In this document: piece after piece, positions 1 to 64,000 of the stretch
How positions within the stretch are numbered: position 1 is the stretch's first letter
Layout of the letters: every line of letters starts with the position of its first letter
IMG/VR virus record: IMGVR_UViG_3300032325_000466
Span: 64,001 to 128,000 of that record
From: a virus
Strand: one strand, 5' to 3'
DNA length: 64,000 bases
Position numbers and translations under genes: made by a program
Notes under the pieces: generated by a model
What the model was told of the DNA's origin: nothing
The model's input: the letters and a program-made list of their open reading frames with translations, nothing else
The model's database searches: none

Positions 1-9652: not shown

Positions 9653-10216
9653 TTAGTTGATTGCTTTGGTAGCTGTAGGGTTATCTGAAGGTTTTGACTT
9701 GGTGTCTATGGTTTGAGAATATGATTTAAGAAGGTCTTTGTTTAGTTTAAAAAATTGTTCAAATTCAATTAATACCCAATCTTGATACTTTTTTGATGTG
9801 TAATACATAAAATTATCAGTGATCCAAGTAAGTTTACTTTGCACTGCAATGAAACGACCCTTGCGGTTAAATTTCATAAAAAGAATGTTTACATCATCTA
9901 TTTCTGCAACGGCCATCAATTGCTCTATCCAGCCGTCTAATACTTTACTATCGCCTGCAAGTACTGCATGAAAAGGAAAGTCTGCGTAAGATTTACATTC
10001 AATGTTCATTTTACTAAAGCTTTGACCAGGAACAATGTCACCTTTAAAGGATCTGATCTGCCCCTCATGCAAAAACTCTGTACGACTTTGATTCTTTCCA
10101 CCAACATATGCCCCTGAACCAGGTGCCCTGATAAAGCTCTCTTCATATAGCTTGGATAGAAAAGTCGCAACTTCTCGTTCAAAACTACTTCCTTTGGCTT
10201 TTTGTGGACTAGGCAT
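9653..10216 (-). CDS. Holliday junction resolvase-like PD-(D/E)XK nuclease
   Basis: KAKGSSFEREVA..L, GDI, IECK motifs; downstream of gp46/gp47. Confidence 0.8.
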   Translation of the reverse strand: MPSPQKAKGSSFEREVATFLSKLYEESFIRAPGSGAYVGGKNQSRTEFLHEGQIRSFKGDIVPGQSFSKMNIECKSYADFPFHAVLAGDSKVLDGWIEQLMAVAEIDDVNILFMKFNRKGRFIAVQSKLTWITDNFMYYTSKKYQDWVLIEFEQFFKLNKDLLKSYSQTIDTKSKPSDNPTATKAIN

Positions 10217-10251
10217 GTTAGTACTTATACTTTATTATCTGAGTTAAAAAA

Positions 10252-12324
10252 TTATTCTATATCTACTGAAGTAGCGTAGCTAGTAAAGCCACCCTCTTTG
10301 ATTACTTTTAGTACACTGGGAACACGACCTGCTAGCTCCTCACGATGACTAACTAACCAAATACTCTTTTGACGACGCCTAGACATATCTTTTAAGATAG
10401 CGATACTATTTTCAACACCCATAGTATCTAGACCCGAGTCTATCAGTTCATCAATGAAAAGCGTATTTATAGGAGAATATAGATTTTCCCAAACATCTCT
10501 AAACGCAAAGCTTAGACCCAATATAAGACGATTACGCTCACCCCTGGATAAATTATCAAAGTCTAATTCACGACCCAACTCAGTAATTTCTACAGTTAGA
10601 TCATTTTTAAAGATAACTTGATGTGGTAGTCCAATTTTATCTAAGTAATGGGTTAGTCTAGCATTTAAATAGCTAAGATTTTGGTCAATGATCTTTTTAC
10701 GAACAAATGAATCTTTGCTAGTTAATAAATCAAGTAGAAACTTTTCATGCTCCATTTTGCGAGTTAGCACATTAATCCTATCAAAATTGATTTCTTGTAG
10801 CGCCTGACTCTCCATTTCTGCTATTTGTTCAGCATAGGGATCAGACTCTAAATTCTTGTTAGTAATTTGGACTAGTAATGACTCTACTCTGCTGCTATGC
10901 TTTACAGCCGCACTTTCAGTATCGTAGTGAGTTTTAGGCTGTACTCCCAGTGTTAAATCAGTATGCTCTAATAATTGCTCGGCATAAGGATCAACCTCAC
11001 TCTTTTTAGCGTCAATTTTTTGCTGAATAGAATCAATTTCACTACTATGTTTGATAGCTTCAGTTTCAGTTTTATAGTGTGTAGTAGGCTTAGTGGGTAC
11101 AAATACTTCGTTTGCTTCTAATGTAGCATATTCACTAGCTAATACGTCCGCTGCTTTTCTACTTTCTGTTAAATCTTTTATTTTTTTGTCTAGAACTGTG
11201 GCATGCTCTTCATCATGAAAGTCTTGCTTACATGCATAACATTTATGATCTTTAAGAGTTTGAACCTCAGTATCTAACTTTGCCCAATTTTTGTTTTCTT
11301 TATCTAGTTCTTTTTTAATTCTGGCAAGTTGGAGTTTACGGTCATCTGACTGCTTAACACAATCATTATAAACTACCAAATTTTTGTGTGCTTGTAGCTC
11401 ATCCTCAATGTAAATAGTATTGAGTGTACTTAATTGTTTGGTTAGATTTCTTATTTCTTCTTCTTGTTTTTGTTTCCAAGCAGTTTGCCTAGCCAATAAA
11501 CTATTATGCCGATCTAGCTTTTCTTTATTTTGTAGCCAAACCGCTAATTCTTTATGTGCTTTAAGTTCGCTAATGATATCAATATGGCTTAGCTCATCGT
11601 ATTCATTTACTAGCTTAACTAAATCTTCATCGTGTTTGGTTTGCCAAAGCTTTTCTCTACGCTTTAGCGAATCAATTTGTTCTTTAACTCGCTTATTGGC
11701 TTCTTCAATTGCTTTGACTCTGAATTCTTCTTGTTGTATAGCATCTTTGCTATCTCTAAGCATGGTCTTAATAATCTCGCCCTTTTCACTTAGTAGCGTG
11801 ATCCCAAGCAACTGTTCAATGATGTTTCGTTGATCATTGCTTTTCATTGCTAGAAAAGGTTCGGAGTAAGTATTAAGTGCTATAATGTGCTTGAACATAT
11901 CGGCCGACATGTTAATGATTTTTTCAATCTGTGCTTGCGTTTCTTTATTCTCGCCCTGAGCATCATCTTGAACTTTTTGTTGAACATCATTTACATAGAA
12001 TCTAAGGATATTGGGTTTTCGACCACGTTCGATTTTATACTCGATCCCATTTACACTAAATTCCAATGTAACCAACATAGCTTTACCGTTTGTACGATTT
12101 ACTAAATTGTCTTTACGAATAGAATTGATAGGGATCCCAAACAGCGCATAGCTAAGACCCTGGATAAGAGTAGTTTTACCTGTACCATTTCTAGCACCAT
12201 CACCCCCTAAGTCTAAATTCTCACCCAAGATTAGAGTTAAATCTTGACGATCAAAATTTACAGCTTGGGTGACAGCACCAATAGATAAAAAATTACGAAG
12301 AGAAATATTTTTTAGTATAATCAT
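10252..12324 (-). CDS. gp46: Recombination ATPase subunit (Rad50/SbcC family)
   Basis: Walker A NGTGKT, zinc hook CYAC, signature LSRGE, Walker B LFIDE, LVSH. Confidence 0.95.
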   Translation of the reverse strand: MIILKNISLRNFLSIGAVTQAVNFDRQDLTLILGENLDLGGDGARNGTGKTTLIQGLSYALFGIPINSIRKDNLVNRTNGKAMLVTLEFSVNGIEYKIERGRKPNILRFYVNDVQQKVQDDAQGENKETQAQIEKIINMSADMFKHIIALNTYSEPFLAMKSNDQRNIIEQLLGITLLSEKGEIIKTMLRDSKDAIQQEEFRVKAIEEANKRVKEQIDSLKRREKLWQTKHDEDLVKLVNEYDELSHIDIISELKAHKELAVWLQNKEKLDRHNSLLARQTAWKQKQEEEIRNLTKQLSTLNTIYIEDELQAHKNLVVYNDCVKQSDDRKLQLARIKKELDKENKNWAKLDTEVQTLKDHKCYACKQDFHDEEHATVLDKKIKDLTESRKAADVLASEYATLEANEVFVPTKPTTHYKTETEAIKHSSEIDSIQQKIDAKKSEVDPYAEQLLEHTDLTLGVQPKTHYDTESAAVKHSSRVESLLVQITNKNLESDPYAEQIAEMESQALQEINFDRINVLTRKMEHEKFLLDLLTSKDSFVRKKIIDQNLSYLNARLTHYLDKIGLPHQVIFKNDLTVEITELGRELDFDNLSRGERNRLILGLSFAFRDVWENLYSPINTLFIDELIDSGLDTMGVENSIAILKDMSRRRQKSIWLVSHREELAGRVPSVLKVIKEGGFTSYATSVDIE

Positions 12325-12542
12325 TTTAATCTCGTAAAAAAGCTCCTTTTGAGTCCTCTTTCAGCCCGCAGCGTGCGTTCCATTATACCTTCAAGTTTAA
12401 GCTTAACCCCGATTAACTGTCGCTGCTCTCTTAAACAACCTATATAAGAATGAGTGTTTGTTATCTCAGCTAGCGCAATGCCCAAGCATTTATTAATTTT
12501 AATCAAAGATTCTAATTTTTTATCTGCTTGACTTGATCTCAT
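12321..12542 (-). CDS. Hypothetical protein
   Basis: 73 aa ORF overlapping gp47 stop and gp46 start by 4 nt each. Confidence 0.55.
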   Translation of the reverse strand: MRSSQADKKLESLIKINKCLGIALAEITNTHSYIGCLREQRQLIGVKLKLEGIMERTLRAERGLKRSFFTRLK

Positions 12543-13555
12543 AAACTGTTATAAATCTCTAATAGAATGCGTTTGTCGAACGAGTTAGATTCGATAGCAT
12601 TAATCTGATCCAAAATAATTTGATCTACACTTTCAAATTTAAGATCACCAGTAGCAGGATCTTGCCCTGCTTGTTCTATTTTCATAGGTATTAGTGCCAT
12701 TTCTCTTAGCTTATGTTCTGGGATAAGTGTTTCTCTAATAAAATTGGCTTCTTCATATGAAATATCAATATCAAGATGCACTCTAACATGCGAATCGGGC
12801 AACAGCAATCCTTTTGGGTTTTCTAACACATCACTTAGCTTGTGAACTCTGAAAAGAGGTTGATTGGGCCAAGAATGAAATTCTGGCTCTTCACCCCAAG
12901 ATAGTATCATCATACCCCTAGCATCATCTCCCGCATCTGCATAATTGTGGGGGAAAGCGTTACCAATATACCAAATATTCTTTCTGCTTTGTCGTTTATG
13001 AAAATGTCCTGAAAATACTTTATCAAATCCAGTCATGTGATTCTCATTGATTTCCCCATGATCAGGCATTTCAATCATAGCATTCATAAAAAAATGAGGT
13101 AGCTCAAGATGCCCAAACATATACTTTGCAGACATTTTTTGTAACTTTTTATAATCTTCTTGAACTAACCATGGGGCAATAACCACATCGTCTTGTTTAA
13201 AAAACTCATTAACAATGGTTACTCTGGGTAAATGCTTTGCCCATGCCACACTGTGAATATCTCTGCGATCACGATAGTAAAGATCGTGATTACCAGGAAT
13301 AAAGAATACCTGATCAAAATTATCGTTGAGTTTTTCAAGAGCCTGCAGCCCAAACTGAAGAGTATGAATATTGATACTTGCTCTGTGGTGATTGTAGTCG
13401 CCCAAAAAGAAACAAGTTTCACACCCCTCAGCTTTAGCTTTAGCTATGAACCAATCTACGAAATTGGTACAGTCTTGGTTATGTTGTAGGCTATTGCTTT
13501 TCAAACCGAAATGAATATCAGTGAATGCAGCCGCTTTTTTAAATAATGTAGTCAT
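12539..13555 (-). CDS. gp47: Recombination nuclease subunit (Mre11/SbcD family)
   Basis: Metallophosphoesterase motifs DIHFG, LGD, GNHD, GH.E, SGHFH. Confidence 0.95.
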   Translation of the reverse strand: MTTLFKKAAAFTDIHFGLKSNSLQHNQDCTNFVDWFIAKAKAEGCETCFFLGDYNHHRASINIHTLQFGLQALEKLNDNFDQVFFIPGNHDLYYRDRRDIHSVAWAKHLPRVTIVNEFFKQDDVVIAPWLVQEDYKKLQKMSAKYMFGHLELPHFFMNAMIEMPDHGEINENHMTGFDKVFSGHFHKRQSRKNIWYIGNAFPHNYADAGDDARGMMILSWGEEPEFHSWPNQPLFRVHKLSDVLENPKGLLLPDSHVRVHLDIDISYEEANFIRETLIPEHKLREMALIPMKIEQAGQDPATGDLKFESVDQIILDQINAIESNSFDKRILLEIYNSL

Positions 13556-13562
13556 CTACTCT

Positions 13563-13591
13563 ATTATACAGATAAGATAAGTGATTAACAA
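13563..13591 (-). promoter_or_regulatory. Sigma70-type promoter for gp47 (leaderless)
   Basis: TTGTTA-17 nt-TATAAT, then 7 nt to ATG. Confidence 0.55.
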
Positions 13592-13605
13592 TAGCGAAGG
13601 TTACC

Positions 13606-14511
13606 TTATTCTTCATAAACGGTAGAACTAACCCCACCAGCACCACCTTGACGCGACCAACTTGGGTTAAGGCCGTTGATTTCCAAAATATCATCACGAA
13701 TATTTTGGTTACGCTTTTCAGTGTTTAGCACTCGACAAAATGAATTAGTTATAGCAGCAGTGTAATATGCAAATGGGTTAGCACTTTTCGCTTCATTAAA
13801 TCGAAGACCAACATAAGTTAGCTGTAGAATAGCACTGTTTTGCATTTCATCACGATAAGTGTATCCACGCCAGTTATACTTCATAGCATATTTTTCGCAC
13901 ATCATGATATACATTCGGGCTAGTGTATTGGTAAGCTGCCCATGATCTTTGCTAAACGAACCAGACACCAAATCACCCTGCCAATGACTTTTACCTACAC
14001 AGTAAAAGCTATTATTATCGTCAATCTTAAAATGCTGAAAGGGTGGGAAATTGACCTTAACATGAACCATATCGTCTATTTCTCTTGCAGTAACTACACC
14101 CTCTAAGTCTTCAAACAGTGAGTCGGATTCAATGATTTCAAGTTCAAAAATGTCTTTGGCTGTTTTCTTTTTAACAGTTTTTCTAGGTTGTTTGGGTGCA
14201 ACTGGAATATGATCCCAACACATTACGCGAAATACTAAGTCAGTGACAGGGATAGTAGTTGGGTCTATTTTTGTTCCCAGTTCTTGTCCTAACCTAACAG
14301 CACGATTTTCTTGTGCTTGCTGTATAATTTCTGGTTTGAAGGCATATTCTAAACTGGTATTAATGGGATCTTGGGGCATATCAACGATAAAATCATAGCG
14401 ATGATATTCAGGTTGTTCATAAAAACAGTAAGTATTTTTACTTGCGTGGATCTCTTTGAGTATATCTTTGTTGTTAAGATAATTGATTGGTTTTTTGTAT
14501 GGTATAGACAT
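13606..14511 (-). CDS. gp55: Late-transcription sigma factor with a large internal insertion
   Basis: NYLNNKDIL.EI..SK, YTYRDEM, NPFAYYT..I.NSF.R..EK motifs; start moved to ATG 14511 (SD AAGGA) from the track's 14559. Confidence 0.85.
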   Translation of the reverse strand: MSIPYKKPINYLNNKDILKEIHASKNTYCFYEQPEYHRYDFIVDMPQDPINTSLEYAFKPEIIQQAQENRAVRLGQELGTKIDPTTIPVTDLVFRVMCWDHIPVAPKQPRKTVKKKTAKDIFELEIIESDSLFEDLEGVVTAREIDDMVHVKVNFPPFQHFKIDDNNSFYCVGKSHWQGDLVSGSFSKDHGQLTNTLARMYIMMCEKYAMKYNWRGYTYRDEMQNSAILQLTYVGLRFNEAKSANPFAYYTAAITNSFCRVLNTEKRNQNIRDDILEINGLNPSWSRQGGAGGVSSTVYEE

Positions 14512-14535
14512 AGCTTCCTTATATAGTTTTTTACT

Positions 14536-14564
14536 ATTATACAGCCTTGAGAACCGCAAATCAA
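14536..14564 (-). promoter_or_regulatory. Sigma70-type promoter for gp55
   Basis: TTGATT-17 nt-TATAAT. Confidence 0.55.
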
Positions 14565-14599
14565 CCTATTATAGTTAAAAAGGGCACATTTTTGAAACG

Positions 14600-14628
14600 A
14601 TAAATATAGTGTAGAGATAGTATTTATA
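14600..14628. promoter_or_regulatory. Face-to-face late promoter pair (TAAATA + at 14601-14606; TATAAATA - at 14621-14628)
   Basis: Inverted copies at the divergent gp55/baseplate junction. Confidence 0.55.
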
Positions 14629-14646
14629 CATAGGATATTAAGCATT

Positions 14647-16104
14647 ATGAGTCAAACTGCCGCTCAACAATTAGCCCAAGCACTAACAAAAAAACAGGCT
14701 GAGATTGCTAGTACCAAAAAAACTTTGGCTATTCAAACTCAACAACTTGCGGTTAGTCGAGCGGAGCTGGCGGCACAGGCTAAATTGGTAAATGATGCTA
14801 CGCAAAGTTTGCTTGCATATAAAGCAACATTAACCGATCCTGTACAACGAGCAGGTGTTGATCAATCTATAGCTGCGCTACAACCTAAGTTAATAGCACT
14901 GCAAAATCAAACATCTGGGCTACAGTCTGCGGTTAATTTTACTCGTTCTACTTTAAACACACAACAAACTGCTGCCGCTAATATTCAAAAACAGATTACA
15001 ACAGAAGAAAATTCTGCTAGCCAAACTGGGCCTGTCCCATCTGATACCAACAATGTAACGGATAACTCAGTAGTTAACACGACTGCTACTGAGATACCAG
15101 AACCTATAAGTCCCGTAGATCCTACACTGGGCGAGCTTGGTATTAATACAGCAATAATACCTAAGGCAGCTCCTGACCCTATAGATACTAATACATTGGG
15201 TGAACTTGGTATTAACACTGATCAACTAGTACCTGATCAAACATCCGCAGAAACAGCTAGGTTAGCCAGACAATCTAATGCTACTGGATTAGTAAAACAA
15301 ACTCGCTCGGATGCGGTCAAGGCTACAGCGATAAATCAACCTACTCAATCGGATTGGAGAGTTAGATTACATTTAGCTAAAAATGCAAATTATTTATACA
15401 ATGTGGCTAAACCGGGGGATTTATTGTTTCCTTTAAAAGATACTGAAGGAGTAATATTTCCCTATACGCCTTCAATTCAAGTTCAATATGCAGCTTCTTA
15501 TTCCCCTGCAGAAGTAGTACACTCTAACTATAAAATATTTCAATACAAAGGTAGTAGTGTGGACACAGTAACAATAACCTGTGATTTTACTGCACAGGAT
15601 AATAGTGAAGCGAATTATTTGTTAGCAGTAATACATTTCTTTAGATCCGTTACAAAAATGTTTTATGGTCAAGATCAAAATCCTAATCCTGGCGTTCCTC
15701 CCCCGTTGTGTTACCTTACTGGGTTAGGGGAATTTCAATTTAATAATCATTCATTAGTGGTAACTGGATTTACATATGATTTACCAACAGACGTTGATTA
15801 TATAAGAGCCGGTAGCCCAACTACAATTGCAGGAACACCATTAAATAATTTTAGACCAAATACCGGTATAGCAGATTCAGTAAAAATTCGCACAACAAAC
15901 AATAACGTGCCTATTGGAGGTCGACCATTTACACCTATGTTTCAACAATCATCTTATCTATCAAGTTCAAGTGTTACATATGTACCAACAAAAATGAAAA
16001 TGTCTATCGTTTGTTCACCTGTAGTTAGTCGCAATCAAGTTAGTAATGGGTTTAGTCTTAAACAATATGCTACCGGTGCATTAATTAAAGGAGGTTTTTG
16101 GTAA
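14647..16104 (+). CDS. Baseplate/tail-tube initiator-like protein with N-terminal coiled coil
   Basis: FPYTP.I.V.Y.A.Y..HSNY, FTAQ..EA.YLLAVIHFFRS.TKMFYG domain; position before gp53. Confidence 0.5.
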   Translation: MSQTAAQQLAQALTKKQAEIASTKKTLAIQTQQLAVSRAELAAQAKLVNDATQSLLAYKATLTDPVQRAGVDQSIAALQPKLIALQNQTSGLQSAVNFTRSTLNTQQTAAANIQKQITTEENSASQTGPVPSDTNNVTDNSVVNTTATEIPEPISPVDPTLGELGINTAIIPKAAPDPIDTNTLGELGINTDQLVPDQTSAETARLARQSNATGLVKQTRSDAVKATAINQPTQSDWRVRLHLAKNANYLYNVAKPGDLLFPLKDTEGVIFPYTPSIQVQYAASYSPAEVVHSNYKIFQYKGSSVDTVTITCDFTAQDNSEANYLLAVIHFFRSVTKMFYGQDQNPNPGVPPPLCYLTGLGEFQFNNHSLVVTGFTYDLPTDVDYIRAGSPTTIAGTPLNNFRPNTGIADSVKIRTTNNNVPIGGRPFTPMFQQSSYLSSSSVTYVPTKMKMSIVCSPVVSRNQVSNGFSLKQYATGALIKGGFW

Positions 16105-16412
16105 TGCAAAATTTTGTATATCCTGCATCAAGTCCATATAACATTACGGATACGGTAAATGATAACTTTTTAGATGTTATGATTAATCGTCCTATACCTA
16201 AAAATGCATCAGATATCTATTGGATCATAACTCAAACTTATAATTTAAGACCTGATTTATTAGCGTATGATACTTATGGTGATCCAAGACTATGGTGGGT
16301 ATTTGGGCAGCGTAATCCAAACACACTAAAAGATCCAATGTTTGATTTCGTTACTGGTGTTGGTATTTACTTGCCTACATCCGACACATTAATACAATCA
16401 TTAGGGGTGTAA
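16104..16412 (+). CDS. gp53: Baseplate wedge protein (gp53/LysM-like)
   Basis: RPDLLAYD.YGD.RLWWV motif; TAATG stop/start overlap at 16102-16106. Confidence 0.75.
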   Translation: MQNFVYPASSPYNITDTVNDNFLDVMINRPIPKNASDIYWIITQTYNLRPDLLAYDTYGDPRLWWVFGQRNPNTLKDPMFDFVTGVGIYLPTSDTLIQSLGV

Positions 16413-16413
16413 T

Positions 16414-18879
16414 ATGGCTACGCAAAATCAAGCTAATGATGATAATCAAAGTGCAGCCGAAACAGCCAGATTGAATCGGTCTAACCCAACTACATCTACT
16501 AACTCTACTGTATCTACAAATGCTGATTTACCTGGTAGAAGATTGAAAAATCCATTAGGAGATTTTGCAAGCTACACCTATCAACTTAGTCTTTATATGG
16601 TAACACCTGATGCGTATGAATTATTTATAAGATCAGGTAGAAAAAATATAAATTCATTATTACAATCTTCGGCAGGAGTAGATCCAAATACTTTAGGTGA
16701 GTTGGGTATTAATACAAATAGAACCAATGCCACCGGTGGCGCCTTTATTGTTGCACAAAGTGGCGGAGTTAATCCTACTAATAATCTTCGCGCCCCCGGG
16801 ATGAATCTAGATTATTATATAGATGACCTAAGTATAAAGCATAGTATTACTGGAAAAGCTACAGAATCTGCAATTAATATAACAGACATGAAATTTTCAA
16901 TAATAGAACCATATGGGTTTGCTTTTAATACACAATTGATGCAAGCTTTCGAAACAATAAAAAAAAATAGTAAAATTAAAGATTATCAAGAAAGTGCTGG
17001 ACAATACAGACAATTCTTTATTTTAGGAATTAGATTTCAAGGATACACTCCAGATGGTACCCCTGCAACACCTGATAAATTTTTCTCATCAGATACCTTT
17101 AATCCTTCTGCATCAGCCAGTGGTGTATTTGAAAGATTTTTTGATATAAAAATAACATCAATTAAATTTAGAATTGATGGTACTATGACTAGATATACTG
17201 TTACAGCCTCTACGGCTCCTCCGCAATTGGCATTTGGTCAAAAATATGGTGTAGTAGATGACAAGATATCAATAACCGCAGATACTGCAGGTAAGGCATT
17301 ATCCTCATTAATGAATGCCTTAAATAAAAATCAACAGGGTAGAAATGTAAATATTCAATATGAAATTGAATATTTAGGAGAGGCGAACCCTATTAAAAAT
17401 GCTAGCATGATAAACCCCGGGGATGTAGATAAAGCAAAACGACCCGGTAGTAACGCACAAACCTCTGCCCAAGTAAATGAAGCGACTGCGAGCACCGCAA
17501 TAGCAAATAATACAAAACGAATCATTGAAATAAACAATGGCACTTCAGTAGCACAAGCAATAGAACAAATAATTAAACAGAGTAGTTATTTGCGCGATGC
17601 ATTAACAACTATATACACTACCCAAGAAACACCAAATAAAGAAACTGCATCCCCTGATGTAATAGTAAATAAAAATCCACGGGACATTCAATGGTATAAT
17701 TTAGGAGCAAGAGTAGAAACATTGGCATGGGATACAAAAGTAGGTGATTTTTCTTATAAAATAACTTATGTTATTCAACCATATAAAACCCCCTCTACTT
17801 ATACGCCGTATGGAAAAACAAATTCATATTATGGTCCTCATAAAAGATATAATTATTGGTTTACTGGTAAGAATAGCGAAATTCTAGAGTATACACAAAC
17901 ATTGGATAATCTTTATTATAACATAGTACAAACTCCCAGCAGCGATCCCAATTCACCTAGATATTTAGAAGGTCCCGACGTACCTTCAATTCCAGATAAA
18001 CTCAATGATTATGATCGAACCAATAGCTTAAATATTAGTCAAGCCGCAGAAAATCAATATCTTACTAGTTTGTATTCTCCCGGAAACTGGGCCGAAGCAA
18101 CCATTAAAATTTTAGGAGACCCTGATTTTTTAATGAATGATTCACCTGGATCATTAAATGAAGTATACCGAGCATATTATGGCAATGATGGTTTTACTAT
18201 TAACCCCAATGGCGGACAAGTTTTTGTAGAAATTAATTTTAATGAGGGTAGAGATTATAACAATAATACAGGATTATTAGATATTAATCAATCTATAATA
18301 TTTTGGGCAGAACCAAATGGAGTACCGATAAACACTAAGATTAATGGCATCTCCTATTTAGTAACGGAGGTTGAGAGCGTGTTTTCGGGTGGTAGCTTCA
18401 CTCAAAAACTGAAGTTAAACCATAGCACAGTTCCTTATACTCAAAACGAGAAAACTGCAAGCAACGCTGAAAGAGAAAATAGTAACACTCCTGAAGGAGA
18501 CAACAGGACACCATCTTCTCGGGGCGGCACAACAAAAACAACCCCCTCACCAAATGGTTCGGTGTCGCAGTCTACTGGATTTGTTCAAGATGATGCTACT
18601 GGAGTAGATGCCCAAGTTAAACGAATACAAGCACCGGCGCAAAATAAATCAAGTACTACCAATCCCCCTGCGGTTATACCTACGAATTTTGGGATTGTCG
18701 CAGATGATGATTCTACTGCATTTATTGGCACTACACAGGCAGGTAAAGCGGGTAATGGTTCTTCCAATAATAGAGAACAAGTAAAGGCCAATGCCACTTT
18801 AGTAACAACAGCAGGAACAGGTAGAACAATTAGCGTCCCTTTCAGTGGACGTGGCGGCGGCAGGACCAATCCACAATAA
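16414..18879 (+). CDS. Baseplate hub protein (gp27-like)
   Basis: Located between gp53 and gp5; I.ILGDP motif near the C-terminus. Confidence 0.5.
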   Translation: MATQNQANDDNQSAAETARLNRSNPTTSTNSTVSTNADLPGRRLKNPLGDFASYTYQLSLYMVTPDAYELFIRSGRKNINSLLQSSAGVDPNTLGELGINTNRTNATGGAFIVAQSGGVNPTNNLRAPGMNLDYYIDDLSIKHSITGKATESAINITDMKFSIIEPYGFAFNTQLMQAFETIKKNSKIKDYQESAGQYRQFFILGIRFQGYTPDGTPATPDKFFSSDTFNPSASASGVFERFFDIKITSIKFRIDGTMTRYTVTASTAPPQLAFGQKYGVVDDKISITADTAGKALSSLMNALNKNQQGRNVNIQYEIEYLGEANPIKNASMINPGDVDKAKRPGSNAQTSAQVNEATASTAIANNTKRIIEINNGTSVAQAIEQIIKQSSYLRDALTTIYTTQETPNKETASPDVIVNKNPRDIQWYNLGARVETLAWDTKVGDFSYKITYVIQPYKTPSTYTPYGKTNSYYGPHKRYNYWFTGKNSEILEYTQTLDNLYYNIVQTPSSDPNSPRYLEGPDVPSIPDKLNDYDRTNSLNISQAAENQYLTSLYSPGNWAEATIKILGDPDFLMNDSPGSLNEVYRAYYGNDGFTINPNGGQVFVEINFNEGRDYNNNTGLLDINQSIIFWAEPNGVPINTKINGISYLVTEVESVFSGGSFTQKLKLNHSTVPYTQNEKTASNAERENSNTPEGDNRTPSSRGGTTKTTPSPNGSVSQSTGFVQDDATGVDAQVKRIQAPAQNKSSTTNPPAVIPTNFGIVADDDSTAFIGTTQAGKAGNGSSNNREQVKANATLVTTAGTGRTISVPFSGRGGGRTNPQ

Positions 18880-18913
18880 ATAACCATAAATAACAGGAAA
18901 GAGTTAACAATAT

Positions 18914-21900
18914 ATGCCATATGATATTTTTAAACCAAAAGGACCTGCCAAAGGAACCCAATCTAATGCCGGCGGCGCTGTTACCAGACCAACTCCGATA
19001 TTTGGTGTTGTAAAAGATAACATTGATCCGATTAGATCAGGTAGATTGCGCGTTTATATAGCTGATATGGGCGGAAAAAATCCAGAAAATGAGCGATCTT
19101 GGATAACAGTAAATTATATGTCTCCTTTCTTTGGATTCACTAGTGGTAGTCCACCTAATACTGGTTGGGGAGGCTATGTAGAAAACTCAGCATCTTATGG
19201 TATGTGGACTAGTCCGCCCGACATAGGAACTACTGTTATATGTATATTTGTCAATGGTGACTTAAATTATGGGTATTGGATAGGATGTGTACCTGAACCT
19301 GAAAAACTATATATGGTGCCTGCTATTGGCGGCGCCGAAGATATTGTTGCAAATCAGGGAGAAGCAGATAGTTATGGCGGCGCAACTAGATTACCGGTAA
19401 GTAATATTAACACTAATAATAATAAAATAAATGATTCAGAGGTATTTTTTGATCAACCAAAGCCAGTGCATAGTTATGCAGCAACGGTGTTATCACAGCA
19501 AGGACTACTACGAGATCCAATTAGAGGACCTATCGGATCAAGCGCACAACGAGAAACACCTTCTAGAGTTGGATTTGGGGTAAGTACTCCAGGAAGACCA
19601 ATATATGCTGGTGGCTATACAGATGAAACCCTAGGTAGTGCAGACAGCGCAGCTAAAACACAAATAATTTCTCGTAGAGCGGGCCATAGTATTGTAATGG
19701 ATGACGGAGATATCTCTGGCAGAGATCAGCTAATAAGATTAAGAACCTCTCTAGGTCATCAGATTTTAATGAGTGATGATGGTCAAACGCTATTCATTAT
19801 TCATGCAAATGGCCAAAGTTATATTGAGTTAGGTAAAGAAGGTACAATAGATATGTACTCAACTAACTCAGTTAATATTAGAACTCAGGGTGATTTAAAT
19901 CTACACGCAGATAATAATATCAATATCAATGCAGCTAAAGATTTAACCATGAAAGCTAAAACTATTAAATTAGAATCAGAAGAAAGTACTACACACAGAG
20001 TTGGTACAGATTACAGTATGCAGGTAATGGGTCAATATACAGTAAAAGTAAATGGACAACTAAGTTTTGCAGCAGGTGCTGATGCGTCTTTTGCTAGCAG
20101 CGGCGTAGCATACATTAAAGGAAGCAAAGTAAATCTTAACACAGGACAAACTTCTGCTACCCCAAAGGAAGTCAAACCTATTCCTGTTATAGCACATACT
20201 GATACACTAAATGACGCTACTAAGGGATGGCTAGCTGCACCAGGAAAACTAACCAGTATAGTAAGTCGCGCCCCGGCACATGCACCGTGGGCTAACGCTA
20301 ATCAAGGGGTAGATGTTAAAATAGATAATAGTGCAGGTGCGTCACTACCCACAGCTCCTTCTACTACTATTGCTAATACTAATGGTGCGGTACCCGCACA
20401 ACCAACTAACCCAACATCACCTGCCCTATCCTCTACAGCACCACCTGTGCCCCCAGTTAGTAAGGCTATCGATAAGGGTACAGCAACATCAATGGTAAGT
20501 CAAACAGCAGCGTCAGCGGCTAATGGTCCAGCAAAAGAAGCCGTGGCAGCAGGTCAAGGGGTAGTGGATACGCCGCAAGGTAAGGTAGCTGCTATAGGGC
20601 CATTAGCACAAAGTCCAGAACAAATGGAAGCCGCCGGCATACTTAAACCAGGTTCAGCCGCGCTAATAAAGTCATTGATACAGAGTGGAAAAACCCTAGA
20701 AGAAGCAATGACTCCAAATTTATTTACAGGCAAAGTTGGCTCTGAATCATTGGGCGCATATGCAAATAATTTACTTGCTCAAATCGATACTCAGGTAAAA
20801 GGATTTAAAATAGCACAAAGCAATTTAATTAATAGTGGACTGATCACAGGGAAAGAATCAGGAACTCAACTGGCTGGTGTTGTTATGTCGGCAGCAACTG
20901 TTGGCATACCACAAACTATAGGGTTCATACAAAATGCAGCAACTCAAACTCTAGCTGGAGCACAGGCTAGTTTAGCAGCAGCGGCCCGAGCACCCATTAA
21001 TAGTGTATTAGGAAGCGTAGCAGACAATTTATCAGCTGGTAAATTTTCAGCAGCTTTAAATAATGGAGTCACTGGTGGACTAAGCTCATTGGGCGCATCA
21101 TTGGCGGGTATGGCTGGTGACTTAACAGGTAGATTAAGCTCACTTAGGGGAGCAGCAGCCGGCGCATTTGATGCAATAGCAAGTGCATTGCCTAAGCTTG
21201 AGGCTGGCATACCACAAAACTTGAAGAAGATTGCAGAAGGTGCAACCGCAACTGCAAATAATGAGGGGACAGACACTGCTGCTACAGTATCAAATCAACA
21301 AGCTGGTTCACAAAATGCTAGTGGAGTAGCAACAGGTACATCTAGTTCAGCATACAACCCATTTGCTGCACTTCAAAATGCAGGTAATACATTCGTAAAT
21401 ATTATACAAGCTCAACTAGATCCTGCTCTTAGAACAATTGACAGTATAGGACCAAATCTTCGTAAATTTGCAAATAACATAAGTTCAAGCAGTAGTGTAT
21501 CCGCAACCGGTATATCTTCATTGCCAGGTGGACAACAAGCTACTGTAATTGTAACTAATCTTAAAGATAATATAATTGGTACGGTAAACACGTTACCTGG
21601 CACGGATATAATTAAAGCTTTAATTGATTCTAAACTTGGTAACACAACAATTGGATTATCAACGGTAGACTCGGTGTTTACGGGTATAAATAATACCGCG
21701 ACTCAAGTTACAATTGCTGCAAAGAATGTGGGATCCGCTCTTGAAAATCTAACTACAGGTAAGGGATTATCTAGTTTAGCGCAGGCAGGATTGCCTGCAA
21801 GTGCGATAGCAAAAGTTGACGCATTGCTTAGTTCGTTTAGTTCAGGAGGTGCATCCTCAGTTAAAATGGCAACTGTAGCTACTAATACTGATGGTACTCG

Positions 21901-22051
21901 CACATCATTGGACGCACAAACTAAAGCACAATTAGATAATCCAGTGATACCTCCACCAAATTATGATAGATCGCTTACTGCACCAGAATCAAAAGAAATT
22001 ATAAATAATTTGGCTAAATTAGCGCTCGGTCCAACAGACTCAACCGTCTAA
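18914..22051 (+). CDS. gp5: Baseplate central spike with a long low-complexity C-terminus
   Basis: N-terminal OB motif GVVKDNIDP.RSGRLRVYI..W; beta-helix-like SHQILMSD/HANGQSYIE segments. Confidence 0.8.
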   Translation: MPYDIFKPKGPAKGTQSNAGGAVTRPTPIFGVVKDNIDPIRSGRLRVYIADMGGKNPENERSWITVNYMSPFFGFTSGSPPNTGWGGYVENSASYGMWTSPPDIGTTVICIFVNGDLNYGYWIGCVPEPEKLYMVPAIGGAEDIVANQGEADSYGGATRLPVSNINTNNNKINDSEVFFDQPKPVHSYAATVLSQQGLLRDPIRGPIGSSAQRETPSRVGFGVSTPGRPIYAGGYTDETLGSADSAAKTQIISRRAGHSIVMDDGDISGRDQLIRLRTSLGHQILMSDDGQTLFIIHANGQSYIELGKEGTIDMYSTNSVNIRTQGDLNLHADNNININAAKDLTMKAKTIKLESEESTTHRVGTDYSMQVMGQYTVKVNGQLSFAAGADASFASSGVAYIKGSKVNLNTGQTSATPKEVKPIPVIAHTDTLNDATKGWLAAPGKLTSIVSRAPAHAPWANANQGVDVKIDNSAGASLPTAPSTTIANTNGAVPAQPTNPTSPALSSTAPPVPPVSKAIDKGTATSMVSQTAASAANGPAKEAVAAGQGVVDTPQGKVAAIGPLAQSPEQMEAAGILKPGSAALIKSLIQSGKTLEEAMTPNLFTGKVGSESLGAYANNLLAQIDTQVKGFKIAQSNLINSGLITGKESGTQLAGVVMSAATVGIPQTIGFIQNAATQTLAGAQASLAAAARAPINSVLGSVADNLSAGKFSAALNNGVTGGLSSLGASLAGMAGDLTGRLSSLRGAAAGAFDAIASALPKLEAGIPQNLKKIAEGATATANNEGTDTAATVSNQQAGSQNASGVATGTSSSAYNPFAALQNAGNTFVNIIQAQLDPALRTIDSIGPNLRKFANNISSSSSVSATGISSLPGGQQATVIVTNLKDNIIGTVNTLPGTDIIKALIDSKLGNTTIGLSTVDSVFTGINNTATQVTIAAKNVGSALENLTTGKGLSSLAQAGLPASAIAKVDALLSSFSSGGASSVKMATVATNTDGTRTSLDAQTKAQLDNPVIPPPNYDRSLTAPESKEIINNLAKLALGPTDSTV

Positions 22052-22070
22052 ATACATAAACAACTTAGTA

Positions 22071-22076
22071 TAAATA
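22071..22076 (+). promoter_or_regulatory. Late promoter, 5 nt before the gp25 ATG (leaderless)
   Basis: TATAAATA-taatc-ATG. Confidence 0.65.
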
Positions 22077-22081
22077 TAATC

Positions 22082-22531
22082 ATGGCCACATATATCGGAT
22101 TCTCAACTATTAACGCTAATCAGCCCCGTTCTACCGATCTTGCTGCAGGAGTAGACGGAGGCACAGGCGGAACAGTAAAATCAATCAATATTGGTAAAAA
22201 ATACCGATTGCTAGACCAACCACTAGTAATACAAGACTTTATTAACGCACTTAATATACCTCAGGGACAAAAAGTAGGAAATCCTGCATATGGCACTACT
22301 CTTTGGTCGTTTATATTCGAACCCAATACCACTGACACCCAATTTCAACTTCAAGATGAAATCCAACGGGTAGCTGCTCAAGATCCTAGACTCATTGTAA
22401 ATTCGGTAAACACTTATACTCAGGAAAATGGTATATTAATTGAAATGGAGTTAGCTATAGCTCCCTTCAACAACCCACAAATGCTATCAGTGTTCTTTGA
22501 TAACGCTACAAATACCGCAACATTACAATAA
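22082..22531 (+). CDS. gp25: Baseplate wedge subunit
   Basis: QG.KVGNP.YGT.LW..IFEP, DPR motif. Confidence 0.9.
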   Translation: MATYIGFSTINANQPRSTDLAAGVDGGTGGTVKSINIGKKYRLLDQPLVIQDFINALNIPQGQKVGNPAYGTTLWSFIFEPNTTDTQFQLQDEIQRVAAQDPRLIVNSVNTYTQENGILIEMELAIAPFNNPQMLSVFFDNATNTATLQ

Positions 22532-22575
22532 AAGTAGTGCTTTTAGGTATGATAAATACATAAAAGAGAATACAC

Positions 22576-25500
22576 ATGGCAACCTCCTCGCGACAATCAT
22601 CATTATTTGGCGTAAACGATTGGAAGGCAATATATCAGACCTTTCGTCAAGCTGACTTCAAAAGCTATGACTATGAGACTCTTAGAAAAAGTTTCATAGA
22701 CTATCTACGCACCTACTACCCTGAAACATTCAATGACTATATTGAGAGTAGCGAATTTATTGCGCTACTAGATGTTATGGCGTTCATGGGTCAAGGTCTT
22801 GCGTTTCGTAACGATCTTAATGCCCGCGAAAACTTTATTGATACTGCTGAACGCAGAGATAGCGTTATCAAATTAGCAAACTTAGTTAGCTACAACCCAA
22901 AAAGAAACATAGCAGGACAGGGATATATAAAAGTTAATACTATCCAAACAACAGAAAATCTTACTGATTTGAATGGGTTTAATTTGAGTAACTTACCTGT
23001 GCTTTGGAATGATCCAGTTAATGTGAATTGGTTAGAACAATTTAATACTATCATTAATGCAGCACTGATTAATGTGCAACGAGTTGGTCGTCCAGGAAAT
23101 AGTCAGACTCTACTAGGTATTAAAACAGACGAATATACACTTGCTATTCCTCCAGGTAACTTGCCCGTTATTCCATTTACATCACAAGTAGATGGTATTA
23201 ATATGAATTTTGAACTTGTAAGTGTAACCAGCGTTGATGAAGATTATGTATATGAAATACCACCTGCCCCATCAGGTAGATTTAACATGGTATATCGTAA
23301 TGATAAGTTGGGTTATGGTAGCCCCAATACAGGGTTCTTCTTTTACTTTAAACAGGGCACACTAACTAATTATGATTTTAATTTACCCCAACAGATATCA
23401 AATCAAGTAGTAGAGATTGGCAACATTCAAGGTATTAATAACACCGATACTTGGTTATATCAATTAAGCGCCGACAATGGAAATCAAACACTTTGGAAAG
23501 AAGTAGCCAGCGTATATGCAGACGCTCAACTACAAACAGAGTCTAGTTATAAGAAAATATTTTCTGTTATATCAAGATTTAATGACCAAGTTGCTTATTC
23601 ATTTGGTGACGGTGTATTTTCAGAAATCCCAGTTGGACCCTTTCGCTCATATGTTCGCGCCGGCAATGCGCTTACTTATACTATCGATCCAACTGAAATG
23701 CAAGGTATTTCAGTAACAATTAGCTATATTAGCAGAACAGGTAGAATAGAATCTCTGACGATTGGACTAGAACTACAACTTCCCGTAACCACAGCATTAG
23801 CTAGAGAATCATTGGCTGAAATCAAACTGCGAGCACCTGCCCGTTACTATACACAGAACCGTATGGTCAATGGTGAAGATTATAATAATTTTCCATATAC
23901 TCTATACAGTTCAATTATAAAAAGTAAAGCAATAAATCGTAGCTCAGTGGGAGTTTCAAAAAACTTAGACTTATTAGATCCAACTGGCAAATACAGCAGC
24001 ACAAACTCATTTGCAAATGATGGCGCTCTTTATCAAGATGGTTCAAACGGTGGTATCATAGCTACTGTTAATAATGTAAATGAAATTATTGCTGTTTTAA
24101 CAGACAAAATTTTACTCGCACTATCAGATAATCGTGCCAAACAATATTATCTTCAAAATTACCCAAGATATAATTTGAATCAGGCTTCAGGCGATGGTAT
24201 CGTATATTGGAATACTAGCACTGTAGATACCAATAGTATTACTGGTTATTTTTATAATCAAGTGTCTGGGACTGGTCAAGTGCCTATCCCTATAGGTACA
24301 TTCTCAAGTTATAATGCAAAATATATTACTAAGGGCGCACTAATCAAAGTAACCGCTCCATTAGGTTACTATTTTGATCAAAATCATAGATTGATATCTG
24401 GAATACCAACAACATCCGATATAACATACTATTGGACTACTGTTCTTAATGTTGTTGATGATGGTTATAACTTTGGTGAAGGTAACTTTGCAAATGGTAC
24501 GGGTCCTGTAACATTAAATGGATTCGTTCCAGGAGGCGCTGTCATTACAGTTGTAATACCAGTATTTACCAATGTATTACCAGATGTTGTTATCGCAGAA
24601 GCGATAACTAAAATGGAATTGAATCAAAGTTTCTCGCTACTCTTTAACAACGCACTAACAATTAATCAAATCCGATGGAGTATAGACACTTATAATACTA
24701 CTGGATGGTTCGTGAATTTCTTGAGTCAAGGTGCCGGCAGATATCAAATCTCATACCGCTCAATTAGATATTACTTTGGTAGCGTAGCGGATACTAGATT
24801 TACATTTGAAAATGGACAAGTAATTTATGATCCTTTTACTGGTAAAGTTTTAGCAGACTATGTAAAAGTACTAGAAACAAATACTCAGCCTAATTCTAAT
24901 TATCCTCTAACAACTCCTGTCCCAGTAACCGTAATTGGACAAACAGTAGAAAGTGATGGATATGTAAATGATTTTGAAGTTCAAGTTGCCAGTATTGATG
25001 TTAATGATAGAACAGTAGTTACTGATCCTGATTTCTTTACCACTGTTACAGGGTATGTAACAGGATCTAGTAATATTGGAATATACACTTTCTTTGAATT
25101 GATACAGGACCCAGTAAATTTATCTAGATATCAATTAATACCCACTGATGATGTAGCTTATCAGTATCCAACACAATCAGCGATTGAAGTAGTTAAATAT
25201 GACTACCCATTGGGACAACTATTTTATGCTTACGGTGAAACTGATTCAAATGGGCTATATAATGTATTCTATATTACTGTACAAGATCCTACAGTAACGA
25301 CCCCATATTATATATTAATAGCGCAGCCTCAATATTTAATGAGACCTGGTCGTCAAGGGTTACAATTCCAATATCGTCATAATAGTAATAATACTACTAG
25401 AATTGACCCTGCTACTACCAACATTATTGATTTATATTTGGTAACCCAAGCATATTATACTAGTTATACAAATTGGTTACAAGATACTACAGGTACTGTG

Positions 25501-25983
25501 CCTGAGCCATCAAGACCAACTATCAATGAACTACAGCAAGCATATGGTCAGCTAGACGATTATAAAATGTTGACTGATAGTCTTATATTAAATAGTGTAT
25601 ACTTTCAGCCACTATTTGGAACAAAGGCTGAGGCTCAATTGCAAGGAACAGTTAAAGTTATTAAGGCTCTGAATACTAGTGCAAGTGATAGTGAAATTCG
25701 TAGTGCGATATTATCTGCAATGAATGACTATTTCTCAATTAATAATTGGAATTTTGGGGACACATTTTATTTCTCTGAGCTAAGTGGGTACTTGCATACT
25801 ACATGCGGTGAACTAGTTAGCTCAGTAGTATTAGTGCCAAATGACCCTACAATGTCGTTTGGAGACTTATATGAGATAAAATCAGCCCCATATGAAATTT
25901 TCGTTAATGGTGCAAATGCTAACGATGTAATCGTTATTGCTGCATTGACCCCGGCTCAGCTACAGATAAGTACTAATAGATAA
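22576..25983 (+). CDS. gp6: Baseplate wedge subunit
   Basis: DFKSYD.E.LR, DYIESSE..ALLD, E.FIDTA.RRDSV.KLA..V.Y, Y.TQNR.V..EDY motifs. Confidence 0.9.
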   Translation: MATSSRQSSLFGVNDWKAIYQTFRQADFKSYDYETLRKSFIDYLRTYYPETFNDYIESSEFIALLDVMAFMGQGLAFRNDLNARENFIDTAERRDSVIKLANLVSYNPKRNIAGQGYIKVNTIQTTENLTDLNGFNLSNLPVLWNDPVNVNWLEQFNTIINAALINVQRVGRPGNSQTLLGIKTDEYTLAIPPGNLPVIPFTSQVDGINMNFELVSVTSVDEDYVYEIPPAPSGRFNMVYRNDKLGYGSPNTGFFFYFKQGTLTNYDFNLPQQISNQVVEIGNIQGINNTDTWLYQLSADNGNQTLWKEVASVYADAQLQTESSYKKIFSVISRFNDQVAYSFGDGVFSEIPVGPFRSYVRAGNALTYTIDPTEMQGISVTISYISRTGRIESLTIGLELQLPVTTALARESLAEIKLRAPARYYTQNRMVNGEDYNNFPYTLYSSIIKSKAINRSSVGVSKNLDLLDPTGKYSSTNSFANDGALYQDGSNGGIIATVNNVNEIIAVLTDKILLALSDNRAKQYYLQNYPRYNLNQASGDGIVYWNTSTVDTNSITGYFYNQVSGTGQVPIPIGTFSSYNAKYITKGALIKVTAPLGYYFDQNHRLISGIPTTSDITYYWTTVLNVVDDGYNFGEGNFANGTGPVTLNGFVPGGAVITVVIPVFTNVLPDVVIAEAITKMELNQSFSLLFNNALTINQIRWSIDTYNTTGWFVNFLSQGAGRYQISYRSIRYYFGSVADTRFTFENGQVIYDPFTGKVLADYVKVLETNTQPNSNYPLTTPVPVTVIGQTVESDGYVNDFEVQVASIDVNDRTVVTDPDFFTTVTGYVTGSSNIGIYTFFELIQDPVNLSRYQLIPTDDVAYQYPTQSAIEVVKYDYPLGQLFYAYGETDSNGLYNVFYITVQDPTVTTPYYILIAQPQYLMRPGRQGLQFQYRHNSNNTTRIDPATTNIIDLYLVTQAYYTSYTNWLQDTTGTVPEPSRPTINELQQAYGQLDDYKMLTDSLILNSVYFQPLFGTKAEAQLQGTVKVIKALNTSASDSEIRSAILSAMNDYFSINNWNFGDTFYFSELSGYLHTTCGELVSSVVLVPNDPTMSFGDLYEIKSAPYEIFVNGANANDVIVIAALTPAQLQISTNR

Positions 25984-26002
25984 TATTTTTTAGAGAGTTA
26001 AG

Positions 26003-29000
26003 ATGGCAACTAGAATCCGCACACTGAATTTTTTACCAGACATATTTAGAACCCCTACCAATTCACAATTTTTGGGAGCTACCCTAGATCAAATAGTTGA
26101 TCAGCCCAATACGATGAAGATAGAGGGTTATGTTGGTAGTAAGTTTGGTTATGGAGTGAATGCTAAAGATTATTATGTCGTTGAACCTACTAAAACAAGA
26201 ACAGATTATCAGTTAGAGCCAGGTGTAGTTTTTACTAAAAAAGATACTTCAACCGCACAAGATTTTATTAGCTATCCTGGTATAGTAGATGCACTAAAGC
26301 TAGCTGGTGGCGTTACAAACAATAACGATAGATTGTTTAACAGTCAATTTTATTCATGGGACTCATTTACTAATTTAGATCCTCTTATCAACTACACACA
26401 ATACTATTGGATAAGTGACACCGCATTTCCAGCAGTTACTGTTTCAACTAATACAGTGTATAATAGCGGTGCATATGTAGTTACTAGTTTGCCAACCGGG
26501 TATGAAATAACTAGTGACACTGATCCAGTTGGATCTATTAATCCATCTATTACTTTACTACGCGGCGGAGTGTATACTTTTCAAGTTAGCCAAGCTACTC
26601 AATTTTGGATTCAAGGTCAACCAGGAATTACCGGTTATGATCCCGCTCAACCCAATATGCAAACACGAGATGTATTTGGCGTAACAAATAATGGGGCTAA
26701 TGTTGGATTAGTAACTTTTGCAGTACCTTATAAAGATGCACAAGATCAGTATATCTTTTCAGGAAATAATTTAGTTGATGTTGTATCTGATATACCATAT
26801 GATCAGATTAATGGTAAGTTGTTAAGTGAAATTGGCAACATCGATGGATTAACTTCACTTGAAGGTAAAACCGTTATGTTTTATGGTGACGTAAGTGCAA
26901 GTACTTACTTTTATCAAATTACATATACTGCAGGTCCTACCCCAACAGATCCTATTATTATATTAGTACCAACAGTTGGTATCCCCGTTAACGAAAAGAT
27001 AACTGCAACATCAGGTACTACATATATAGGAAGAAACTTTTATCGAAGCCCTGCCGGGCTGATCACTATAATACCTTATCTAAGTTCTCTACTAGATACG
27101 CTATATTATCAAGACGGAACTAATCCACTCCAAGTAGGTGTGATTAATCTTATTGAAAGTAACTTCACTGATATATTGGATGTTGATACTATTATAGGTA
27201 AAAAAACATACACCTCTCCCAATGGTGTAGTATTTACTAATGGATTAAAAGTAAGTTTTAGCGGAAATATAACTCCCGCTAGTTATAGTAATAATGAATA
27301 CTATGTTCAGGGTGTGGGGACTGCAATTAGCTTAATTCCTGTTACAGCGTTGGCTGTACCTGAATCATTTACTAAACAAAGTGCATCATATATACCATAT
27401 GATACAACTCCATATGATACAAAAAACTACGATGCCCAACTTTATGTACCAATCGATCAAGACTACATCACTATATCTAGAGATAGTATAGATAAAAATC
27501 CATGGTCAAGAAGTAATCGTTGGTTTCATACAGATGTTATTAACGCAACTGCTCAATACAATAATGATCCTACTATTGTCGATAGATATGCTACACAAGC
27601 TAACAAAGCTAAACGACCAATCATAGAATTTTATCCTAACTTAGGACTATTCAATAGTGGTATCGTAGGAAAAGCTCCCGTAGATTTTATTGATATTAGA
27701 ACTACAGACGCATTTAATCAAGTAGCCGGTCAAATAATTTATTATCCAGATGTAGCAGTGTTCACCTCAGAAACCGCTATTATTGCCGCTGCGACTTCAG
27801 CAACTTCTACTACGATACAAATTAATTCTAGCAGTATATTACCAGGATCAGGATCATTTGCAGTAGGTCAGTATATTACTGATTCTACCAATGTATTACC
27901 ATATAACACAACAATCTCTGCAATTTCTGGTACTACTGGAGTATTGACTATTACCGTAGAATGGCCCAATCCTGATACTATTGTCCCAACTGGGCCAGCT
28001 TCCCTTGTAGCTAACCCCAGCCCTAATGATAACTACGCTATCTTTGATGGCGCTAGAATTGTTTTTACAAACGATACTAATATTAATGTTAGAAATAAAA
28101 TATATGTAGCTAGATTTTCAATCATAATTCCTAATGTACAAACGGTTATTACGCTTACTGAAGCAGACGATGGCTTAGTTTTACCCAATGAACAAACAGT
28201 TGCTTATAAAGGATACTATAATCAAGGAAAAGGTTGGTACTTTGACGGATTAAATTGGTACGAAGCGCAACAAAAAATAACTGTAAATCAGCCCCCACTG
28301 TTTGATATTTTTGACGGAGATAATATAAGCTTAGGCAATCCCGAAGTATATGCAGGTACTTCCTTTAAGGGAAATAAATTATTTGCATATGCAATTGGTT
28401 CAGGAACTAATGATCCAATCTTGGGGTTTCCACTTAAGTATGTTACAATCGGTGGCTTAGTAGGAGACATAAGTTTTGATGTGTCACTAAACTCTGATAC
28501 TTTTAATTATGTCAGAGGTTCTAAGTCAATCACACAAAAAGTTAATACAGGTTATGTATATAACTACAGTGATATTGATACATATGCAAGACAATTGGGT
28601 TGGCAAACCGCAGTTGCGCCTAGCAGACAATATCAACTATTTTCAGCAGACTATGACAAAACACTTTTAACCCAACAATCTACTGTTGATCCTCTTTACC
28701 CTGATACTACCACGACTAGAAATGTTTTTGTAGTTGAGTGTGATATCGCTGCCGATCTTACAAGTATTTGGCCTTATCTACAAGTTTCTAGAAATAATGA
28801 TATATTGGCACCCACTCAATACACTAGTATAGTTTCGGATACTACCACTACTGTAATTATTGATGTTGATGAGCCATTAATTGAAACAGTATATCAGATA
28901 GCAATTCTAAGCAATCAGGTAAGTTCTACCGCGTTTTACCAAATACCTATTAATTTAAATAATAATCCGCTAAACGAAGAAATAACTACTCTTAATGTAG

Positions 29001-32000
29001 GTGATATCAGAGGACAATACCAAAGTATTTTTTACAATAACCCTGATACAACGGGTGAAGTATTTGGGTCTAACAATTATAGAGACTTGGGTAACTTAGT
29101 GCCATGGGGCAATAAAATAATTCAAAACAGTGCATCTTTAGTATTGCCTGGCACTTTCTTAAGAAAGCCTGATCATAATTTAATCTTATCGTTACAATAT
29201 AATAGTCAACAATATATTACCTTTAAGAGTTTACTAATAGATACGGTCAATAATACTGCATACGAAACTTATACTACCCCTGCTAATGCACTAGATGATG
29301 CATTAGATCAAATGACTGCTTCAAAGTTAGAAAGCGGGCCATTCTTTTGGAGTGACATGATACCTTCAAAAGCTGCATACATAACAAATGTATACAGATT
29401 TGCCAACGCATTAGATGTAAGCATTTATCCATTAAGCCAAGTATATAATTTTGAAACTGCTAACTACAATGGTGTTTTGGTTTACTTGACTAGAAATAAT
29501 ATAATTACACAGTTAGTAACAGGAGTTGATTATACTGTTAGTACCACTGCACCAACACTAACTATTGAAACAGATTTATTACCTAACGATTTGATTACTA
29601 TCAAGCAATATAATCAAACATATGGTAGCTATGTACCAAACACTCCTACTAAGTTAGGGTTATATCCTGCGTTTATTCCTAGTGTAATATTAGACGCTAA
29701 TTACGCGCAACCTACATATTTTATTAAAGGACATGATGGTTCATATAATAAGTTATATGGTGAATATATTGACGGAGTACTAACTGATCTTAGAGATCAA
29801 GTCTTACTTGAATTTGAACTTAGAGTTTATAATAACTTAAAATTAAGCAATACTATTCCTATTAGGGATTATGATGTGTTGCCTGGCTTCTTTAGAGATT
29901 CACAATATTCATTCTCAGAAGTATTAAGTATATATGAACAATACTTTTTAAATTGGGTTGGTCAAAATAGAATTGAATATAAACCTCAGGTTTATATTAA
30001 TGGGGACCAATTCACTTATAATTACAATCAATCTGGTAATAAGATCAATCAAGAACAAATCCCAGTTGGTAACTGGCGTGGTGTATACCAATACTTTTAC
30101 GATACAGCTAGTCCAGACACTGCACCATGGGAAATGTTGGGCTTTGCTAATCAACCCACTTGGTGGACTTCTAGATATGGTCCAGCACCATACACTAGTG
30201 ACAACTTAATACTATGGGGCGATCTTGCAGCAGGTATTAATTGGAATAATGGTGATCCAGTTGTTATCCCTCAAGCTGTTAGACCTGAACTATTGCAAGT
30301 ATTACCAGTAGATAGTGCAGGCAATTTAGTATCACCTTTTGTTGCAGTAGTAGGTAATTATGATCAACGCACTTTCAACAATGATTGGCGTGCAGGTGAT
30401 GTTGGTCCTACAGAATTCTCATATCGCAGAAGCAGCAGTTGGCCCTTTGATTTAATGAAAATATTAGCACTAACTAAGCCTGCCAATTTCTTTAATCTAG
30501 GGGTAGACGTTGACAATTACAAATATAGCAAAGAGTTCAACCAATATCTAGTAAACGAAAGAAGCCACTTAGTAATATCTGACATAGAAATTTATGGTAC
30601 GGGCACACCAAAAACCAGTTATATTAACTGGATAGTAGATTATGAAAAGCAAGTGGGCATTGATGCTACTACTAACATCACTACACTACTTGACAATTTA
30701 GATGTAAGACTAGTTTATAGATTGGCCGGATTCAGTGATAAAACTCTGTTAAGATTCTTTGTAGAAAAAGGAACACCCAACAGTACCAACGCATCACTAA
30801 TGATTCCTGATGAAAGCTATGCTGTATTACTTTATGATAACCAACCCTTTGAACAGATTGTATATAGCAGTGTCGTTATACAAAAAACAGTCAATGGTTG
30901 GAAAGTATTTGGTAATTCACAATCTCGTGCGTATTTTACAATTAACCCTCCAAAAATAGATGGTAGATACGATACAATATCAGTTGAAAATTTATCAGTA
31001 CAAGCAGCTAACAACTACCAACTTGATAGAGAAGCTATAATTCCATATGGTACAGAATTTTATAACGCACAAGATGTAAGTCAATTTTTAGCTAGCTATG
31101 GAGCATATCTATCTAGTCAAGGTGTACTATTTGATCAAATTGAATCTGGGCTTCAAGTTAGTTGGAGTCAAATGATAGCCGAATTCTTGTATTGGGCACA
31201 ATCAGGTTGGCAAGTAGGCAGTATCGTTAATATAAACCCTGCTGCTAATCTTATTTCAATCAACCAAGAAAGCGCAATTGTACAGCCATTAACTTTACAG
31301 CGACAAAACTTTGTTCTGAATCAAAATCTATATCCAATTCAATCAATTGATCTATCTGTAGTTAGAGATGGTACACTGTTCACTGCTCAAACACTGAATC
31401 GAGGTGACACTGTAGCATATGGTCAGTTTAATATGAGTGCTATTGAGCATGGTATCGTGTTTGATAATGTAACACTGTTCAATGATGTCATTTACAATCT
31501 AGTTACTGGATTAAGACAAAACCGTATATTTTTACGAGGCACTAAAAGTGCTGAATGGAACGGTACATTGGATGCCCAAGGCTTTATACTCAACCAAGAC
31601 AACATCAACGAATGGAGTAAAGAAACAAAGTACACGACAGGTGAAATCGTCAAGTTTAAAAATAAGTATTGGGTAGCTCTAGCCAAGTTGCAAGCATCAG
31701 AAACTTTCCAAGAACAATTTTGGAAACGCACGGACTACAATGAAATACAAAAAGGTCTGCTACCTAATTCAAGCACTAGGTCTTATGAAAGCACACTGTA
31801 TTATGATACAAACTATGCTAATCTAGAACAAGACGCAGACTTGCTAAGTTTCTCTTTAATTGGTTACAGACCAAGAGATTACTTAGCAGTTGCCGATTTA
31901 ACTGATATTACTCAAATTAATGTTTATAAAAACCTGATAAAAGAAAAGGGTACTAGAACTGCTATCAATACCTTTAAGGGCGCGTCGTTAGCACAAGGTG

Positions 32001-35000
32001 ATATCAACTATGATGTATATGAAAATTGGGCAATTAAGAGTGGTGAATTTGGTGGTGTACTCAATAATAATTTCATAGACTTTAGACTCAACCAAAATCA
32101 ACTTACTGGTAATCCTAGCATTGTTGGTCTAACTACCGGTGTATTTACTGATGGCGTACAGCAAGAAGTTCCGCTATACTCAGTGTTCAACTATGGTAGA
32201 CCAGTTACTGATCCAAATGTATTAGCTACATTACCAACTGATACTCCTGATAAATTATTCCCAAGTGCTGGATACCCAAATTTCAATGATGTTAAAACTT
32301 ACTCATATTTTTATTCAGGACTAAACAATGCAGTAGTTCCCCTATCACGCTTATATGTGGGAGAATATTTATGGGTAGCAGACTTTAAGGGCACATGGCA
32401 AGTGTTCACACCACAGTCAATTAGTCAAGTTATTAATGTAATCAACAATTTAAATAACACAATTACTGTACAGTTTAACGCACCCCATAACCTAGTTAAA
32501 TTTCAGCCATTTGCTATCATCAACTTTAACACAAATATCGATGGCTACTATATTGTAACTTCAGTGCTAGATCCTACTAGAGTAACCGTAACACTATCGC
32601 TTAGTTCAGCTACTCTAAACATTACAGGCACAGGTATTGGAGTTGCATTTACTAGCCAGCGTGTAGGAAAACCTAGCGATATTGCATCGTTTCCTGTAAA
32701 CGATAATGAATTTATCAAAACAAAAGTTTGGGTAGATGAAAATAATGACGGCTCTTGGGCAGTATATCGTAAGAGTTTAAATTATCAATATAAATCAGAA
32801 TTGATTAAAGACGATTCATTTACATTTGGTAGTGCAGTAGCTTATACAAGTGACTTAGGTTATTTAATTAGTGACGCTAGCTTAGGTGAAGTGTATAGAT
32901 ATACATACAACTCAGTATTTGCTAGATATGATCTAACACAAACCTTAGTGGGAGCTACAACATTTGGTACTACTATTGGTTATGCTGGCTCTATATTTGC
33001 GATATCTCAGCCTACTGGTGTAACTACTAATGATAGAATAGTTAGCGTTTATAACCTAGTAACAAATACATTAACTAATGCATTACAATTAATTCAAACA
33101 ATTACTGCACCCTCTGGTATTACAAATTGGGGAAGAGCTATCACAGTGTCAGGTGATCAACAATGGTTATACATTGGTGGTTACGAACAAAATGTAGTGT
33201 ATGCATACAAGTTTAATGCTACTACCGATGAATATGATCATGTAGCTACAATCGCGCTATCTACATCGGAGACAGGTGATAACTTTGGTTATTCTCTATC
33301 AACCAACTATTATGGTAATACTTTAGTAGTGGGAGCACCTGGTGAAAACTATAACGCTACTACAGATAATTGGGGATACACTTATGTATTCAATAGATTA
33401 TCACAAACATTTGAATTTCAATTTGATCAAGCACCATCATTTACACTAGCATTTACTCCAACCACAGTGTCAGTTGCAGTTAATGGTACCGCATTGGAAG
33501 CTACTGAATACACGCTTATTGGTAATGTTGTTTCTATTACTAAATCACTAAACACTGGTGATATCATAATAGTAAGTGGAAATCAGTTTGTACTAATGCA
33601 AGAATTGACTACACAAAATCAGCCAAGAATAGGTGTTCAGTTTGGCTATAGCTTAGATACTAATAACTATGGTACAGAAATCTTAGTAGGCGCTCCCTTT
33701 GAAGTAAACGCTAGCAATCAAGAGGGTGCAGTTTATAGATATACTACTTCGGGCGGTGCATATGGTTACATAATTGGTAGCAAAGAATGTTATGTATACG
33801 ATACTACTAACATATTGATTAATGGGTATCAGGTAACAGTACCAGCAGGTGATGCAGCATCTACCGCTAGCGCAATCAACGCGGCAAAAATTACAAATGT
33901 TACTGCCTCTGCCGCGGATAATATACTAACCATTAGACTAGTAAATGTTAAACTGGCTTTAATGAATGATAAACTAAATCTACAAGTACTACAGACTAAC
34001 ATACTAGATCAATTGGGTATAACTGTTTATACACAAACACAAACAATTAATGATCCAAACCAACAGAGTAGAACCCAGTTTGGTACTGCGGTAAGATTCA
34101 ACGAGTTGGGTTCATTTGTAGTCAGCGCACCAGTTGCAGCAAGATACGCTCACACTACATTTGACATGACTGATGATGAGAATTTTGACAACGATACTCT
34201 GTTTGATAATAATACTACTCAGTGGGTAGATAGATTTATAAATGCCGGTGCTGTATACATGTATGACTACTTAAGCGTGTATAATGAGAATTTACACAAT
34301 GTAGGTAAATTCGTTTACGCTCAAAGTGTAAATGCCCTAAATGAAAATTACGGAGCACAACCATATTATGGTACTGCATTAGACTTTAATAGTAATAATG
34401 TTATCGTAGGTACTCCTGGATTTAAACCCGGCACTACTAATGGCCAAGTTGTTGTTTATGATAACAGCACTGGTGTACAGAACTGGGCAACATATCGTTA
34501 CTCTGCTCCAGTAGTAGATACCGGCGCTATACAGAATGTACAGCTATACAGCGCGATTACTAACAATACCCTTGAAAATCTTGACTACATCGACCCACTA
34601 CAGGGCAAGATATTGGGTGTAGTAAGAGAAAACTTAGATGTAGTGTCTAATGCTGACCCAGCAGTTTATAATTCATCTACTGCTAACAATCAAGGTGCTA
34701 TAGTATGGGGAGAACGTCAACTAGGTCAATTATGGTATAACACTTCTACTACTAGATTTGTCAATTATCATCAAAACGATTCGGTAACTTATAACAGCCA
34801 GTGGTGGGGTAGAGTATTCCCAGGCAGTAATGTACAGGTATTAAGTTGGATTACCAGTGATCAGCTACCAGTTAACTACAGTGGTCCAGGTACTCCTTAC
34901 GATATAACATCCTATAGTATTGAATACACTACTAACTCAACTGGTGCTCTAGTTCCTGTATATTACTATTGGGTTAGAAATACTAACATAATCTTTAGTA

Positions 35001-38000
35001 AGACAGGTAAAACACTATCCGATACCGTATGCGAATCTTATATTGGATTACCAACAGCAACCGGTATCGCTTATATGGCTCCCATACAACCAAATGTATT
35101 TGGATTGTATAACAGTGGAGATTATATAAATGCAAATGACTCAGTGCTACATATTGGCTTTGCCACAAGTAGAAATGATGATGTTTCACATAGCTCATAT
35201 AATTTAATAAAAGCCAATTATGCTAGCGACTTTTTACCAGGATTGCCAGGTGTAGGTAGTGCCATAGAACCTGAATCGCTATACCTAAAAATGATAGACA
35301 GTTTATCAGGTGTAGATACTGCAGGCGGCATAGTTCCTGATCCATTCTTACCAAAGCCAGTGCAAAGCGGTATCCTATCTCGCCCACGCCAAAGCTTCTT
35401 TTATAATAGATTTAAGGCGCTACAGAATTATCTTGAATACGCGAACACAGTACTTGCACAATTCCCTATCTTAGAGATAAGAAATGGAAATCTTTCATTC
35501 TTATATAAAGTAGGTGAAGTTAACAAGTCTACTGATCCTGTATATAATACAGACCCAACAAGCCCATATTACAGTCCCGACCCATGGACAGGTCCCATAC
35601 TACCATTCTATGATACAACTGATTACTGGACACCAATTAATTGGTGGGCAACTGGTTATAACGATAATACTAAATCGTCATTACTAGTTCCTCTATATAG
35701 TGATCTAAGTACTATTGGCAATCCTCAAAATGGATTAATAGTAACTGTGGCTGAAAACGGTGCTGGCAGTCAAGAAACATATAGATATGTAGCTCCTGTT
35801 GGCGACACTGCAGGATATTGGGTAAGAATAGGTTTACAAAATGGTACTATAAAATTTAACAGTTCTTTATGGGATTACGCTACTGCAAGAATAGGATTTG
35901 GTGATAGTTTCTTTGATACCCAGCCATATGATTATTACCCATCAGCAGAAACTAGAAATATAATTAGATCGTTGAATGAAGAAATTTACATTGGTGAACT
36001 ACTAATCTTTAGAAATAAAAGTCTAATATTACTGTTTGAATATATCCAAAGCGAAACAGTTGAATCGCAGAATTATATGCCATGGTTGAATAAAACATCA
36101 TTTATAGATGTATCCCATACTATACGCGAACTATTACCGTTAAGAGTATTTAGGTCTGATAATCAAGTATTCTTATCAGGGTATATAAACGAAGCCAAAC
36201 CATATCATGTAGTAATTAAAGACTTTATCTTTAACTATACTCGCACTGATCTTTATAACAGCGATATAACCGATTTTGATTTACCTGCAAAGTATAATAC
36301 AGACTACGATCAATTTATTACACCAATGTTAGTTTATAGTGGAGCGGATGATATCAATGAATTCTTACCAACTGATCCTATATGGCAATCACCAGACTAT
36401 ACAACATGGTATAACAATTATGGATTAAGTCTATCTACTGTTTATAAGTATCCAATGACTACGGTAGCATCATACCTTAATTTGGTAAGTGATAATTTAT
36501 ATGTAAATAATGTGTCTGGTTTCCCAGTAACTGGTACAGTATTAATAGGTACTGAATTGATTGGTTACACTGGTATTGATACTGCATACAATATACTAAC
36601 TGGATTGACACGCGGGGTTAAAGATACTCTAGTTCAAAATCATATATATGGAGAACAAATTTACATTGATTTGCCTCCTATATTAGTTTTAAATAGCGGA
36701 AGAGAATATACCGTTCCTCCTAAGGTTACTGCATACATAGATACTAGTGTCTATCCTGCACCAAGAGTTGCTGCTATACTAACACCCATAATGTCTTTTG
36801 ATAAAGTTATAGGTGTTCAGGTAGTAAATTCAGGCTCAGGTTATGCAGTTTTACCCGAAATTGTATTCGAACCAGCCCTTATAGAGAACTTTACTAGCAC
36901 AGGAGTAGACACTGATCTAAACTATATTGCGCTTACTACTACTGGATTAGTAACGGGTGATTTAGTAAGATATGATGTAGGTACTGATACTGAACCAGTT
37001 AGTGGACTTCAAGTGGGCGCATACTACTATGTAAATTTACTACAAACTACACCAACAAATGTTATTGCACTTTATACTAATTATGTTGATGCTATTCAAG
37101 ATCATAACAGAGTTAATCTGTATACTCAAGGAAGTGGCGACAATAATATATTAGCATTAACTGCGGTAGCAAGTTGCACTACAACATCACAGCCTGTTCG
37201 TGAAAATATAACTACTCTTAGATTTGATAGAACTTCTTATAACTCTTCACTGCAAACATGGCAACCAGGACAATTTTATGGTTCTAAGTATACCGGGGAT
37301 TTAAGTCTTACTAAGTTAGCTAGCTCATCTTTACTATTGCAATCTACCAACCCACCGATATCTGAGATATTGGCTAGTGCCCAAGGACAAACTTTTGAAA
37401 TACTAGAAGTTAGAAATGTAGAAACTTATACTTGGTCATCACGCACACGCTCAGTGTTTGCAACTACTAGCCCTGATCGTATTACGGTTATGTCATCTGC
37501 TGGTGGCGACTCGCTTAATCCCACTTTAGGATTTTATGTAGATATGCCCATTAAGTTTGAGGGTGAGGAATTTGGTGGACTAAGTGTTGGAGTTACTTAT
37601 TATGTTACCGATGTATACAACAACCTTGAATTCTCAGTATCTGAAACAATCGGCGGCATGCCCATTACTCTTACCACTGAGTCTGCACCATCGGCTGGTC
37701 TACTAGCAATAACAGGTACGCTTACAAATCAAGCAGTAATTAAATTGTTTTATCCAGGTATATTAAAAGCAACTGCTACAACTAAAATAACTAATATTGT
37801 TACCGTACCACTATTACCCACTGGGTTAGGCGGAACTCAAGGATTCTACACAGGGTTACCAATATACTTTACAGGAAGGAACGTACAAGCTGGTAGCTTT
37901 GTAATAGGTAAAGGGTATACCATAGTTAGTGTAGGTACTACTGATTTTACATTATGCGGGGCATCGGCTAACGAGATAGGTGTTCAATTTACTGCAACAT

Positions 38001-41000
38001 CTGTGGGTACTGGAACAGGTGTAGTATCAACTGTATTTGGCGATGTAATTGCTAATATAGAGTTTTATGTTACTACTGTTATTGACGCAGAGAATTTTAC
38101 AATGTCTTATACCAGTACTCCTACTGAGACAACTCTGTATGCAACTACTGCTGGAACAAATTATGTGACTGTAGAAAGCGTAAATGGATTTAATGTAAAT
38201 GATCCTATAATCTTTACTAATATGCAAATTGCAGGTACTAGGGTTACAGACTTTGGAAATATCCAAGCAGGCATAGTTTACTATGTACAGTCAATAATTA
38301 ATGGTACTCAAATTCAAATTTCTACTCAATTTAATGGTGCAGCGTTAACCCTTACTACAGTGGCAGTAGCAACCGACACTAATGGTACAATAACTAATCA
38401 AAGTGAGAATGTACAATTAAATAATGCAATTGGAGAAATGACTTTAGTAGCTGGTCTGCCAATTAGCCCTGGTCAAATTAATGGCCAACGATTTGCCTTT
38501 TACCCAACCTCAAACGCATTCACTGGTGTTAGTGGTATAACAAGTGACTTATTAACAAGAACTATTACAGCAGCAGTAAGTACCAATAATGGTTTATATT
38601 TAGCTATCAGTACTGGTGGAATATCGGATGTGTATATAAATATGCCGTTTATAGTTCAAACAGCAATTGGTGGATTGTTGACAGGTACTACATATTATGT
38701 TAGAAGTACAGGCACATTAACCACTACTGTAACCAATACTACTACTTCTACTAACAGGTTAACTTGTAGTACAACAGCAGGATTTTATGAAGGTATGGCA
38801 ATAAAATTCTCAGGTGCGGTATTTGGTGGAATAACTCCAAATCTTACATACTTTATATTATCAATAGTTGATGGAAACACATTTACTATTTCTAATGACA
38901 TAGGCGGTACTGAAGTTACTCTATCTACTAGTGTTGGTAGTATGCTGCTGACCGGGGAACAGTATATCACTGTAAATGATGGAGCAGGCTCCCAAGTATT
39001 CTTATCTGATGATATTGCTTTCGTCACTCTAGACCAGTACCCAACCTCACCCCCAACATTCAATGTTGGATATACTGCAGGTGGATATTTCGTACAAGTA
39101 GCAACTCCAGGTACAGGTTATGCAGTAAACAATACTATTACGGTTGATGGTGCTCAATTAGGTGGAGAATCAGGTACAAATGATTTAACAATGACAGTAT
39201 ATGAAATATCATCAATTGGTGAAGTTGTTACAGTTATTAGTACCGGTGCACCAGCTGGAATAAATGCAAATTATTACTTAAAAGTCATATCAGAATATGA
39301 ATGTGAACTTTACTACAACTCATCATTATCTATTCCAGTACCAGGATCACAATTCCCATTTAATGGTATTACTCAAACTACAGTTACTGGGGTAACTGCT
39401 GCAACCAATGAACTTACTGTAAACAGTTCAGCGAGTTTTGCTATTAATGACCCTGTTGTATTCACTGGAGATGTATTTGGTGGAATGATATTGGGAGAAA
39501 CTTATTATATTAAAACAAAACCATCACCAACAACAGTAACTATTTCAACATTCCCAAATGGTACAGTATTTGATATTACCGCAGATGAGACAGGCGATTG
39601 TATAATGGCTACTGTAGGCGATGTTAGCTTATTGCCTGACCCATTCTATGCTACTCAAAGTATAGTTATTTACAATAACAAAGTATATCAGTGTGCAGTA
39701 AGTAACAACGATGATGATTTTGTTTTCCGTAAATGGCAATTAATGGACAGTGGGGATAGACAATTAAACGCACTTGACAGAATAGTGGGCTACTATCAAC
39801 CTACTATTAATATGCCTGGTCTAGATCTTACACAGTTAGTAGCTAATATTGTTTACCCAAATAATACTTACTTAGATAACGCATTTGCTCCAGCAGATGA
39901 GTACCCCTATGATACACTACTATTAGATAACACCTTTACTCAAGTCAATGACAATATATACACAGTACAGGGTGATGAATTTACGGCTGGTTATGGTCCT
40001 GAAGAATTAGTACCAGGCATAGTAACTGACAATCTAACAATGATTGTAAAAACACGCCCAGGTAGTAATTGGGAATCTACTGTTTATCAGAATGTGGGAT
40101 ATAATTCAGTTTCTACCGAGATTACTCCAGCACAACCTGATCAAGTACTATACTCATTTGTAAATGTTGTAATAAACCCAATACAAATATCAGTGTTTGA
40201 TATTGATACTACCACAAAACTAAGCACAAGATTGTATGATTACACTATAGATTGGATTAATAAAGTAGTTACACTATCTACTCCGCTAGCAGAGAACCAC
40301 ATACTTAGAATTGATGTATATGAAGTAGGTAATGGTGACCAGCTAGTTCGTTCAAATTCACAAACTACCCCATTCTTCTTAAATGAAGATACTCAATTTA
40401 GTGAAATTTATTTAGACTGCCTCTACTCTGCTTCTATCACTAATGGATCAGGATTAATCATACCTGGTAGTGCACCAAGTTCAATTGAAGCAATTGAAAC
40501 CAGCGCAACAGATAACACTATTTTATGCTTATCAGTATCTTCATTTACTCTTAATGCTCCAATTACTTTCCAAGGCGCAGTTTTTGGCGGTGTCGCACTA
40601 GACACTACATACTATGTTAAAACAGCAAGCGCAATTACAGACAGAATAACAATATCTGATACACTAGTTGCTGGTATAGCAGGTCCTACCCTAACGCTAA
40701 CATCAGCTACAGGTAGTATGCAAGCGATTATTCAAGCTGATAACGGTTTAGTTTGGACAGATCCAATCATTGTTCATAATGGTACAAGATTAACATTGGG
40801 TGAGCAAAGCTTTGTCACACAAACTAAGAGTAGCACAAATTCAATAGTTTGTAACTCTACGGCTCACTTTGACTTAAATGATACCGTTACTTTTAGTGCA
40901 ACAATGTTTGGTGGCATTATACAACCTAACACGGTATACTATATCGCTACCATCGTAGATGATAACGATTTTACTATTTCAGAAACTCTAGGTGGACCTA

Positions 41001-43111
41001 TACTCGCACTAACAGATGCTACTGGTGCTGCATTCTGTATAACAGCAGACTATGCGATTGCAGTAGCTGGTGATGAAGTTGGTGTCGCTCGCCCAGGAAT
41101 ATCAGCTAAAATAGTATTCCCAGTTATCTATACCACATCAGATGATTATGTATCATTTGCAGTATTTGGTCAAACAATACCTGAACAATATGGATACACT
41201 CTACCTGAAACACAAACTTATACAGGTACAGGTGCTCTACAAACATTCTCATTATTCAACTATGCTAGCGGAGATAATCCAAATAATGCTATTGTTGAGA
41301 TTGATGGATTGCGCTTATCAAATACTGATTATACAATTGATGCTGAATTATCTACGATAACCTTTACAACTGCCCCTGCACTTGACGCTAAGATAGCAGT
41401 TACTACATACAATCTAACTGATCGTCAGTATTTTAACACACAGTATGACATTACTGGCAATATCATTTCTTCAATCATTGGTATCAGTAATGCTATCACC
41501 GTGCCCCTAGCTAATACACCAGTTTATTCTTCTACTTCAGTGGGTAACTTAATTACTTGCGCTTCAACTAGTAATTTTATAGTTAATCAACCTATACAAT
41601 TCTTTGGCGTTGCCTTTGGAAATATACTAACTGATGGTACAGTGTATTTTGTTCTTACCGTTAATAGCCCAACCGAGTTTACTATATCCCAAACACAGGG
41701 AGGTAGTGCTTTCAATCCAGGTACAGCATCAGGTATTATGCTAGGTTCAGTTGGTGGACAACCTGCTATTCGCGTAACTACACAATTGGATAATGAATTT
41801 GTTACTAATGATTTAGTTGTTATTGATGCAACTGATGGTTCAGTACAGCTAAACAATAACGCATATTATGTTCATGTAATCAGTCCTACTCAGTTTGACT
41901 TATACACTGAACCATATGATCCTGCTATTGACGCTACTAATTACCCAGTAACTCAATCAGGTACATATACCGGTGGAGGATTTACTTGGTTAGACGGTAT
42001 GTTTACTCTGACTGATGTTGTCGCTACTGGAACTTCAAGTGTAGATAATACTATTATTGTTCCTGACACTGTTGGTCTAATAGTTGATACTCCAGTACTG
42101 TTCACTGAGCAGGGTAAGAAAGATGGTGAAACTACGCTAGGTGGATTAATAATAGGCCAAGAATATTACATAAGGTCAATTCCCAATACTACTAAGTTTA
42201 AAGTTTCTACTATTAGAGCAGGCGCCGAAGTTATTTTAACAACTGATGCAGGTAGTATGAATGTTACTCAGTGGGAACAACTAAATGTAGATAGATTATG
42301 GGTAACAGTTAACGGTTATCGTGTACCTTCATCGTCACTGCGCTTGAACCCAAATAATAATTTAAGCATTTTAGTTCAAATGGCTGCTACTGATGCGGTG
42401 ACTATCACTAATATGATTCCCACAGCTACACCAAATGAATTAGTGTATCTACAAAATGTTAATAAAGATAGTGTACCCGCAGTGTTCCGTGCAAACTCAA
42501 ATACACGCACTTGGCTAACTCAACCATTGATTAAAACTGATACCTATATATTCATGAGTGATGTAAGCAGAGTTACCGACACTGTTATACAAAATGCGGT
42601 AGCTCCCGCCCCAATTGACGATGCAATGTATATCCCATTACAAGCTGATAGAAATACCATTTGTCAAGTAATACTATACAATGAAACTTCGGGAGAATAT
42701 CTATTTGGAGTCTATGAAGTGGTAATCATAGCAACTGCTCCTGTACTTAAGATTATACCTACTGAACCTATTTCGGGCACTATATTCGTCAGCGAAGGTA
42801 ACAACTTAGTTATTACTATAACAATGGGTAAACTACTCTTTATCAACGGTGAATATATTTCATTTAGCGAAGTTAATTATGGAGCTAACTCGGTTGGTAA
42901 ATTACAACGAGGAATCAATGGTACTGGCATACAACCAATAACTCCTACATATTCTGAAGTCTATGGATTACTGACTGCCAACTTATTACCCGAAGCAGAG
43001 TATACTGTAACTTGGAATCCTATACCCGGTGTTTATAATGCTGTTAAGGGTGATCCATTACAATTAGCAGACACAACGGCAGCAAATTTCTTAAAAGGTG
43101 ACATCCCTTAA
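26003..43111 (+). CDS. Giant (5702 aa) baseplate-associated virion protein
   Basis: Single uninterrupted ORF after gp6; FG-GAP-like repeats and about ten repeated beta modules. Confidence 0.75.
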   Translation: MATRIRTLNFLPDIFRTPTNSQFLGATLDQIVDQPNTMKIEGYVGSKFGYGVNAKDYYVVEPTKTRTDYQLEPGVVFTKKDTSTAQDFISYPGIVDALKLAGGVTNNNDRLFNSQFYSWDSFTNLDPLINYTQYYWISDTAFPAVTVSTNTVYNSGAYVVTSLPTGYEITSDTDPVGSINPSITLLRGGVYTFQVSQATQFWIQGQPGITGYDPAQPNMQTRDVFGVTNNGANVGLVTFAVPYKDAQDQYIFSGNNLVDVVSDIPYDQINGKLLSEIGNIDGLTSLEGKTVMFYGDVSASTYFYQITYTAGPTPTDPIIILVPTVGIPVNEKITATSGTTYIGRNFYRSPAGLITIIPYLSSLLDTLYYQDGTNPLQVGVINLIESNFTDILDVDTIIGKKTYTSPNGVVFTNGLKVSFSGNITPASYSNNEYYVQGVGTAISLIPVTALAVPESFTKQSASYIPYDTTPYDTKNYDAQLYVPIDQDYITISRDSIDKNPWSRSNRWFHTDVINATAQYNNDPTIVDRYATQANKAKRPIIEFYPNLGLFNSGIVGKAPVDFIDIRTTDAFNQVAGQIIYYPDVAVFTSETAIIAAATSATSTTIQINSSSILPGSGSFAVGQYITDSTNVLPYNTTISAISGTTGVLTITVEWPNPDTIVPTGPASLVANPSPNDNYAIFDGARIVFTNDTNINVRNKIYVARFSIIIPNVQTVITLTEADDGLVLPNEQTVAYKGYYNQGKGWYFDGLNWYEAQQKITVNQPPLFDIFDGDNISLGNPEVYAGTSFKGNKLFAYAIGSGTNDPILGFPLKYVTIGGLVGDISFDVSLNSDTFNYVRGSKSITQKVNTGYVYNYSDIDTYARQLGWQTAVAPSRQYQLFSADYDKTLLTQQSTVDPLYPDTTTTRNVFVVECDIAADLTSIWPYLQVSRNNDILAPTQYTSIVSDTTTTVIIDVDEPLIETVYQIAILSNQVSSTAFYQIPINLNNNPLNEEITTLNVGDIRGQYQSIFYNNPDTTGEVFGSNNYRDLGNLVPWGNKIIQNSASLVLPGTFLRKPDHNLILSLQYNSQQYITFKSLLIDTVNNTAYETYTTPANALDDALDQMTASKLESGPFFWSDMIPSKAAYITNVYRFANALDVSIYPLSQVYNFETANYNGVLVYLTRNNIITQLVTGVDYTVSTTAPTLTIETDLLPNDLITIKQYNQTYGSYVPNTPTKLGLYPAFIPSVILDANYAQPTYFIKGHDGSYNKLYGEYIDGVLTDLRDQVLLEFELRVYNNLKLSNTIPIRDYDVLPGFFRDSQYSFSEVLSIYEQYFLNWVGQNRIEYKPQVYINGDQFTYNYNQSGNKINQEQIPVGNWRGVYQYFYDTASPDTAPWEMLGFANQPTWWTSRYGPAPYTSDNLILWGDLAAGINWNNGDPVVIPQAVRPELLQVLPVDSAGNLVSPFVAVVGNYDQRTFNNDWRAGDVGPTEFSYRRSSSWPFDLMKILALTKPANFFNLGVDVDNYKYSKEFNQYLVNERSHLVISDIEIYGTGTPKTSYINWIVDYEKQVGIDATTNITTLLDNLDVRLVYRLAGFSDKTLLRFFVEKGTPNSTNASLMIPDESYAVLLYDNQPFEQIVYSSVVIQKTVNGWKVFGNSQSRAYFTINPPKIDGRYDTISVENLSVQAANNYQLDREAIIPYGTEFYNAQDVSQFLASYGAYLSSQGVLFDQIESGLQVSWSQMIAEFLYWAQSGWQVGSIVNINPAANLISINQESAIVQPLTLQRQNFVLNQNLYPIQSIDLSVVRDGTLFTAQTLNRGDTVAYGQFNMSAIEHGIVFDNVTLFNDVIYNLVTGLRQNRIFLRGTKSAEWNGTLDAQGFILNQDNINEWSKETKYTTGEIVKFKNKYWVALAKLQASETFQEQFWKRTDYNEIQKGLLPNSSTRSYESTLYYDTNYANLEQDADLLSFSLIGYRPRDYLAVADLTDITQINVYKNLIKEKGTRTAINTFKGASLAQGDINYDVYENWAIKSGEFGGVLNNNFIDFRLNQNQLTGNPSIVGLTTGVFTDGVQQEVPLYSVFNYGRPVTDPNVLATLPTDTPDKLFPSAGYPNFNDVKTYSYFYSGLNNAVVPLSRLYVGEYLWVADFKGTWQVFTPQSISQVINVINNLNNTITVQFNAPHNLVKFQPFAIINFNTNIDGYYIVTSVLDPTRVTVTLSLSSATLNITGTGIGVAFTSQRVGKPSDIASFPVNDNEFIKTKVWVDENNDGSWAVYRKSLNYQYKSELIKDDSFTFGSAVAYTSDLGYLISDASLGEVYRYTYNSVFARYDLTQTLVGATTFGTTIGYAGSIFAISQPTGVTTNDRIVSVYNLVTNTLTNALQLIQTITAPSGITNWGRAITVSGDQQWLYIGGYEQNVVYAYKFNATTDEYDHVATIALSTSETGDNFGYSLSTNYYGNTLVVGAPGENYNATTDNWGYTYVFNRLSQTFEFQFDQAPSFTLAFTPTTVSVAVNGTALEATEYTLIGNVVSITKSLNTGDIIIVSGNQFVLMQELTTQNQPRIGVQFGYSLDTNNYGTEILVGAPFEVNASNQEGAVYRYTTSGGAYGYIIGSKECYVYDTTNILINGYQVTVPAGDAASTASAINAAKITNVTASAADNILTIRLVNVKLALMNDKLNLQVLQTNILDQLGITVYTQTQTINDPNQQSRTQFGTAVRFNELGSFVVSAPVAARYAHTTFDMTDDENFDNDTLFDNNTTQWVDRFINAGAVYMYDYLSVYNENLHNVGKFVYAQSVNALNENYGAQPYYGTALDFNSNNVIVGTPGFKPGTTNGQVVVYDNSTGVQNWATYRYSAPVVDTGAIQNVQLYSAITNNTLENLDYIDPLQGKILGVVRENLDVVSNADPAVYNSSTANNQGAIVWGERQLGQLWYNTSTTRFVNYHQNDSVTYNSQWWGRVFPGSNVQVLSWITSDQLPVNYSGPGTPYDITSYSIEYTTNSTGALVPVYYYWVRNTNIIFSKTGKTLSDTVCESYIGLPTATGIAYMAPIQPNVFGLYNSGDYINANDSVLHIGFATSRNDDVSHSSYNLIKANYASDFLPGLPGVGSAIEPESLYLKMIDSLSGVDTAGGIVPDPFLPKPVQSGILSRPRQSFFYNRFKALQNYLEYANTVLAQFPILEIRNGNLSFLYKVGEVNKSTDPVYNTDPTSPYYSPDPWTGPILPFYDTTDYWTPINWWATGYNDNTKSSLLVPLYSDLSTIGNPQNGLIVTVAENGAGSQETYRYVAPVGDTAGYWVRIGLQNGTIKFNSSLWDYATARIGFGDSFFDTQPYDYYPSAETRNIIRSLNEEIYIGELLIFRNKSLILLFEYIQSETVESQNYMPWLNKTSFIDVSHTIRELLPLRVFRSDNQVFLSGYINEAKPYHVVIKDFIFNYTRTDLYNSDITDFDLPAKYNTDYDQFITPMLVYSGADDINEFLPTDPIWQSPDYTTWYNNYGLSLSTVYKYPMTTVASYLNLVSDNLYVNNVSGFPVTGTVLIGTELIGYTGIDTAYNILTGLTRGVKDTLVQNHIYGEQIYIDLPPILVLNSGREYTVPPKVTAYIDTSVYPAPRVAAILTPIMSFDKVIGVQVVNSGSGYAVLPEIVFEPALIENFTSTGVDTDLNYIALTTTGLVTGDLVRYDVGTDTEPVSGLQVGAYYYVNLLQTTPTNVIALYTNYVDAIQDHNRVNLYTQGSGDNNILALTAVASCTTTSQPVRENITTLRFDRTSYNSSLQTWQPGQFYGSKYTGDLSLTKLASSSLLLQSTNPPISEILASAQGQTFEILEVRNVETYTWSSRTRSVFATTSPDRITVMSSAGGDSLNPTLGFYVDMPIKFEGEEFGGLSVGVTYYVTDVYNNLEFSVSETIGGMPITLTTESAPSAGLLAITGTLTNQAVIKLFYPGILKATATTKITNIVTVPLLPTGLGGTQGFYTGLPIYFTGRNVQAGSFVIGKGYTIVSVGTTDFTLCGASANEIGVQFTATSVGTGTGVVSTVFGDVIANIEFYVTTVIDAENFTMSYTSTPTETTLYATTAGTNYVTVESVNGFNVNDPIIFTNMQIAGTRVTDFGNIQAGIVYYVQSIINGTQIQISTQFNGAALTLTTVAVATDTNGTITNQSENVQLNNAIGEMTLVAGLPISPGQINGQRFAFYPTSNAFTGVSGITSDLLTRTITAAVSTNNGLYLAISTGGISDVYINMPFIVQTAIGGLLTGTTYYVRSTGTLTTTVTNTTTSTNRLTCSTTAGFYEGMAIKFSGAVFGGITPNLTYFILSIVDGNTFTISNDIGGTEVTLSTSVGSMLLTGEQYITVNDGAGSQVFLSDDIAFVTLDQYPTSPPTFNVGYTAGGYFVQVATPGTGYAVNNTITVDGAQLGGESGTNDLTMTVYEISSIGEVVTVISTGAPAGINANYYLKVISEYECELYYNSSLSIPVPGSQFPFNGITQTTVTGVTAATNELTVNSSASFAINDPVVFTGDVFGGMILGETYYIKTKPSPTTVTISTFPNGTVFDITADETGDCIMATVGDVSLLPDPFYATQSIVIYNNKVYQCAVSNNDDDFVFRKWQLMDSGDRQLNALDRIVGYYQPTINMPGLDLTQLVANIVYPNNTYLDNAFAPADEYPYDTLLLDNTFTQVNDNIYTVQGDEFTAGYGPEELVPGIVTDNLTMIVKTRPGSNWESTVYQNVGYNSVSTEITPAQPDQVLYSFVNVVINPIQISVFDIDTTTKLSTRLYDYTIDWINKVVTLSTPLAENHILRIDVYEVGNGDQLVRSNSQTTPFFLNEDTQFSEIYLDCLYSASITNGSGLIIPGSAPSSIEAIETSATDNTILCLSVSSFTLNAPITFQGAVFGGVALDTTYYVKTASAITDRITISDTLVAGIAGPTLTLTSATGSMQAIIQADNGLVWTDPIIVHNGTRLTLGEQSFVTQTKSSTNSIVCNSTAHFDLNDTVTFSATMFGGIIQPNTVYYIATIVDDNDFTISETLGGPILALTDATGAAFCITADYAIAVAGDEVGVARPGISAKIVFPVIYTTSDDYVSFAVFGQTIPEQYGYTLPETQTYTGTGALQTFSLFNYASGDNPNNAIVEIDGLRLSNTDYTIDAELSTITFTTAPALDAKIAVTTYNLTDRQYFNTQYDITGNIISSIIGISNAITVPLANTPVYSSTSVGNLITCASTSNFIVNQPIQFFGVAFGNILTDGTVYFVLTVNSPTEFTISQTQGGSAFNPGTASGIMLGSVGGQPAIRVTTQLDNEFVTNDLVVIDATDGSVQLNNNAYYVHVISPTQFDLYTEPYDPAIDATNYPVTQSGTYTGGGFTWLDGMFTLTDVVATGTSSVDNTIIVPDTVGLIVDTPVLFTEQGKKDGETTLGGLIIGQEYYIRSIPNTTKFKVSTIRAGAEVILTTDAGSMNVTQWEQLNVDRLWVTVNGYRVPSSSLRLNPNNNLSILVQMAATDAVTITNMIPTATPNELVYLQNVNKDSVPAVFRANSNTRTWLTQPLIKTDTYIFMSDVSRVTDTVIQNAVAPAPIDDAMYIPLQADRNTICQVILYNETSGEYLFGVYEVVIIATAPVLKIIPTEPISGTIFVSEGNNLVITITMGKLLFINGEYISFSEVNYGANSVGKLQRGINGTGIQPITPTYSEVYGLLTANLLPEAEYTVTWNPIPGVYNAVKGDPLQLADTTAANFLKGDIP

Positions 43112-43126
43112 AAGATAAATAAATAT

Positions 43127-43285
43127 ATGAATACTAATCAGAACAATGGTGACCAAGCGAAAGAAAAGCAAGAAGAACCAAATACTCGTCCAAATGAGAT
43201 TGGTGGTTTTTACTTTTCTTCGTCTGTAAAAATTACAGATCCAAACACAAAAGAAATATTGGTTCAAATCAGGGGCGATAACTAA
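43127..43285 (+). CDS. Small 52 aa protein MNTNQ...GGFYFSSSVKITDPNTKEILVQIRGDN
   Basis: Not in ORF track; TAAATA (43116-43121) 5 nt upstream; TAATG overlap with the next gene. Confidence 0.7.
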   Translation: MNTNQNNGDQAKEKQEEPNTRPNEIGGFYFSSSVKITDPNTKEILVQIRGDN

Positions 43286-43923
43286 TGTCAGTAATAACTT
43301 TATCATACAAAATTGAAGGTTTTCTCAAAATATACGATCCTAATAATGGTGAAATTTTTGTAGATAAAAAGAATGCCATAAATTATGAAACTATGTCGAT
43401 AGCCATAGCCGATACTCTAAGTAGTAGGGGTTATGGCGAAATATATCAAATGGCATTTGGTAATGGTGGCGCGTCAGTTTCAGACACTGGTGTTATTACC
43501 TATCTACCTCCTAATGTAACAGGACTAAATGCGGCTCTGTACAATCAAACCTACGCTAAAGTAGTAGATGATACCAGTGCATTTAATCTAGACCCAACTA
43601 GAAACAAAATGTCTGTTCTACATACATCAGGTAAAGTATATACTGATATTTTAGTTCAATGCTTATTAGATTACGGTGAACCTGCAGGACAGGCAGCGTT
43701 TGATAATAGCACCCAAACAGATTCAAGCTATATTTTTGATGAATTGGGATTACTAGCCAACTATAGTCCTATTAATCCAGGCGAAGCTACAAGATTACTA
43801 ACACATGTAATATTTCACCCAGTACAAAAAAGCTTAAACCGACAGATTCAAATAGATTACACAGTTAGGATTCAGGCGCTAACTAGTAGTACAAGTATTA
43901 GTACAAGTATAAATTTAATGTAA
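43285..43923 (+). CDS. Virion structural protein (tail/baseplate module)
   Basis: Translationally coupled; located between the giant protein and the tail fibre. Confidence 0.55.
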   Translation: MSVITLSYKIEGFLKIYDPNNGEIFVDKKNAINYETMSIAIADTLSSRGYGEIYQMAFGNGGASVSDTGVITYLPPNVTGLNAALYNQTYAKVVDDTSAFNLDPTRNKMSVLHTSGKVYTDILVQCLLDYGEPAGQAAFDNSTQTDSSYIFDELGLLANYSPINPGEATRLLTHVIFHPVQKSLNRQIQIDYTVRIQALTSSTSISTSINLM

Positions 43924-43945
43924 ATACAATATCGGAGTTATTTAA

Positions 43946-45916
43946 ATGGCATACAGAATTTTAAAAAGTAACGGGCAATTATTAGCAACTATTCCCGACG
44001 GGACTATCAATACTAGCAATTCTAGTTTAGGTTTGCCCGGTAGAAACTATGCAGGTTATGGACAAACACTAGATACTAACTTTGTTCACATAACTGAAAA
44101 TTTTGCCAAAGCTACTCCTCCCGCTAATCCACTACAGGGTCAATTATGGTATAACACTAATGCCAATCTATTATATGTATGCCCCGCAGATGGAACAACT
44201 AATGCTGCTGATTGGGTGCCTATAGCAGTAGCAGGTGGAAACACTACTACAACATTTGGTACGGTTAATGTTAATGGAAACCTAAACGCTAATAATGTAA
44301 TAGCGGTTAATTCTGTTCAGGCAGCAAATGGCGCATTTACTAACATTAGCGTTACAGCTAATGCAAATATCGCAAGTTCAAGCACAATAACAGCTAATAT
44401 TGGTACACTAACTACTCAAGCAATTACCACTGGAGCAAATACTACTACAGGAACAATGAATGGTACTTGGACAATAACTGGTGGCCTGTCAGGTAATTCA
44501 CTAGTAGTAGCTAATGGTAATGTATATACTACTGGTATTAGAACTGACGGCTATTATTACTCTAATGGTGCACCATTCAATGGAACATATACTAATGGTA
44601 ATGTGTTTGATTATTTGACTGGCGCAAACAGTACACCAAGATTTACTGGTAATATTGCACCAAATTTAATCGCTGCGACTGGTAACATAAACACTACTGG
44701 TAACATAAGTGCGACTGGTAACATAACTGGTAATTATATTATAGGTAACGGTAGTTTGTTGACCGGCGTGTCAGTAAGTGGAGGAACTACTATTGTCAAT
44801 GGTAATAGTAATGTAAATATTCCAGCTGCCAATGGCAATGTTACCATCAGTTCAGCCGGTAACGCAAATATCATAATAGTTACTGGAACCGGTGCTAATA
44901 TCGCTGGTACACTAAGCTCAACCGGTAACGCTAACGTAGGTAACTTAGGTACTACTGGTGTATTTGCTACTACACTAAGCTCAACCGGTAACGCTAACGT
45001 AGGTAACTTAGGTACTACTGGTGTATTTGCTACTACACTAAGCTCAACCGGTAACGCTAACGTAGGCGGTACGCTAAATGTAACTGGTAATACTACTTTC
45101 TCAGGTGTTGGACAGAGAATTTTAGGTGACTTTAGCAACACGACTTTGGGAAGTAGAACCGCGCTTCAAGATAAAGCTACGAACAGTCTTACTTTTGTTC
45201 CAATACTTCCCAACGGCACAAACTCAAATTCCGGATTAGGTGTATTTAACTCATCCGATGGAAACAACGCAGCATATGGTTATCTTCAAACAAATACCTC
45301 GCAAGTTCAAGTAGGTGCGGACAAAATTGGGACGGGCACTTATCTGCCAATTACATTTGCAACTAGTGGGGCAGAAGCAGCTAGAATTGATACGACAGGA
45401 AGATTTCTTGTTGGAACCCCATTGAATAATTGGGGAGGATCTCCAACTGGAATAGCAACATTTGCCCCAACTTCATCAGTAGTATCTGGCATATATACCG
45501 GATGTTGGAATGCAGCCGGCACTGCCGTATCGTTTTACTCTGGAACTAATTCACCATTTTATTTTGCAGGCTCGATTAGTTTAAGTACATTCACCACTGC
45601 ATACAATACATCGTCTGATTATAGATTAAAAGACAACATACAGCCACTAACCGGCAGTGGTTCGTTCATTGATGCATTGCAGCCAAGAAAGTGGTCATGG
45701 GTGCAAGGTGGAGGTAATGGAGTAGGCTTCGTCGCACATGAGGTTGCGGCAGTATCACCTTCATCAGTTTCTGGGGAAAAAGACGCCGTTAAAGAAGATG
45801 GCTCACCAGACTATCAGGTTATGGAATACGGTAGTGCAGAATTTATTGCTAATATGATTGCTGAATTGCAAGAATTACGCCGTCGAGTAGCCCAATTAGA
45901 AGCTAATAATCCTTAA
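43946..45916 (+). CDS. Tail fibre/spike with C-terminal intramolecular chaperone (peptidase S74)
   Basis: G/N/T-rich repeats; SDYRLK.NI..L, GFVAHEV motifs; terminal coiled coil. Confidence 0.85.
   Translation: MAYRILKSNGQLLATIPDGTINTSNSSLGLPGRNYAGYGQTLDTNFVHITENFAKATPPANPLQGQLWYNTNANLLYVCPADGTTNAADWVPIAVAGGNTTTTFGTVNVNGNLNANNVIAVNSVQAANGAFTNISVTANANIASSSTITANIGTLTTQAITTGANTTTGTMNGTWTITGGLSGNSLVVANGNVYTTGIRTDGYYYSNGAPFNGTYTNGNVFDYLTGANSTPRFTGNIAPNLIAATGNINTTGNISATGNITGNYIIGNGSLLTGVSVSGGTTIVNGNSNVNIPAANGNVTISSAGNANIIIVTGTGANIAGTLSSTGNANVGNLGTTGVFATTLSSTGNANVGNLGTTGVFATTLSSTGNANVGGTLNVTGNTTFSGVGQRILGDFSNTTLGSRTALQDKATNSLTFVPILPNGTNSNSGLGVFNSSDGNNAAYGYLQTNTSQVQVGADKIGTGTYLPITFATSGAEAARIDTTGRFLVGTPLNNWGGSPTGIATFAPTSSVVSGIYTGCWNAAGTAVSFYSGTNSPFYFAGSISLSTFTTAYNTSSDYRLKDNIQPLTGSGSFIDALQPRKWSWVQGGGNGVGFVAHEVAAVSPSSVSGEKDAVKEDGSPDYQVMEYGSAEFIANMIAELQELRRRVAQLEANNP
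44908..45066 (+). repeat. Perfect 63 bp tandem repeat, about 2.5 copies
   Basis: Units start at 44908, 44971 and 45034; encode TLSSTGNANVGNLGTTGVFAT. Confidence 0.95.
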
Positions 45917-45938
45917 AGTATTTGTGATATAATTGTCA

Positions 45939-46439
45939 ATGCACGATGACACGAAAAATCCTAGCAATTTAGCTAAGGGTAGAACTAGCTTTGATATTAA
46001 TGTAGGTGGTACGCTTGTACCCTTCTTTAATAAAAACATCACTCCCTACCCTACAGATGTAAGTGCTCCCAAATTTGAGCTAGTACCTGTACGCGAGAAA
46101 AAAGACTTGATGATAAATTCTGCCCGCATGTATGCCGAGCAAGAATACAACCGTATCATGGAGTTAGTAAATGTGTTACAATCACAAGCTAATCAAATAA
46201 AACGCAGATTAGATATTACAGATTGGGTACATAGTGCTGATTATAACTTTAATACTACACATGGTGGGTATTATTGGATAGCACAGGATACAAATAGAAA
46301 TCGCACAGTTCTATTGATAATGGGCCCCAGTGACTGGTCAACAGGCGCTCCCGAACACTTTGAATATATCGCTAGAGTAAAGTATATGGGCGATCATACT
46401 TGGGTAGAAGTAGATGATCAAAACAATATAAAATGGTGA
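45939..46439 (+). CDS. DUF2452-like protein
   Basis: A.MYAEQEY.RI.E...L..QA..I..R, P..W, D.TW pattern; TGnTATAAT 5 nt before ATG 45939. Confidence 0.6.
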   Translation: MHDDTKNPSNLAKGRTSFDINVGGTLVPFFNKNITPYPTDVSAPKFELVPVREKKDLMINSARMYAEQEYNRIMELVNVLQSQANQIKRRLDITDWVHSADYNFNTTHGGYYWIAQDTNRNRTVLLIMGPSDWSTGAPEHFEYIARVKYMGDHTWVEVDDQNNIKW

Positions 46440-46492
46440 ATAAATGATACACTTTACAATAACTGATCACGATATGAAGGGCAAATTCGGTA

Positions 46493-46523
46493 TTGACTTT
46501 TACCATCGAACAGTGTATAAATA
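46493..46523 (+). promoter_or_regulatory. Dual promoter for tmRNA (sigma70 and late)
   Basis: TTGACT-17 nt-TATAAA, where the -10 is also a perfect TATAAATA. Confidence 0.7.
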
Positions 46524-46527
46524 GTAT

Positions 46528-46980
46528 TGTTCGTTGAAAGGTTCATCATAAGCACATACGCTGATAGCAAGCGACTAAGGCAGCTATGCGAAATCTTAGT
46601 TTAATGTGTGCTTTTGATGAATCAGTAGAGGAATTCGTTGAGGGTAACCTCTAGAAGTCGTTATTGGACTAGCTGTGGACGTGGGTTCGATTCCCACCGG
46701 GTCCACCAAAAGTATACTACTTGATTGGTTGACTACCCAAGGTTATCGTTGATAGAGAATTAGTCGCTCAGTAGATAACAAGTGTACTTCTGATGGGCCT
46801 GACCTGGTTTCGACATGGTTAGAAAGGAACGATTAGAATCGGCAATGTTAAAGCCGTTAGGGTTGGGATTTCTCGGCCGTAGAGACAAAAAACTATAAAT
46901 GCTAACGCATCTAACGATGAGGTTTTCGCTCTAGCAGCGTGATCTCCGGGGTTGACAACCTTGTAACCAAATAGTCAGGA
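46528..46980 (+). ncRNA. ssrA: Circularly permuted (two-piece) tmRNA: acceptor piece to CCA at 46708, intervening segment 46709-46794, coding piece from 46795
   Basis: T arm GTGGG-TTCGATT-CCCAC and CGGGTCC-A-CCA lie upstream of 5' end GGGCCTGACCTGGTTTCGAC; acceptor stem has G3-U70; helix 2 CATGGTTAG/CTAGCTGTG; tag frame 46901-46942 ANASNDEVFALAA-stop; outer ends approximate. Confidence 0.92.
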
Positions 46981-46981
46981 A

Positions 46982-47007
46982 AGGCTCGCAAGGGCCTTTT
47001 CTTTTGG
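46982..47007 (+). terminator. Intrinsic terminator after tmRNA
   Basis: aggctc-gcaa-gggcct stem followed by a T run. Confidence 0.85.
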
Positions 47008-47023
47008 CAGCATAAATACTAGC

Positions 47024-47569
47024 ATGAACATCAAAGAAATAATCACCGAAGAAGTAGTTGCCGAATACTGGACCACTGGAAGGGGTACTACAAAACAAGG
47101 TATTGATATGGGTGACATGATAAAATCTCAAGTTGAGCTGGTCAACACCCCATTAACTCAACTTAATGTTAGATATTCCCCTTTTAGTAATTCTGCAAAA
47201 ATACATGAATATTATCTATACGATAAAGAAACTGATAAGTGCGTTGGGTATTTTTTCGTAGAAATGCAAAATAAAAAATTTGATAAAGTATTGAAACCTG
47301 GTATTAGCGCAGTAATTCCCCATATAGGACTAGCACTCCGCGTTCAAGGTAAGGGTATAGCTAGTCAAATTTATACAACATTTTTACGAGGTGGTCCATG
47401 GGTGTTCGTAACTGAATCGCATAGTAATGCAGCCGCAGCACTTTGGGACAGGATAGCAACTGGTGATATCATTGAAGTTTATGTTGATGCAAAAACCGAA
47501 AAACGAATTGAAAATTCAAAGAGTGTGATCGATTATAGAATGATTGGTCCAAAAGATAGGTTCCTCTAA
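47024..47569 (+). CDS. GNAT-like acetyltransferase
   Basis: Acetyl-CoA motif RVQGKGIA, plus S..A..LW; late promoter 47013-47018 5 nt upstream. Confidence 0.55.
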   Translation: MNIKEIITEEVVAEYWTTGRGTTKQGIDMGDMIKSQVELVNTPLTQLNVRYSPFSNSAKIHEYYLYDKETDKCVGYFFVEMQNKKFDKVLKPGISAVIPHIGLALRVQGKGIASQIYTTFLRGGPWVFVTESHSNAAAALWDRIATGDIIEVYVDAKTEKRIENSKSVIDYRMIGPKDRFL

Positions 47570-47584
47570 ACAAATATTCACCAT

Positions 47585-47610
47585 AGGCTCGCAAGAGCCT
47601 TTTCTTTTGG
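47585..47610 (+). terminator. Intrinsic terminator, near-identical copy of 46982-47007
   Basis: aggctc-gcaa-gagcct followed by a T run. Confidence 0.85.
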
Positions 47611-47623
47611 GTATATAAACAGG

Positions 47624-47673
47624 TTGACAATAGCTAATATTATCTGTATGATGTAGTTTTAGTAATGTAAATA
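47624..47673 (+). promoter_or_regulatory. Sigma70 promoter plus late promoter for the amidinotransferase gene
   Basis: TTGACA-17 nt-TATGAT (47624-47652); TAAATA 47668-47673, 4 nt before ATG. Confidence 0.6.
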
Positions 47674-47677
47674 AACT

Positions 47678-48460
47678 ATGAAAAAAATTCTAATGTGCGA
47701 TCCCCGATTCTTTGGGGTTACTTATGATATCAACCCATGGATGTCTAGTAATATTGGGTGTGTAAATCAATCACTTGCTCGTGAACAATGGACTCTATTG
47801 CGAGATGCTATCTCAAGTGTAACTGAAGTAGAAGTATTGCCGGGAGTAGAAAATTTACCCGATTTAGTTTTTACTGCCAATGCTGGCATTGTTAGAAAAA
47901 ATCAAGCAATCGTAGCTAAGTTTAGCAAATCTGAACGGCGTGCAGAAGAAGAGCATTTTAAAAAATGGTTTAGTGAGCATAAGCTAATCACTGTTCAAAC
48001 TGTTCATTCATATGAGGGTGAAGGTGATCACCTAGTAGATAAATTAGGCCGTCATTGGCTGGGTACTGGCTTTAGAACAGATGGTAAAGTAGCTGAAGAA
48101 TTGACTAGAATTCTATGGGTTCGTATGAATACATTAGAGTTAGTTGATCCTCGCTGGTATCATTTAGATACTTGTTTTGCACCTTTACCATATGGTGAAG
48201 TAATTTGGTATCCTGGTGCATTTTCAGAGAGTAGCCAACAACTTATTCGCAGCGCATTTAGAACTAGGATAGAAATAAGTGAAGAAGATGCTAGTGCATT
48301 TGCTTGCAATTTGGTAGCACTGGGTAATAATATCTTTCTTCCCAAGAACTTTGGTGCATCAGACCGATTACAGGGTCTTGGTTACAAAGTCCAAGAATTT
48401 GATTTAAGCGAATTTATGCGAGCAGGTGGCGCAGCCAAATGCTTGACGCTATACTATTAA
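47678..48460 (+). CDS. Amidinotransferase/pentein family, arginine dihydrolase-like (ArgZ/AgrE N-domain)
   Basis: INPWM, PDLVFTAN, ER..E, EGEGD, GFR, YHLDT, FACN, GGAAKCLTL motifs. Confidence 0.8.
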   Translation: MKKILMCDPRFFGVTYDINPWMSSNIGCVNQSLAREQWTLLRDAISSVTEVEVLPGVENLPDLVFTANAGIVRKNQAIVAKFSKSERRAEEEHFKKWFSEHKLITVQTVHSYEGEGDHLVDKLGRHWLGTGFRTDGKVAEELTRILWVRMNTLELVDPRWYHLDTCFAPLPYGEVIWYPGAFSESSQQLIRSAFRTRIEISEEDASAFACNLVALGNNIFLPKNFGASDRLQGLGYKVQEFDLSEFMRAGGAAKCLTLYY

Positions 48461-48481
48461 ATCTTATTTGGGATAATTAAC

Positions 48482-48505
48482 GGGGGCAATAGCCCCTATT
48501 TTTTT
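48482..48505 (+). terminator. Intrinsic terminator
   Basis: gggggc-aata-gcccct followed by T7. Confidence 0.85.
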
Positions 48506-48577
48506 ATCCAATGCGGATGCTGAGATTAAATAGAGTTACTAATCTTTGCATACGATAACTATATAAGGGAGATAGAA

Positions 48578-48877
48578 ATGACAAAAGTGTATATGGTTGA
48601 TATAGATAACACTATCTGCATAAGCAAAGGTAATGACTATGCTAACAGCGAACCATTAATAGATCGTATTGCAAAAATAAATGAGTTGGTAAAACAAGGT
48701 CACAAAGTCATTTATTGGACAGCGCGAGGCAGTAGCAGTGGAATAGATTGGACAAACGAAACACACAGTCAACTAACAGCCTGGAACTGTGAATACCATG
48801 AAATTCATATGGGAAAACCATCATATGATATATGGATAGACGACAAGGCTATTAATTCAGAGGATTTTTTCAAGTGA
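48578..48877 (+). CDS. Small HAD phosphatase (capsule-biosynthesis type)
   Basis: VDIDNT, WTARG, GKP..D..IDDK motifs. Confidence 0.85.
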   Translation: MTKVYMVDIDNTICISKGNDYANSEPLIDRIAKINELVKQGHKVIYWTARGSSSGIDWTNETHSQLTAWNCEYHEIHMGKPSYDIWIDDKAINSEDFFK

Positions 48878-50865
48878 ATATTTTAATTTTCTCCCACAGT
48901 TGTAATCTCGGCGGAGCAGAGAATGCACTAATTTGTTTGGTATCAGAATTAAGTGCTAAACATACAGTAACAATATCTTTCCCTAATGCACAAGGTCCAC
49001 TAATAGATTATTTTACTAGAAAGAATATTAGATGCGTGTCGTTACCTCTAGGATTCTCCCTCCCCAATCCACATGACGCCTTGGTTAAGTTTTCACAAGT
49101 ATGTAATGATAATGTAATCGAACAAATACGAGAATTAAATTTCGACATGATCATATGCAATACTATAGTTACTTTGCATGGATTACTATTAGCAAAAATT
49201 TTAAAAATTCCAAGTATATTGTATGCACATGAAAAATTAGAGTTTGATACTGATTTAGCACCTCACGGATGTTCCTCTAGGTTTTATTTAGATTTGGTGG
49301 GAATGGCGTCCAATCATATTATGTGTACCTCCGAGTATGTTAAAAAATCATTTACTCAATTTAATAATAAAGCTAGTGTATTGTATATGTTTGATCAACA
49401 TATACAGTCGATAGAAACACCAGTTATGAATGATGACTTGGTTTCTATTTCGGTGATAGGTATAAAATCGATTAGAAAAAACACGCATTTCGCAATAACG
49501 GTATTAAAAGCCTTGCGTCTAAGGGGAATGAACGCTGAATTACATTTAATTGGTCAAAATGGTTCTGGAATGCATTTATTAGAGCAGAAGTTAAAAATTC
49601 GCGGAGAACCAAATATCCATGTATACCCTAATCAACCCGATCCGTATGCAATTGGAAAAGGTAAAAAGATAACATTAATAACAGCTATTTGTGAACCGTT
49701 TGGATTAACCATGATGGAATCATTGTTCAGGGGTATCCCTGTTGTTGCATCGAAATGCGGTGGCCCGGAAGAGGTATTACCAAAATCATATCTATATGCA
49801 GTAAATGATTTGGAGTCATGTGTTCGAAATATAGAAGAAGTGGTGTCAAACTATAAAACTCACGCTAATACGGCTAAGAAAACTTATAACAATTTTATAA
49901 AAAAACATCCTAAAAAAGAAATATCTGATGTTATCTCATCGGCAATTGACAGCGCAAAACAGGATTTTAGTAAAAATGGTAACGGATCTACTTCAATTAA
50001 GTGGGAAGATTTTAAATTCTTGGTAGAAAGTCCATTGTCCAATGAGGATATTGTAAAAAATATAGCAGAAGTTACAAAGACCACTACTGATGTCATAGAA
50101 ATTCAATTGACAAAAGAACGTGTAACACCCGGGATATCCGTGCTGAATGATATTCGTAAGTTTGATGTTGTCCCCTATACCATATCCGACAACTTGACAA
50201 ATCTTTACAAAGAAGGCACCGGACTAGCAATTGAATTATTATCTTCTATAGGTGATAGTGGAAAAATTTCCATGCTAAGTTATATATTGTTAGCTCTAAA
50301 AGAAAAACAACAGATTAACCCAATAAAAAAAGTACTGTGTTTAGGCGATGGTATAGGAATAGATGCGATTAGGTTTGCACAATGCGGATATGAGGTTGAT
50401 TATCTTGATTTTGATTCTTCAAAAATGGCAAAAATTGCAGAATTAAACTTTAAAAAAATTAAAGAAAATAATCCCACACTAAAATTAAACATTGTAAAAA
50501 CGCCCACACAAAAATATGATGTAATTATATCACTTGAAGTTATCGAGCATGTAGACGATCCTGTTGATTTTTTAAAGTTTATTCATAGTATGATGAACGA
50601 TGATGGATTTTTGTTTATTTCCGAATGTTTTGATGGTATATATGATGTTTGGCCTACACATATACTAAAACATGAAGAATTTTCTAATTTACTACCTTTA
50701 TTGGCAAGTCCTTACTTTAAATTAGTAGATATAAATAACACCTACTTTGGAAAACCATATATGTTTCAAAAAATAGACGCAGTGTCATCTGATGTATTGG
50801 ATTTTCTAAAAAATAGAGAATGGGTGATAAATTTTATAAATACAAAACTTAAAATTGGAATTTAA
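48874..50865 (+). CDS. GT-B glycosyltransferase fused to a class I SAM methyltransferase
   Basis: GGAE, EPFGL..MES..GIPVVAS.CGGP.E in the N half; VLCLGDGIG, YD.I.SLEV.EHV.DP in the C half. Confidence 0.8.
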   Translation: MNILIFSHSCNLGGAENALICLVSELSAKHTVTISFPNAQGPLIDYFTRKNIRCVSLPLGFSLPNPHDALVKFSQVCNDNVIEQIRELNFDMIICNTIVTLHGLLLAKILKIPSILYAHEKLEFDTDLAPHGCSSRFYLDLVGMASNHIMCTSEYVKKSFTQFNNKASVLYMFDQHIQSIETPVMNDDLVSISVIGIKSIRKNTHFAITVLKALRLRGMNAELHLIGQNGSGMHLLEQKLKIRGEPNIHVYPNQPDPYAIGKGKKITLITAICEPFGLTMMESLFRGIPVVASKCGGPEEVLPKSYLYAVNDLESCVRNIEEVVSNYKTHANTAKKTYNNFIKKHPKKEISDVISSAIDSAKQDFSKNGNGSTSIKWEDFKFLVESPLSNEDIVKNIAEVTKTTTDVIEIQLTKERVTPGISVLNDIRKFDVVPYTISDNLTNLYKEGTGLAIELLSSIGDSGKISMLSYILLALKEKQQINPIKKVLCLGDGIGIDAIRFAQCGYEVDYLDFDSSKMAKIAELNFKKIKENNPTLKLNIVKTPTQKYDVIISLEVIEHVDDPVDFLKFIHSMMNDDGFLFISECFDGIYDVWPTHILKHEEFSNLLPLLASPYFKLVDINNTYFGKPYMFQKIDAVSSDVLDFLKNREWVINFINTKLKIGI

Positions 50866-50885
50866 ATTTATGAAGGCATATTAAA

Positions 50886-51854
50886 GTGATAGTAACATCA
50901 TGTCCTTTAAGGATATCATTAGTAGGAGGATCAACTGATCATCCACATTTTATTAATAAGTACGGACAAGGATCTGTCATCAGTTTCCCTTCAACTCTTC
51001 GGACTTATATAACTATTCACCAAGATATTTTTGGTAGTAATTCTATAGGTAATAATTATCATATTAACTATAGCAAACGAGAAACGGTAAAAAAAGTATC
51101 CGAAATTCAAAATGAATTAATACGATATTGTTTTGAATATCTCAACGTAGATAAAATGAATTGCAGTTTAACCTCTGATATTTACAGTGCCGGTTCAGGT
51201 TTAGCAGCAAGTTCTTCTTATTTACAAGCATTAATAAAAGCCATATATGTATTGCGTGAAGAACATATAACTGAATTCGAAGTATGTAAAATGGCAGAAA
51301 TTATAGAAAGAAATTTTAATCCATTGGTAGGCCAACAAGATTTCTATGGTAGTATTGGTGGATTGAAACGAATTGATTTCTTTAAAAACAGTGACCCTAG
51401 CATCCGTTATTTAAGTACAAACATATTCAAACAATTGAACATATATTTACTATATACAGGAGTGTTACGCAGTAGTACCAATATATTAGAAAGTATAAAT
51501 ATAGACAAATCAGTGCCTTTATTGCAAGATGTTGAAGATTTAGAGATAGCTATAAAAAATTGTGATATTGAAATGTTTAGTAATGTTATCAATCGCGGCT
51601 GGGAAAATAAAAAAGCTACTAGCAATTTAATATGCGAATCTTCTACACTTGAAGAATTAGATAGTAAACTCAAAAATGATCCTGATATACTAGCACACAA
51701 ATTATGCGGTGCTGGTAATGGTGGATATTTTTTAATTTTTACTAATTTGAATAGTGGATTTGATTCAGCTAAATATGATATGATGAAAGCTATCAGCTTA
51801 TCAGAAACCGGACTAAAATATATTAATTTAAAAAATGAATTTACAAAACTTTAA
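50886..51854 (+). CDS. hddA: GHMP sugar kinase (HddA-like heptose-7-phosphate kinase)
   Basis: PLRISLVGGSTD, GSGLAASS, VGQQD, KLCGAG.GG motifs; GTG start. Confidence 0.75.
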   Translation: MIVTSCPLRISLVGGSTDHPHFINKYGQGSVISFPSTLRTYITIHQDIFGSNSIGNNYHINYSKRETVKKVSEIQNELIRYCFEYLNVDKMNCSLTSDIYSAGSGLAASSSYLQALIKAIYVLREEHITEFEVCKMAEIIERNFNPLVGQQDFYGSIGGLKRIDFFKNSDPSIRYLSTNIFKQLNIYLLYTGVLRSSTNILESINIDKSVPLLQDVEDLEIAIKNCDIEMFSNVINRGWENKKATSNLICESSTLEELDSKLKNDPDILAHKLCGAGNGGYFLIFTNLNSGFDSAKYDMMKAISLSETGLKYINLKNEFTKL

Positions 51855-52332
51855 ACATTGTCTTGACAATATAAATCAAGATGACCTATATAAATTAAAA
51901 CAATACATTCTTGGTGCAAAAAACGTAATTATTTTGGGTAATGGTGGCAGCAATGCTGTTAGTTGTCATATTGCACAAGATTATACAAAGGCGTTAGGAA
52001 TCAGAGCTACAGCATTTGGAGACAGTTCCAGAATGAGTTGTTATGCTAATGATTATGGTTGGGAGAATGCGTATACTAAATATTTAGAACATTTCGCAGA
52101 TTCGGATACCATAGTGATACTAATATCATCTTCTGGTAACTCACAAAATATACTTAATGCTGCTGGATACTGTGCGGGTAAACATGATATGATTACTCTA
52201 TCCGGATTTAATCATGCCAATAAATTAAGAACAGTGTATGGTCCATTATCTTTGTTACATTTTTACATCCCCAATACTGATTATGGAATTGTAGAATTAC
52301 TTCACGAACTTATTTTACATTCTGTTATATGA
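51835..52332 (+). CDS. gmhA: SIS-domain phosphoheptose isomerase-like protein
   Basis: GNGGS.A...HIA.D, ANDYG, ISSSGNS.NI, YG.VE..H motifs. Confidence 0.8.
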   Translation: MNLQNFKHCLDNINQDDLYKLKQYILGAKNVIILGNGGSNAVSCHIAQDYTKALGIRATAFGDSSRMSCYANDYGWENAYTKYLEHFADSDTIVILISSSGNSQNILNAAGYCAGKHDMITLSGFNHANKLRTVYGPLSLLHFYIPNTDYGIVELLHELILHSVI

Positions 52333-52397
52333 AAATGTTTGTAACAAAAGTGAATTGAACACTTCGTCATCAGGCACCCAAATAACTAAACTTTTTA

Positions 52398-52426
52398 TTG
52401 ACACCAGCATACAAACGATGCATAAT
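52398..52426 (+). promoter_or_regulatory. Sigma70 promoter for the porin gene
   Basis: TTGACA-17 nt-CATAAT. Confidence 0.6.
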
Positions 52427-52468
52427 CAGTATGCAAAATACATTTTCACAACTTTAAAAGGAATATAA

Positions 52469-53176
52469 ATGAAAAAAATCTTACTAGCATCACTAATCAT
52501 GGCTGCATTTGGTAGCGCACACGCTCAAGTAGCAGGTCTATCAGGAAACCTAGGTCTAACTACTGACTATCGTTTTCGTGGTATTTCTCAAACTCAAAAT
52601 GGTGCAGCCGTTCAAGGTGGCATAGACTACGCTCATAAGAGCGGCTTTTATGTTGGCAACTGGAACAGTTCAGTTAGTAGCGCACTATTTCCCGCTAGCG
52701 CCGGCATCGAAAGCGATCTATATCTAGGCTTTAAGAAAGAAGTTTTCAAAGGCGTAACAATCGATGTTGGTACAATGAGCTATGTTTATTCACGCGCATC
52801 AAGCTTTGGTACTAGCGAAGTTTATGCTGGTGTAGGTTATGGTCCAGTTACTGTAAAAGTTAGCCAATCACTAAGCAACTATTTTGGTGTAGCAGATAGC
52901 GTAGGTTCACGCTACTACCAAGCTGACCTAGCACAGCCAATCACTAGCAAGATCACTCTAGGTGCTCATGTTGGTCGTACATTTGTCAATAACAACACTT
53001 CACTAGACTATACTGACTATCGTGTTGGTGCATCTTATAACGCAGCTGGTTGGGTATTTGGTGCAAATTTCCACACTAACAACAACTATGGTAGCAGTGC
53101 TAAAGCTGCTATGACAGTTGCAGGTCAGTCACTATACAAAAACACCGTTGTACTATCAGTAGCAAAATCATTCTAA
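52469..53176 (+). CDS. TorF/TIGR02001-family outer-membrane beta-barrel protein
   Basis: Signal peptide ..AHA; TTDYRFRGISQT..AVQGG.DY.H.SGFY.G.W; C-terminal Phe. Confidence 0.85.
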   Translation: MKKILLASLIMAAFGSAHAQVAGLSGNLGLTTDYRFRGISQTQNGAAVQGGIDYAHKSGFYVGNWNSSVSSALFPASAGIESDLYLGFKKEVFKGVTIDVGTMSYVYSRASSFGTSEVYAGVGYGPVTVKVSQSLSNYFGVADSVGSRYYQADLAQPITSKITLGAHVGRTFVNNNTSLDYTDYRVGASYNAAGWVFGANFHTNNNYGSSAKAAMTVAGQSLYKNTVVLSVAKSF

Positions 53177-53189
53177 TACTTTACTAATC

Positions 53190-53217
53190 AAAATAAGGGC
53201 TTTGTAGCCCTTATTTT
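53190..53217. terminator. Probably bidirectional intrinsic terminator
   Basis: aaaataagggc...gcccttatttt inverted repeat. Confidence 0.8.
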
Positions 53218-53242
53218 ACCCTTTACTTAGGAGAACACACAC

Positions 53243-53692
53243 ATGTCAGTCACACTAAAAAATTTAGAATCGGCTTTAGCCGGTGAATCTATGGCACATA
53301 TCAAGTACCGATATTTTGCCAAACTAGCCCGAGCAGAAGGCTATGAAGAAGTAGCCAAACACTTTGAACACACTGCTGACCAAGAGCTACTACATGCTTG
53401 GGGTCATCTTGAACTGCTAATTGGTAAACCATCTACTAAAGAATGTTTGGAAAAAGCAATCGAAGGAGAGACCTACGAGTTCACCGTGATGTATCCAGAG
53501 TTCGAAGCAGTTGCTAGGAACGAAGGAAATGAAGAAGCAGTTCGTGAAGCCGTGGAACAAATCGCTGAATCCATGGAACATGCCGCACAATTCGCAGCAG
53601 TTTTGGCTAAAGCAGAAAAGCGTTTTTCAGCACTCAAGCGTGTAGAAGAGCGTCATGCAAATGCTTATAAACAAACTTTAGGGAGTCTATAA
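53243..53692 (+). CDS. rbr: Rubrerythrin (diiron domain only)
   Basis: AGES.A..KY..FA..A..EG, E..HA, EGE.YE..MYP, E..HA motifs. Confidence 0.9.
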   Translation: MSVTLKNLESALAGESMAHIKYRYFAKLARAEGYEEVAKHFEHTADQELLHAWGHLELLIGKPSTKECLEKAIEGETYEFTVMYPEFEAVARNEGNEEAVREAVEQIAESMEHAAQFAAVLAKAEKRFSALKRVEERHANAYKQTLGSL

Positions 53693-53826
53693 TGAGAGAA
53701 CAATACGCATGTGTCATTTGTGGCCATCAACATGATGAAGAAACAGAAGGTAAATGGGAAGACTTACCTGAAGATTTTATGTGCCCTGAATGCGGCGGAC
53801 TAAAACAAGACTACGAAGCTATTTAA
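53692..53826 (+). CDS. rub: Rubredoxin, 44 aa
   Basis: Not in ORF track; MREQYACVICGHQHDEETEGKWEDLPEDFMCPECGGLKQDYEAI with two CxxCG; TAATG overlap. Confidence 0.9.
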   Translation: MREQYACVICGHQHDEETEGKWEDLPEDFMCPECGGLKQDYEAI

Positions 53827-53830
53827 TTAC

Positions 53831-53866
53831 GGGCCCGCAAGGTAAAATTTGCCTTTGCGGGCTTTC
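53831..53866 (+). terminator. Hairpin/terminator after rubredoxin
   Basis: gcccgcaagg...cctttgcgggc stem with a short T tail. Confidence 0.6.
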
Positions 53867-53870
53867 CTAT

Positions 53871-53888
53871 ATGTAATTTGCATGTAAT
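53871..53888 (+). promoter_or_regulatory. Putative Pho box (PhoB site)
   Basis: ATGTAAT-TTGC-ATGTAAT: two 7-mers with 11 bp period, each matching CTGT(C/A)A(C/T) at 6/7; followed by TGnTAAAAT (53898-53906). Confidence 0.65.
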
Positions 53889-53921
53889 ACTTAGTATTGT
53901 TAAAATACGATAAATATTAGT

Positions 53922-54701
53922 ATGACAAAAAAATATAGAACAATAACAGTCAGTGATGTGCATCTGGGCACCAAAAATTGTAAAGCCGAACTACTTGTAG
54001 ATTTTCTAAGTGAAAACACTTGTGAAACACTGTATTTGGTTGGTGATATAATCGATGCATGGAAAATCCAACAGAATAGGCTAAAGTGGCGCCAAAGCCA
54101 TACCGATGTTGTTCGTAAAATTCTAAAACATGCTAGAAATGGTACTAAAGTAATTTATGTAGCAGGCAATCACGACGAGTTTTTAAGACCAATGATACCA
54201 TATGGTGTTAGCTTTGGTACCATTGTAATATGCAATCAAGCTACTCATATCGGCGCAGATGGTAAAAAGTATTTAGTAGTACATGGCGATTTGTTTGATG
54301 GTATCACTAGATTAGCGCCATGGTTAAGTTTCTTAGGCGACAGAGCATATGATGTTATTTTGGATCTAAATAGCAGGTTCAATTGGATTAGACATCGTAT
54401 GGGTTTTGGTTATTGGAGCTTAAGCCAATTCTTAAAACACCGAGTAAAAAAAGCTATTGATTTTATGTTTCAGTTTGAAAGAACTATTACCGCTTATGCC
54501 AAGAAGCGTGGTTTTCAGGGCGTAATATGTGGGCATATACATAAAGCTGAAATTAAAGAAGTAAATGGTATTACATACATGAATGATGGTGACTGGGTAG
54601 AAAGTTGTACCGCCCTAGTAGAACATCATGATGGCAGTTGGGAAATAATACGTTGGGCACAGGACAAAAAAGATGTGGCTGATGATTCTTCTAGCAGTTA
54701 A
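53922..54701 (+). CDS. plcP: PlcP-like phospholipase C (COG2908 metallophosphoesterase)
   Basis: SDVHLG, LVGDIID.W, GNHDE, HGD.FD, GYWSLS, CGHIH, N.GDWVESCTALVE; GNHD rather than the LpxH GNRD; neighbour is agt. Confidence 0.8.
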   Translation: MTKKYRTITVSDVHLGTKNCKAELLVDFLSENTCETLYLVGDIIDAWKIQQNRLKWRQSHTDVVRKILKHARNGTKVIYVAGNHDEFLRPMIPYGVSFGTIVICNQATHIGADGKKYLVVHGDLFDGITRLAPWLSFLGDRAYDVILDLNSRFNWIRHRMGFGYWSLSQFLKHRVKKAIDFMFQFERTITAYAKKRGFQGVICGHIHKAEIKEVNGITYMNDGDWVESCTALVEHHDGSWEIIRWAQDKKDVADDSSSS

Positions 54702-54852
54702 TATTACAAACCCGCAAGATATACCGGGTAAAATAACACTAGAATTTCCTACCCAACAAGCGTGTGAGCAAAGCTTACAAACTATGCGATACCAATTAAA
54801 ATTCAATGGTTTTAAAGTCGAGGGAAAATGCATAAAACAATACTCATCGTAA
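54673..54852 (+). CDS. Small 59 aa exported/membrane protein with two Cys
   Basis: Not in ORF track; MWLMILLAVNITNPQDIPGKITLEFPTQQACEQSLQTMRYQLKFNGFKVEGKCIKQYSS; overlaps both neighbours. Confidence 0.6.
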   Translation: MWLMILLAVNITNPQDIPGKITLEFPTQQACEQSLQTMRYQLKFNGFKVEGKCIKQYSS

Positions 54853-55844
54853 CAGATAACTTACCAACTCAAATCAATGGCGTGGTCACAACTTTCAAGA
54901 ACATTCAAACTCACGCTGATCGTGATGGGTACGATCTTGTTTATCTTGACCCCGGGCAGTTTTACCATATTGATTGTCCTGGCTACCCTGAGGTTAAACT
55001 CTCCTTACCTTGGAAAATTGGCAAAAAGATCAAGGCGTTATCTCCCGATTATATTCACATTGCTACGGAAGGGCCGGTAGGCTTAGCCGCTAGAATTTGG
55101 TGCGATATGAATGGGTATTCATATAATACTTCATATCATACTAAATTCCCAGAATTTCTTAAAAAGATATATGGTATCCCCGAGGGCTTTACTTATAGAT
55201 ATGTTCGTTGGTTTCATAAACATAGTGGTAGAGTATTAACAACTACACAGTCTATGGTCGATCAGTTATATGATCATAAATTTAAAACTAACATAGTAGC
55301 TTGGACTAGGGGAGTAGATCGTGAATACCTACAGCCAAGTCGAGTATGGAATCACGATCATTATATAGGTCTAAAGCCACTAGTATTATATGTAGGTCGT
55401 GTAAGTAAAGAAAAGAATTTAGATGCACTATGTAAACTACAACATAAATATAAAATTCATATCGTAGGAGACGGTCCTGATCGTGCGAGATTAGAACGGG
55501 AATATACTGATGTAGAGTTTTTAGGATACAAAACAGGTCAAGCGTTGGCAGATTGTTATGCTTGGGCTGATGTATTTGCTTTTCCCAGTTTAGTTGACAC
55601 ATTTGGCATAGTTATTATAGAATCTCTAAGCTTAGGAACACCTGTAGCAGCATATCGTGTACAGGGCCCACTTGATATCTTAGAAGAGGGCGTAACAGGG
55701 TACATGTGTGATGATCTAGCTACTAGTATAGATCAGTGTTTATTACTAGACCGAGATCAAGTCAAACAATCTAGTGAACGATGGACTTGGGAAAATTGCT
55801 GGGAAGTCTTTAAAGAAAATTTAACGGAACTAGAAAATAAATAA
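54828..55844 (+). CDS. agt: Agt-like GT4 diacylglycerol glycosyltransferase
   Basis: IVTD...QINGVV, CP.YPE..L, IHIATEGP.GL.AR, TSYHT.FPE, RWFH, VGRVSKEKNL, ADVF.FPS..DTFG motifs. Confidence 0.8.
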   Translation: MHKTILIVTDNLPTQINGVVTTFKNIQTHADRDGYDLVYLDPGQFYHIDCPGYPEVKLSLPWKIGKKIKALSPDYIHIATEGPVGLAARIWCDMNGYSYNTSYHTKFPEFLKKIYGIPEGFTYRYVRWFHKHSGRVLTTTQSMVDQLYDHKFKTNIVAWTRGVDREYLQPSRVWNHDHYIGLKPLVLYVGRVSKEKNLDALCKLQHKYKIHIVGDGPDRARLEREYTDVEFLGYKTGQALADCYAWADVFAFPSLVDTFGIVIIESLSLGTPVAAYRVQGPLDILEEGVTGYMCDDLATSIDQCLLLDRDQVKQSSERWTWENCWEVFKENLTELENK

Positions 55845-55848
55845 CATC

Positions 55849-56103
55849 ATGGAAATAAAGCAAGCAACTGATTGGCAAACAGTATCAACTAAAATCAGGC
55901 GAGAGTTAAACGACATAAAGTATAACCCAGACCTATACAAAATGCTAAAAAACATTGACGCAATGGTAACTGAGATTTCTAAGCTAGAAGTTATCTATCG
56001 CAGGGCTATCTCTAGGCCCGCACTAGACGCTAAGTTAGCAGACGCTAACAAAGCTATCACACATTTAGAAAAATTGATCCTCATGGCCAAGCTTATGAAC
56101 TGA
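55849..56103 (+). CDS. Hypothetical protein
   Basis: 84 aa ORF; TAAATA 55838-55843 5 nt upstream. Confidence 0.6.
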   Translation: MEIKQATDWQTVSTKIRRELNDIKYNPDLYKMLKNIDAMVTEISKLEVIYRRAISRPALDAKLADANKAITHLEKLILMAKLMN

Positions 56104-56177
56104 TGTAAACTTGAGTTTACATGTCAACCTAGGCTTACATTATGACAAATGTCACAAAACTGTGTCTAACCCTAGAT

Positions 56178-56206
56178 TTGACATTAAATGGGCATCAGTG
56201 TATAAT
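56178..56206 (+). promoter_or_regulatory. Early sigma70 promoter, leaderless to ATG 56213
   Basis: TTGACA-TTAAATGGGCATCAGTG-TATAAT then 6 nt to ATG. Confidence 0.8.
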
Positions 56207-56212
56207 AGCTTT

Positions 56213-56554
56213 ATGAACTCGACAAACACCCGTAAGCGCAGAACCGATCGCAATCAAGTGATTTACTTTATCCAAGATAAAGTCACTGGTGAGCAGTATA
56301 TTGGTCTGACTGCACTGTCATTCAACGGCAGCGTCTTTAAGACTCTTCGTCGCCGCATGCAAAAGCATATGCAACGGGCCCTTGCTGAAAACAAAGATTG
56401 GGGTCTTTCGCGGGCTTTACGAGAGCATGGCGCCCAGCGTTTTGTTTTTGGCAAGTTGGAAATCGTTCGAGGCAAAGGCCCCGCTCATGCCCGCGAGACT
56501 GAACTGATCAATTCGCTTCAACCCAAACTGAACACATTTGGCGTCAAAGTTTGA
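56213..56554 (+). CDS. GIY-YIG family nuclease
   Basis: VIYFI..YIGLT, R..KH, E..LI..LN motifs; start moved from 56111 because the promoter lies inside the longer ORF. Confidence 0.75.
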   Translation: MNSTNTRKRRTDRNQVIYFIQDKVTGEQYIGLTALSFNGSVFKTLRRRMQKHMQRALAENKDWGLSRALREHGAQRFVFGKLEIVRGKGPAHARETELINSLQPKLNTFGVKV

Positions 56555-56579
56555 CAATAAATGAGTTTGGGTATAGAAT
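56551..56579 (+). promoter_or_regulatory. Early sigma70 promoter
   Basis: TTGACA-ATAAAT...(17 nt)-TAGAAT. Confidence 0.8.
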
Positions 56580-56609
56580 ATTCACTCATACTTAGAAAAC
56601 GGAAAGAAT

Positions 56610-56879
56610 ATGAAAATCGAAACTCGTGTTGCCCGCACCAATCTGCGCCGCGAAACTACTGCTAAAAACCTTCGCCTTCTGCGCGAAGTTTTGATCGATG
56701 TTCAAGTTGCCAAAGGATGGGACGAAGAGTCCGGTCAAGCCTACGCTAACGGATACACTGAGAGTATGCTTCTCGATGTTATTTTGGAGCTTGCCTCCAA
56801 GTCTCGCTATGAAGACCTCAACGGGCTGCTTACTGCCCGTCGCATGGAAAAGCTTAACCAATTGCGTGGACAAAAATAG
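56610..56879 (+). CDS. Hypothetical early protein
   Basis: 89 aa ORF with SD and upstream promoter. Confidence 0.65.
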   Translation: MKIETRVARTNLRRETTAKNLRLLREVLIDVQVAKGWDEESGQAYANGYTESMLLDVILELASKSRYEDLNGLLTARRMEKLNQLRGQK

Positions 56880-56930
56880 GTCAAAGTTGAGTGATAACTA
56901 TTAAATAGTTATTTAGAAAAGGAAAAACTC

Positions 56931-57440
56931 ATGAGTATTGTATTAGAAGCAAGCTTATCCAGAGTTTGGCAACATTTTAATAGTGACCGCCCAGTTGCAT
57001 TGCTAACTGGTTTTAGGGGTGAGTACACTAGAGAAGAGAATCTGCGTAGAAACGCGGCTTTAGCGGCCGACATTAGAAATCTTGGCCTTGGGTTCTTTTA
57101 TGTAGATGGATACTGGATAGAAAATCAGGGCACTCCCGAAGAACGCAAAGTCAGTGAAGATAGTATTTTTGTAATAGGTGAACCTAGTACTGATGAAAAA
57201 TTTTTGGACACTATTGTAAAATTTGGCCGTCAGTATGATCAAGATGGCGTCTTGGTAAAAACAGAAGATACTGTAGCTATCTATGATAAGAATGGTGAAG
57301 TGCTGTACCCGCTCAATAAATTGAATCCTGGAAAACTGGGAACAATGTATACTAAACTAAGAAATAACAAACATACCAATACCTTTGTCTTTACTGAAGA
57401 ACGGGTTGATCGTGGTTGGGCCGGCCGTTTTACCGCTTGA
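56931..57440 (+). CDS. S-adenosylmethionine lyase (T3 SAMase-like) homolog
   Basis: LTGFRG..E.N.RR, GYWIE, EDSIFV, YDQDGVLV line up by eye with T3 SAMase VSAFRS..VN..R, GCYRE, EKTVRV, WEQDCVLV; TAAATA at 56902-56907. Confidence 0.65.
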   Translation: MSIVLEASLSRVWQHFNSDRPVALLTGFRGEYTREENLRRNAALAADIRNLGLGFFYVDGYWIENQGTPEERKVSEDSIFVIGEPSTDEKFLDTIVKFGRQYDQDGVLVKTEDTVAIYDKNGEVLYPLNKLNPGKLGTMYTKLRNNKHTNTFVFTEERVDRGWAGRFTA

Positions 57441-57459
57441 ATAAAGAAACGAACCTAAA

Positions 57460-57855
57460 ATGAATGCTTGGAGTCATCTACCCAACGCGACACATATAGA
57501 CCGCATATTGGCTTCAGTACACGCAAATCCCAAATTATGGGAGCAGGCATGGGTGCAGGTATGGCTGCCGGCATGGAATAAGGCAAGGGTGCAGGTATGG
57601 AAGCAGGCAAGGGATCAGGCATGGGATCAGGCAGGGTATCAGGCAAGGGATCAGGCAAGGGATCAGGCAAGGGATCAGGCAAGGGGTACCATACTTGCAC
57701 TGATTGCATATGATGATTCAGCCAAGTACCTAAATCTTCCCATTGACCAACTACAAATGCTTTACCATTTGACTGAACACCCAGCTTGTATTTTACTACA
57801 ACCAGCCGTTGTTGCATTTGCGATGGAAAAGGAACGAGAACTGGCCCAAGGTTGA
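57460..57855 (+). CDS. Tetrapeptide-repeat (QARD/QAWD) protein
   Basis: 131 aa ORF with unique N and C flanks around a repeat core. Confidence 0.75.
   Translation: MNAWSHLPNATHIDRILASVHANPKLWEQAWVQVWLPAWNKARVQVWKQARDQAWDQAGYQARDQARDQARDQARGTILALIAYDDSAKYLNLPIDQLQMLYHLTEHPACILLQPAVVAFAMEKERELAQG
57544..57687 (+). repeat. 12 x 12 bp in-frame tandem repeat, consensus CAGGCAAGGGAT
   Basis: Exact 12 bp period from 57544 to 57676; three identical units at 57640-57675. Confidence 0.95.
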
Positions 57856-57880
57856 CAATAAATGGATTAGGGCGTATAAT
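57852..57880 (+). promoter_or_regulatory. Early sigma70 promoter
   Basis: TTGACA-ATAAAT...(17 nt)-TATAAT. Confidence 0.85.
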
Positions 57881-57910
57881 ACTCTTATACACTGAAACAT
57901 TGGAGTTTTA

Positions 57911-58258
57911 ATGAAAATCGAAATCGAAAACTACTTGGCAGCTATCGCTAATGACTATGCGCGATGGAACACTCTTAAAGATGATGCTACTGAAAGCGCC
58001 AAGCGTATTCGCGTCGAATTGGTTTCGGAATTCTGTGCCGGACTTACCATCGAAGAAGGTAACAAGTATATCAAGGTCATCTCTGGCGCTAGGGGTCAAC
58101 GGAGTGTGCATTCGTTTATCGTCAAAAAAGACGATGGCAAGTTCAAGGCCGGCGACATTTTGAAGGCAGCATCTTGGGCAGCACCTGCCAAGAATTTTAG
58201 CCGTGGCAATGTACTGACTGGAAATTTTGGGTCAGTTCATTGGACTGGCGCGCAATAA
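57911..58258 (+). CDS. Conserved phage early hypothetical protein
   Basis: KYIKV..SVH.FI..G..LK.A.W.APAK..RGN pattern seen in T4-like phages; SD GGAG. Confidence 0.65.
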   Translation: MKIEIENYLAAIANDYARWNTLKDDATESAKRIRVELVSEFCAGLTIEEGNKYIKVISGARGQRSVHSFIVKKDDGKFKAGDILKAASWAAPAKNFSRGNVLTGNFGSVHWTGAQ

Positions 58259-58263
58259 TTTGT

Positions 58264-58292
58264 TTGACAATAAATCCCTGATTCTATATAAT
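58264..58292 (+). promoter_or_regulatory. Early sigma70 promoter
   Basis: TTGACA-ATAAAT...(17 nt)-TATAAT. Confidence 0.85.
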
Positions 58293-58324
58293 CACTTCAC
58301 ACTTAAACAACAGGAGTAGCAAAA

Positions 58325-59428
58325 ATGGCTTCATCAGTTTCAGACAATCTTACGCTTACCTCAGTTCAGGTCCGCAAAGCATTGCTCAAGTCTTTCAAGG
58401 TTCAGCGTCCCATCTTTCTTTGGGGTCCTCCCGGTATCGGCAAGAGTGAGGTTGTTGCTGAGATTGCCCAAGAACTGGGCGGTCATATGATCGACCTGCG
58501 TATGTCGCAAATGGAACCCACTGACATTCGTGGTATCCCTTTCTATAACAAAGAACTGGGCAAGATGGATTGGGCTCCCCCAATCGAACTTCCTGATCAG
58601 GAACTGGCTGACCAGTTCCCCATTATCGTACTCTTCCTCGATGAGATGAATGCAGCCCCGCCAAGTGTGCAGGCCGCAGCGTATCAGCTTATTCTCAACC
58701 GTGGTGTTGGTAAGTATCGTCTGCCCAAGAATGTTGTGCTGGTTGCTGCAGGTAATCGTGAGTCAGACAAGGGCGTAACTTATCGTATGCCCAAGCCCCT
58801 TGCTAATCGTTTCTTGCATTTGGAAATGCGTAGTGACTTTGCTTCATGGCAGACATGGGCAGTGGATAAAAAGATTCACAAGGACGTGGTTGGTTACTTG
58901 AGTTTTGCTAAACAGGATCTAAACGACGATTCTAATAGCAACTCCAGCAGCCGAGCTTTCCCAACTCCCCGTTCGTGGTGCTTTGTCAGCGACCTACTTG
59001 ATGACGACGACACTGATACCGATACTCTGTTCAATCTGGTTGCAGGTGCAGTTGGTGACGGTCTGGCAGTCAAGTTTATGGCTCATCGCAAAGTGTCCGG
59101 CAAAATGCCCTCGCCCACTGACATTCTGTCTGGCAAGGTCATGGACCTGCAAGTCAAGGAAATCTCGGCAATGTACTCGCTGACCATTTCTATGTGCTAC
59201 GAACTGAAAGATGCACTGGATAACAAGCGGGTCAGCAACAAAGAGTTCCATGTGATGGCTGATAACTTCTTCAACTATATCATGGCTAACTTCGAAACGG
59301 AGCTGGTTGTTATGGGTGCAAAGATTGCCCTCAAAACTTACAAGCTGCCCATCGATCCCGTTCAACTCAAGAATTTCGACACTTTCCATAAGAAATATGG
59401 CAAGTACATTGTCGAAGCAGGCAACTGA
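58325..59428 (+). CDS. MoxR-type AAA+ ATPase
   Basis: Walker A GPPGIGKS, Walker B LFLDEMN, AGNR, LANRF. Confidence 0.9.
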   Translation: MASSVSDNLTLTSVQVRKALLKSFKVQRPIFLWGPPGIGKSEVVAEIAQELGGHMIDLRMSQMEPTDIRGIPFYNKELGKMDWAPPIELPDQELADQFPIIVLFLDEMNAAPPSVQAAAYQLILNRGVGKYRLPKNVVLVAAGNRESDKGVTYRMPKPLANRFLHLEMRSDFASWQTWAVDKKIHKDVVGYLSFAKQDLNDDSNSNSSSRAFPTPRSWCFVSDLLDDDDTDTDTLFNLVAGAVGDGLAVKFMAHRKVSGKMPSPTDILSGKVMDLQVKEISAMYSLTISMCYELKDALDNKRVSNKEFHVMADNFFNYIMANFETELVVMGAKIALKTYKLPIDPVQLKNFDTFHKKYGKYIVEAGN

Positions 59429-59474
59429 TTGGTGTCAGTTGTCTACTCAGGTAAGAGGTAATACTCTTACCCCT

Positions 59475-59502
59475 AGGGTGAGAATATTCTCACCCTTTTT
59501 TT
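59475..59502 (+). terminator. Perfect 22 bp palindrome followed by a T run
   Basis: agggtgagaat/attctcaccct followed by T residues. Confidence 0.75.
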
Positions 59503-59515
59503 AAGGATAGTAAAA

Positions 59516-59719
59516 ATGATCGATACAAAAAAATTCAAAGTGATTTTTGATACCAATATTCTTGACCGAGAGCTTGGTACGGAACAGGAAATGGAAAATC
59601 TTACTACAGAAATCCAACTGTATATCGATGAACTGGATATTGGTCCTGAAACCGATATGGATTTGGTCCTAATGGATGCACTGGACAGCATTTTGGGCGA
59701 ACATAGGGTTCTTCATTGA
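59516..59719 (+). CDS. Small acidic hypothetical protein
   Basis: 67 aa ORF with SD AAGGA. Confidence 0.55.
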   Translation: MIDTKKFKVIFDTNILDRELGTEQEMENLTTEIQLYIDELDIGPETDMDLVLMDALDSILGEHRVLH

Positions 59720-59722
59720 AGG

Positions 59723-59751
59723 TTGACAATAAATACGGACACTGCTATAAT
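59723..59751 (+). promoter_or_regulatory. Early sigma70 promoter
   Basis: TTGACA-ATAAAT...(17 nt)-TATAAT. Confidence 0.85.
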
Positions 59752-59776
59752 AGCAGTATCATAGAAAAGGATCGAC

Positions 59777-61123
59777 ATGACTATTAGCGCACTTTCAGAT
59801 TTTCGCAGTTACCCCATCTCTACTCTGCCCATTCGCATGAGTGAGGTAATCAATCCAACCAAAAAGCGTAAGCGTAGCAAAAAGTTTGAAAAATTGGTTG
59901 GCCCAACCGATCCCAAGATCGATGCACAAGCCCGCGAGCGTTTGGTTACTGCCCGTATTGGTCTGCTTCTACGCCATGCTTTCTTTGGCAATTTGGCTAC
60001 TAGGTTGACTCTCATCAATGCCGATGAGTGGTGCTCTACTGCTGCCACAGACGGTCAAAAATTCTACTACAATAGCCGCTTCATTATGATGCTGAAGGTC
60101 AAGGAAGTAGAATTCCTTGTAGGTCATGAAGTGCTGCATGTGGTCTATGATCATATGGATCGTAGAGTTGACCGTGATCCGCAGATTTGGAATATCGCAG
60201 TAGACTATGCGGTTAACGCGGACCTTAAACGGCATAGCGTTGGTCAGATGATTACCACGGTGCCCTGTTTGTATGAACTAAAATACGACGGCAAGCCTGC
60301 TGAGGAAATCTATGACGACCTCATGAAGAATGTTCAGAAAATCTCTATCGATGACCTTATCGATCAAATGGTCGACGACCATATGGAATCTGATGAAGAT
60401 GGCACCGGTGACGGCGAAGGTGATGAAGAAGGCAAAGGCAAGCGTCCCAAGATGTCTGCTGAAGAGCGCGAGCGGGTACGTCAGGAAGTAAAACAGGCTA
60501 TTATCAATGCTGCCAGCAGTGCTGAAGCAGGCACTATGCCCAAGGGTGTAGAGCGCATGATCAAGCAAATTACCAACCCAGTTATGCCCTGGCCCGAACT
60601 GATCCAAACTAATCTGACCAGTGCAATCAGGTCTGACTATTCATTTATGCGTCCCTCACGCCGCAGTTGGCACATGGATGCAATCATGCCCGGTACTAAT
60701 CCCGGTGAGGAAATTGATGTTCATATCGCTATCGATATGTCAGGCTCGATTGGTGCTGCACAGGCTCAAGTGTTTCTGGGTGAGATTGCTGGCATGATGG
60801 ACTCATTCGACGGTTACAAACTGCATGTATTTTGTTTCGATACCGAAATCTACAATCCTCAGAATTTTACTTCTGAGAATATGGATACGATTGATTCTTA
60901 TGTTCCGCAAGGTGGTGGCGGTACTGACTTTGATGTTATCTTTAGTTACCTAAAAGAAAACGCTATGGATCCCAAGCGACTGATTGTATTCACTGACGGG
61001 TATCCTTGCGGTAGCTGGGGAGATGCGAACTATTGCGACACTACTTGGATCATTCACGGCGACCCCGATCCTAGTCCCCCGTTTGGTCAGTATGCAATTT
61101 ACTCGGACCATAAGAAAGGTTGA
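59777..61123 (+). CDS. DUF2201-type zincin metallopeptidase-like domain plus vWA domain protein
   Basis: TAATDG, HEVLH (HExxH), WN.A.D..VN; vWA D.SGS, GGGGTDF, FTDG. Confidence 0.88.
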   Translation: MTISALSDFRSYPISTLPIRMSEVINPTKKRKRSKKFEKLVGPTDPKIDAQARERLVTARIGLLLRHAFFGNLATRLTLINADEWCSTAATDGQKFYYNSRFIMMLKVKEVEFLVGHEVLHVVYDHMDRRVDRDPQIWNIAVDYAVNADLKRHSVGQMITTVPCLYELKYDGKPAEEIYDDLMKNVQKISIDDLIDQMVDDHMESDEDGTGDGEGDEEGKGKRPKMSAEERERVRQEVKQAIINAASSAEAGTMPKGVERMIKQITNPVMPWPELIQTNLTSAIRSDYSFMRPSRRSWHMDAIMPGTNPGEEIDVHIAIDMSGSIGAAQAQVFLGEIAGMMDSFDGYKLHVFCFDTEIYNPQNFTSENMDTIDSYVPQGGGGTDFDVIFSYLKENAMDPKRLIVFTDGYPCGSWGDANYCDTTWIIHGDPDPSPPFGQYAIYSDHKKG

Positions 61124-61130
61124 GTAGTAA

Positions 61131-61304
61131 ATGAGTGCTTATCGTACTATAAAGCTTCCAATAGTAACACCTGAAGATTCGATTATACCTAAATGGTATG
61201 ACTGGCTTGATATACTTAAAGCTGCCAATGATTCGCCTGCTCTTGCCAATACTATAAAACAAGCTGAGACAATTTATGCCCTCATCAAAGAAGAAAAAAC
61301 TTAA
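61131..61304 (+). CDS. Small 57 aa hypothetical protein
   Basis: Not in ORF track; MSAYRTIK...WLDILKAANDSPALANTIKQAETIYALIKEEKT fills the gap. Confidence 0.55.
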   Translation: MSAYRTIKLPIVTPEDSIIPKWYDWLDILKAANDSPALANTIKQAETIYALIKEEKT

Positions 61305-61659
61305 CCATTTTTTAGCAGTGTGGGATATGTATGGCTTAGAAAGCCTACATGATGTCCTTCATGCTAAAAAACTACACGATGAATGGGAAAAGGCCAAAGT
61401 TTTAGCTATTCTTAAAGAAGAAAAAATTCCTCCTGCCCCTAGGATTATTCCACTTAACGCATTGCTATTGCGAGCAAGGTATAATAGTCATCGCCACTAT
61501 GAAATTTATGAATTTGCTACTCCCTTTAGTTTTCAAGAAATAAAAAAAATGTTCGAAGAAGACCCGCAAACAATGGCCAATACTGTTAGAGAAGTTGGTT
61601 ACAAAATTCATTCTAATCGGCTAGATGCAGAGTATCTACATCTAACCGGCTATATGTAG
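61276..61659 (+). CDS. Hypothetical protein (C-terminus possibly frameshifted)
   Basis: 127 aa ORF; see the duplication at 61612-61660. Confidence 0.6.
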   Translation: MPSSKKKKLNHFLAVWDMYGLESLHDVLHAKKLHDEWEKAKVLAILKEEKIPPAPRIIPLNALLLRARYNSHRHYEIYEFATPFSFQEIKKMFEEDPQTMANTVREVGYKIHSNRLDAEYLHLTGYM

Positions 61660-61675
61660 ATAAAAGGGTAATCGT

Positions 61676-62077
61676 ATGATACTGATTGGAACAAGTTTTG
61701 GTCGATGTATGGTGTCGATCCTTAAAGGTGAGGTGAGTGAACAAGATGTACTATTCATTGTTACAGGTACAATGTGCCCAGATAAAAAAGAATTCTTAGC
61801 TGTGGCTGAAACCTATTACCATAATGGTAATGGTAGTGTGTTTCAACCTGAACAATATAATGTCAATGGAATTGCAAGAGAAGCATACATGAGCTTGGCC
61901 AGTCATTTATATGATGCAGGCAAAATTCATCAGCCTAGAAACTTTGCATATGGTCATGGATTGGGAGGCAGCTACCATGAGGCTTGGCTACAAGTAGTTC
62001 CCACTAATGAAAACACTACACCTGCGGTTTTAGATGCATGGGAAAAATATAAAATGTTGGATAGCTTAACCAAATGA
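61676..62077 (+). CDS. Hypothetical protein
   Basis: 133 aa ORF in a coupled operon. Confidence 0.65.
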   Translation: MILIGTSFGRCMVSILKGEVSEQDVLFIVTGTMCPDKKEFLAVAETYYHNGNGSVFQPEQYNVNGIAREAYMSLASHLYDAGKIHQPRNFAYGHGLGGSYHEAWLQVVPTNENTTPAVLDAWEKYKMLDSLTK

Positions 62078-62337
62078 CTGAAGAATATACACTTGATCCA
62101 CAAACATGGTTTAGCCAACGTGAATTACAATTCACTCCCACTCACTTTGTTCAAGCTACCACAAGGCTTACTGAAGTGTCCAAACAATGGGTACTGGATA
62201 AATTAAAAGGCAGATTTGTTGTTGTTACTACTGATGATACTTATTTCCTAACATTTATGACTGATGGTCATTCTTTGGGAAAAATCGCCTTTGAAGACCC
62301 ACAAGAAGCTATTCTTTACGAACTTACTTGGTCGTGA
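62074..62337 (+). CDS. Hypothetical protein
   Basis: 87 aa ORF, ATGA overlap; ends FEDPQEAILYELTWS. Confidence 0.6.
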   Translation: MTEEYTLDPQTWFSQRELQFTPTHFVQATTRLTEVSKQWVLDKLKGRFVVVTTDDTYFLTFMTDGHSLGKIAFEDPQEAILYELTWS

Positions 62338-62588
62338 TTCCAGCAAATTATGATGGTGGGAAAGGTTGGGAACACACTAATAGAGGTTGGTATGAGTACC
62401 ATGTTAAATTCTACGATGCAACCTCAAGCGCGGACCTAATAGGTAAAGAAGAAGAAATTGTCGAATGGCTTTATAAAAACATCGACAATCCTGAACGACA
62501 TGCAAGATGGGCACCATATGATGTAGGCATGCGGGTAAAGTTTAGATTTGAAAAAGACGCACTCATGTTTGCACTGAGGTGGTTGTAA
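62328..62588 (+). CDS. Hypothetical protein
   Basis: 86 aa ORF; ends FRFEKDALMFALRWL; start uncertain. Confidence 0.55.
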   Translation: MVVIPANYDGGKGWEHTNRGWYEYHVKFYDATSSADLIGKEEEIVEWLYKNIDNPERHARWAPYDVGMRVKFRFEKDALMFALRWL

Positions 62589-62652
62589 GAAAAAATTACT
62601 ATCACGCTGTTCTCTGTTAAATATCATCATATAAACACAAGGAGAACCGAAC

Positions 62653-63330
62653 ATGAATTTCTTACGACATATTGGAAAACACGGCGACCGCAAAGTTGCA
62701 GTAGTATTCCGCGAAGTACCAGGCGAGCCCCATATGTGCTTAGTCACATACACTGAGTTATTGGGCACAAATGTACATGACCCGATCATTAGTTGTATTG
62801 AAAGTGATATCGGTCAGCACAGCGAAAACTTAGCAGACGCACTAAACAGGTCATTTACCAAAGATGGCCGCCCTATCTTACAAGTTCTACACATGGAAGG
62901 TCAGTTAAAGAAAGTACAGACCTCACAGATCATAATGACTCCAGCTCCAAACACTAAAATCAAATTAGAAGAGTTAAACACTATTCTTAATGAAATGAAA
63001 CAAGGTGAAGAAGCAGTCAAGCGTTTAGCAGAAATGGACAAGAGCCGCGGCATACAAGATCCTGCTGATGTTATTCGTAGAATGCGTGGCCCACAGAACC
63101 AACCATTAGAATCAACAGGTGATGCTCTAGGTGATGCAGCTATTGCTAAACAGCGTATGGAACAAGCACACAAAATGGAACGGGAAGCTAAAGGGTTACT
63201 GGCTGAGGCACAGCGTTTAATTACCGAAGCACAATCATTAGACCCTTCATTAACCGCGCAGCCAGCACCAGTTGTAACAGAAGCTGCACCGGCTAAAGTA
63301 AGAAAAACCCGAGCTAAAGTTAGTACATAA
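62653..63330 (+). CDS. Conserved hypothetical protein
   Basis: 225 aa ORF with strong SD AAGGAG. Confidence 0.7.
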   Translation: MNFLRHIGKHGDRKVAVVFREVPGEPHMCLVTYTELLGTNVHDPIISCIESDIGQHSENLADALNRSFTKDGRPILQVLHMEGQLKKVQTSQIIMTPAPNTKIKLEELNTILNEMKQGEEAVKRLAEMDKSRGIQDPADVIRRMRGPQNQPLESTGDALGDAAIAKQRMEQAHKMEREAKGLLAEAQRLITEAQSLDPSLTAQPAPVVTEAAPAKVRKTRAKVST

Positions 63331-63626
63331 TGTCTCCTGATTTTTTTGACAAATGGGAACACATCCTTGAGGATGTTGAAAAAAGTAGAATACCTATTCA
63401 ATTTATAAAGAAGTTGGTTTTAAAGCTAGAAGGCAAAAAACAACAAACTATAAATATACAGAAATTTTTATCTCAAGGATTAGACCCCGATCAAGTAGAA
63501 GAAGCTATTAGCCGTAAATTGGATGAAATGGATCATATCATAGTTAGTATAGAATTCATTTTAAACATTGAAACTATAGCTGAAATTGTTCAACCTGAAA
63601 CGGACAAGCTTCTCCAAAAGTTATGA
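63330..63626 (+). CDS. Hypothetical protein
   Basis: 98 aa ORF with TAATG and ATGA overlaps. Confidence 0.65.
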   Translation: MSPDFFDKWEHILEDVEKSRIPIQFIKKLVLKLEGKKQQTINIQKFLSQGLDPDQVEEAISRKLDEMDHIIVSIEFILNIETIAEIVQPETDKLLQKL

Positions 63627-64000
63627 AAGCGGTAGTAGCCTGCGATCCTAACGGGGGCATTGGATATCAAAACAAATTACCTTGGACTCAACTTCAAGGT
63701 GATTTGCCTAGATTTAAATCTCTTACTGAAGGCCAAGTAATCGTAATGGGTAGAAATACTTGGGAAAGTTTGCCCAAGAAACCCTTACCTAATAGATTGA
63801 ATATCGTAGTCAGTTCTAAAAAATTAGATTTACCTGCTGGTGCAATTGCAACAAATAACATAGAGCATTTTGCACATTTCAAAAATGCTTGGTTAATAGG
63901 TGGTAGTCAGTTGATTAGCAGTTGTTGGCATTTGATTGATGAGATACATCTTTCAAGGACCATTGCCCGTTACACTTGCGATACTTTCATAAACCTGATA
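63623..64000 (+). CDS. folA: Dihydrofolate reductase (runs off window end)
   Basis: Not in ORF track; MKAVVACD.NGGIG..NKLPW..DL..FK..T..VMGR.TWESL..PLPNR.NIV..IGG. Confidence 0.95.
   Translation, partial: MKAVVACDPNGGIGYQNKLPWTQLQGDLPRFKSLTEGQVIVMGRNTWESLPKKPLPNRLNIVVSSKKLDLPAGAIATNNIEHFAHFKNAWLIGGSQLISSCWHLIDEIHLSRTIARYTCDTFINLI

What the first reader, a model, noticed from the sequence alone, without database searches (positions are those of the whole stretch)
46528..46980. Phage-encoded circularly permuted (two-piece) tmRNA
Seen: the tmRNA 3' end (T arm, CGGGTCC-A-CCA ending at 46708) comes before the 5' end (GGGCCTG at 46795). The two pair as an Ala acceptor stem with G3-U70. Helix 2 forms across the pieces (46814-46822 with 46669-46677; 46828-46834 with 46656-46662). 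A tag frame, a dual promoter and a terminator complete the unit. The two outer ends also show 10/11 complementarity (46533-46543 with 46957-46967). Known: permuted tmRNAs occur in Alphaproteobacteria, some marine cyanobacteria, some Betaproteobacteria and jakobid mitochondria; the phage tmRNAs I know are one-piece. Inference: a phage-borne, possibly independent permutation that supports ribosome rescue during infection, and one that standard annotation would miss or mis-call as a tRNA fragment.
Basis: partly seen in the sequence, partly recalled or inferred. Interest (0 to 1): 0.9.

Follow-up and report, generated by a model that had tools for sequence, protein, structure and literature searches.

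The report
Two-piece tmRNA gene in freshwater jumbo phage
A large uncultured freshwater phage carries an intact-looking split (circularly permuted) gene for tmRNA, the RNA that rescues stalled ribosomes, but such phage genes are already described, standard tools find this one, and it is of the known betaproteobacterial type.

Summary
ARAGORN calls a permuted tmRNA at 46616-47033 with the tag ANASNDEVFALAA. Rfam beta_tmRNA scores 92.9 bits (cut-off 84) and tmRNA_permuted 95 (cut-off 47). The alpha and cyano models stay below their cut-offs.

The carrier is a phage: a 191-kb IMG/VR record, about 54% complete, distantly related to Rak2-like jumbo phages, with 26 tRNAs. No SmpB or integrase gene was found in the record.

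- Phage two-piece tmRNAs are in print (Melnitz paper, PMC9004378: 53 ARAGORN-called cases).
- I found 43 more IMG/VR contigs with one.
- This scan has noted such genes before on other DNA: 1672 notes in at least 1055 genomes.
- An independent permutation is not supported.

Two things are new here. The 5' part (46528-46633) is a fossil of an older allele, mainly its cut-out spacer. The whole tRNA-like module was then replaced. A lake sample also holds the older-type allele and, in short pieces, a form without the fossil. The loop involved instead forms a covarying local pseudoknot.

Verdict: a new member of a known kind, of modest interest.

The parts
46493..46523 (+). Promoter-like site: -35 TTGACT (46493-46498), 17-nt spacer, -10 TATAAA (46516-46521), which overlaps TATAAATA (46516-46523)
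   Evidence: Read. The hexamers and spacing are conserved in sister contigs L212, L213 and L214. Not listed by the simple scan, because the last -10 base is A. TATAAATA is not enriched.
46528..46548 (+). Remnant of the 5' end of an older acceptor piece. It holds the first copy of the direct repeat TTCGTTGA (46530-46537).
   Evidence: Aligns with the start of the acceptor piece of L212, L213 and L214, directly behind the same promoter. Repeat found.
46549..46619 (+). Fossil spacer: a structured element that in sister phages is the intervening segment between CCA and GGG
   Evidence: Metagenome scan, sequences and alignment A3. The whole leader 46528-46655 folds with z = -4.43. No Rfam family matches it at E <= 1.
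46634..46708 (+). Acceptor piece of the working tRNA-like module. It begins with the second TTCGTTGA copy (46634-46641). Then come the two P2 5' strands (46656-46662, 46669-46677), the T arm (46681-46697), the 3' acceptor strand (46698-46704), discriminator A and CCA (46705-46708).
   Evidence: A variant whose promoter abuts 46634 directly is seen in run X3.
46709..46794 (+). Current intervening segment (86 nt, no ORF). It folds back on itself and extends the acceptor stem in the precursor.
   Evidence: Precursor fold. It differs in sequence from the spacer of the sister contigs.
46795..46834 (+). Coding piece, 5' part: 5' acceptor strand (46795-46801), D-loop analogue, and the two P2 3' strands (46814-46822, 46828-46834)
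   Evidence: Both P2 strands differ from those of L214 in a matching way.
46835..46900 (+). PK1 region (hairpin 46840-46843/46853-46856 plus a 22-nt expansion) and the leader to the resume codon
   Evidence: Rfam alignment. Near-identical to L214. The expansion is shared with L012, L023, L027, L030 and L034.
46901..46942 (+). Tag reading frame: resume codon GCU, tag ANASNDEVFALAA, stop TGA
46947..46977 (+). 3'-tail pseudoknot. The G run (46947-46951) pairs with CCUUG (46959-63) in the loop of hairpin 46953-46958/46972-46977.
   Evidence: The hairpin is part of the Rfam beta model. The fifth pair of the knot covaries: C-G in 23 sequences, U-A in 9, other in 3.
46980..47005 (+). Intrinsic terminator: 8-bp stem with a GCAA loop, then a U tract
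   Evidence: A near-identical terminator occurs at 47585-47610.

Best explanation
This is a phage-borne ssrA gene for a two-piece tmRNA of the betaproteobacterial type.

Proposed mechanism:
- One precursor of about 475 nt is made from the promoter at 46493-46522 to the terminator at 46980-47005.
- Host RNase P cuts 5' of G46795, and host tRNA 3'-end enzymes trim to CCA at 46708. This discards the 86-nt spacer.
- The two pieces stay joined by the acceptor stem and the two P2 helices.
- Host AlaRS charges the RNA through G3-U70. Host SmpB delivers it to ribosomes stalled on broken mRNAs.
- Translation switches to the tag frame and adds ANASNDEVFALAA, whose ALAA end is the usual degradation signal. 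The ribosome is released.
- Together with the phage's 26 tRNAs, this would keep translation capacity up during infection.

The gene is a mosaic. Its promoter, PK1, tag and 3' tail are those of an allele seen in sister phages. Its tRNA-like module and spacer were swapped in. The older allele's spacer survives as a 5' leader that a variant form lacks.

Shown: sequence, structure, covariation, synteny and allele structure.
Inferred: transcription, processing, charging, SmpB use, tagging and benefit to the phage.
For: - Detection above curated cut-offs by two methods.
- Only the beta-type model passes its cut-off.
- An unconstrained fold gives the tRNA-like domain.
- 14 of 21 pairs covary and G3-U70 is invariant in 34 sequences.
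- The 3'-tail pseudoknot covaries.
- The tag ends in ALAA with a stop codon.
- Phage structural genes flank the gene.
- The same locus (DUF2452 gene, tmRNA, plcP, agt) is kept in phage contig L023, with about 70% nt identity in the tmRNA.
- The arrangement is spanned by a 2204-nt contig from a second sample.
- The mosaic origin is shown by sister contigs L209-L214.
- No SmpB or integrase gene was found in the record.
Against: - There is no expression or processing data; no RNA run is listed.
- The gene is sporadic in the phage family. Only 4 of the 80 best DUF2452 loci have a tmRNA within 3 kb, so it is dispensable.
- The score of 92.9 bits is far below the bacterial beta-type genes at 160-331 bits.
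- The 5' end of the mature acceptor piece is unknown, because the leader is a fossil with no tRNA-like cut site.
- The host is unknown, so its compatibility with host SmpB and AlaRS is assumed.
Confidence: 0.75

Rival explanations
1. The RNA is made but works as a competitor or re-router rather than a plain helper. It would take host SmpB and stalled ribosomes away from the host tmRNA, for example to blunt a host response or to recycle host proteins.
For: No phage SmpB gene was found, so it must compete for the host's. A TLD-only phage tmRNA is reported to inhibit host tmRNA (PMC4131195). The Melnitz authors raise selective tagging as an idea.
Against: The tag frame is complete and ends in the ordinary ALAA degron, and all rescue-competent parts are present. 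Nothing here sets it apart from a normal tmRNA.
Confidence: 0.1
2. The gene is a decaying or neutral passenger: a recombination product that is no longer under selection in this phage.
For: The locus carries fossil parts (46528-46633) and is polymorphic in the lake population. tmRNA is present in few members of the phage family. Relative L023 holds further broken duplicates.
Against: Every defining helix is intact: 7/7, 5/5, 9/9 and 7/7 pairs. The swapped-in module brought matching strands on both pieces. The promoter, tag and terminator are near-identical to L214.
Confidence: 0.1
3. The permutation arose independently in phages. The likeness to the beta type would be convergence.
For: Virus-borne copies do not nest inside either sampled bacterial clade. 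They have longer spacers, 24-100 nt against 4-42 nt, though the viral set is biased by my search pattern. The backbone of the tree is weak (60/89).
Against: The parts that the permutation created are shared with bacterial beta-type genes: the 3' tail with its conserved-loop pseudoknot, and the hairpin form of PK1. Only the beta model passes its cut-off.
Confidence: 0.04
4. It is a host fragment, an attachment-site copy or an assembly chimera rather than a phage gene.
For: Island integration into ssrA leaves tmRNA gene fragments (PMC4131195), and fragments of ssrA have been reported in prophage genomes (PMC9004378). The locus contains repeats that could mislead an assembler.
Against: The gene is whole, with its own promoter and terminator, and sits between phage genes. 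No integrase gene was found. An independent contig spans 46477-47200 with 5 differences. The synteny is shared with other phage contigs.
Confidence: 0.01

Closest known systems
Betaproteobacterial two-piece tmRNA (Rfam RF01850 beta_tmRNA; covered also by RF04321 tmRNA_permuted, PMC11915505)
   Same: Same gene order, tRNA-like domain and G3-U70. Same hairpin-type PK1 and same resume context. The tag is of the AND..ALAA kind. Same 3' tail, with a hairpin whose CCUUG loop pairs with an upstream G run.
   Different: - The score is much lower: 92.9 bits against 160-331 for 19 complete bacterial genes.
- The spacer is 86 nt against 4-42 nt.
- CCA is encoded, as in some but not all bacterial copies.
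- PK1 carries a 22-nt expansion.
- There is a roughly 105-nt fossil leader in front.
- The tag has three extra residues.
- It lies on a phage, and no SmpB gene was found in the record.
Two-piece tmRNA of aquatic T4-like phages (Methylophilales phage Melnitz, pelagimyophages; PMC9004378)
   Same: A phage-encoded permuted ssrA in an aquatic phage that also carries tRNAs. The authors propose the same role, upkeep of the hijacked translation machinery.
   Different: Melnitz's gene is reported as alphaproteobacterial in type and carries a glutamine riboswitch. This one is beta-type, has no riboswitch match, and sits in a Rak2-like jumbo phage from fresh water.
One-piece tmRNAs of large phages (Bacillus phage G, mycobacteriophages of the Bxz1 group; PMC4131195)
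   Same: A phage-borne ssrA.
   Different: Those are in the standard gene order. This one is permuted.

Membership tests
Permuted (two-piece) tmRNA, beta type (RF01850 / RF04321) | Covariance-model score at or above the curated cut-off | tested here: met
   RF01850 scores 92.9 bits (cut-off 84) and RF04321 scores 95 bits (cut-off 47). RF01849 scores 45.1 (cut-off 50) and RF01851 scores 42.5 (cut-off 70), so both fall short.
Permuted (two-piece) tmRNA, beta type (RF01850 / RF04321) | Circularly permuted order: the T arm and 3' acceptor strand with CCA lie upstream of the 5' acceptor strand and the tag frame | tested here: met
   CCA ends at 46708, the 5' strand starts at 46795, and the tag runs 46901-46942.
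Permuted (two-piece) tmRNA, beta type (RF01850 / RF04321) | Alanine identity: 7-bp acceptor stem with G3-U70, discriminator A and CCA | tested here: met
   7 of 7 pairs form in the free fold. G-U at this position is invariant in 34 of 34 relatives, while positions 4-6 covary.
Permuted (two-piece) tmRNA, beta type (RF01850 / RF04321) | T arm with the canonical T loop, and inter-piece P2 helices | tested here: met
   The T arm is 5 of 5 paired, with a GGUUCGAUUCC-type loop. The P2 helices are 9 of 9 and 7 of 7 paired.
Permuted (two-piece) tmRNA, beta type (RF01850 / RF04321) | Tag frame that starts at a GCN resume codon and ends in a hydrophobic degron and a stop codon | tested here: met
   ANASNDEVFALAA followed by a stop.
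Permuted (two-piece) tmRNA, beta type (RF01850 / RF04321) | Beta-type 3' tail: a G run, then a hairpin with a conserved CCUUG-containing loop, then a terminal hairpin | tested here: met
   Aligned by the model. Shared with bacterial L160 and L161 and many viral copies. The knot pair covaries: C-G in 23 sequences and U-A in 9.
Permuted (two-piece) tmRNA, beta type (RF01850 / RF04321) | Cleavage of one precursor into two stable RNAs, alanylation, and SmpB-dependent tagging | not testable with these tools
   No RNA run holds the stretch. No SmpB gene was found in the 191-kb record, so the host's protein would be needed.
Phage-encoded tmRNA | The gene lies in a phage genome, not in host DNA or at a prophage end | tested here: met
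   Portal, baseplate wedge and hub, and tail-fibre genes lie in the window. It is an IMG/VR virus record. The baseplate wedge is about 33% identical to those of Rak2-like jumbo phages. No integrase gene was found.

The most novel reading that the evidence does not exclude
Virus-borne beta-type two-piece tmRNAs may be an old lineage that lives in phages and evolves by swapping whole modules (tRNA-like domain, spacer, tag part) between alleles. On this reading the window has caught an intermediate of such a swap, with the old spacer left as a fossil. The same lake population also keeps an allele with a non-canonical T loop (GGCAGAG) and a matching change in the D-loop analogue. Together with the broken tandem copies in L023, this would be a live example of the duplication-and-loss route by which circular permutation of an RNA gene arises and can be reversed.
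Probability: 0.35. Interest if true: 0.5.

Novelty: new member of a known kind. Interest (0 to 1): 0.3.

Why it matters
As a plain case it adds little. Phage two-piece tmRNAs are published and common in aquatic viromes, and ordinary annotation finds this one.

Three things do add something:
- It places a beta-type copy in a freshwater Rak2-like jumbo phage.
- It shows that such genes are mosaics whose tRNA-like module and spacer are exchanged as units.
- It corrects a tempting structural reading. The conserved 3' loop forms a local pseudoknot rather than pairing with the 5' end.

The allele series (window, L214, L212, L023) would be useful material for anyone studying how RNA genes become permuted.

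Tried and rejected
- Cultured phages: blastn of the 521-nt gene against 50,697 records gave no match.
- Host from the tag: a degenerate tag pattern over the GTDB genomes hit mostly one-piece tmRNAs of Lysobacterales and Thiotrichaceae, plus a few short contigs binned in MAGs. It gave no host lead.
- Host from the neighbouring Gcw_chp protein: 1563 homologues, none with an organism name.
Reading the small-genome group (G068, G178, G179) as the host lineage stays a guess.
- RNA evidence: no RNA holder is listed.
- The 5' leader as a new functional domain or riboswitch: rejected. There is no Rfam match. The element is the spacer of sister alleles. Short pieces in run X3 point to a form without it.
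- The outer helices and the 3' hairpin could not be scored on the MAFFT alignment, because it misaligns them. I used motif pairs instead.
- PMC516066 (the description of the third permuted lineage) is not held in the paper library.
- 'Dual promoter': TATAAATA is no more frequent than chance in the window.

Full report
**What is there.** ARAGORN finds one tmRNA in the window, flags it as permuted, and gives the tag ANASNDEVFALAA. Rfam's beta_tmRNA model matches 46600-47002 end to end at 92.9 bits (cut-off 84). The general tmRNA_permuted model matches 46650-46942 at 95 bits (cut-off 47). The alpha and cyanobacterial permuted models score 45.1 and 42.5 bits, both under their cut-offs. I folded the two proposed pieces together with no constraints. 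In the precursor fold the 86-nt spacer pairs with itself and extends the acceptor stem.

**Is the structure selected?** I aligned 34 related genes: 31 from virus contigs, including the window, and 3 bacterial. Over the acceptor stem, T arm and inner P2 helix, 91% of cells are paired, against 75% in shuffles and 44-53% in slid controls. 14 of 21 pairs carry changes on both sides, and the G3-U70 pair is the same in all 34. The outer helices were misaligned by MAFFT and could not be scored this way.

**The carrier.** The window is part of a 191,027-bp IMG/VR virus record that CheckV rates 54% complete.
- The window holds portal, baseplate hub and wedge, tail-fibre and SbcCD genes.
- The wedge protein is about 33% identical to those of Rak2-like jumbo phages of roughly 350 kb.
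- The record has 26 tRNA genes.
- No SmpB gene and no tyrosine integrase gene was found in the record.
- DNA runs that hold the stretch are lake, river and other freshwater metagenomes. No RNA run is listed.

**Is it new?** No.
- The Melnitz paper (PMC9004378) describes a phage two-piece tmRNA. It counts 53 ARAGORN-called two-piece genes among 133 unique phage tmRNAs, 50 of them from marine or aquatic phages.
- The 2025 tmRNA database paper lists 79 phage sequences and is the source of the permuted model.
- One pattern scan of IMG/VR gave 43 contigs with the permuted layout. ARAGORN of them permuted, all but L013.
- Earlier notes of this scan mention the same kind of thing 1672 times, in at least 1055 genomes.

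**Origin of the permutation.** The gene shares with bacterial beta-type genes the parts that the permutation itself created. These are a 3' tail with a G run and a hairpin whose loop carries CCUUG, and a hairpin in place of PK1.

Among sampled Burkholiales-order genomes the permuted form is rare: 3 of 151. It concentrates in one family (16 of 40) and in a small-genome subgroup of another family (3 of 41). The rest have one-piece genes.

I built a tree of 54 genes with the spacers removed.
- The window is sister to L023 (96/91 support), inside a virus-only group.
- The 18 bacterial genes form two well-supported clades.
- No viral gene sits inside either bacterial clade.
- The backbone is weak.

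So an independent permutation is unlikely, and a recent transfer from the sampled hosts is not shown. An old acquisition followed by diversification in phages fits best.

**Family context.** L023, a 65.5-kb phage contig, has the same neighbourhood: the DUF2452 gene (60% aa identity), then the tmRNA (about 70% nt identity), then plcP and agt. The DUF2452 protein marks a large phage family of more than 534 IMG/VR contigs. Of the best 80 loci, only four carry a tmRNA nearby, while about a dozen carry tRNA genes there. The gene is therefore accessory cargo at a hot spot.

**The 5' part is a fossil.** The stretch 46528-46655 folds strongly (z = -4.43) and looked like a new domain. A metagenome scan for its core found five sister contigs. 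In them the same element is the spacer between CCA and GGG, behind the same promoter.

L214 shares the window's promoter, PK1, tag and 3' tail almost letter for letter. Its tRNA-like module is different. Compared with L214:
- The window has lost the old acceptor piece and kept the old spacer (46549-46619).
- It has gained a new acceptor piece, a new spacer and a new 5' part of the coding piece (about 46621-46834).
- Both P2 strands changed together.

L023 shares the same junction and carries further broken duplicates, one with a small ORF.

A 2204-nt contig from a second sample of the same study spans 46477-47200 with five differences, so the arrangement is not an assembly error. A third sample holds a joint from 46619 straight into a coding piece, which is the L214-like form. 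It also holds short pieces in which the promoter abuts 46634 and in which 46537 is followed directly by the sequence that lies just after the second repeat copy. That is a form without the fossil, deleted between the two TTCGTTGA repeats. These pieces are short, so they are hints rather than proof.

**The 'outer ends' pairing.** The 10/11 complementarity is real. Its 5' arm lies at the deletion junction and is not kept in L214, L212 or L023. Its 3' arm is the conserved loop. That loop has a better partner: the G run just upstream. Together they form an H-type pseudoknot. Where the loop reads CCUUG the base before the G run is C (23 sequences), and where it reads CCUUA the base is U (9 sequences). 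There are three exceptions, two of which may be wrong motif hits.

**How it most likely works.** See the best explanation. Nothing on expression, processing, charging or tagging could be tested here.

**Verdict.** This is a new member of a known kind, with an instructive mosaic history.

Noticed in passing
L214:2035-2470, L213:12380-12739, L210 (last 320 bases): Sister tmRNA alleles from three metagenomes have a T loop reading GGCAGAG instead of the universal UUCGAUU type, on an intact 5-bp T stem. The D-loop analogue is changed as well (ACAG in place of CUGG). The acceptor stem and G3-U70 are intact. It could be a co-varying tertiary contact or an inactive allele.
   Followed up: partly
L023:1940-2400 (= L054:3498-3960): Upstream of its working tmRNA, this relative holds a full copy of the old spacer, a roughly 48-codon ORF, and a 72-nt copy of the coding piece's 5' end (starting GAG, not GGG) fused to half a spacer. 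It is a fossil tandem duplication that places 5' and 3' tRNA-like halves in the standard, unpermuted order.
   Followed up: partly
window 26003-43111 (+): A single open reading frame of 5702 codons between the baseplate wedge gene and the tail-fibre genes.
   Followed up: no
window 46980-47005 and 47585-47610: Two nearly identical intrinsic terminators (stem with a GCAA loop, same U tract) close the tmRNA gene and the next gene, so a terminator module is reused.
   Followed up: no
window 52469-53176 (+); also L073 downstream of its tmRNA: A Gcw_chp (PF09694, TIGR02001) protein at 165 bits, a family described as bacterial, encoded by the phage. A homologue lies right after the tmRNA in relative L073. 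1563 homologues turned up in metagenomes.
   Followed up: partly
window 47678-52332 (+): Between the tmRNA and plcP/agt the window has a block absent from L023. It holds a DDAH/amidinotransferase-like protein, a phosphoheptose-isomerase-like protein, a glycosyltransferase-methyltransferase fusion, a GHMP-kinase-like protein and a SIS-domain protein. Together they look like a sugar-modification cassette.
   Followed up: no
L158 (1071-bp contig of a Flavobacteriaceae MAG), L136, L148: Short contigs binned in Flavobacteria and Verrucomicrobia MAGs carry beta-type permuted tmRNAs like the viral ones (L158: 138.8 bits for RF04321). They are probably phage DNA mis-binned into bacterial genomes.
   Followed up: partly
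genome G000:C1:29501-29574 (-), outside the window: ARAGORN reports a tRNA with a two-base anticodon (ta) inside the phage's 26-gene tRNA cluster.
   Followed up: no

What the first reader, a model, noticed from the sequence alone, without database searches (positions are those of the whole stretch)
53922..55844. Phage-encoded phospholipid-to-glycolipid remodelling operon (plcP + agt)
Seen: a COG2908 phosphoesterase with GNHD followed by a GT4 enzyme with the HIATEGP/SYHT.FPE/RWFH motifs. Known: in Sinorhizobium, Agrobacterium and SAR11, PlcP cuts phospholipids to diacylglycerol and Agt glycosylates it to P-free glucosyl/glucuronosyl lipids under phosphate starvation; the two genes are often adjacent. 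Inference: the phage mines host membrane phosphorus for its own DNA while keeping the membrane intact, and may also change surface properties. I know of no characterised phage version, but could not search.
Basis: partly seen in the sequence, partly recalled or inferred. Interest (0 to 1): 0.88.

Follow-up and report, generated by a model that had tools for sequence, protein, structure and literature searches.

The report
Phage PlcP-Agt membrane lipid-swap cassette
A very large uncultured phage carries intact copies of the two bacterial enzymes that strip the phosphate head from membrane lipids and put a sugar in its place, plus a small unknown gene between them, behind a phosphate-starvation-type control site; it probably draws phosphorus from its host's membrane, and I found no paper describing this in a virus.

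Summary
Window 53922-54701 encodes a PlcP-type metallophospholipase C, not LpxH. Window 54828-55844 encodes an Agt-clade GT4 diacylglycerol glycosyltransferase. Both lie in a phage record of 191 kb, estimated 54% complete.

- **PlcP:** 49% identical to the S. meliloti PlcP ortholog and 52% to the P. aeruginosa PA3219 ortholog. It scores far below the LpxH equivalog cut-offs.
- **Agt:** 41% identical to P. aeruginosa Agt1. It keeps the clade-specific His/Asp dyad and both UDP-sugar motifs.
a 59-codon gene (54673-54852) overlaps both neighbours. It is conserved in 28 other distinct viral loci, folds confidently and matches no known family.
- **Distribution:** IMG/VR holds at least 597 viral stretches at 71-97% identity. 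They form one clade inside the PlcP family. Genuine cellular genomes reach only 50-58%.
- **Regulation:** a Pho-box-like direct repeat lies upstream of plcP here and in 23 of 66 related loci, followed by a phage TAAATA promoter-like motif.

Phosphorus mining under host PhoB control is the best reading, but it is inferred, not shown. I found no published description; databases and virome surveys label the gene lpxH. This scan has noted the same cassette on other DNA (155 notes, at least 114 genomes).

The parts
53832..53862 (+). Terminator-like G+C hairpin after the rubredoxin gene. It marks the upstream border of the cassette.
   Evidence: Read from the sequence: GCCCGCAAGG ... CCTTTGCGGGC followed by TTTCC. 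The simple scan did not list it because the stem has a bulge.
53871..53888 (+). Pho-box-like direct repeat, ATGTAAT-N4-ATGTAAT, period 11 bp.
   Evidence: Sequence. The pattern TGT[AC]A[CT]-N5-[TA]GT[AC]A[CT] occurs 4 times in the 191-kb record (1.1 expected), one of them here. It lies within 100 nt upstream of plcP in 23 of 66 non-redundant viral loci. Those 23 are most of the 37 hits in 1.3 million strand-bases. Some loci carry the canonical TGTCAC-N5-TGTCAT.
53898..53906 (+). Extended -10-like element TGnTAAAAT, with its TAAAAT hexamer 12 nt after the repeat.
   Evidence: Sequence. The promoter scan lists TTTGCA-18-TAAAAT with TG at 53877-53906. Consensus match only.
53911..53916 (+). TAAATA, a phage promoter-like motif 5 nt before the plcP ATG.
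   Evidence: TAAATA lies within 25 nt upstream of 21 of 192 ORFs of the record (about 2.6 expected), mostly 4-6 nt before the ATG, including the portal gene. It is present within 10 nt of the plcP start in 31 of 66 related loci.
53922..54701 (+). plcP: PlcP-type metallophosphoesterase phospholipase C (259 aa).
54673..54852 (+). 59-codon gene of unknown function. It overlaps plcP by 29 nt and agt by 25 nt. Small soluble beta-beta-alpha-beta protein.
   Evidence: Conserved in 28 other distinct viral loci, with invariant W2 D16 P18 F25 C31 K43 F44 F47 C53. dN/dS 0.18 against L082. AlphaFold2 pLDDT 91. No Pfam or PHROG family.
54828..55844 (+). agt: Agt/GTcp-clade GT4 diacylglycerol glycosyltransferase (338 aa).
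55849..56103 (+). 84-codon ORF starting 4 nt after agt with no terminator between. Possibly co-transcribed; function unknown.
   Evidence: Homologs in L082 (92%) and L107 (52%), and weaker ones near moxR in L125 and L132. No Pfam or PHROG family.

Best explanation
This is a phage-borne, three-gene version of the bacterial PlcP-Agt lipid-renovation operon. PlcP is a cytoplasmic, metal-dependent phosphoesterase with an LpxH-like helical lipid cap. It cuts the phospho-head group off host glycerophospholipids and leaves diacylglycerol. Agt transfers glucose and/or glucuronic acid from a UDP-sugar onto that diacylglycerol, so the membrane stays intact but free of phosphorus. The released phosphorus becomes available for the DNA of a very large phage, roughly 350 kb if the 54% completeness estimate holds. 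The cassette is read from a promoter that combines a host Pho-box-like PhoB site with a phage TAAATA element, so it should be expressed mainly in phosphate-starved hosts. The 59-residue protein translated between the two enzymes is a virus-specific accessory of unknown role. Shown here: the identity of the two enzymes at family level, intact catalytic residues, purifying selection, the phage context, wide distribution in viral contigs, and conservation of the upstream repeat. Inferred: substrates and products in this phage, PhoB binding, timing of expression, any benefit to the phage, and any role of the small protein.
For: PlcP identity:
- 49% identity (E 4e-90, full length) to the single S. 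meliloti homolog and 52% to the P. aeruginosa PA3219 ortholog. The characterised PlcPs share only 46-47% with each other (PMC8528852).
- All metallophosphoesterase metal ligands are invariant in 45 sequences: D12, H14, D42, N83, H84, H121, H205, H207.
- The LpxH equivalog models score 50 and 43 bits against cut-offs of 134 and 190.
- Two gammaproteobacterial genomes with a PlcP homolog also hold a true LpxH of 220-288 bits. In three alphaproteobacterial genomes the only match to the LpxH model was the PlcP homolog (38-41 bits, below the cut-off).
- In the trees LpxH is a very distant outgroup, and the viral sequences sit inside the PlcP family with the S. meliloti, P. aeruginosa, Ralstonia and Mitsuaria proteins.
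- The predicted fold is closest to LpxH over its full length, which fits a lipid substrate.

Agt identity:
- 41% identity (E 4e-92) to P. aeruginosa Agt1, which makes MGDG.
- It has GRVSKEKN and FPSLVDTFG with Asp at the catalytic position, as in GTcp and all 34 cellular Agts next to plcP.
- H104, T160, R161, R191, K196, T258, F259, G260, E265 and W319 are conserved.

Synteny: plcP is directly followed by agt in 31 of 66 cellular loci and in 28 of 58 distinct viral loci.

Regulation: the Pho-box-like repeat is enriched far above background in front of viral plcP, with fixed spacing of 10 or 20-21 nt to TAAATA.

Selection: dN/dS 0.06-0.18 for all three genes.

Phage context.

Related isolate: the Pelagibacter phage Mosig homolog sits next to pstS.
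Against: No biochemical, expression or infection data exist for any viral copy. The Pho-box reading rests on resemblance to the PhoB consensus and on conservation. The host is unknown, so its Pho box is unknown too. In this window the repeat is TGTAAT rather than TGTCAT, and its spacing to TAAATA is 21 nt, not the classic 10. The TAAATA motif is shared with structural genes such as the portal, so the cassette may simply be late-expressed whatever the phosphate status. No PstS, PhoH or Ugd was found in the 191 kb available, though 46% of the genome is missing. About 40% of related viral loci show no agt within reach, so the glycolipid step is not always phage-encoded. The head groups that PlcP releases still need host phosphatases to yield phosphate.
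Confidence: 0.66

Rival explanations
1. The enzymes are as identified, but the phage runs them on its own late timetable through the TAAATA promoter to change the envelope rather than to gain phosphorus. Possible aims are blocking superinfection, altering receptors or membrane-protein function, or preparing the membrane for lysis or for making a very large virion.
For: TAAATA 4-6 nt before the ATG is shared with the portal and other genes of this phage and with 31 of 66 related plcP loci. 43 of 66 related loci lack a strict Pho-box-like repeat. The cassette sits in an island of envelope-type genes: TorF-family porin, GT-methyltransferase fusion, GHMP kinase and SIS isomerase. Published work links lipid remodelling to phage attachment and membrane-protein changes (PMC9804370; PMC9938194 listed).
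Against: The repeat with PhoB-type 11-bp period is strongly enriched exactly at this promoter across diverged loci with different upstream genes. In bacteria the pathway is Pho-regulated (PMC8528852). The Mosig homolog lies beside pstS.
Confidence: 0.2
2. ORF1 is an LpxH-type UDP-2,3-diacylglucosamine diphosphatase, as databases label it, and the pair acts on lipid A or LPS.
For: JGI and GenBank name this protein and its homologs LpxH. LpxH is the best NCBIfam hit and the closest solved fold. Virome surveys list lpxH as an LPS auxiliary gene.
Against: Scores are 50 and 43 bits against equivalog cut-offs of 134 and 190. Identity to solved LpxH structures is only about 20%, against 49-52% to characterised PlcPs. 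True LpxH is a separate gene in genomes that also have a PlcP homolog. LpxH is joined to the PlcP family only by very long branches in the tree. The partner gene is an Agt-clade lipid glycosyltransferase.
Confidence: 0.03
3. The genes are a recent passenger, or the contig is a mis-assembled or mis-classified piece of a bacterial genome, so there is no phage function.
For: The genes are of cellular origin. The record is a metagenomic fragment rated 54% complete.
Against: The window holds portal, baseplate, virion and other phage genes on both sides of the cassette. At least 597 viral stretches carry the gene at 71-97% identity and form one clade. No genuine cellular genome among 185,579 species representatives exceeds 58%. 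The 75% 'Haliscomenobacter' contig carries phage DNA polymerase and endonuclease genes. Purifying selection is strong. The promoter carries the phage's own TAAATA motif.
Confidence: 0.02

Closest known systems
Bacterial PlcP-Agt lipid-renovation operon (P. aeruginosa PA3219-PA3218/Agt1; S. meliloti PlcP; Phaeobacter sp. MED193; SAR11 HTCC7211 PlcP and GTcp; A. tumefaciens Agt)
   Same: Same two enzyme families and the same gene order and orientation. 49-52% (PlcP) and 41% (Agt1) identity to characterised or orthologous proteins. All catalytic and substrate-binding residues are kept. There is a Pho-box-like element upstream.
   Different: It is encoded by a phage. A virus-specific 59-codon gene is wedged between the two enzymes and overlaps both. 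The promoter carries a phage TAAATA motif with almost no leader. The viral proteins form their own clade, no closer than 58% to any cell. Most viral Agts, though not this one, have changed the clade-specific Asp back to Glu.
LpxH (UDP-2,3-diacylglucosamine diphosphatase of lipid A synthesis)
   Same: Same metallophosphoesterase superfamily and the closest solved fold over its full length (TM about 0.6). Same metal-ligand motifs.
   Different: About 20% identity. Far below the equivalog cut-offs. A separate paralog in genomes that have both. Different substrate in the characterised relatives.
Phosphate-stress auxiliary genes of cyanophages and pelagiphages (pstS, phoA, phoH), some under host PhoBR control (established knowledge, not checked in a paper here)
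   Same: A host-derived phosphorus-acquisition function in a lytic aquatic myophage, behind a Pho-box-type site. In Pelagibacter phage Mosig the PlcP homolog lies beside pstS.
   Different: It acts on an internal phosphorus store, the membrane lipids, not on uptake from outside. No pstS or phoH was found in the part of this genome that is available.
PlcP homologs in isolated phages: Pelagibacter phage Mosig (Mosig_00120) and Synechococcus phage S-SRM01 (QPX48289.1), both annotated as LpxH
   Same: Same family: 47% and 34.5% identity.
   Different: Neither has an adjacent agt or the small gene. Mosig groups with Hyphomonadaceae-type PlcPs and S-SRM01 is far more distant, so these look like separate acquisitions. 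The papers I checked on these phages do not discuss the gene.

Membership tests
PlcP (metallophosphoesterase-type phospholipase C of lipid renovation) | Full-length similarity to experimentally characterised PlcPs at least as high as these share with each other (46-47%) | tested here: met
   49% (E 4e-90) to the single S. meliloti homolog. 52% to the P. aeruginosa PA3219 ortholog, which has agt1 next to it. The reference identities come from PMC8528852.
PlcP (metallophosphoesterase-type phospholipase C of lipid renovation) | Complete calcineurin-like metal-binding motifs (DxH, GD, GNHD/E, H, GHxH) | tested here: met
   D12, H14, D42, N83, H84, H121, H205 and H207 are invariant in 45 viral and cellular sequences. 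Pfam Metallophos.
PlcP (metallophosphoesterase-type phospholipase C of lipid renovation) | Falls with PlcPs and apart from LpxH in a tree | tested here: met
   The viral clade lies within the PlcP family, in an unresolved four-way split with the clade that holds the S. meliloti, P. aeruginosa, Ralstonia and Mitsuaria proteins. LpxH is a distant outgroup (SH-aLRT 99-100).
PlcP (metallophosphoesterase-type phospholipase C of lipid renovation) | Genomic linkage to a gene for a phosphorus-free lipid (agt, btaAB and the like) | tested here: met
   agt lies 126 nt downstream, bridged by the overlapping small gene. The same order occurs in 31 of 66 cellular loci.
PlcP (metallophosphoesterase-type phospholipase C of lipid renovation) | Pho regulation (Pho box in the promoter) | tested here: inconclusive
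   An 11-bp-period TGTAAT repeat lies at 53871-53888 and is conserved in front of plcP in 23 of 66 viral loci, against a background of about 0.001 per 100 nt. PhoB binding and the host's Pho box are unknown.
PlcP (metallophosphoesterase-type phospholipase C of lipid renovation) | Metal-dependent hydrolysis of PE, PG or PC to diacylglycerol | not testable with these tools
   Needs an enzyme assay or lipidomics.
Agt/GTcp clade of GT4 diacylglycerol glycosyltransferases | GT-B GT4 architecture | tested here: met
   Glyco_transf_4 (residues 51-166) plus Glycos_transf_1 (residues 183-296).
Agt/GTcp clade of GT4 diacylglycerol glycosyltransferases | Catalytic dyad His104-Asp256, with Asp in place of the usual GT4 Glu (PMC8231724) | tested here: met
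   H104 is invariant. D257 sits in FPSLVDTFG. All 34 cellular Agts next to plcP and P. aeruginosa Agt1 have Asp there. I mapped the residues by motif and through Agt1, because I did not have the GTcp sequence itself.
Agt/GTcp clade of GT4 diacylglycerol glycosyltransferases | UDP-sugar motifs GRVAXEKN and FPSXTDTFG | tested here: met
   GRVSKEKN (residues 190-197) and FPSLVDTFG (residues 252-260, Thr replaced by Val at the fifth position).
Agt/GTcp clade of GT4 diacylglycerol glycosyltransferases | Diacylglycerol-pocket residues Thr162, Arg163 and Trp320 of GTcp | tested here: met
   T160 and R161 are nearly invariant and W319 is invariant in 33 sequences. Mapped by position and motif only.
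Agt/GTcp clade of GT4 diacylglycerol glycosyltransferases | Similarity to a characterised member well above the <25% seen with other GT4 enzymes | tested here: met
   41% over 334 residues to P. aeruginosa Agt1. The best match among solved GT4 structures is only E 7e-9 over the C-terminal part.
Agt/GTcp clade of GT4 diacylglycerol glycosyltransferases | Makes MGlc-DAG and/or GlcA-DAG from UDP-sugar and diacylglycerol | not testable with these tools
   Needs expression and lipidomics. No ugd was found in the available 191 kb.
LpxH | Score above the NCBIfam equivalog cut-off (NF003743: 134 bits; TIGR01854: 190 bits) | tested here: not met
   50.2 and 43 bits. True LpxH proteins score 220-288 bits.

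The most novel reading that the evidence does not exclude
Virus-run membrane lipid renovation is a widespread, so far undescribed phage strategy. A large clade of big aquatic phages switches on its own PlcP, with or without Agt, through the host's phosphate-starvation regulator and converts the host membrane into a phosphorus store for phage DNA. The conserved 59-residue protein would be a virus-specific adaptor or regulator of PlcP with no cellular counterpart. If so, part of the 'lpxH / LPS biosynthesis' signal in virome surveys is really lipid-phosphorus mining.
Probability: 0.45. Interest if true: 0.78.

Novelty: new variant of a known kind. Interest (0 to 1): 0.62.

Why it matters
Known phage answers to phosphorus scarcity act on uptake (pstS, phoA). 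A phage-encoded route that frees phosphorus already locked in the host's membrane would be a different tactic. It would also link viral infection directly to the lipid composition of bacterioplankton, and so to grazing, phage attachment and the phosphorus budgets of lakes and oceans.

The gene is abundant in viral metagenomes but filed as lpxH under LPS biosynthesis, so auxiliary-gene surveys may be misreading it.

The cassette is small (about 1.9 kb, three genes), and assays already published for the bacterial enzymes could be applied to it.

The conserved small protein is a handle on how a phage adapts a borrowed pathway.

Tried and rejected
- **Complex prediction:** PlcP with the 59-residue protein, both as alignments, gave no verdict (score 0.17, mark 0.32). 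It says nothing either way about binding.
- **Fold searches for the 59-residue protein:** Foldseek against PDB found nothing at E <= 0.001. VIA-align wide gave a best Z of 5.7 (PurS, generic split beta-alpha-beta), which is within the noise range. The ESM Atlas returned only viral hypothetical clusters. Pfam and PHROGs gave nothing.
- **Other phosphorus genes in the 191-kb record:** PhoH, PstS-type binding protein and UDP-glucose dehydrogenase were not found. This is weak evidence, because about 46% of the genome is missing.
- **Other Pho-box-like hits in the record:** the hits at 26963(-) and 162237(-) lie before small unknown ORFs and the hit at 113102 lies inside a gene. With 1.1 expected by chance I did not read them as a regulon.
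- **Literature:** the search for plcP + phage gave 25 papers; none of the 20 listed describes a virus-encoded PlcP by title or abstract. The search for plcP + viral + auxiliary metabolic gave 0 papers. The search for LpxH + auxiliary metabolic + phage gave 8 papers; the two I opened only list lpxH as an LPS gene. In the search for 'phage-encoded' with lipid remodelling terms, none of the 12 listed papers holds 'phage-encoded'. The Mosig and S-SRM01 papers do not mention the gene. The library is open access only, so a subscription paper could have been missed.
- **N-terminal hydrophobic stretch of the small protein:** I considered a signal peptide or membrane anchor and rejected it. The stretch is 9 residues long and is modelled with high confidence as a core beta strand.
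- **Cellular donor of the viral clade:** not resolved. With the mixture model the viral clade sits in a four-way polytomy. The sister relation to a 2.6-kb Competibacteraceae contig seen was not stable.
Full report
**1. Is it there?**

Yes. The + strand holds ORFs at 53922-54701 (259 aa) and 54828-55844 (338 aa), exactly as stated. Pfam assigns Metallophos to the first, and Glyco_transf_4 plus Glycos_transf_1 to the second.

The window is phage DNA:
- portal (phrog_213, E 1e-103), baseplate hub, virion proteins, an SbcC-like nuclease and a MoxR/VWA pair;
- a 5702-codon ORF and a tmRNA gene;
- the source is an IMG/VR virus record of 191,027 bp that CheckV rates 54% complete. That suggests a genome of roughly 350 kb (inference).

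**2. A third gene**

A 59-codon ORF at 54673-54852 overlaps the last 29 nt of plcP and the first 25 nt of agt. It is real:
- Homologs of 55-61 residues (one of 70) sit right after plcP in 28 other distinct viral loci. Nine columns are invariant (W2, D16, P18, F25, C31, K43, F44, F47, C53) and the substitutions elsewhere look protein-like.
- dN/dS against the closest relative is 0.18.
- AlphaFold2 gives a confident beta-beta-alpha-beta model (pLDDT 91), in which the hydrophobic N-terminus is a core strand and not a membrane anchor.
- It has no Pfam or PHROG family and no convincing structural neighbour. Its only look-alikes in the ESM Atlas are clusters of viral hypothetical proteins.
- It occurs with and without agt: 14 and 12 of 58 distinct loci. 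No cellular plcP locus has it, apart from one 4.5-kb MAG contig that is 72-74% identical to the viral plcP.

**3. ORF1 is PlcP, not LpxH**

- The LpxH equivalog models of NCBIfam score 50 and 43 bits, against cut-offs of 134 and 190.
- PLSDB holds some mislabelled chromosomes, which gave me reference proteins. The phage protein is 49% identical over its full length (E 4e-90) to the only homolog in an S. meliloti chromosome record. It is 52% identical to the P. aeruginosa protein that is followed by a GT gene, which is the PA3219/PA3218 arrangement.
- Jones et al. 2021 report that PA3219 shares 46-47% with the S. meliloti and Phaeobacter PlcPs (PMC8528852). The phage protein is therefore as close to characterised PlcPs as they are to each other.
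- All metal ligands are invariant in an alignment of 45 viral and cellular sequences.
- Two gammaproteobacterial genomes that carry a PlcP homolog also hold a true LpxH of 220-288 bits. In three alphaproteobacterial genomes the only match to the LpxH model was the PlcP homolog, at 38-41 bits.
- In maximum-likelihood trees the two LpxH sequences join through very long branches (SH-aLRT 99-100). The viral sequences lie within the PlcP family together with the S. meliloti, P. aeruginosa, Ralstonia and Mitsuaria proteins.
- The predicted structure is closest to LpxH over its whole length (TM about 0.6, 20% identity), which fits a lipid substrate. No PlcP structure was among the matches.

**4. ORF2 is an Agt**

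- It is 41% identical (E 4e-92) to P. aeruginosa Agt1, the enzyme shown to make monoglucosyl-diacylglycerol.
- Wei et al. 2021 define the Agt/GTcp clade by a His104-Asp256 dyad (Asp instead of the usual GT4 Glu; D256E loses over 90% of activity), the motifs GRVAXEKN and FPSXTDTFG, and the diacylglycerol-pocket residues Thr162, Arg163 and Trp320 (PMC8231724).
- The phage protein has H104, GRVSKEKN, FPSLVDTFG with Asp257, T160-R161 and W319. All are conserved across 33 sequences. I mapped these by motif and through Agt1, because I did not have the GTcp sequence.
- All 34 cellular Agts found beside plcP have Asp at that site. Among 37 viral Agts, 12 (this one included) keep Asp and 24 have Trp-Glu instead. 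In a midpoint-rooted tree those 24 form a nested, apparently derived subclade.

**5. Distribution and origin**

The best 80 are 71-97% identical.
- Among one genome for each of 185,579 prokaryotic species, real cellular hits reach only 50-58%. They are mainly Alphaproteobacteria: Hyphomonadaceae, Rhodospirillaceae, Sphingomonadales and Roseomonas-type.
- The 75% 'Haliscomenobacter' MAG contig carries phage DNA polymerase and endonuclease genes and nests inside the viral clade, so I take it for a phage contig.
- The viral sequences form one group (SH-aLRT 96 with LG+G4, 86 with the mixture model). Their cellular sister is not resolved.
- Of 58 distinct viral loci with enough downstream sequence, agt is adjacent in 28, further along in 6 and not seen in 24.
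- Of the cellular loci, 31 of 66 have plcP directly followed by agt.
- Two isolated phages carry more distant homologs annotated as LpxH: Pelagibacter phage Mosig (47%, next to pstS) and Synechococcus phage S-SRM01 (34.5%). Neither has agt or the small gene next to it.

**6. Regulation**

I tested it by comparison.

- Upstream of plcP lie, in order: a terminator-like hairpin (53832-53862); the direct repeat ATGTAAT-N4-ATGTAAT (53871-53888, period 11 bp); TGnTAAAAT (53898-53906); and TAAATA (53911-53916), 5 nt before the ATG.
- The pattern TGT[AC]A[CT]-N5-[TA]GT[AC]A[CT] lies within 100 nt upstream of plcP in 23 of 66 non-redundant viral loci whose upstream genes differ. These 23 make up most of the 37 occurrences in 1.3 million strand-bases.
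- Some loci carry the canonical TGTCAC-N5-TGTCAT.
- The repeat ends either 10 nt or 20-21 nt before TAAATA. Ten nt is the classic distance from a PhoB box to the -10 element (established knowledge of E. coli pho promoters).
- TAAATA is also a motif of the phage itself. It lies within 25 nt upstream of 21 of 192 ORFs of the record (about 2.6 expected), usually 4-6 nt before the ATG, including the portal gene. That hints at leaderless or nearly leaderless messages.

The data fit dual control by host PhoB and the phage's own promoter type. Binding and transcript starts remain untested.

**7. Mechanism proposed**

In a phosphate-starved host, PhoB turns on the cassette. PlcP then cleaves PE, PG or PC to diacylglycerol plus a phospho-head group, and Agt glycosylates the diacylglycerol with a UDP-sugar. 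The three genes overlap, so they are probably translated as a unit. The membrane keeps its integrity while its phosphorus feeds nucleotide synthesis for a very large genome.

This is inference from the characterised bacterial pathway (PMC4796936, PMC8528852, PMC8231724). The role of the 59-residue protein is open. A complex prediction with PlcP gave no verdict.

**8. Rivals**

- Envelope remodelling on a late timetable, for superinfection exclusion, receptor change or lysis, is the serious rival (about 0.2). It shares the enzymology and differs only in purpose.
- The LpxH reading and the 'not a phage gene' reading are contradicted by the tests above.

**9. Novelty**

The enzymes belong to known families, and phosphate-stress auxiliary genes in phages are known. 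A virus-encoded lipid-renovation pathway is not described in any paper I could find. The two virome surveys I opened list lpxH only under LPS biosynthesis, and the papers on Mosig and S-SRM01 do not mention it. I rate it a new variant of a known kind.

This scan has already noted the same cassette on other DNA: 155 notes in at least 114 genomes. Follow-up agents reached similar conclusions, and one of them mentions the small partner gene. Those notes are not independent evidence; the tests reported here are my own.

**10. Host**

The host is unknown. The phage tmRNA matches the permuted betaproteobacterial model (RF01850, 92.9 bits; RF04321, 95 bits). That is a weak pointer to a betaproteobacterial host. 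Betaproteobacterial PlcPs (Ralstonia, Mitsuaria) are about 53% identical to the phage protein.

Noticed in passing
window 54673-54852: A 59-codon gene overlaps both plcP and agt. It belongs to a virus-only family of small proteins (beta-beta-alpha-beta fold, two invariant Cys) and follows plcP in related phages even where agt is absent.
   Followed up: yes
related viral loci, e.g. L084:6746-7756, L107:5242-6237: 24 of 37 viral Agts have replaced the clade-specific catalytic Asp (FPSxxDTFG) by Trp-Glu (FPSxWETFG), in one nested subclade of a midpoint-rooted tree. In GTcp the D256E change costs over 90% of activity, so this subclade may have a changed donor or acceptor.
   Followed up: partly
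window 3427-5226 (-), 22082, 47024, 47678, 53922, 55849 and others; whole record G000: TAAATA sits 4-6 nt before the ATG of about a dozen genes, including the portal (21 of 192 ORFs have it within 25 nt; about 2.6 expected). It looks like a phage promoter that gives leaderless or nearly leaderless mRNAs.
   Followed up: partly
window 46600-47002 (+): Phage-encoded permuted (two-piece) tmRNA. It matches Rfam beta_tmRNA (92.9 bits, gathering 84) and tmRNA_permuted (95 bits). ARAGORN reads the tag ANASNDEVFALAA. A possible clue to a betaproteobacterial host.
   Followed up: partly
window 53243-53692 and 53692-53826 (+): A rubrerythrin-like ferritin-fold protein (149 aa) is followed by a 44-residue rubredoxin whose ATG overlaps the stop (TAATG). 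This is a split rubrerythrin-type oxidative-stress pair in a phage, just upstream of the lipid cassette.
   Followed up: partly
window 52469-53176 (+): TorF/Gcw_chp-family putative outer-membrane porin (Pfam E 3.6e-48) encoded by the phage, with an N-terminus that looks like a signal peptide and a strong sigma-70-like promoter (TTGACA-17-CATAAT) upstream.
   Followed up: no
window 26003-43111 (+): A single ORF of 5702 codons next to baseplate and tail genes.
   Followed up: no
window 48578-52332 (+): A run of sugar-type genes: small HAD-like protein, GT4-methyltransferase fusion (663 aa), GHMP kinase and SIS-domain isomerase.
   Followed up: no
window 56931-57440 (+): The protein matches the S-adenosylmethionine lyase family (PF23780, E 2.5e-9). 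A possible anti-restriction function.
   Followed up: no
window 47678-48460 (+): DDAH/arginine-deiminase-superfamily enzyme (PF19420, E 3.3e-13) standing alone in the phage.
   Followed up: no
L171:2414-5480 (Mitsuaria sp. 7 record): In this betaproteobacterium plcP lies directly next to ppk1 and ppx (polyphosphate kinase and phosphatase), another link between PlcP and phosphorus housekeeping.
   Followed up: no
PLSDB records CP090106.1, NZ_CP115947.1, NZ_CP104127.1: Several 'plasmid' records of 2.3-3.7 Mb look like chromosomes or megaplasmids. One S. meliloti record of 3.7 Mb is labelled pSymB. Useful as a source of reference genes, but the labels should not be trusted.
   Followed up: no
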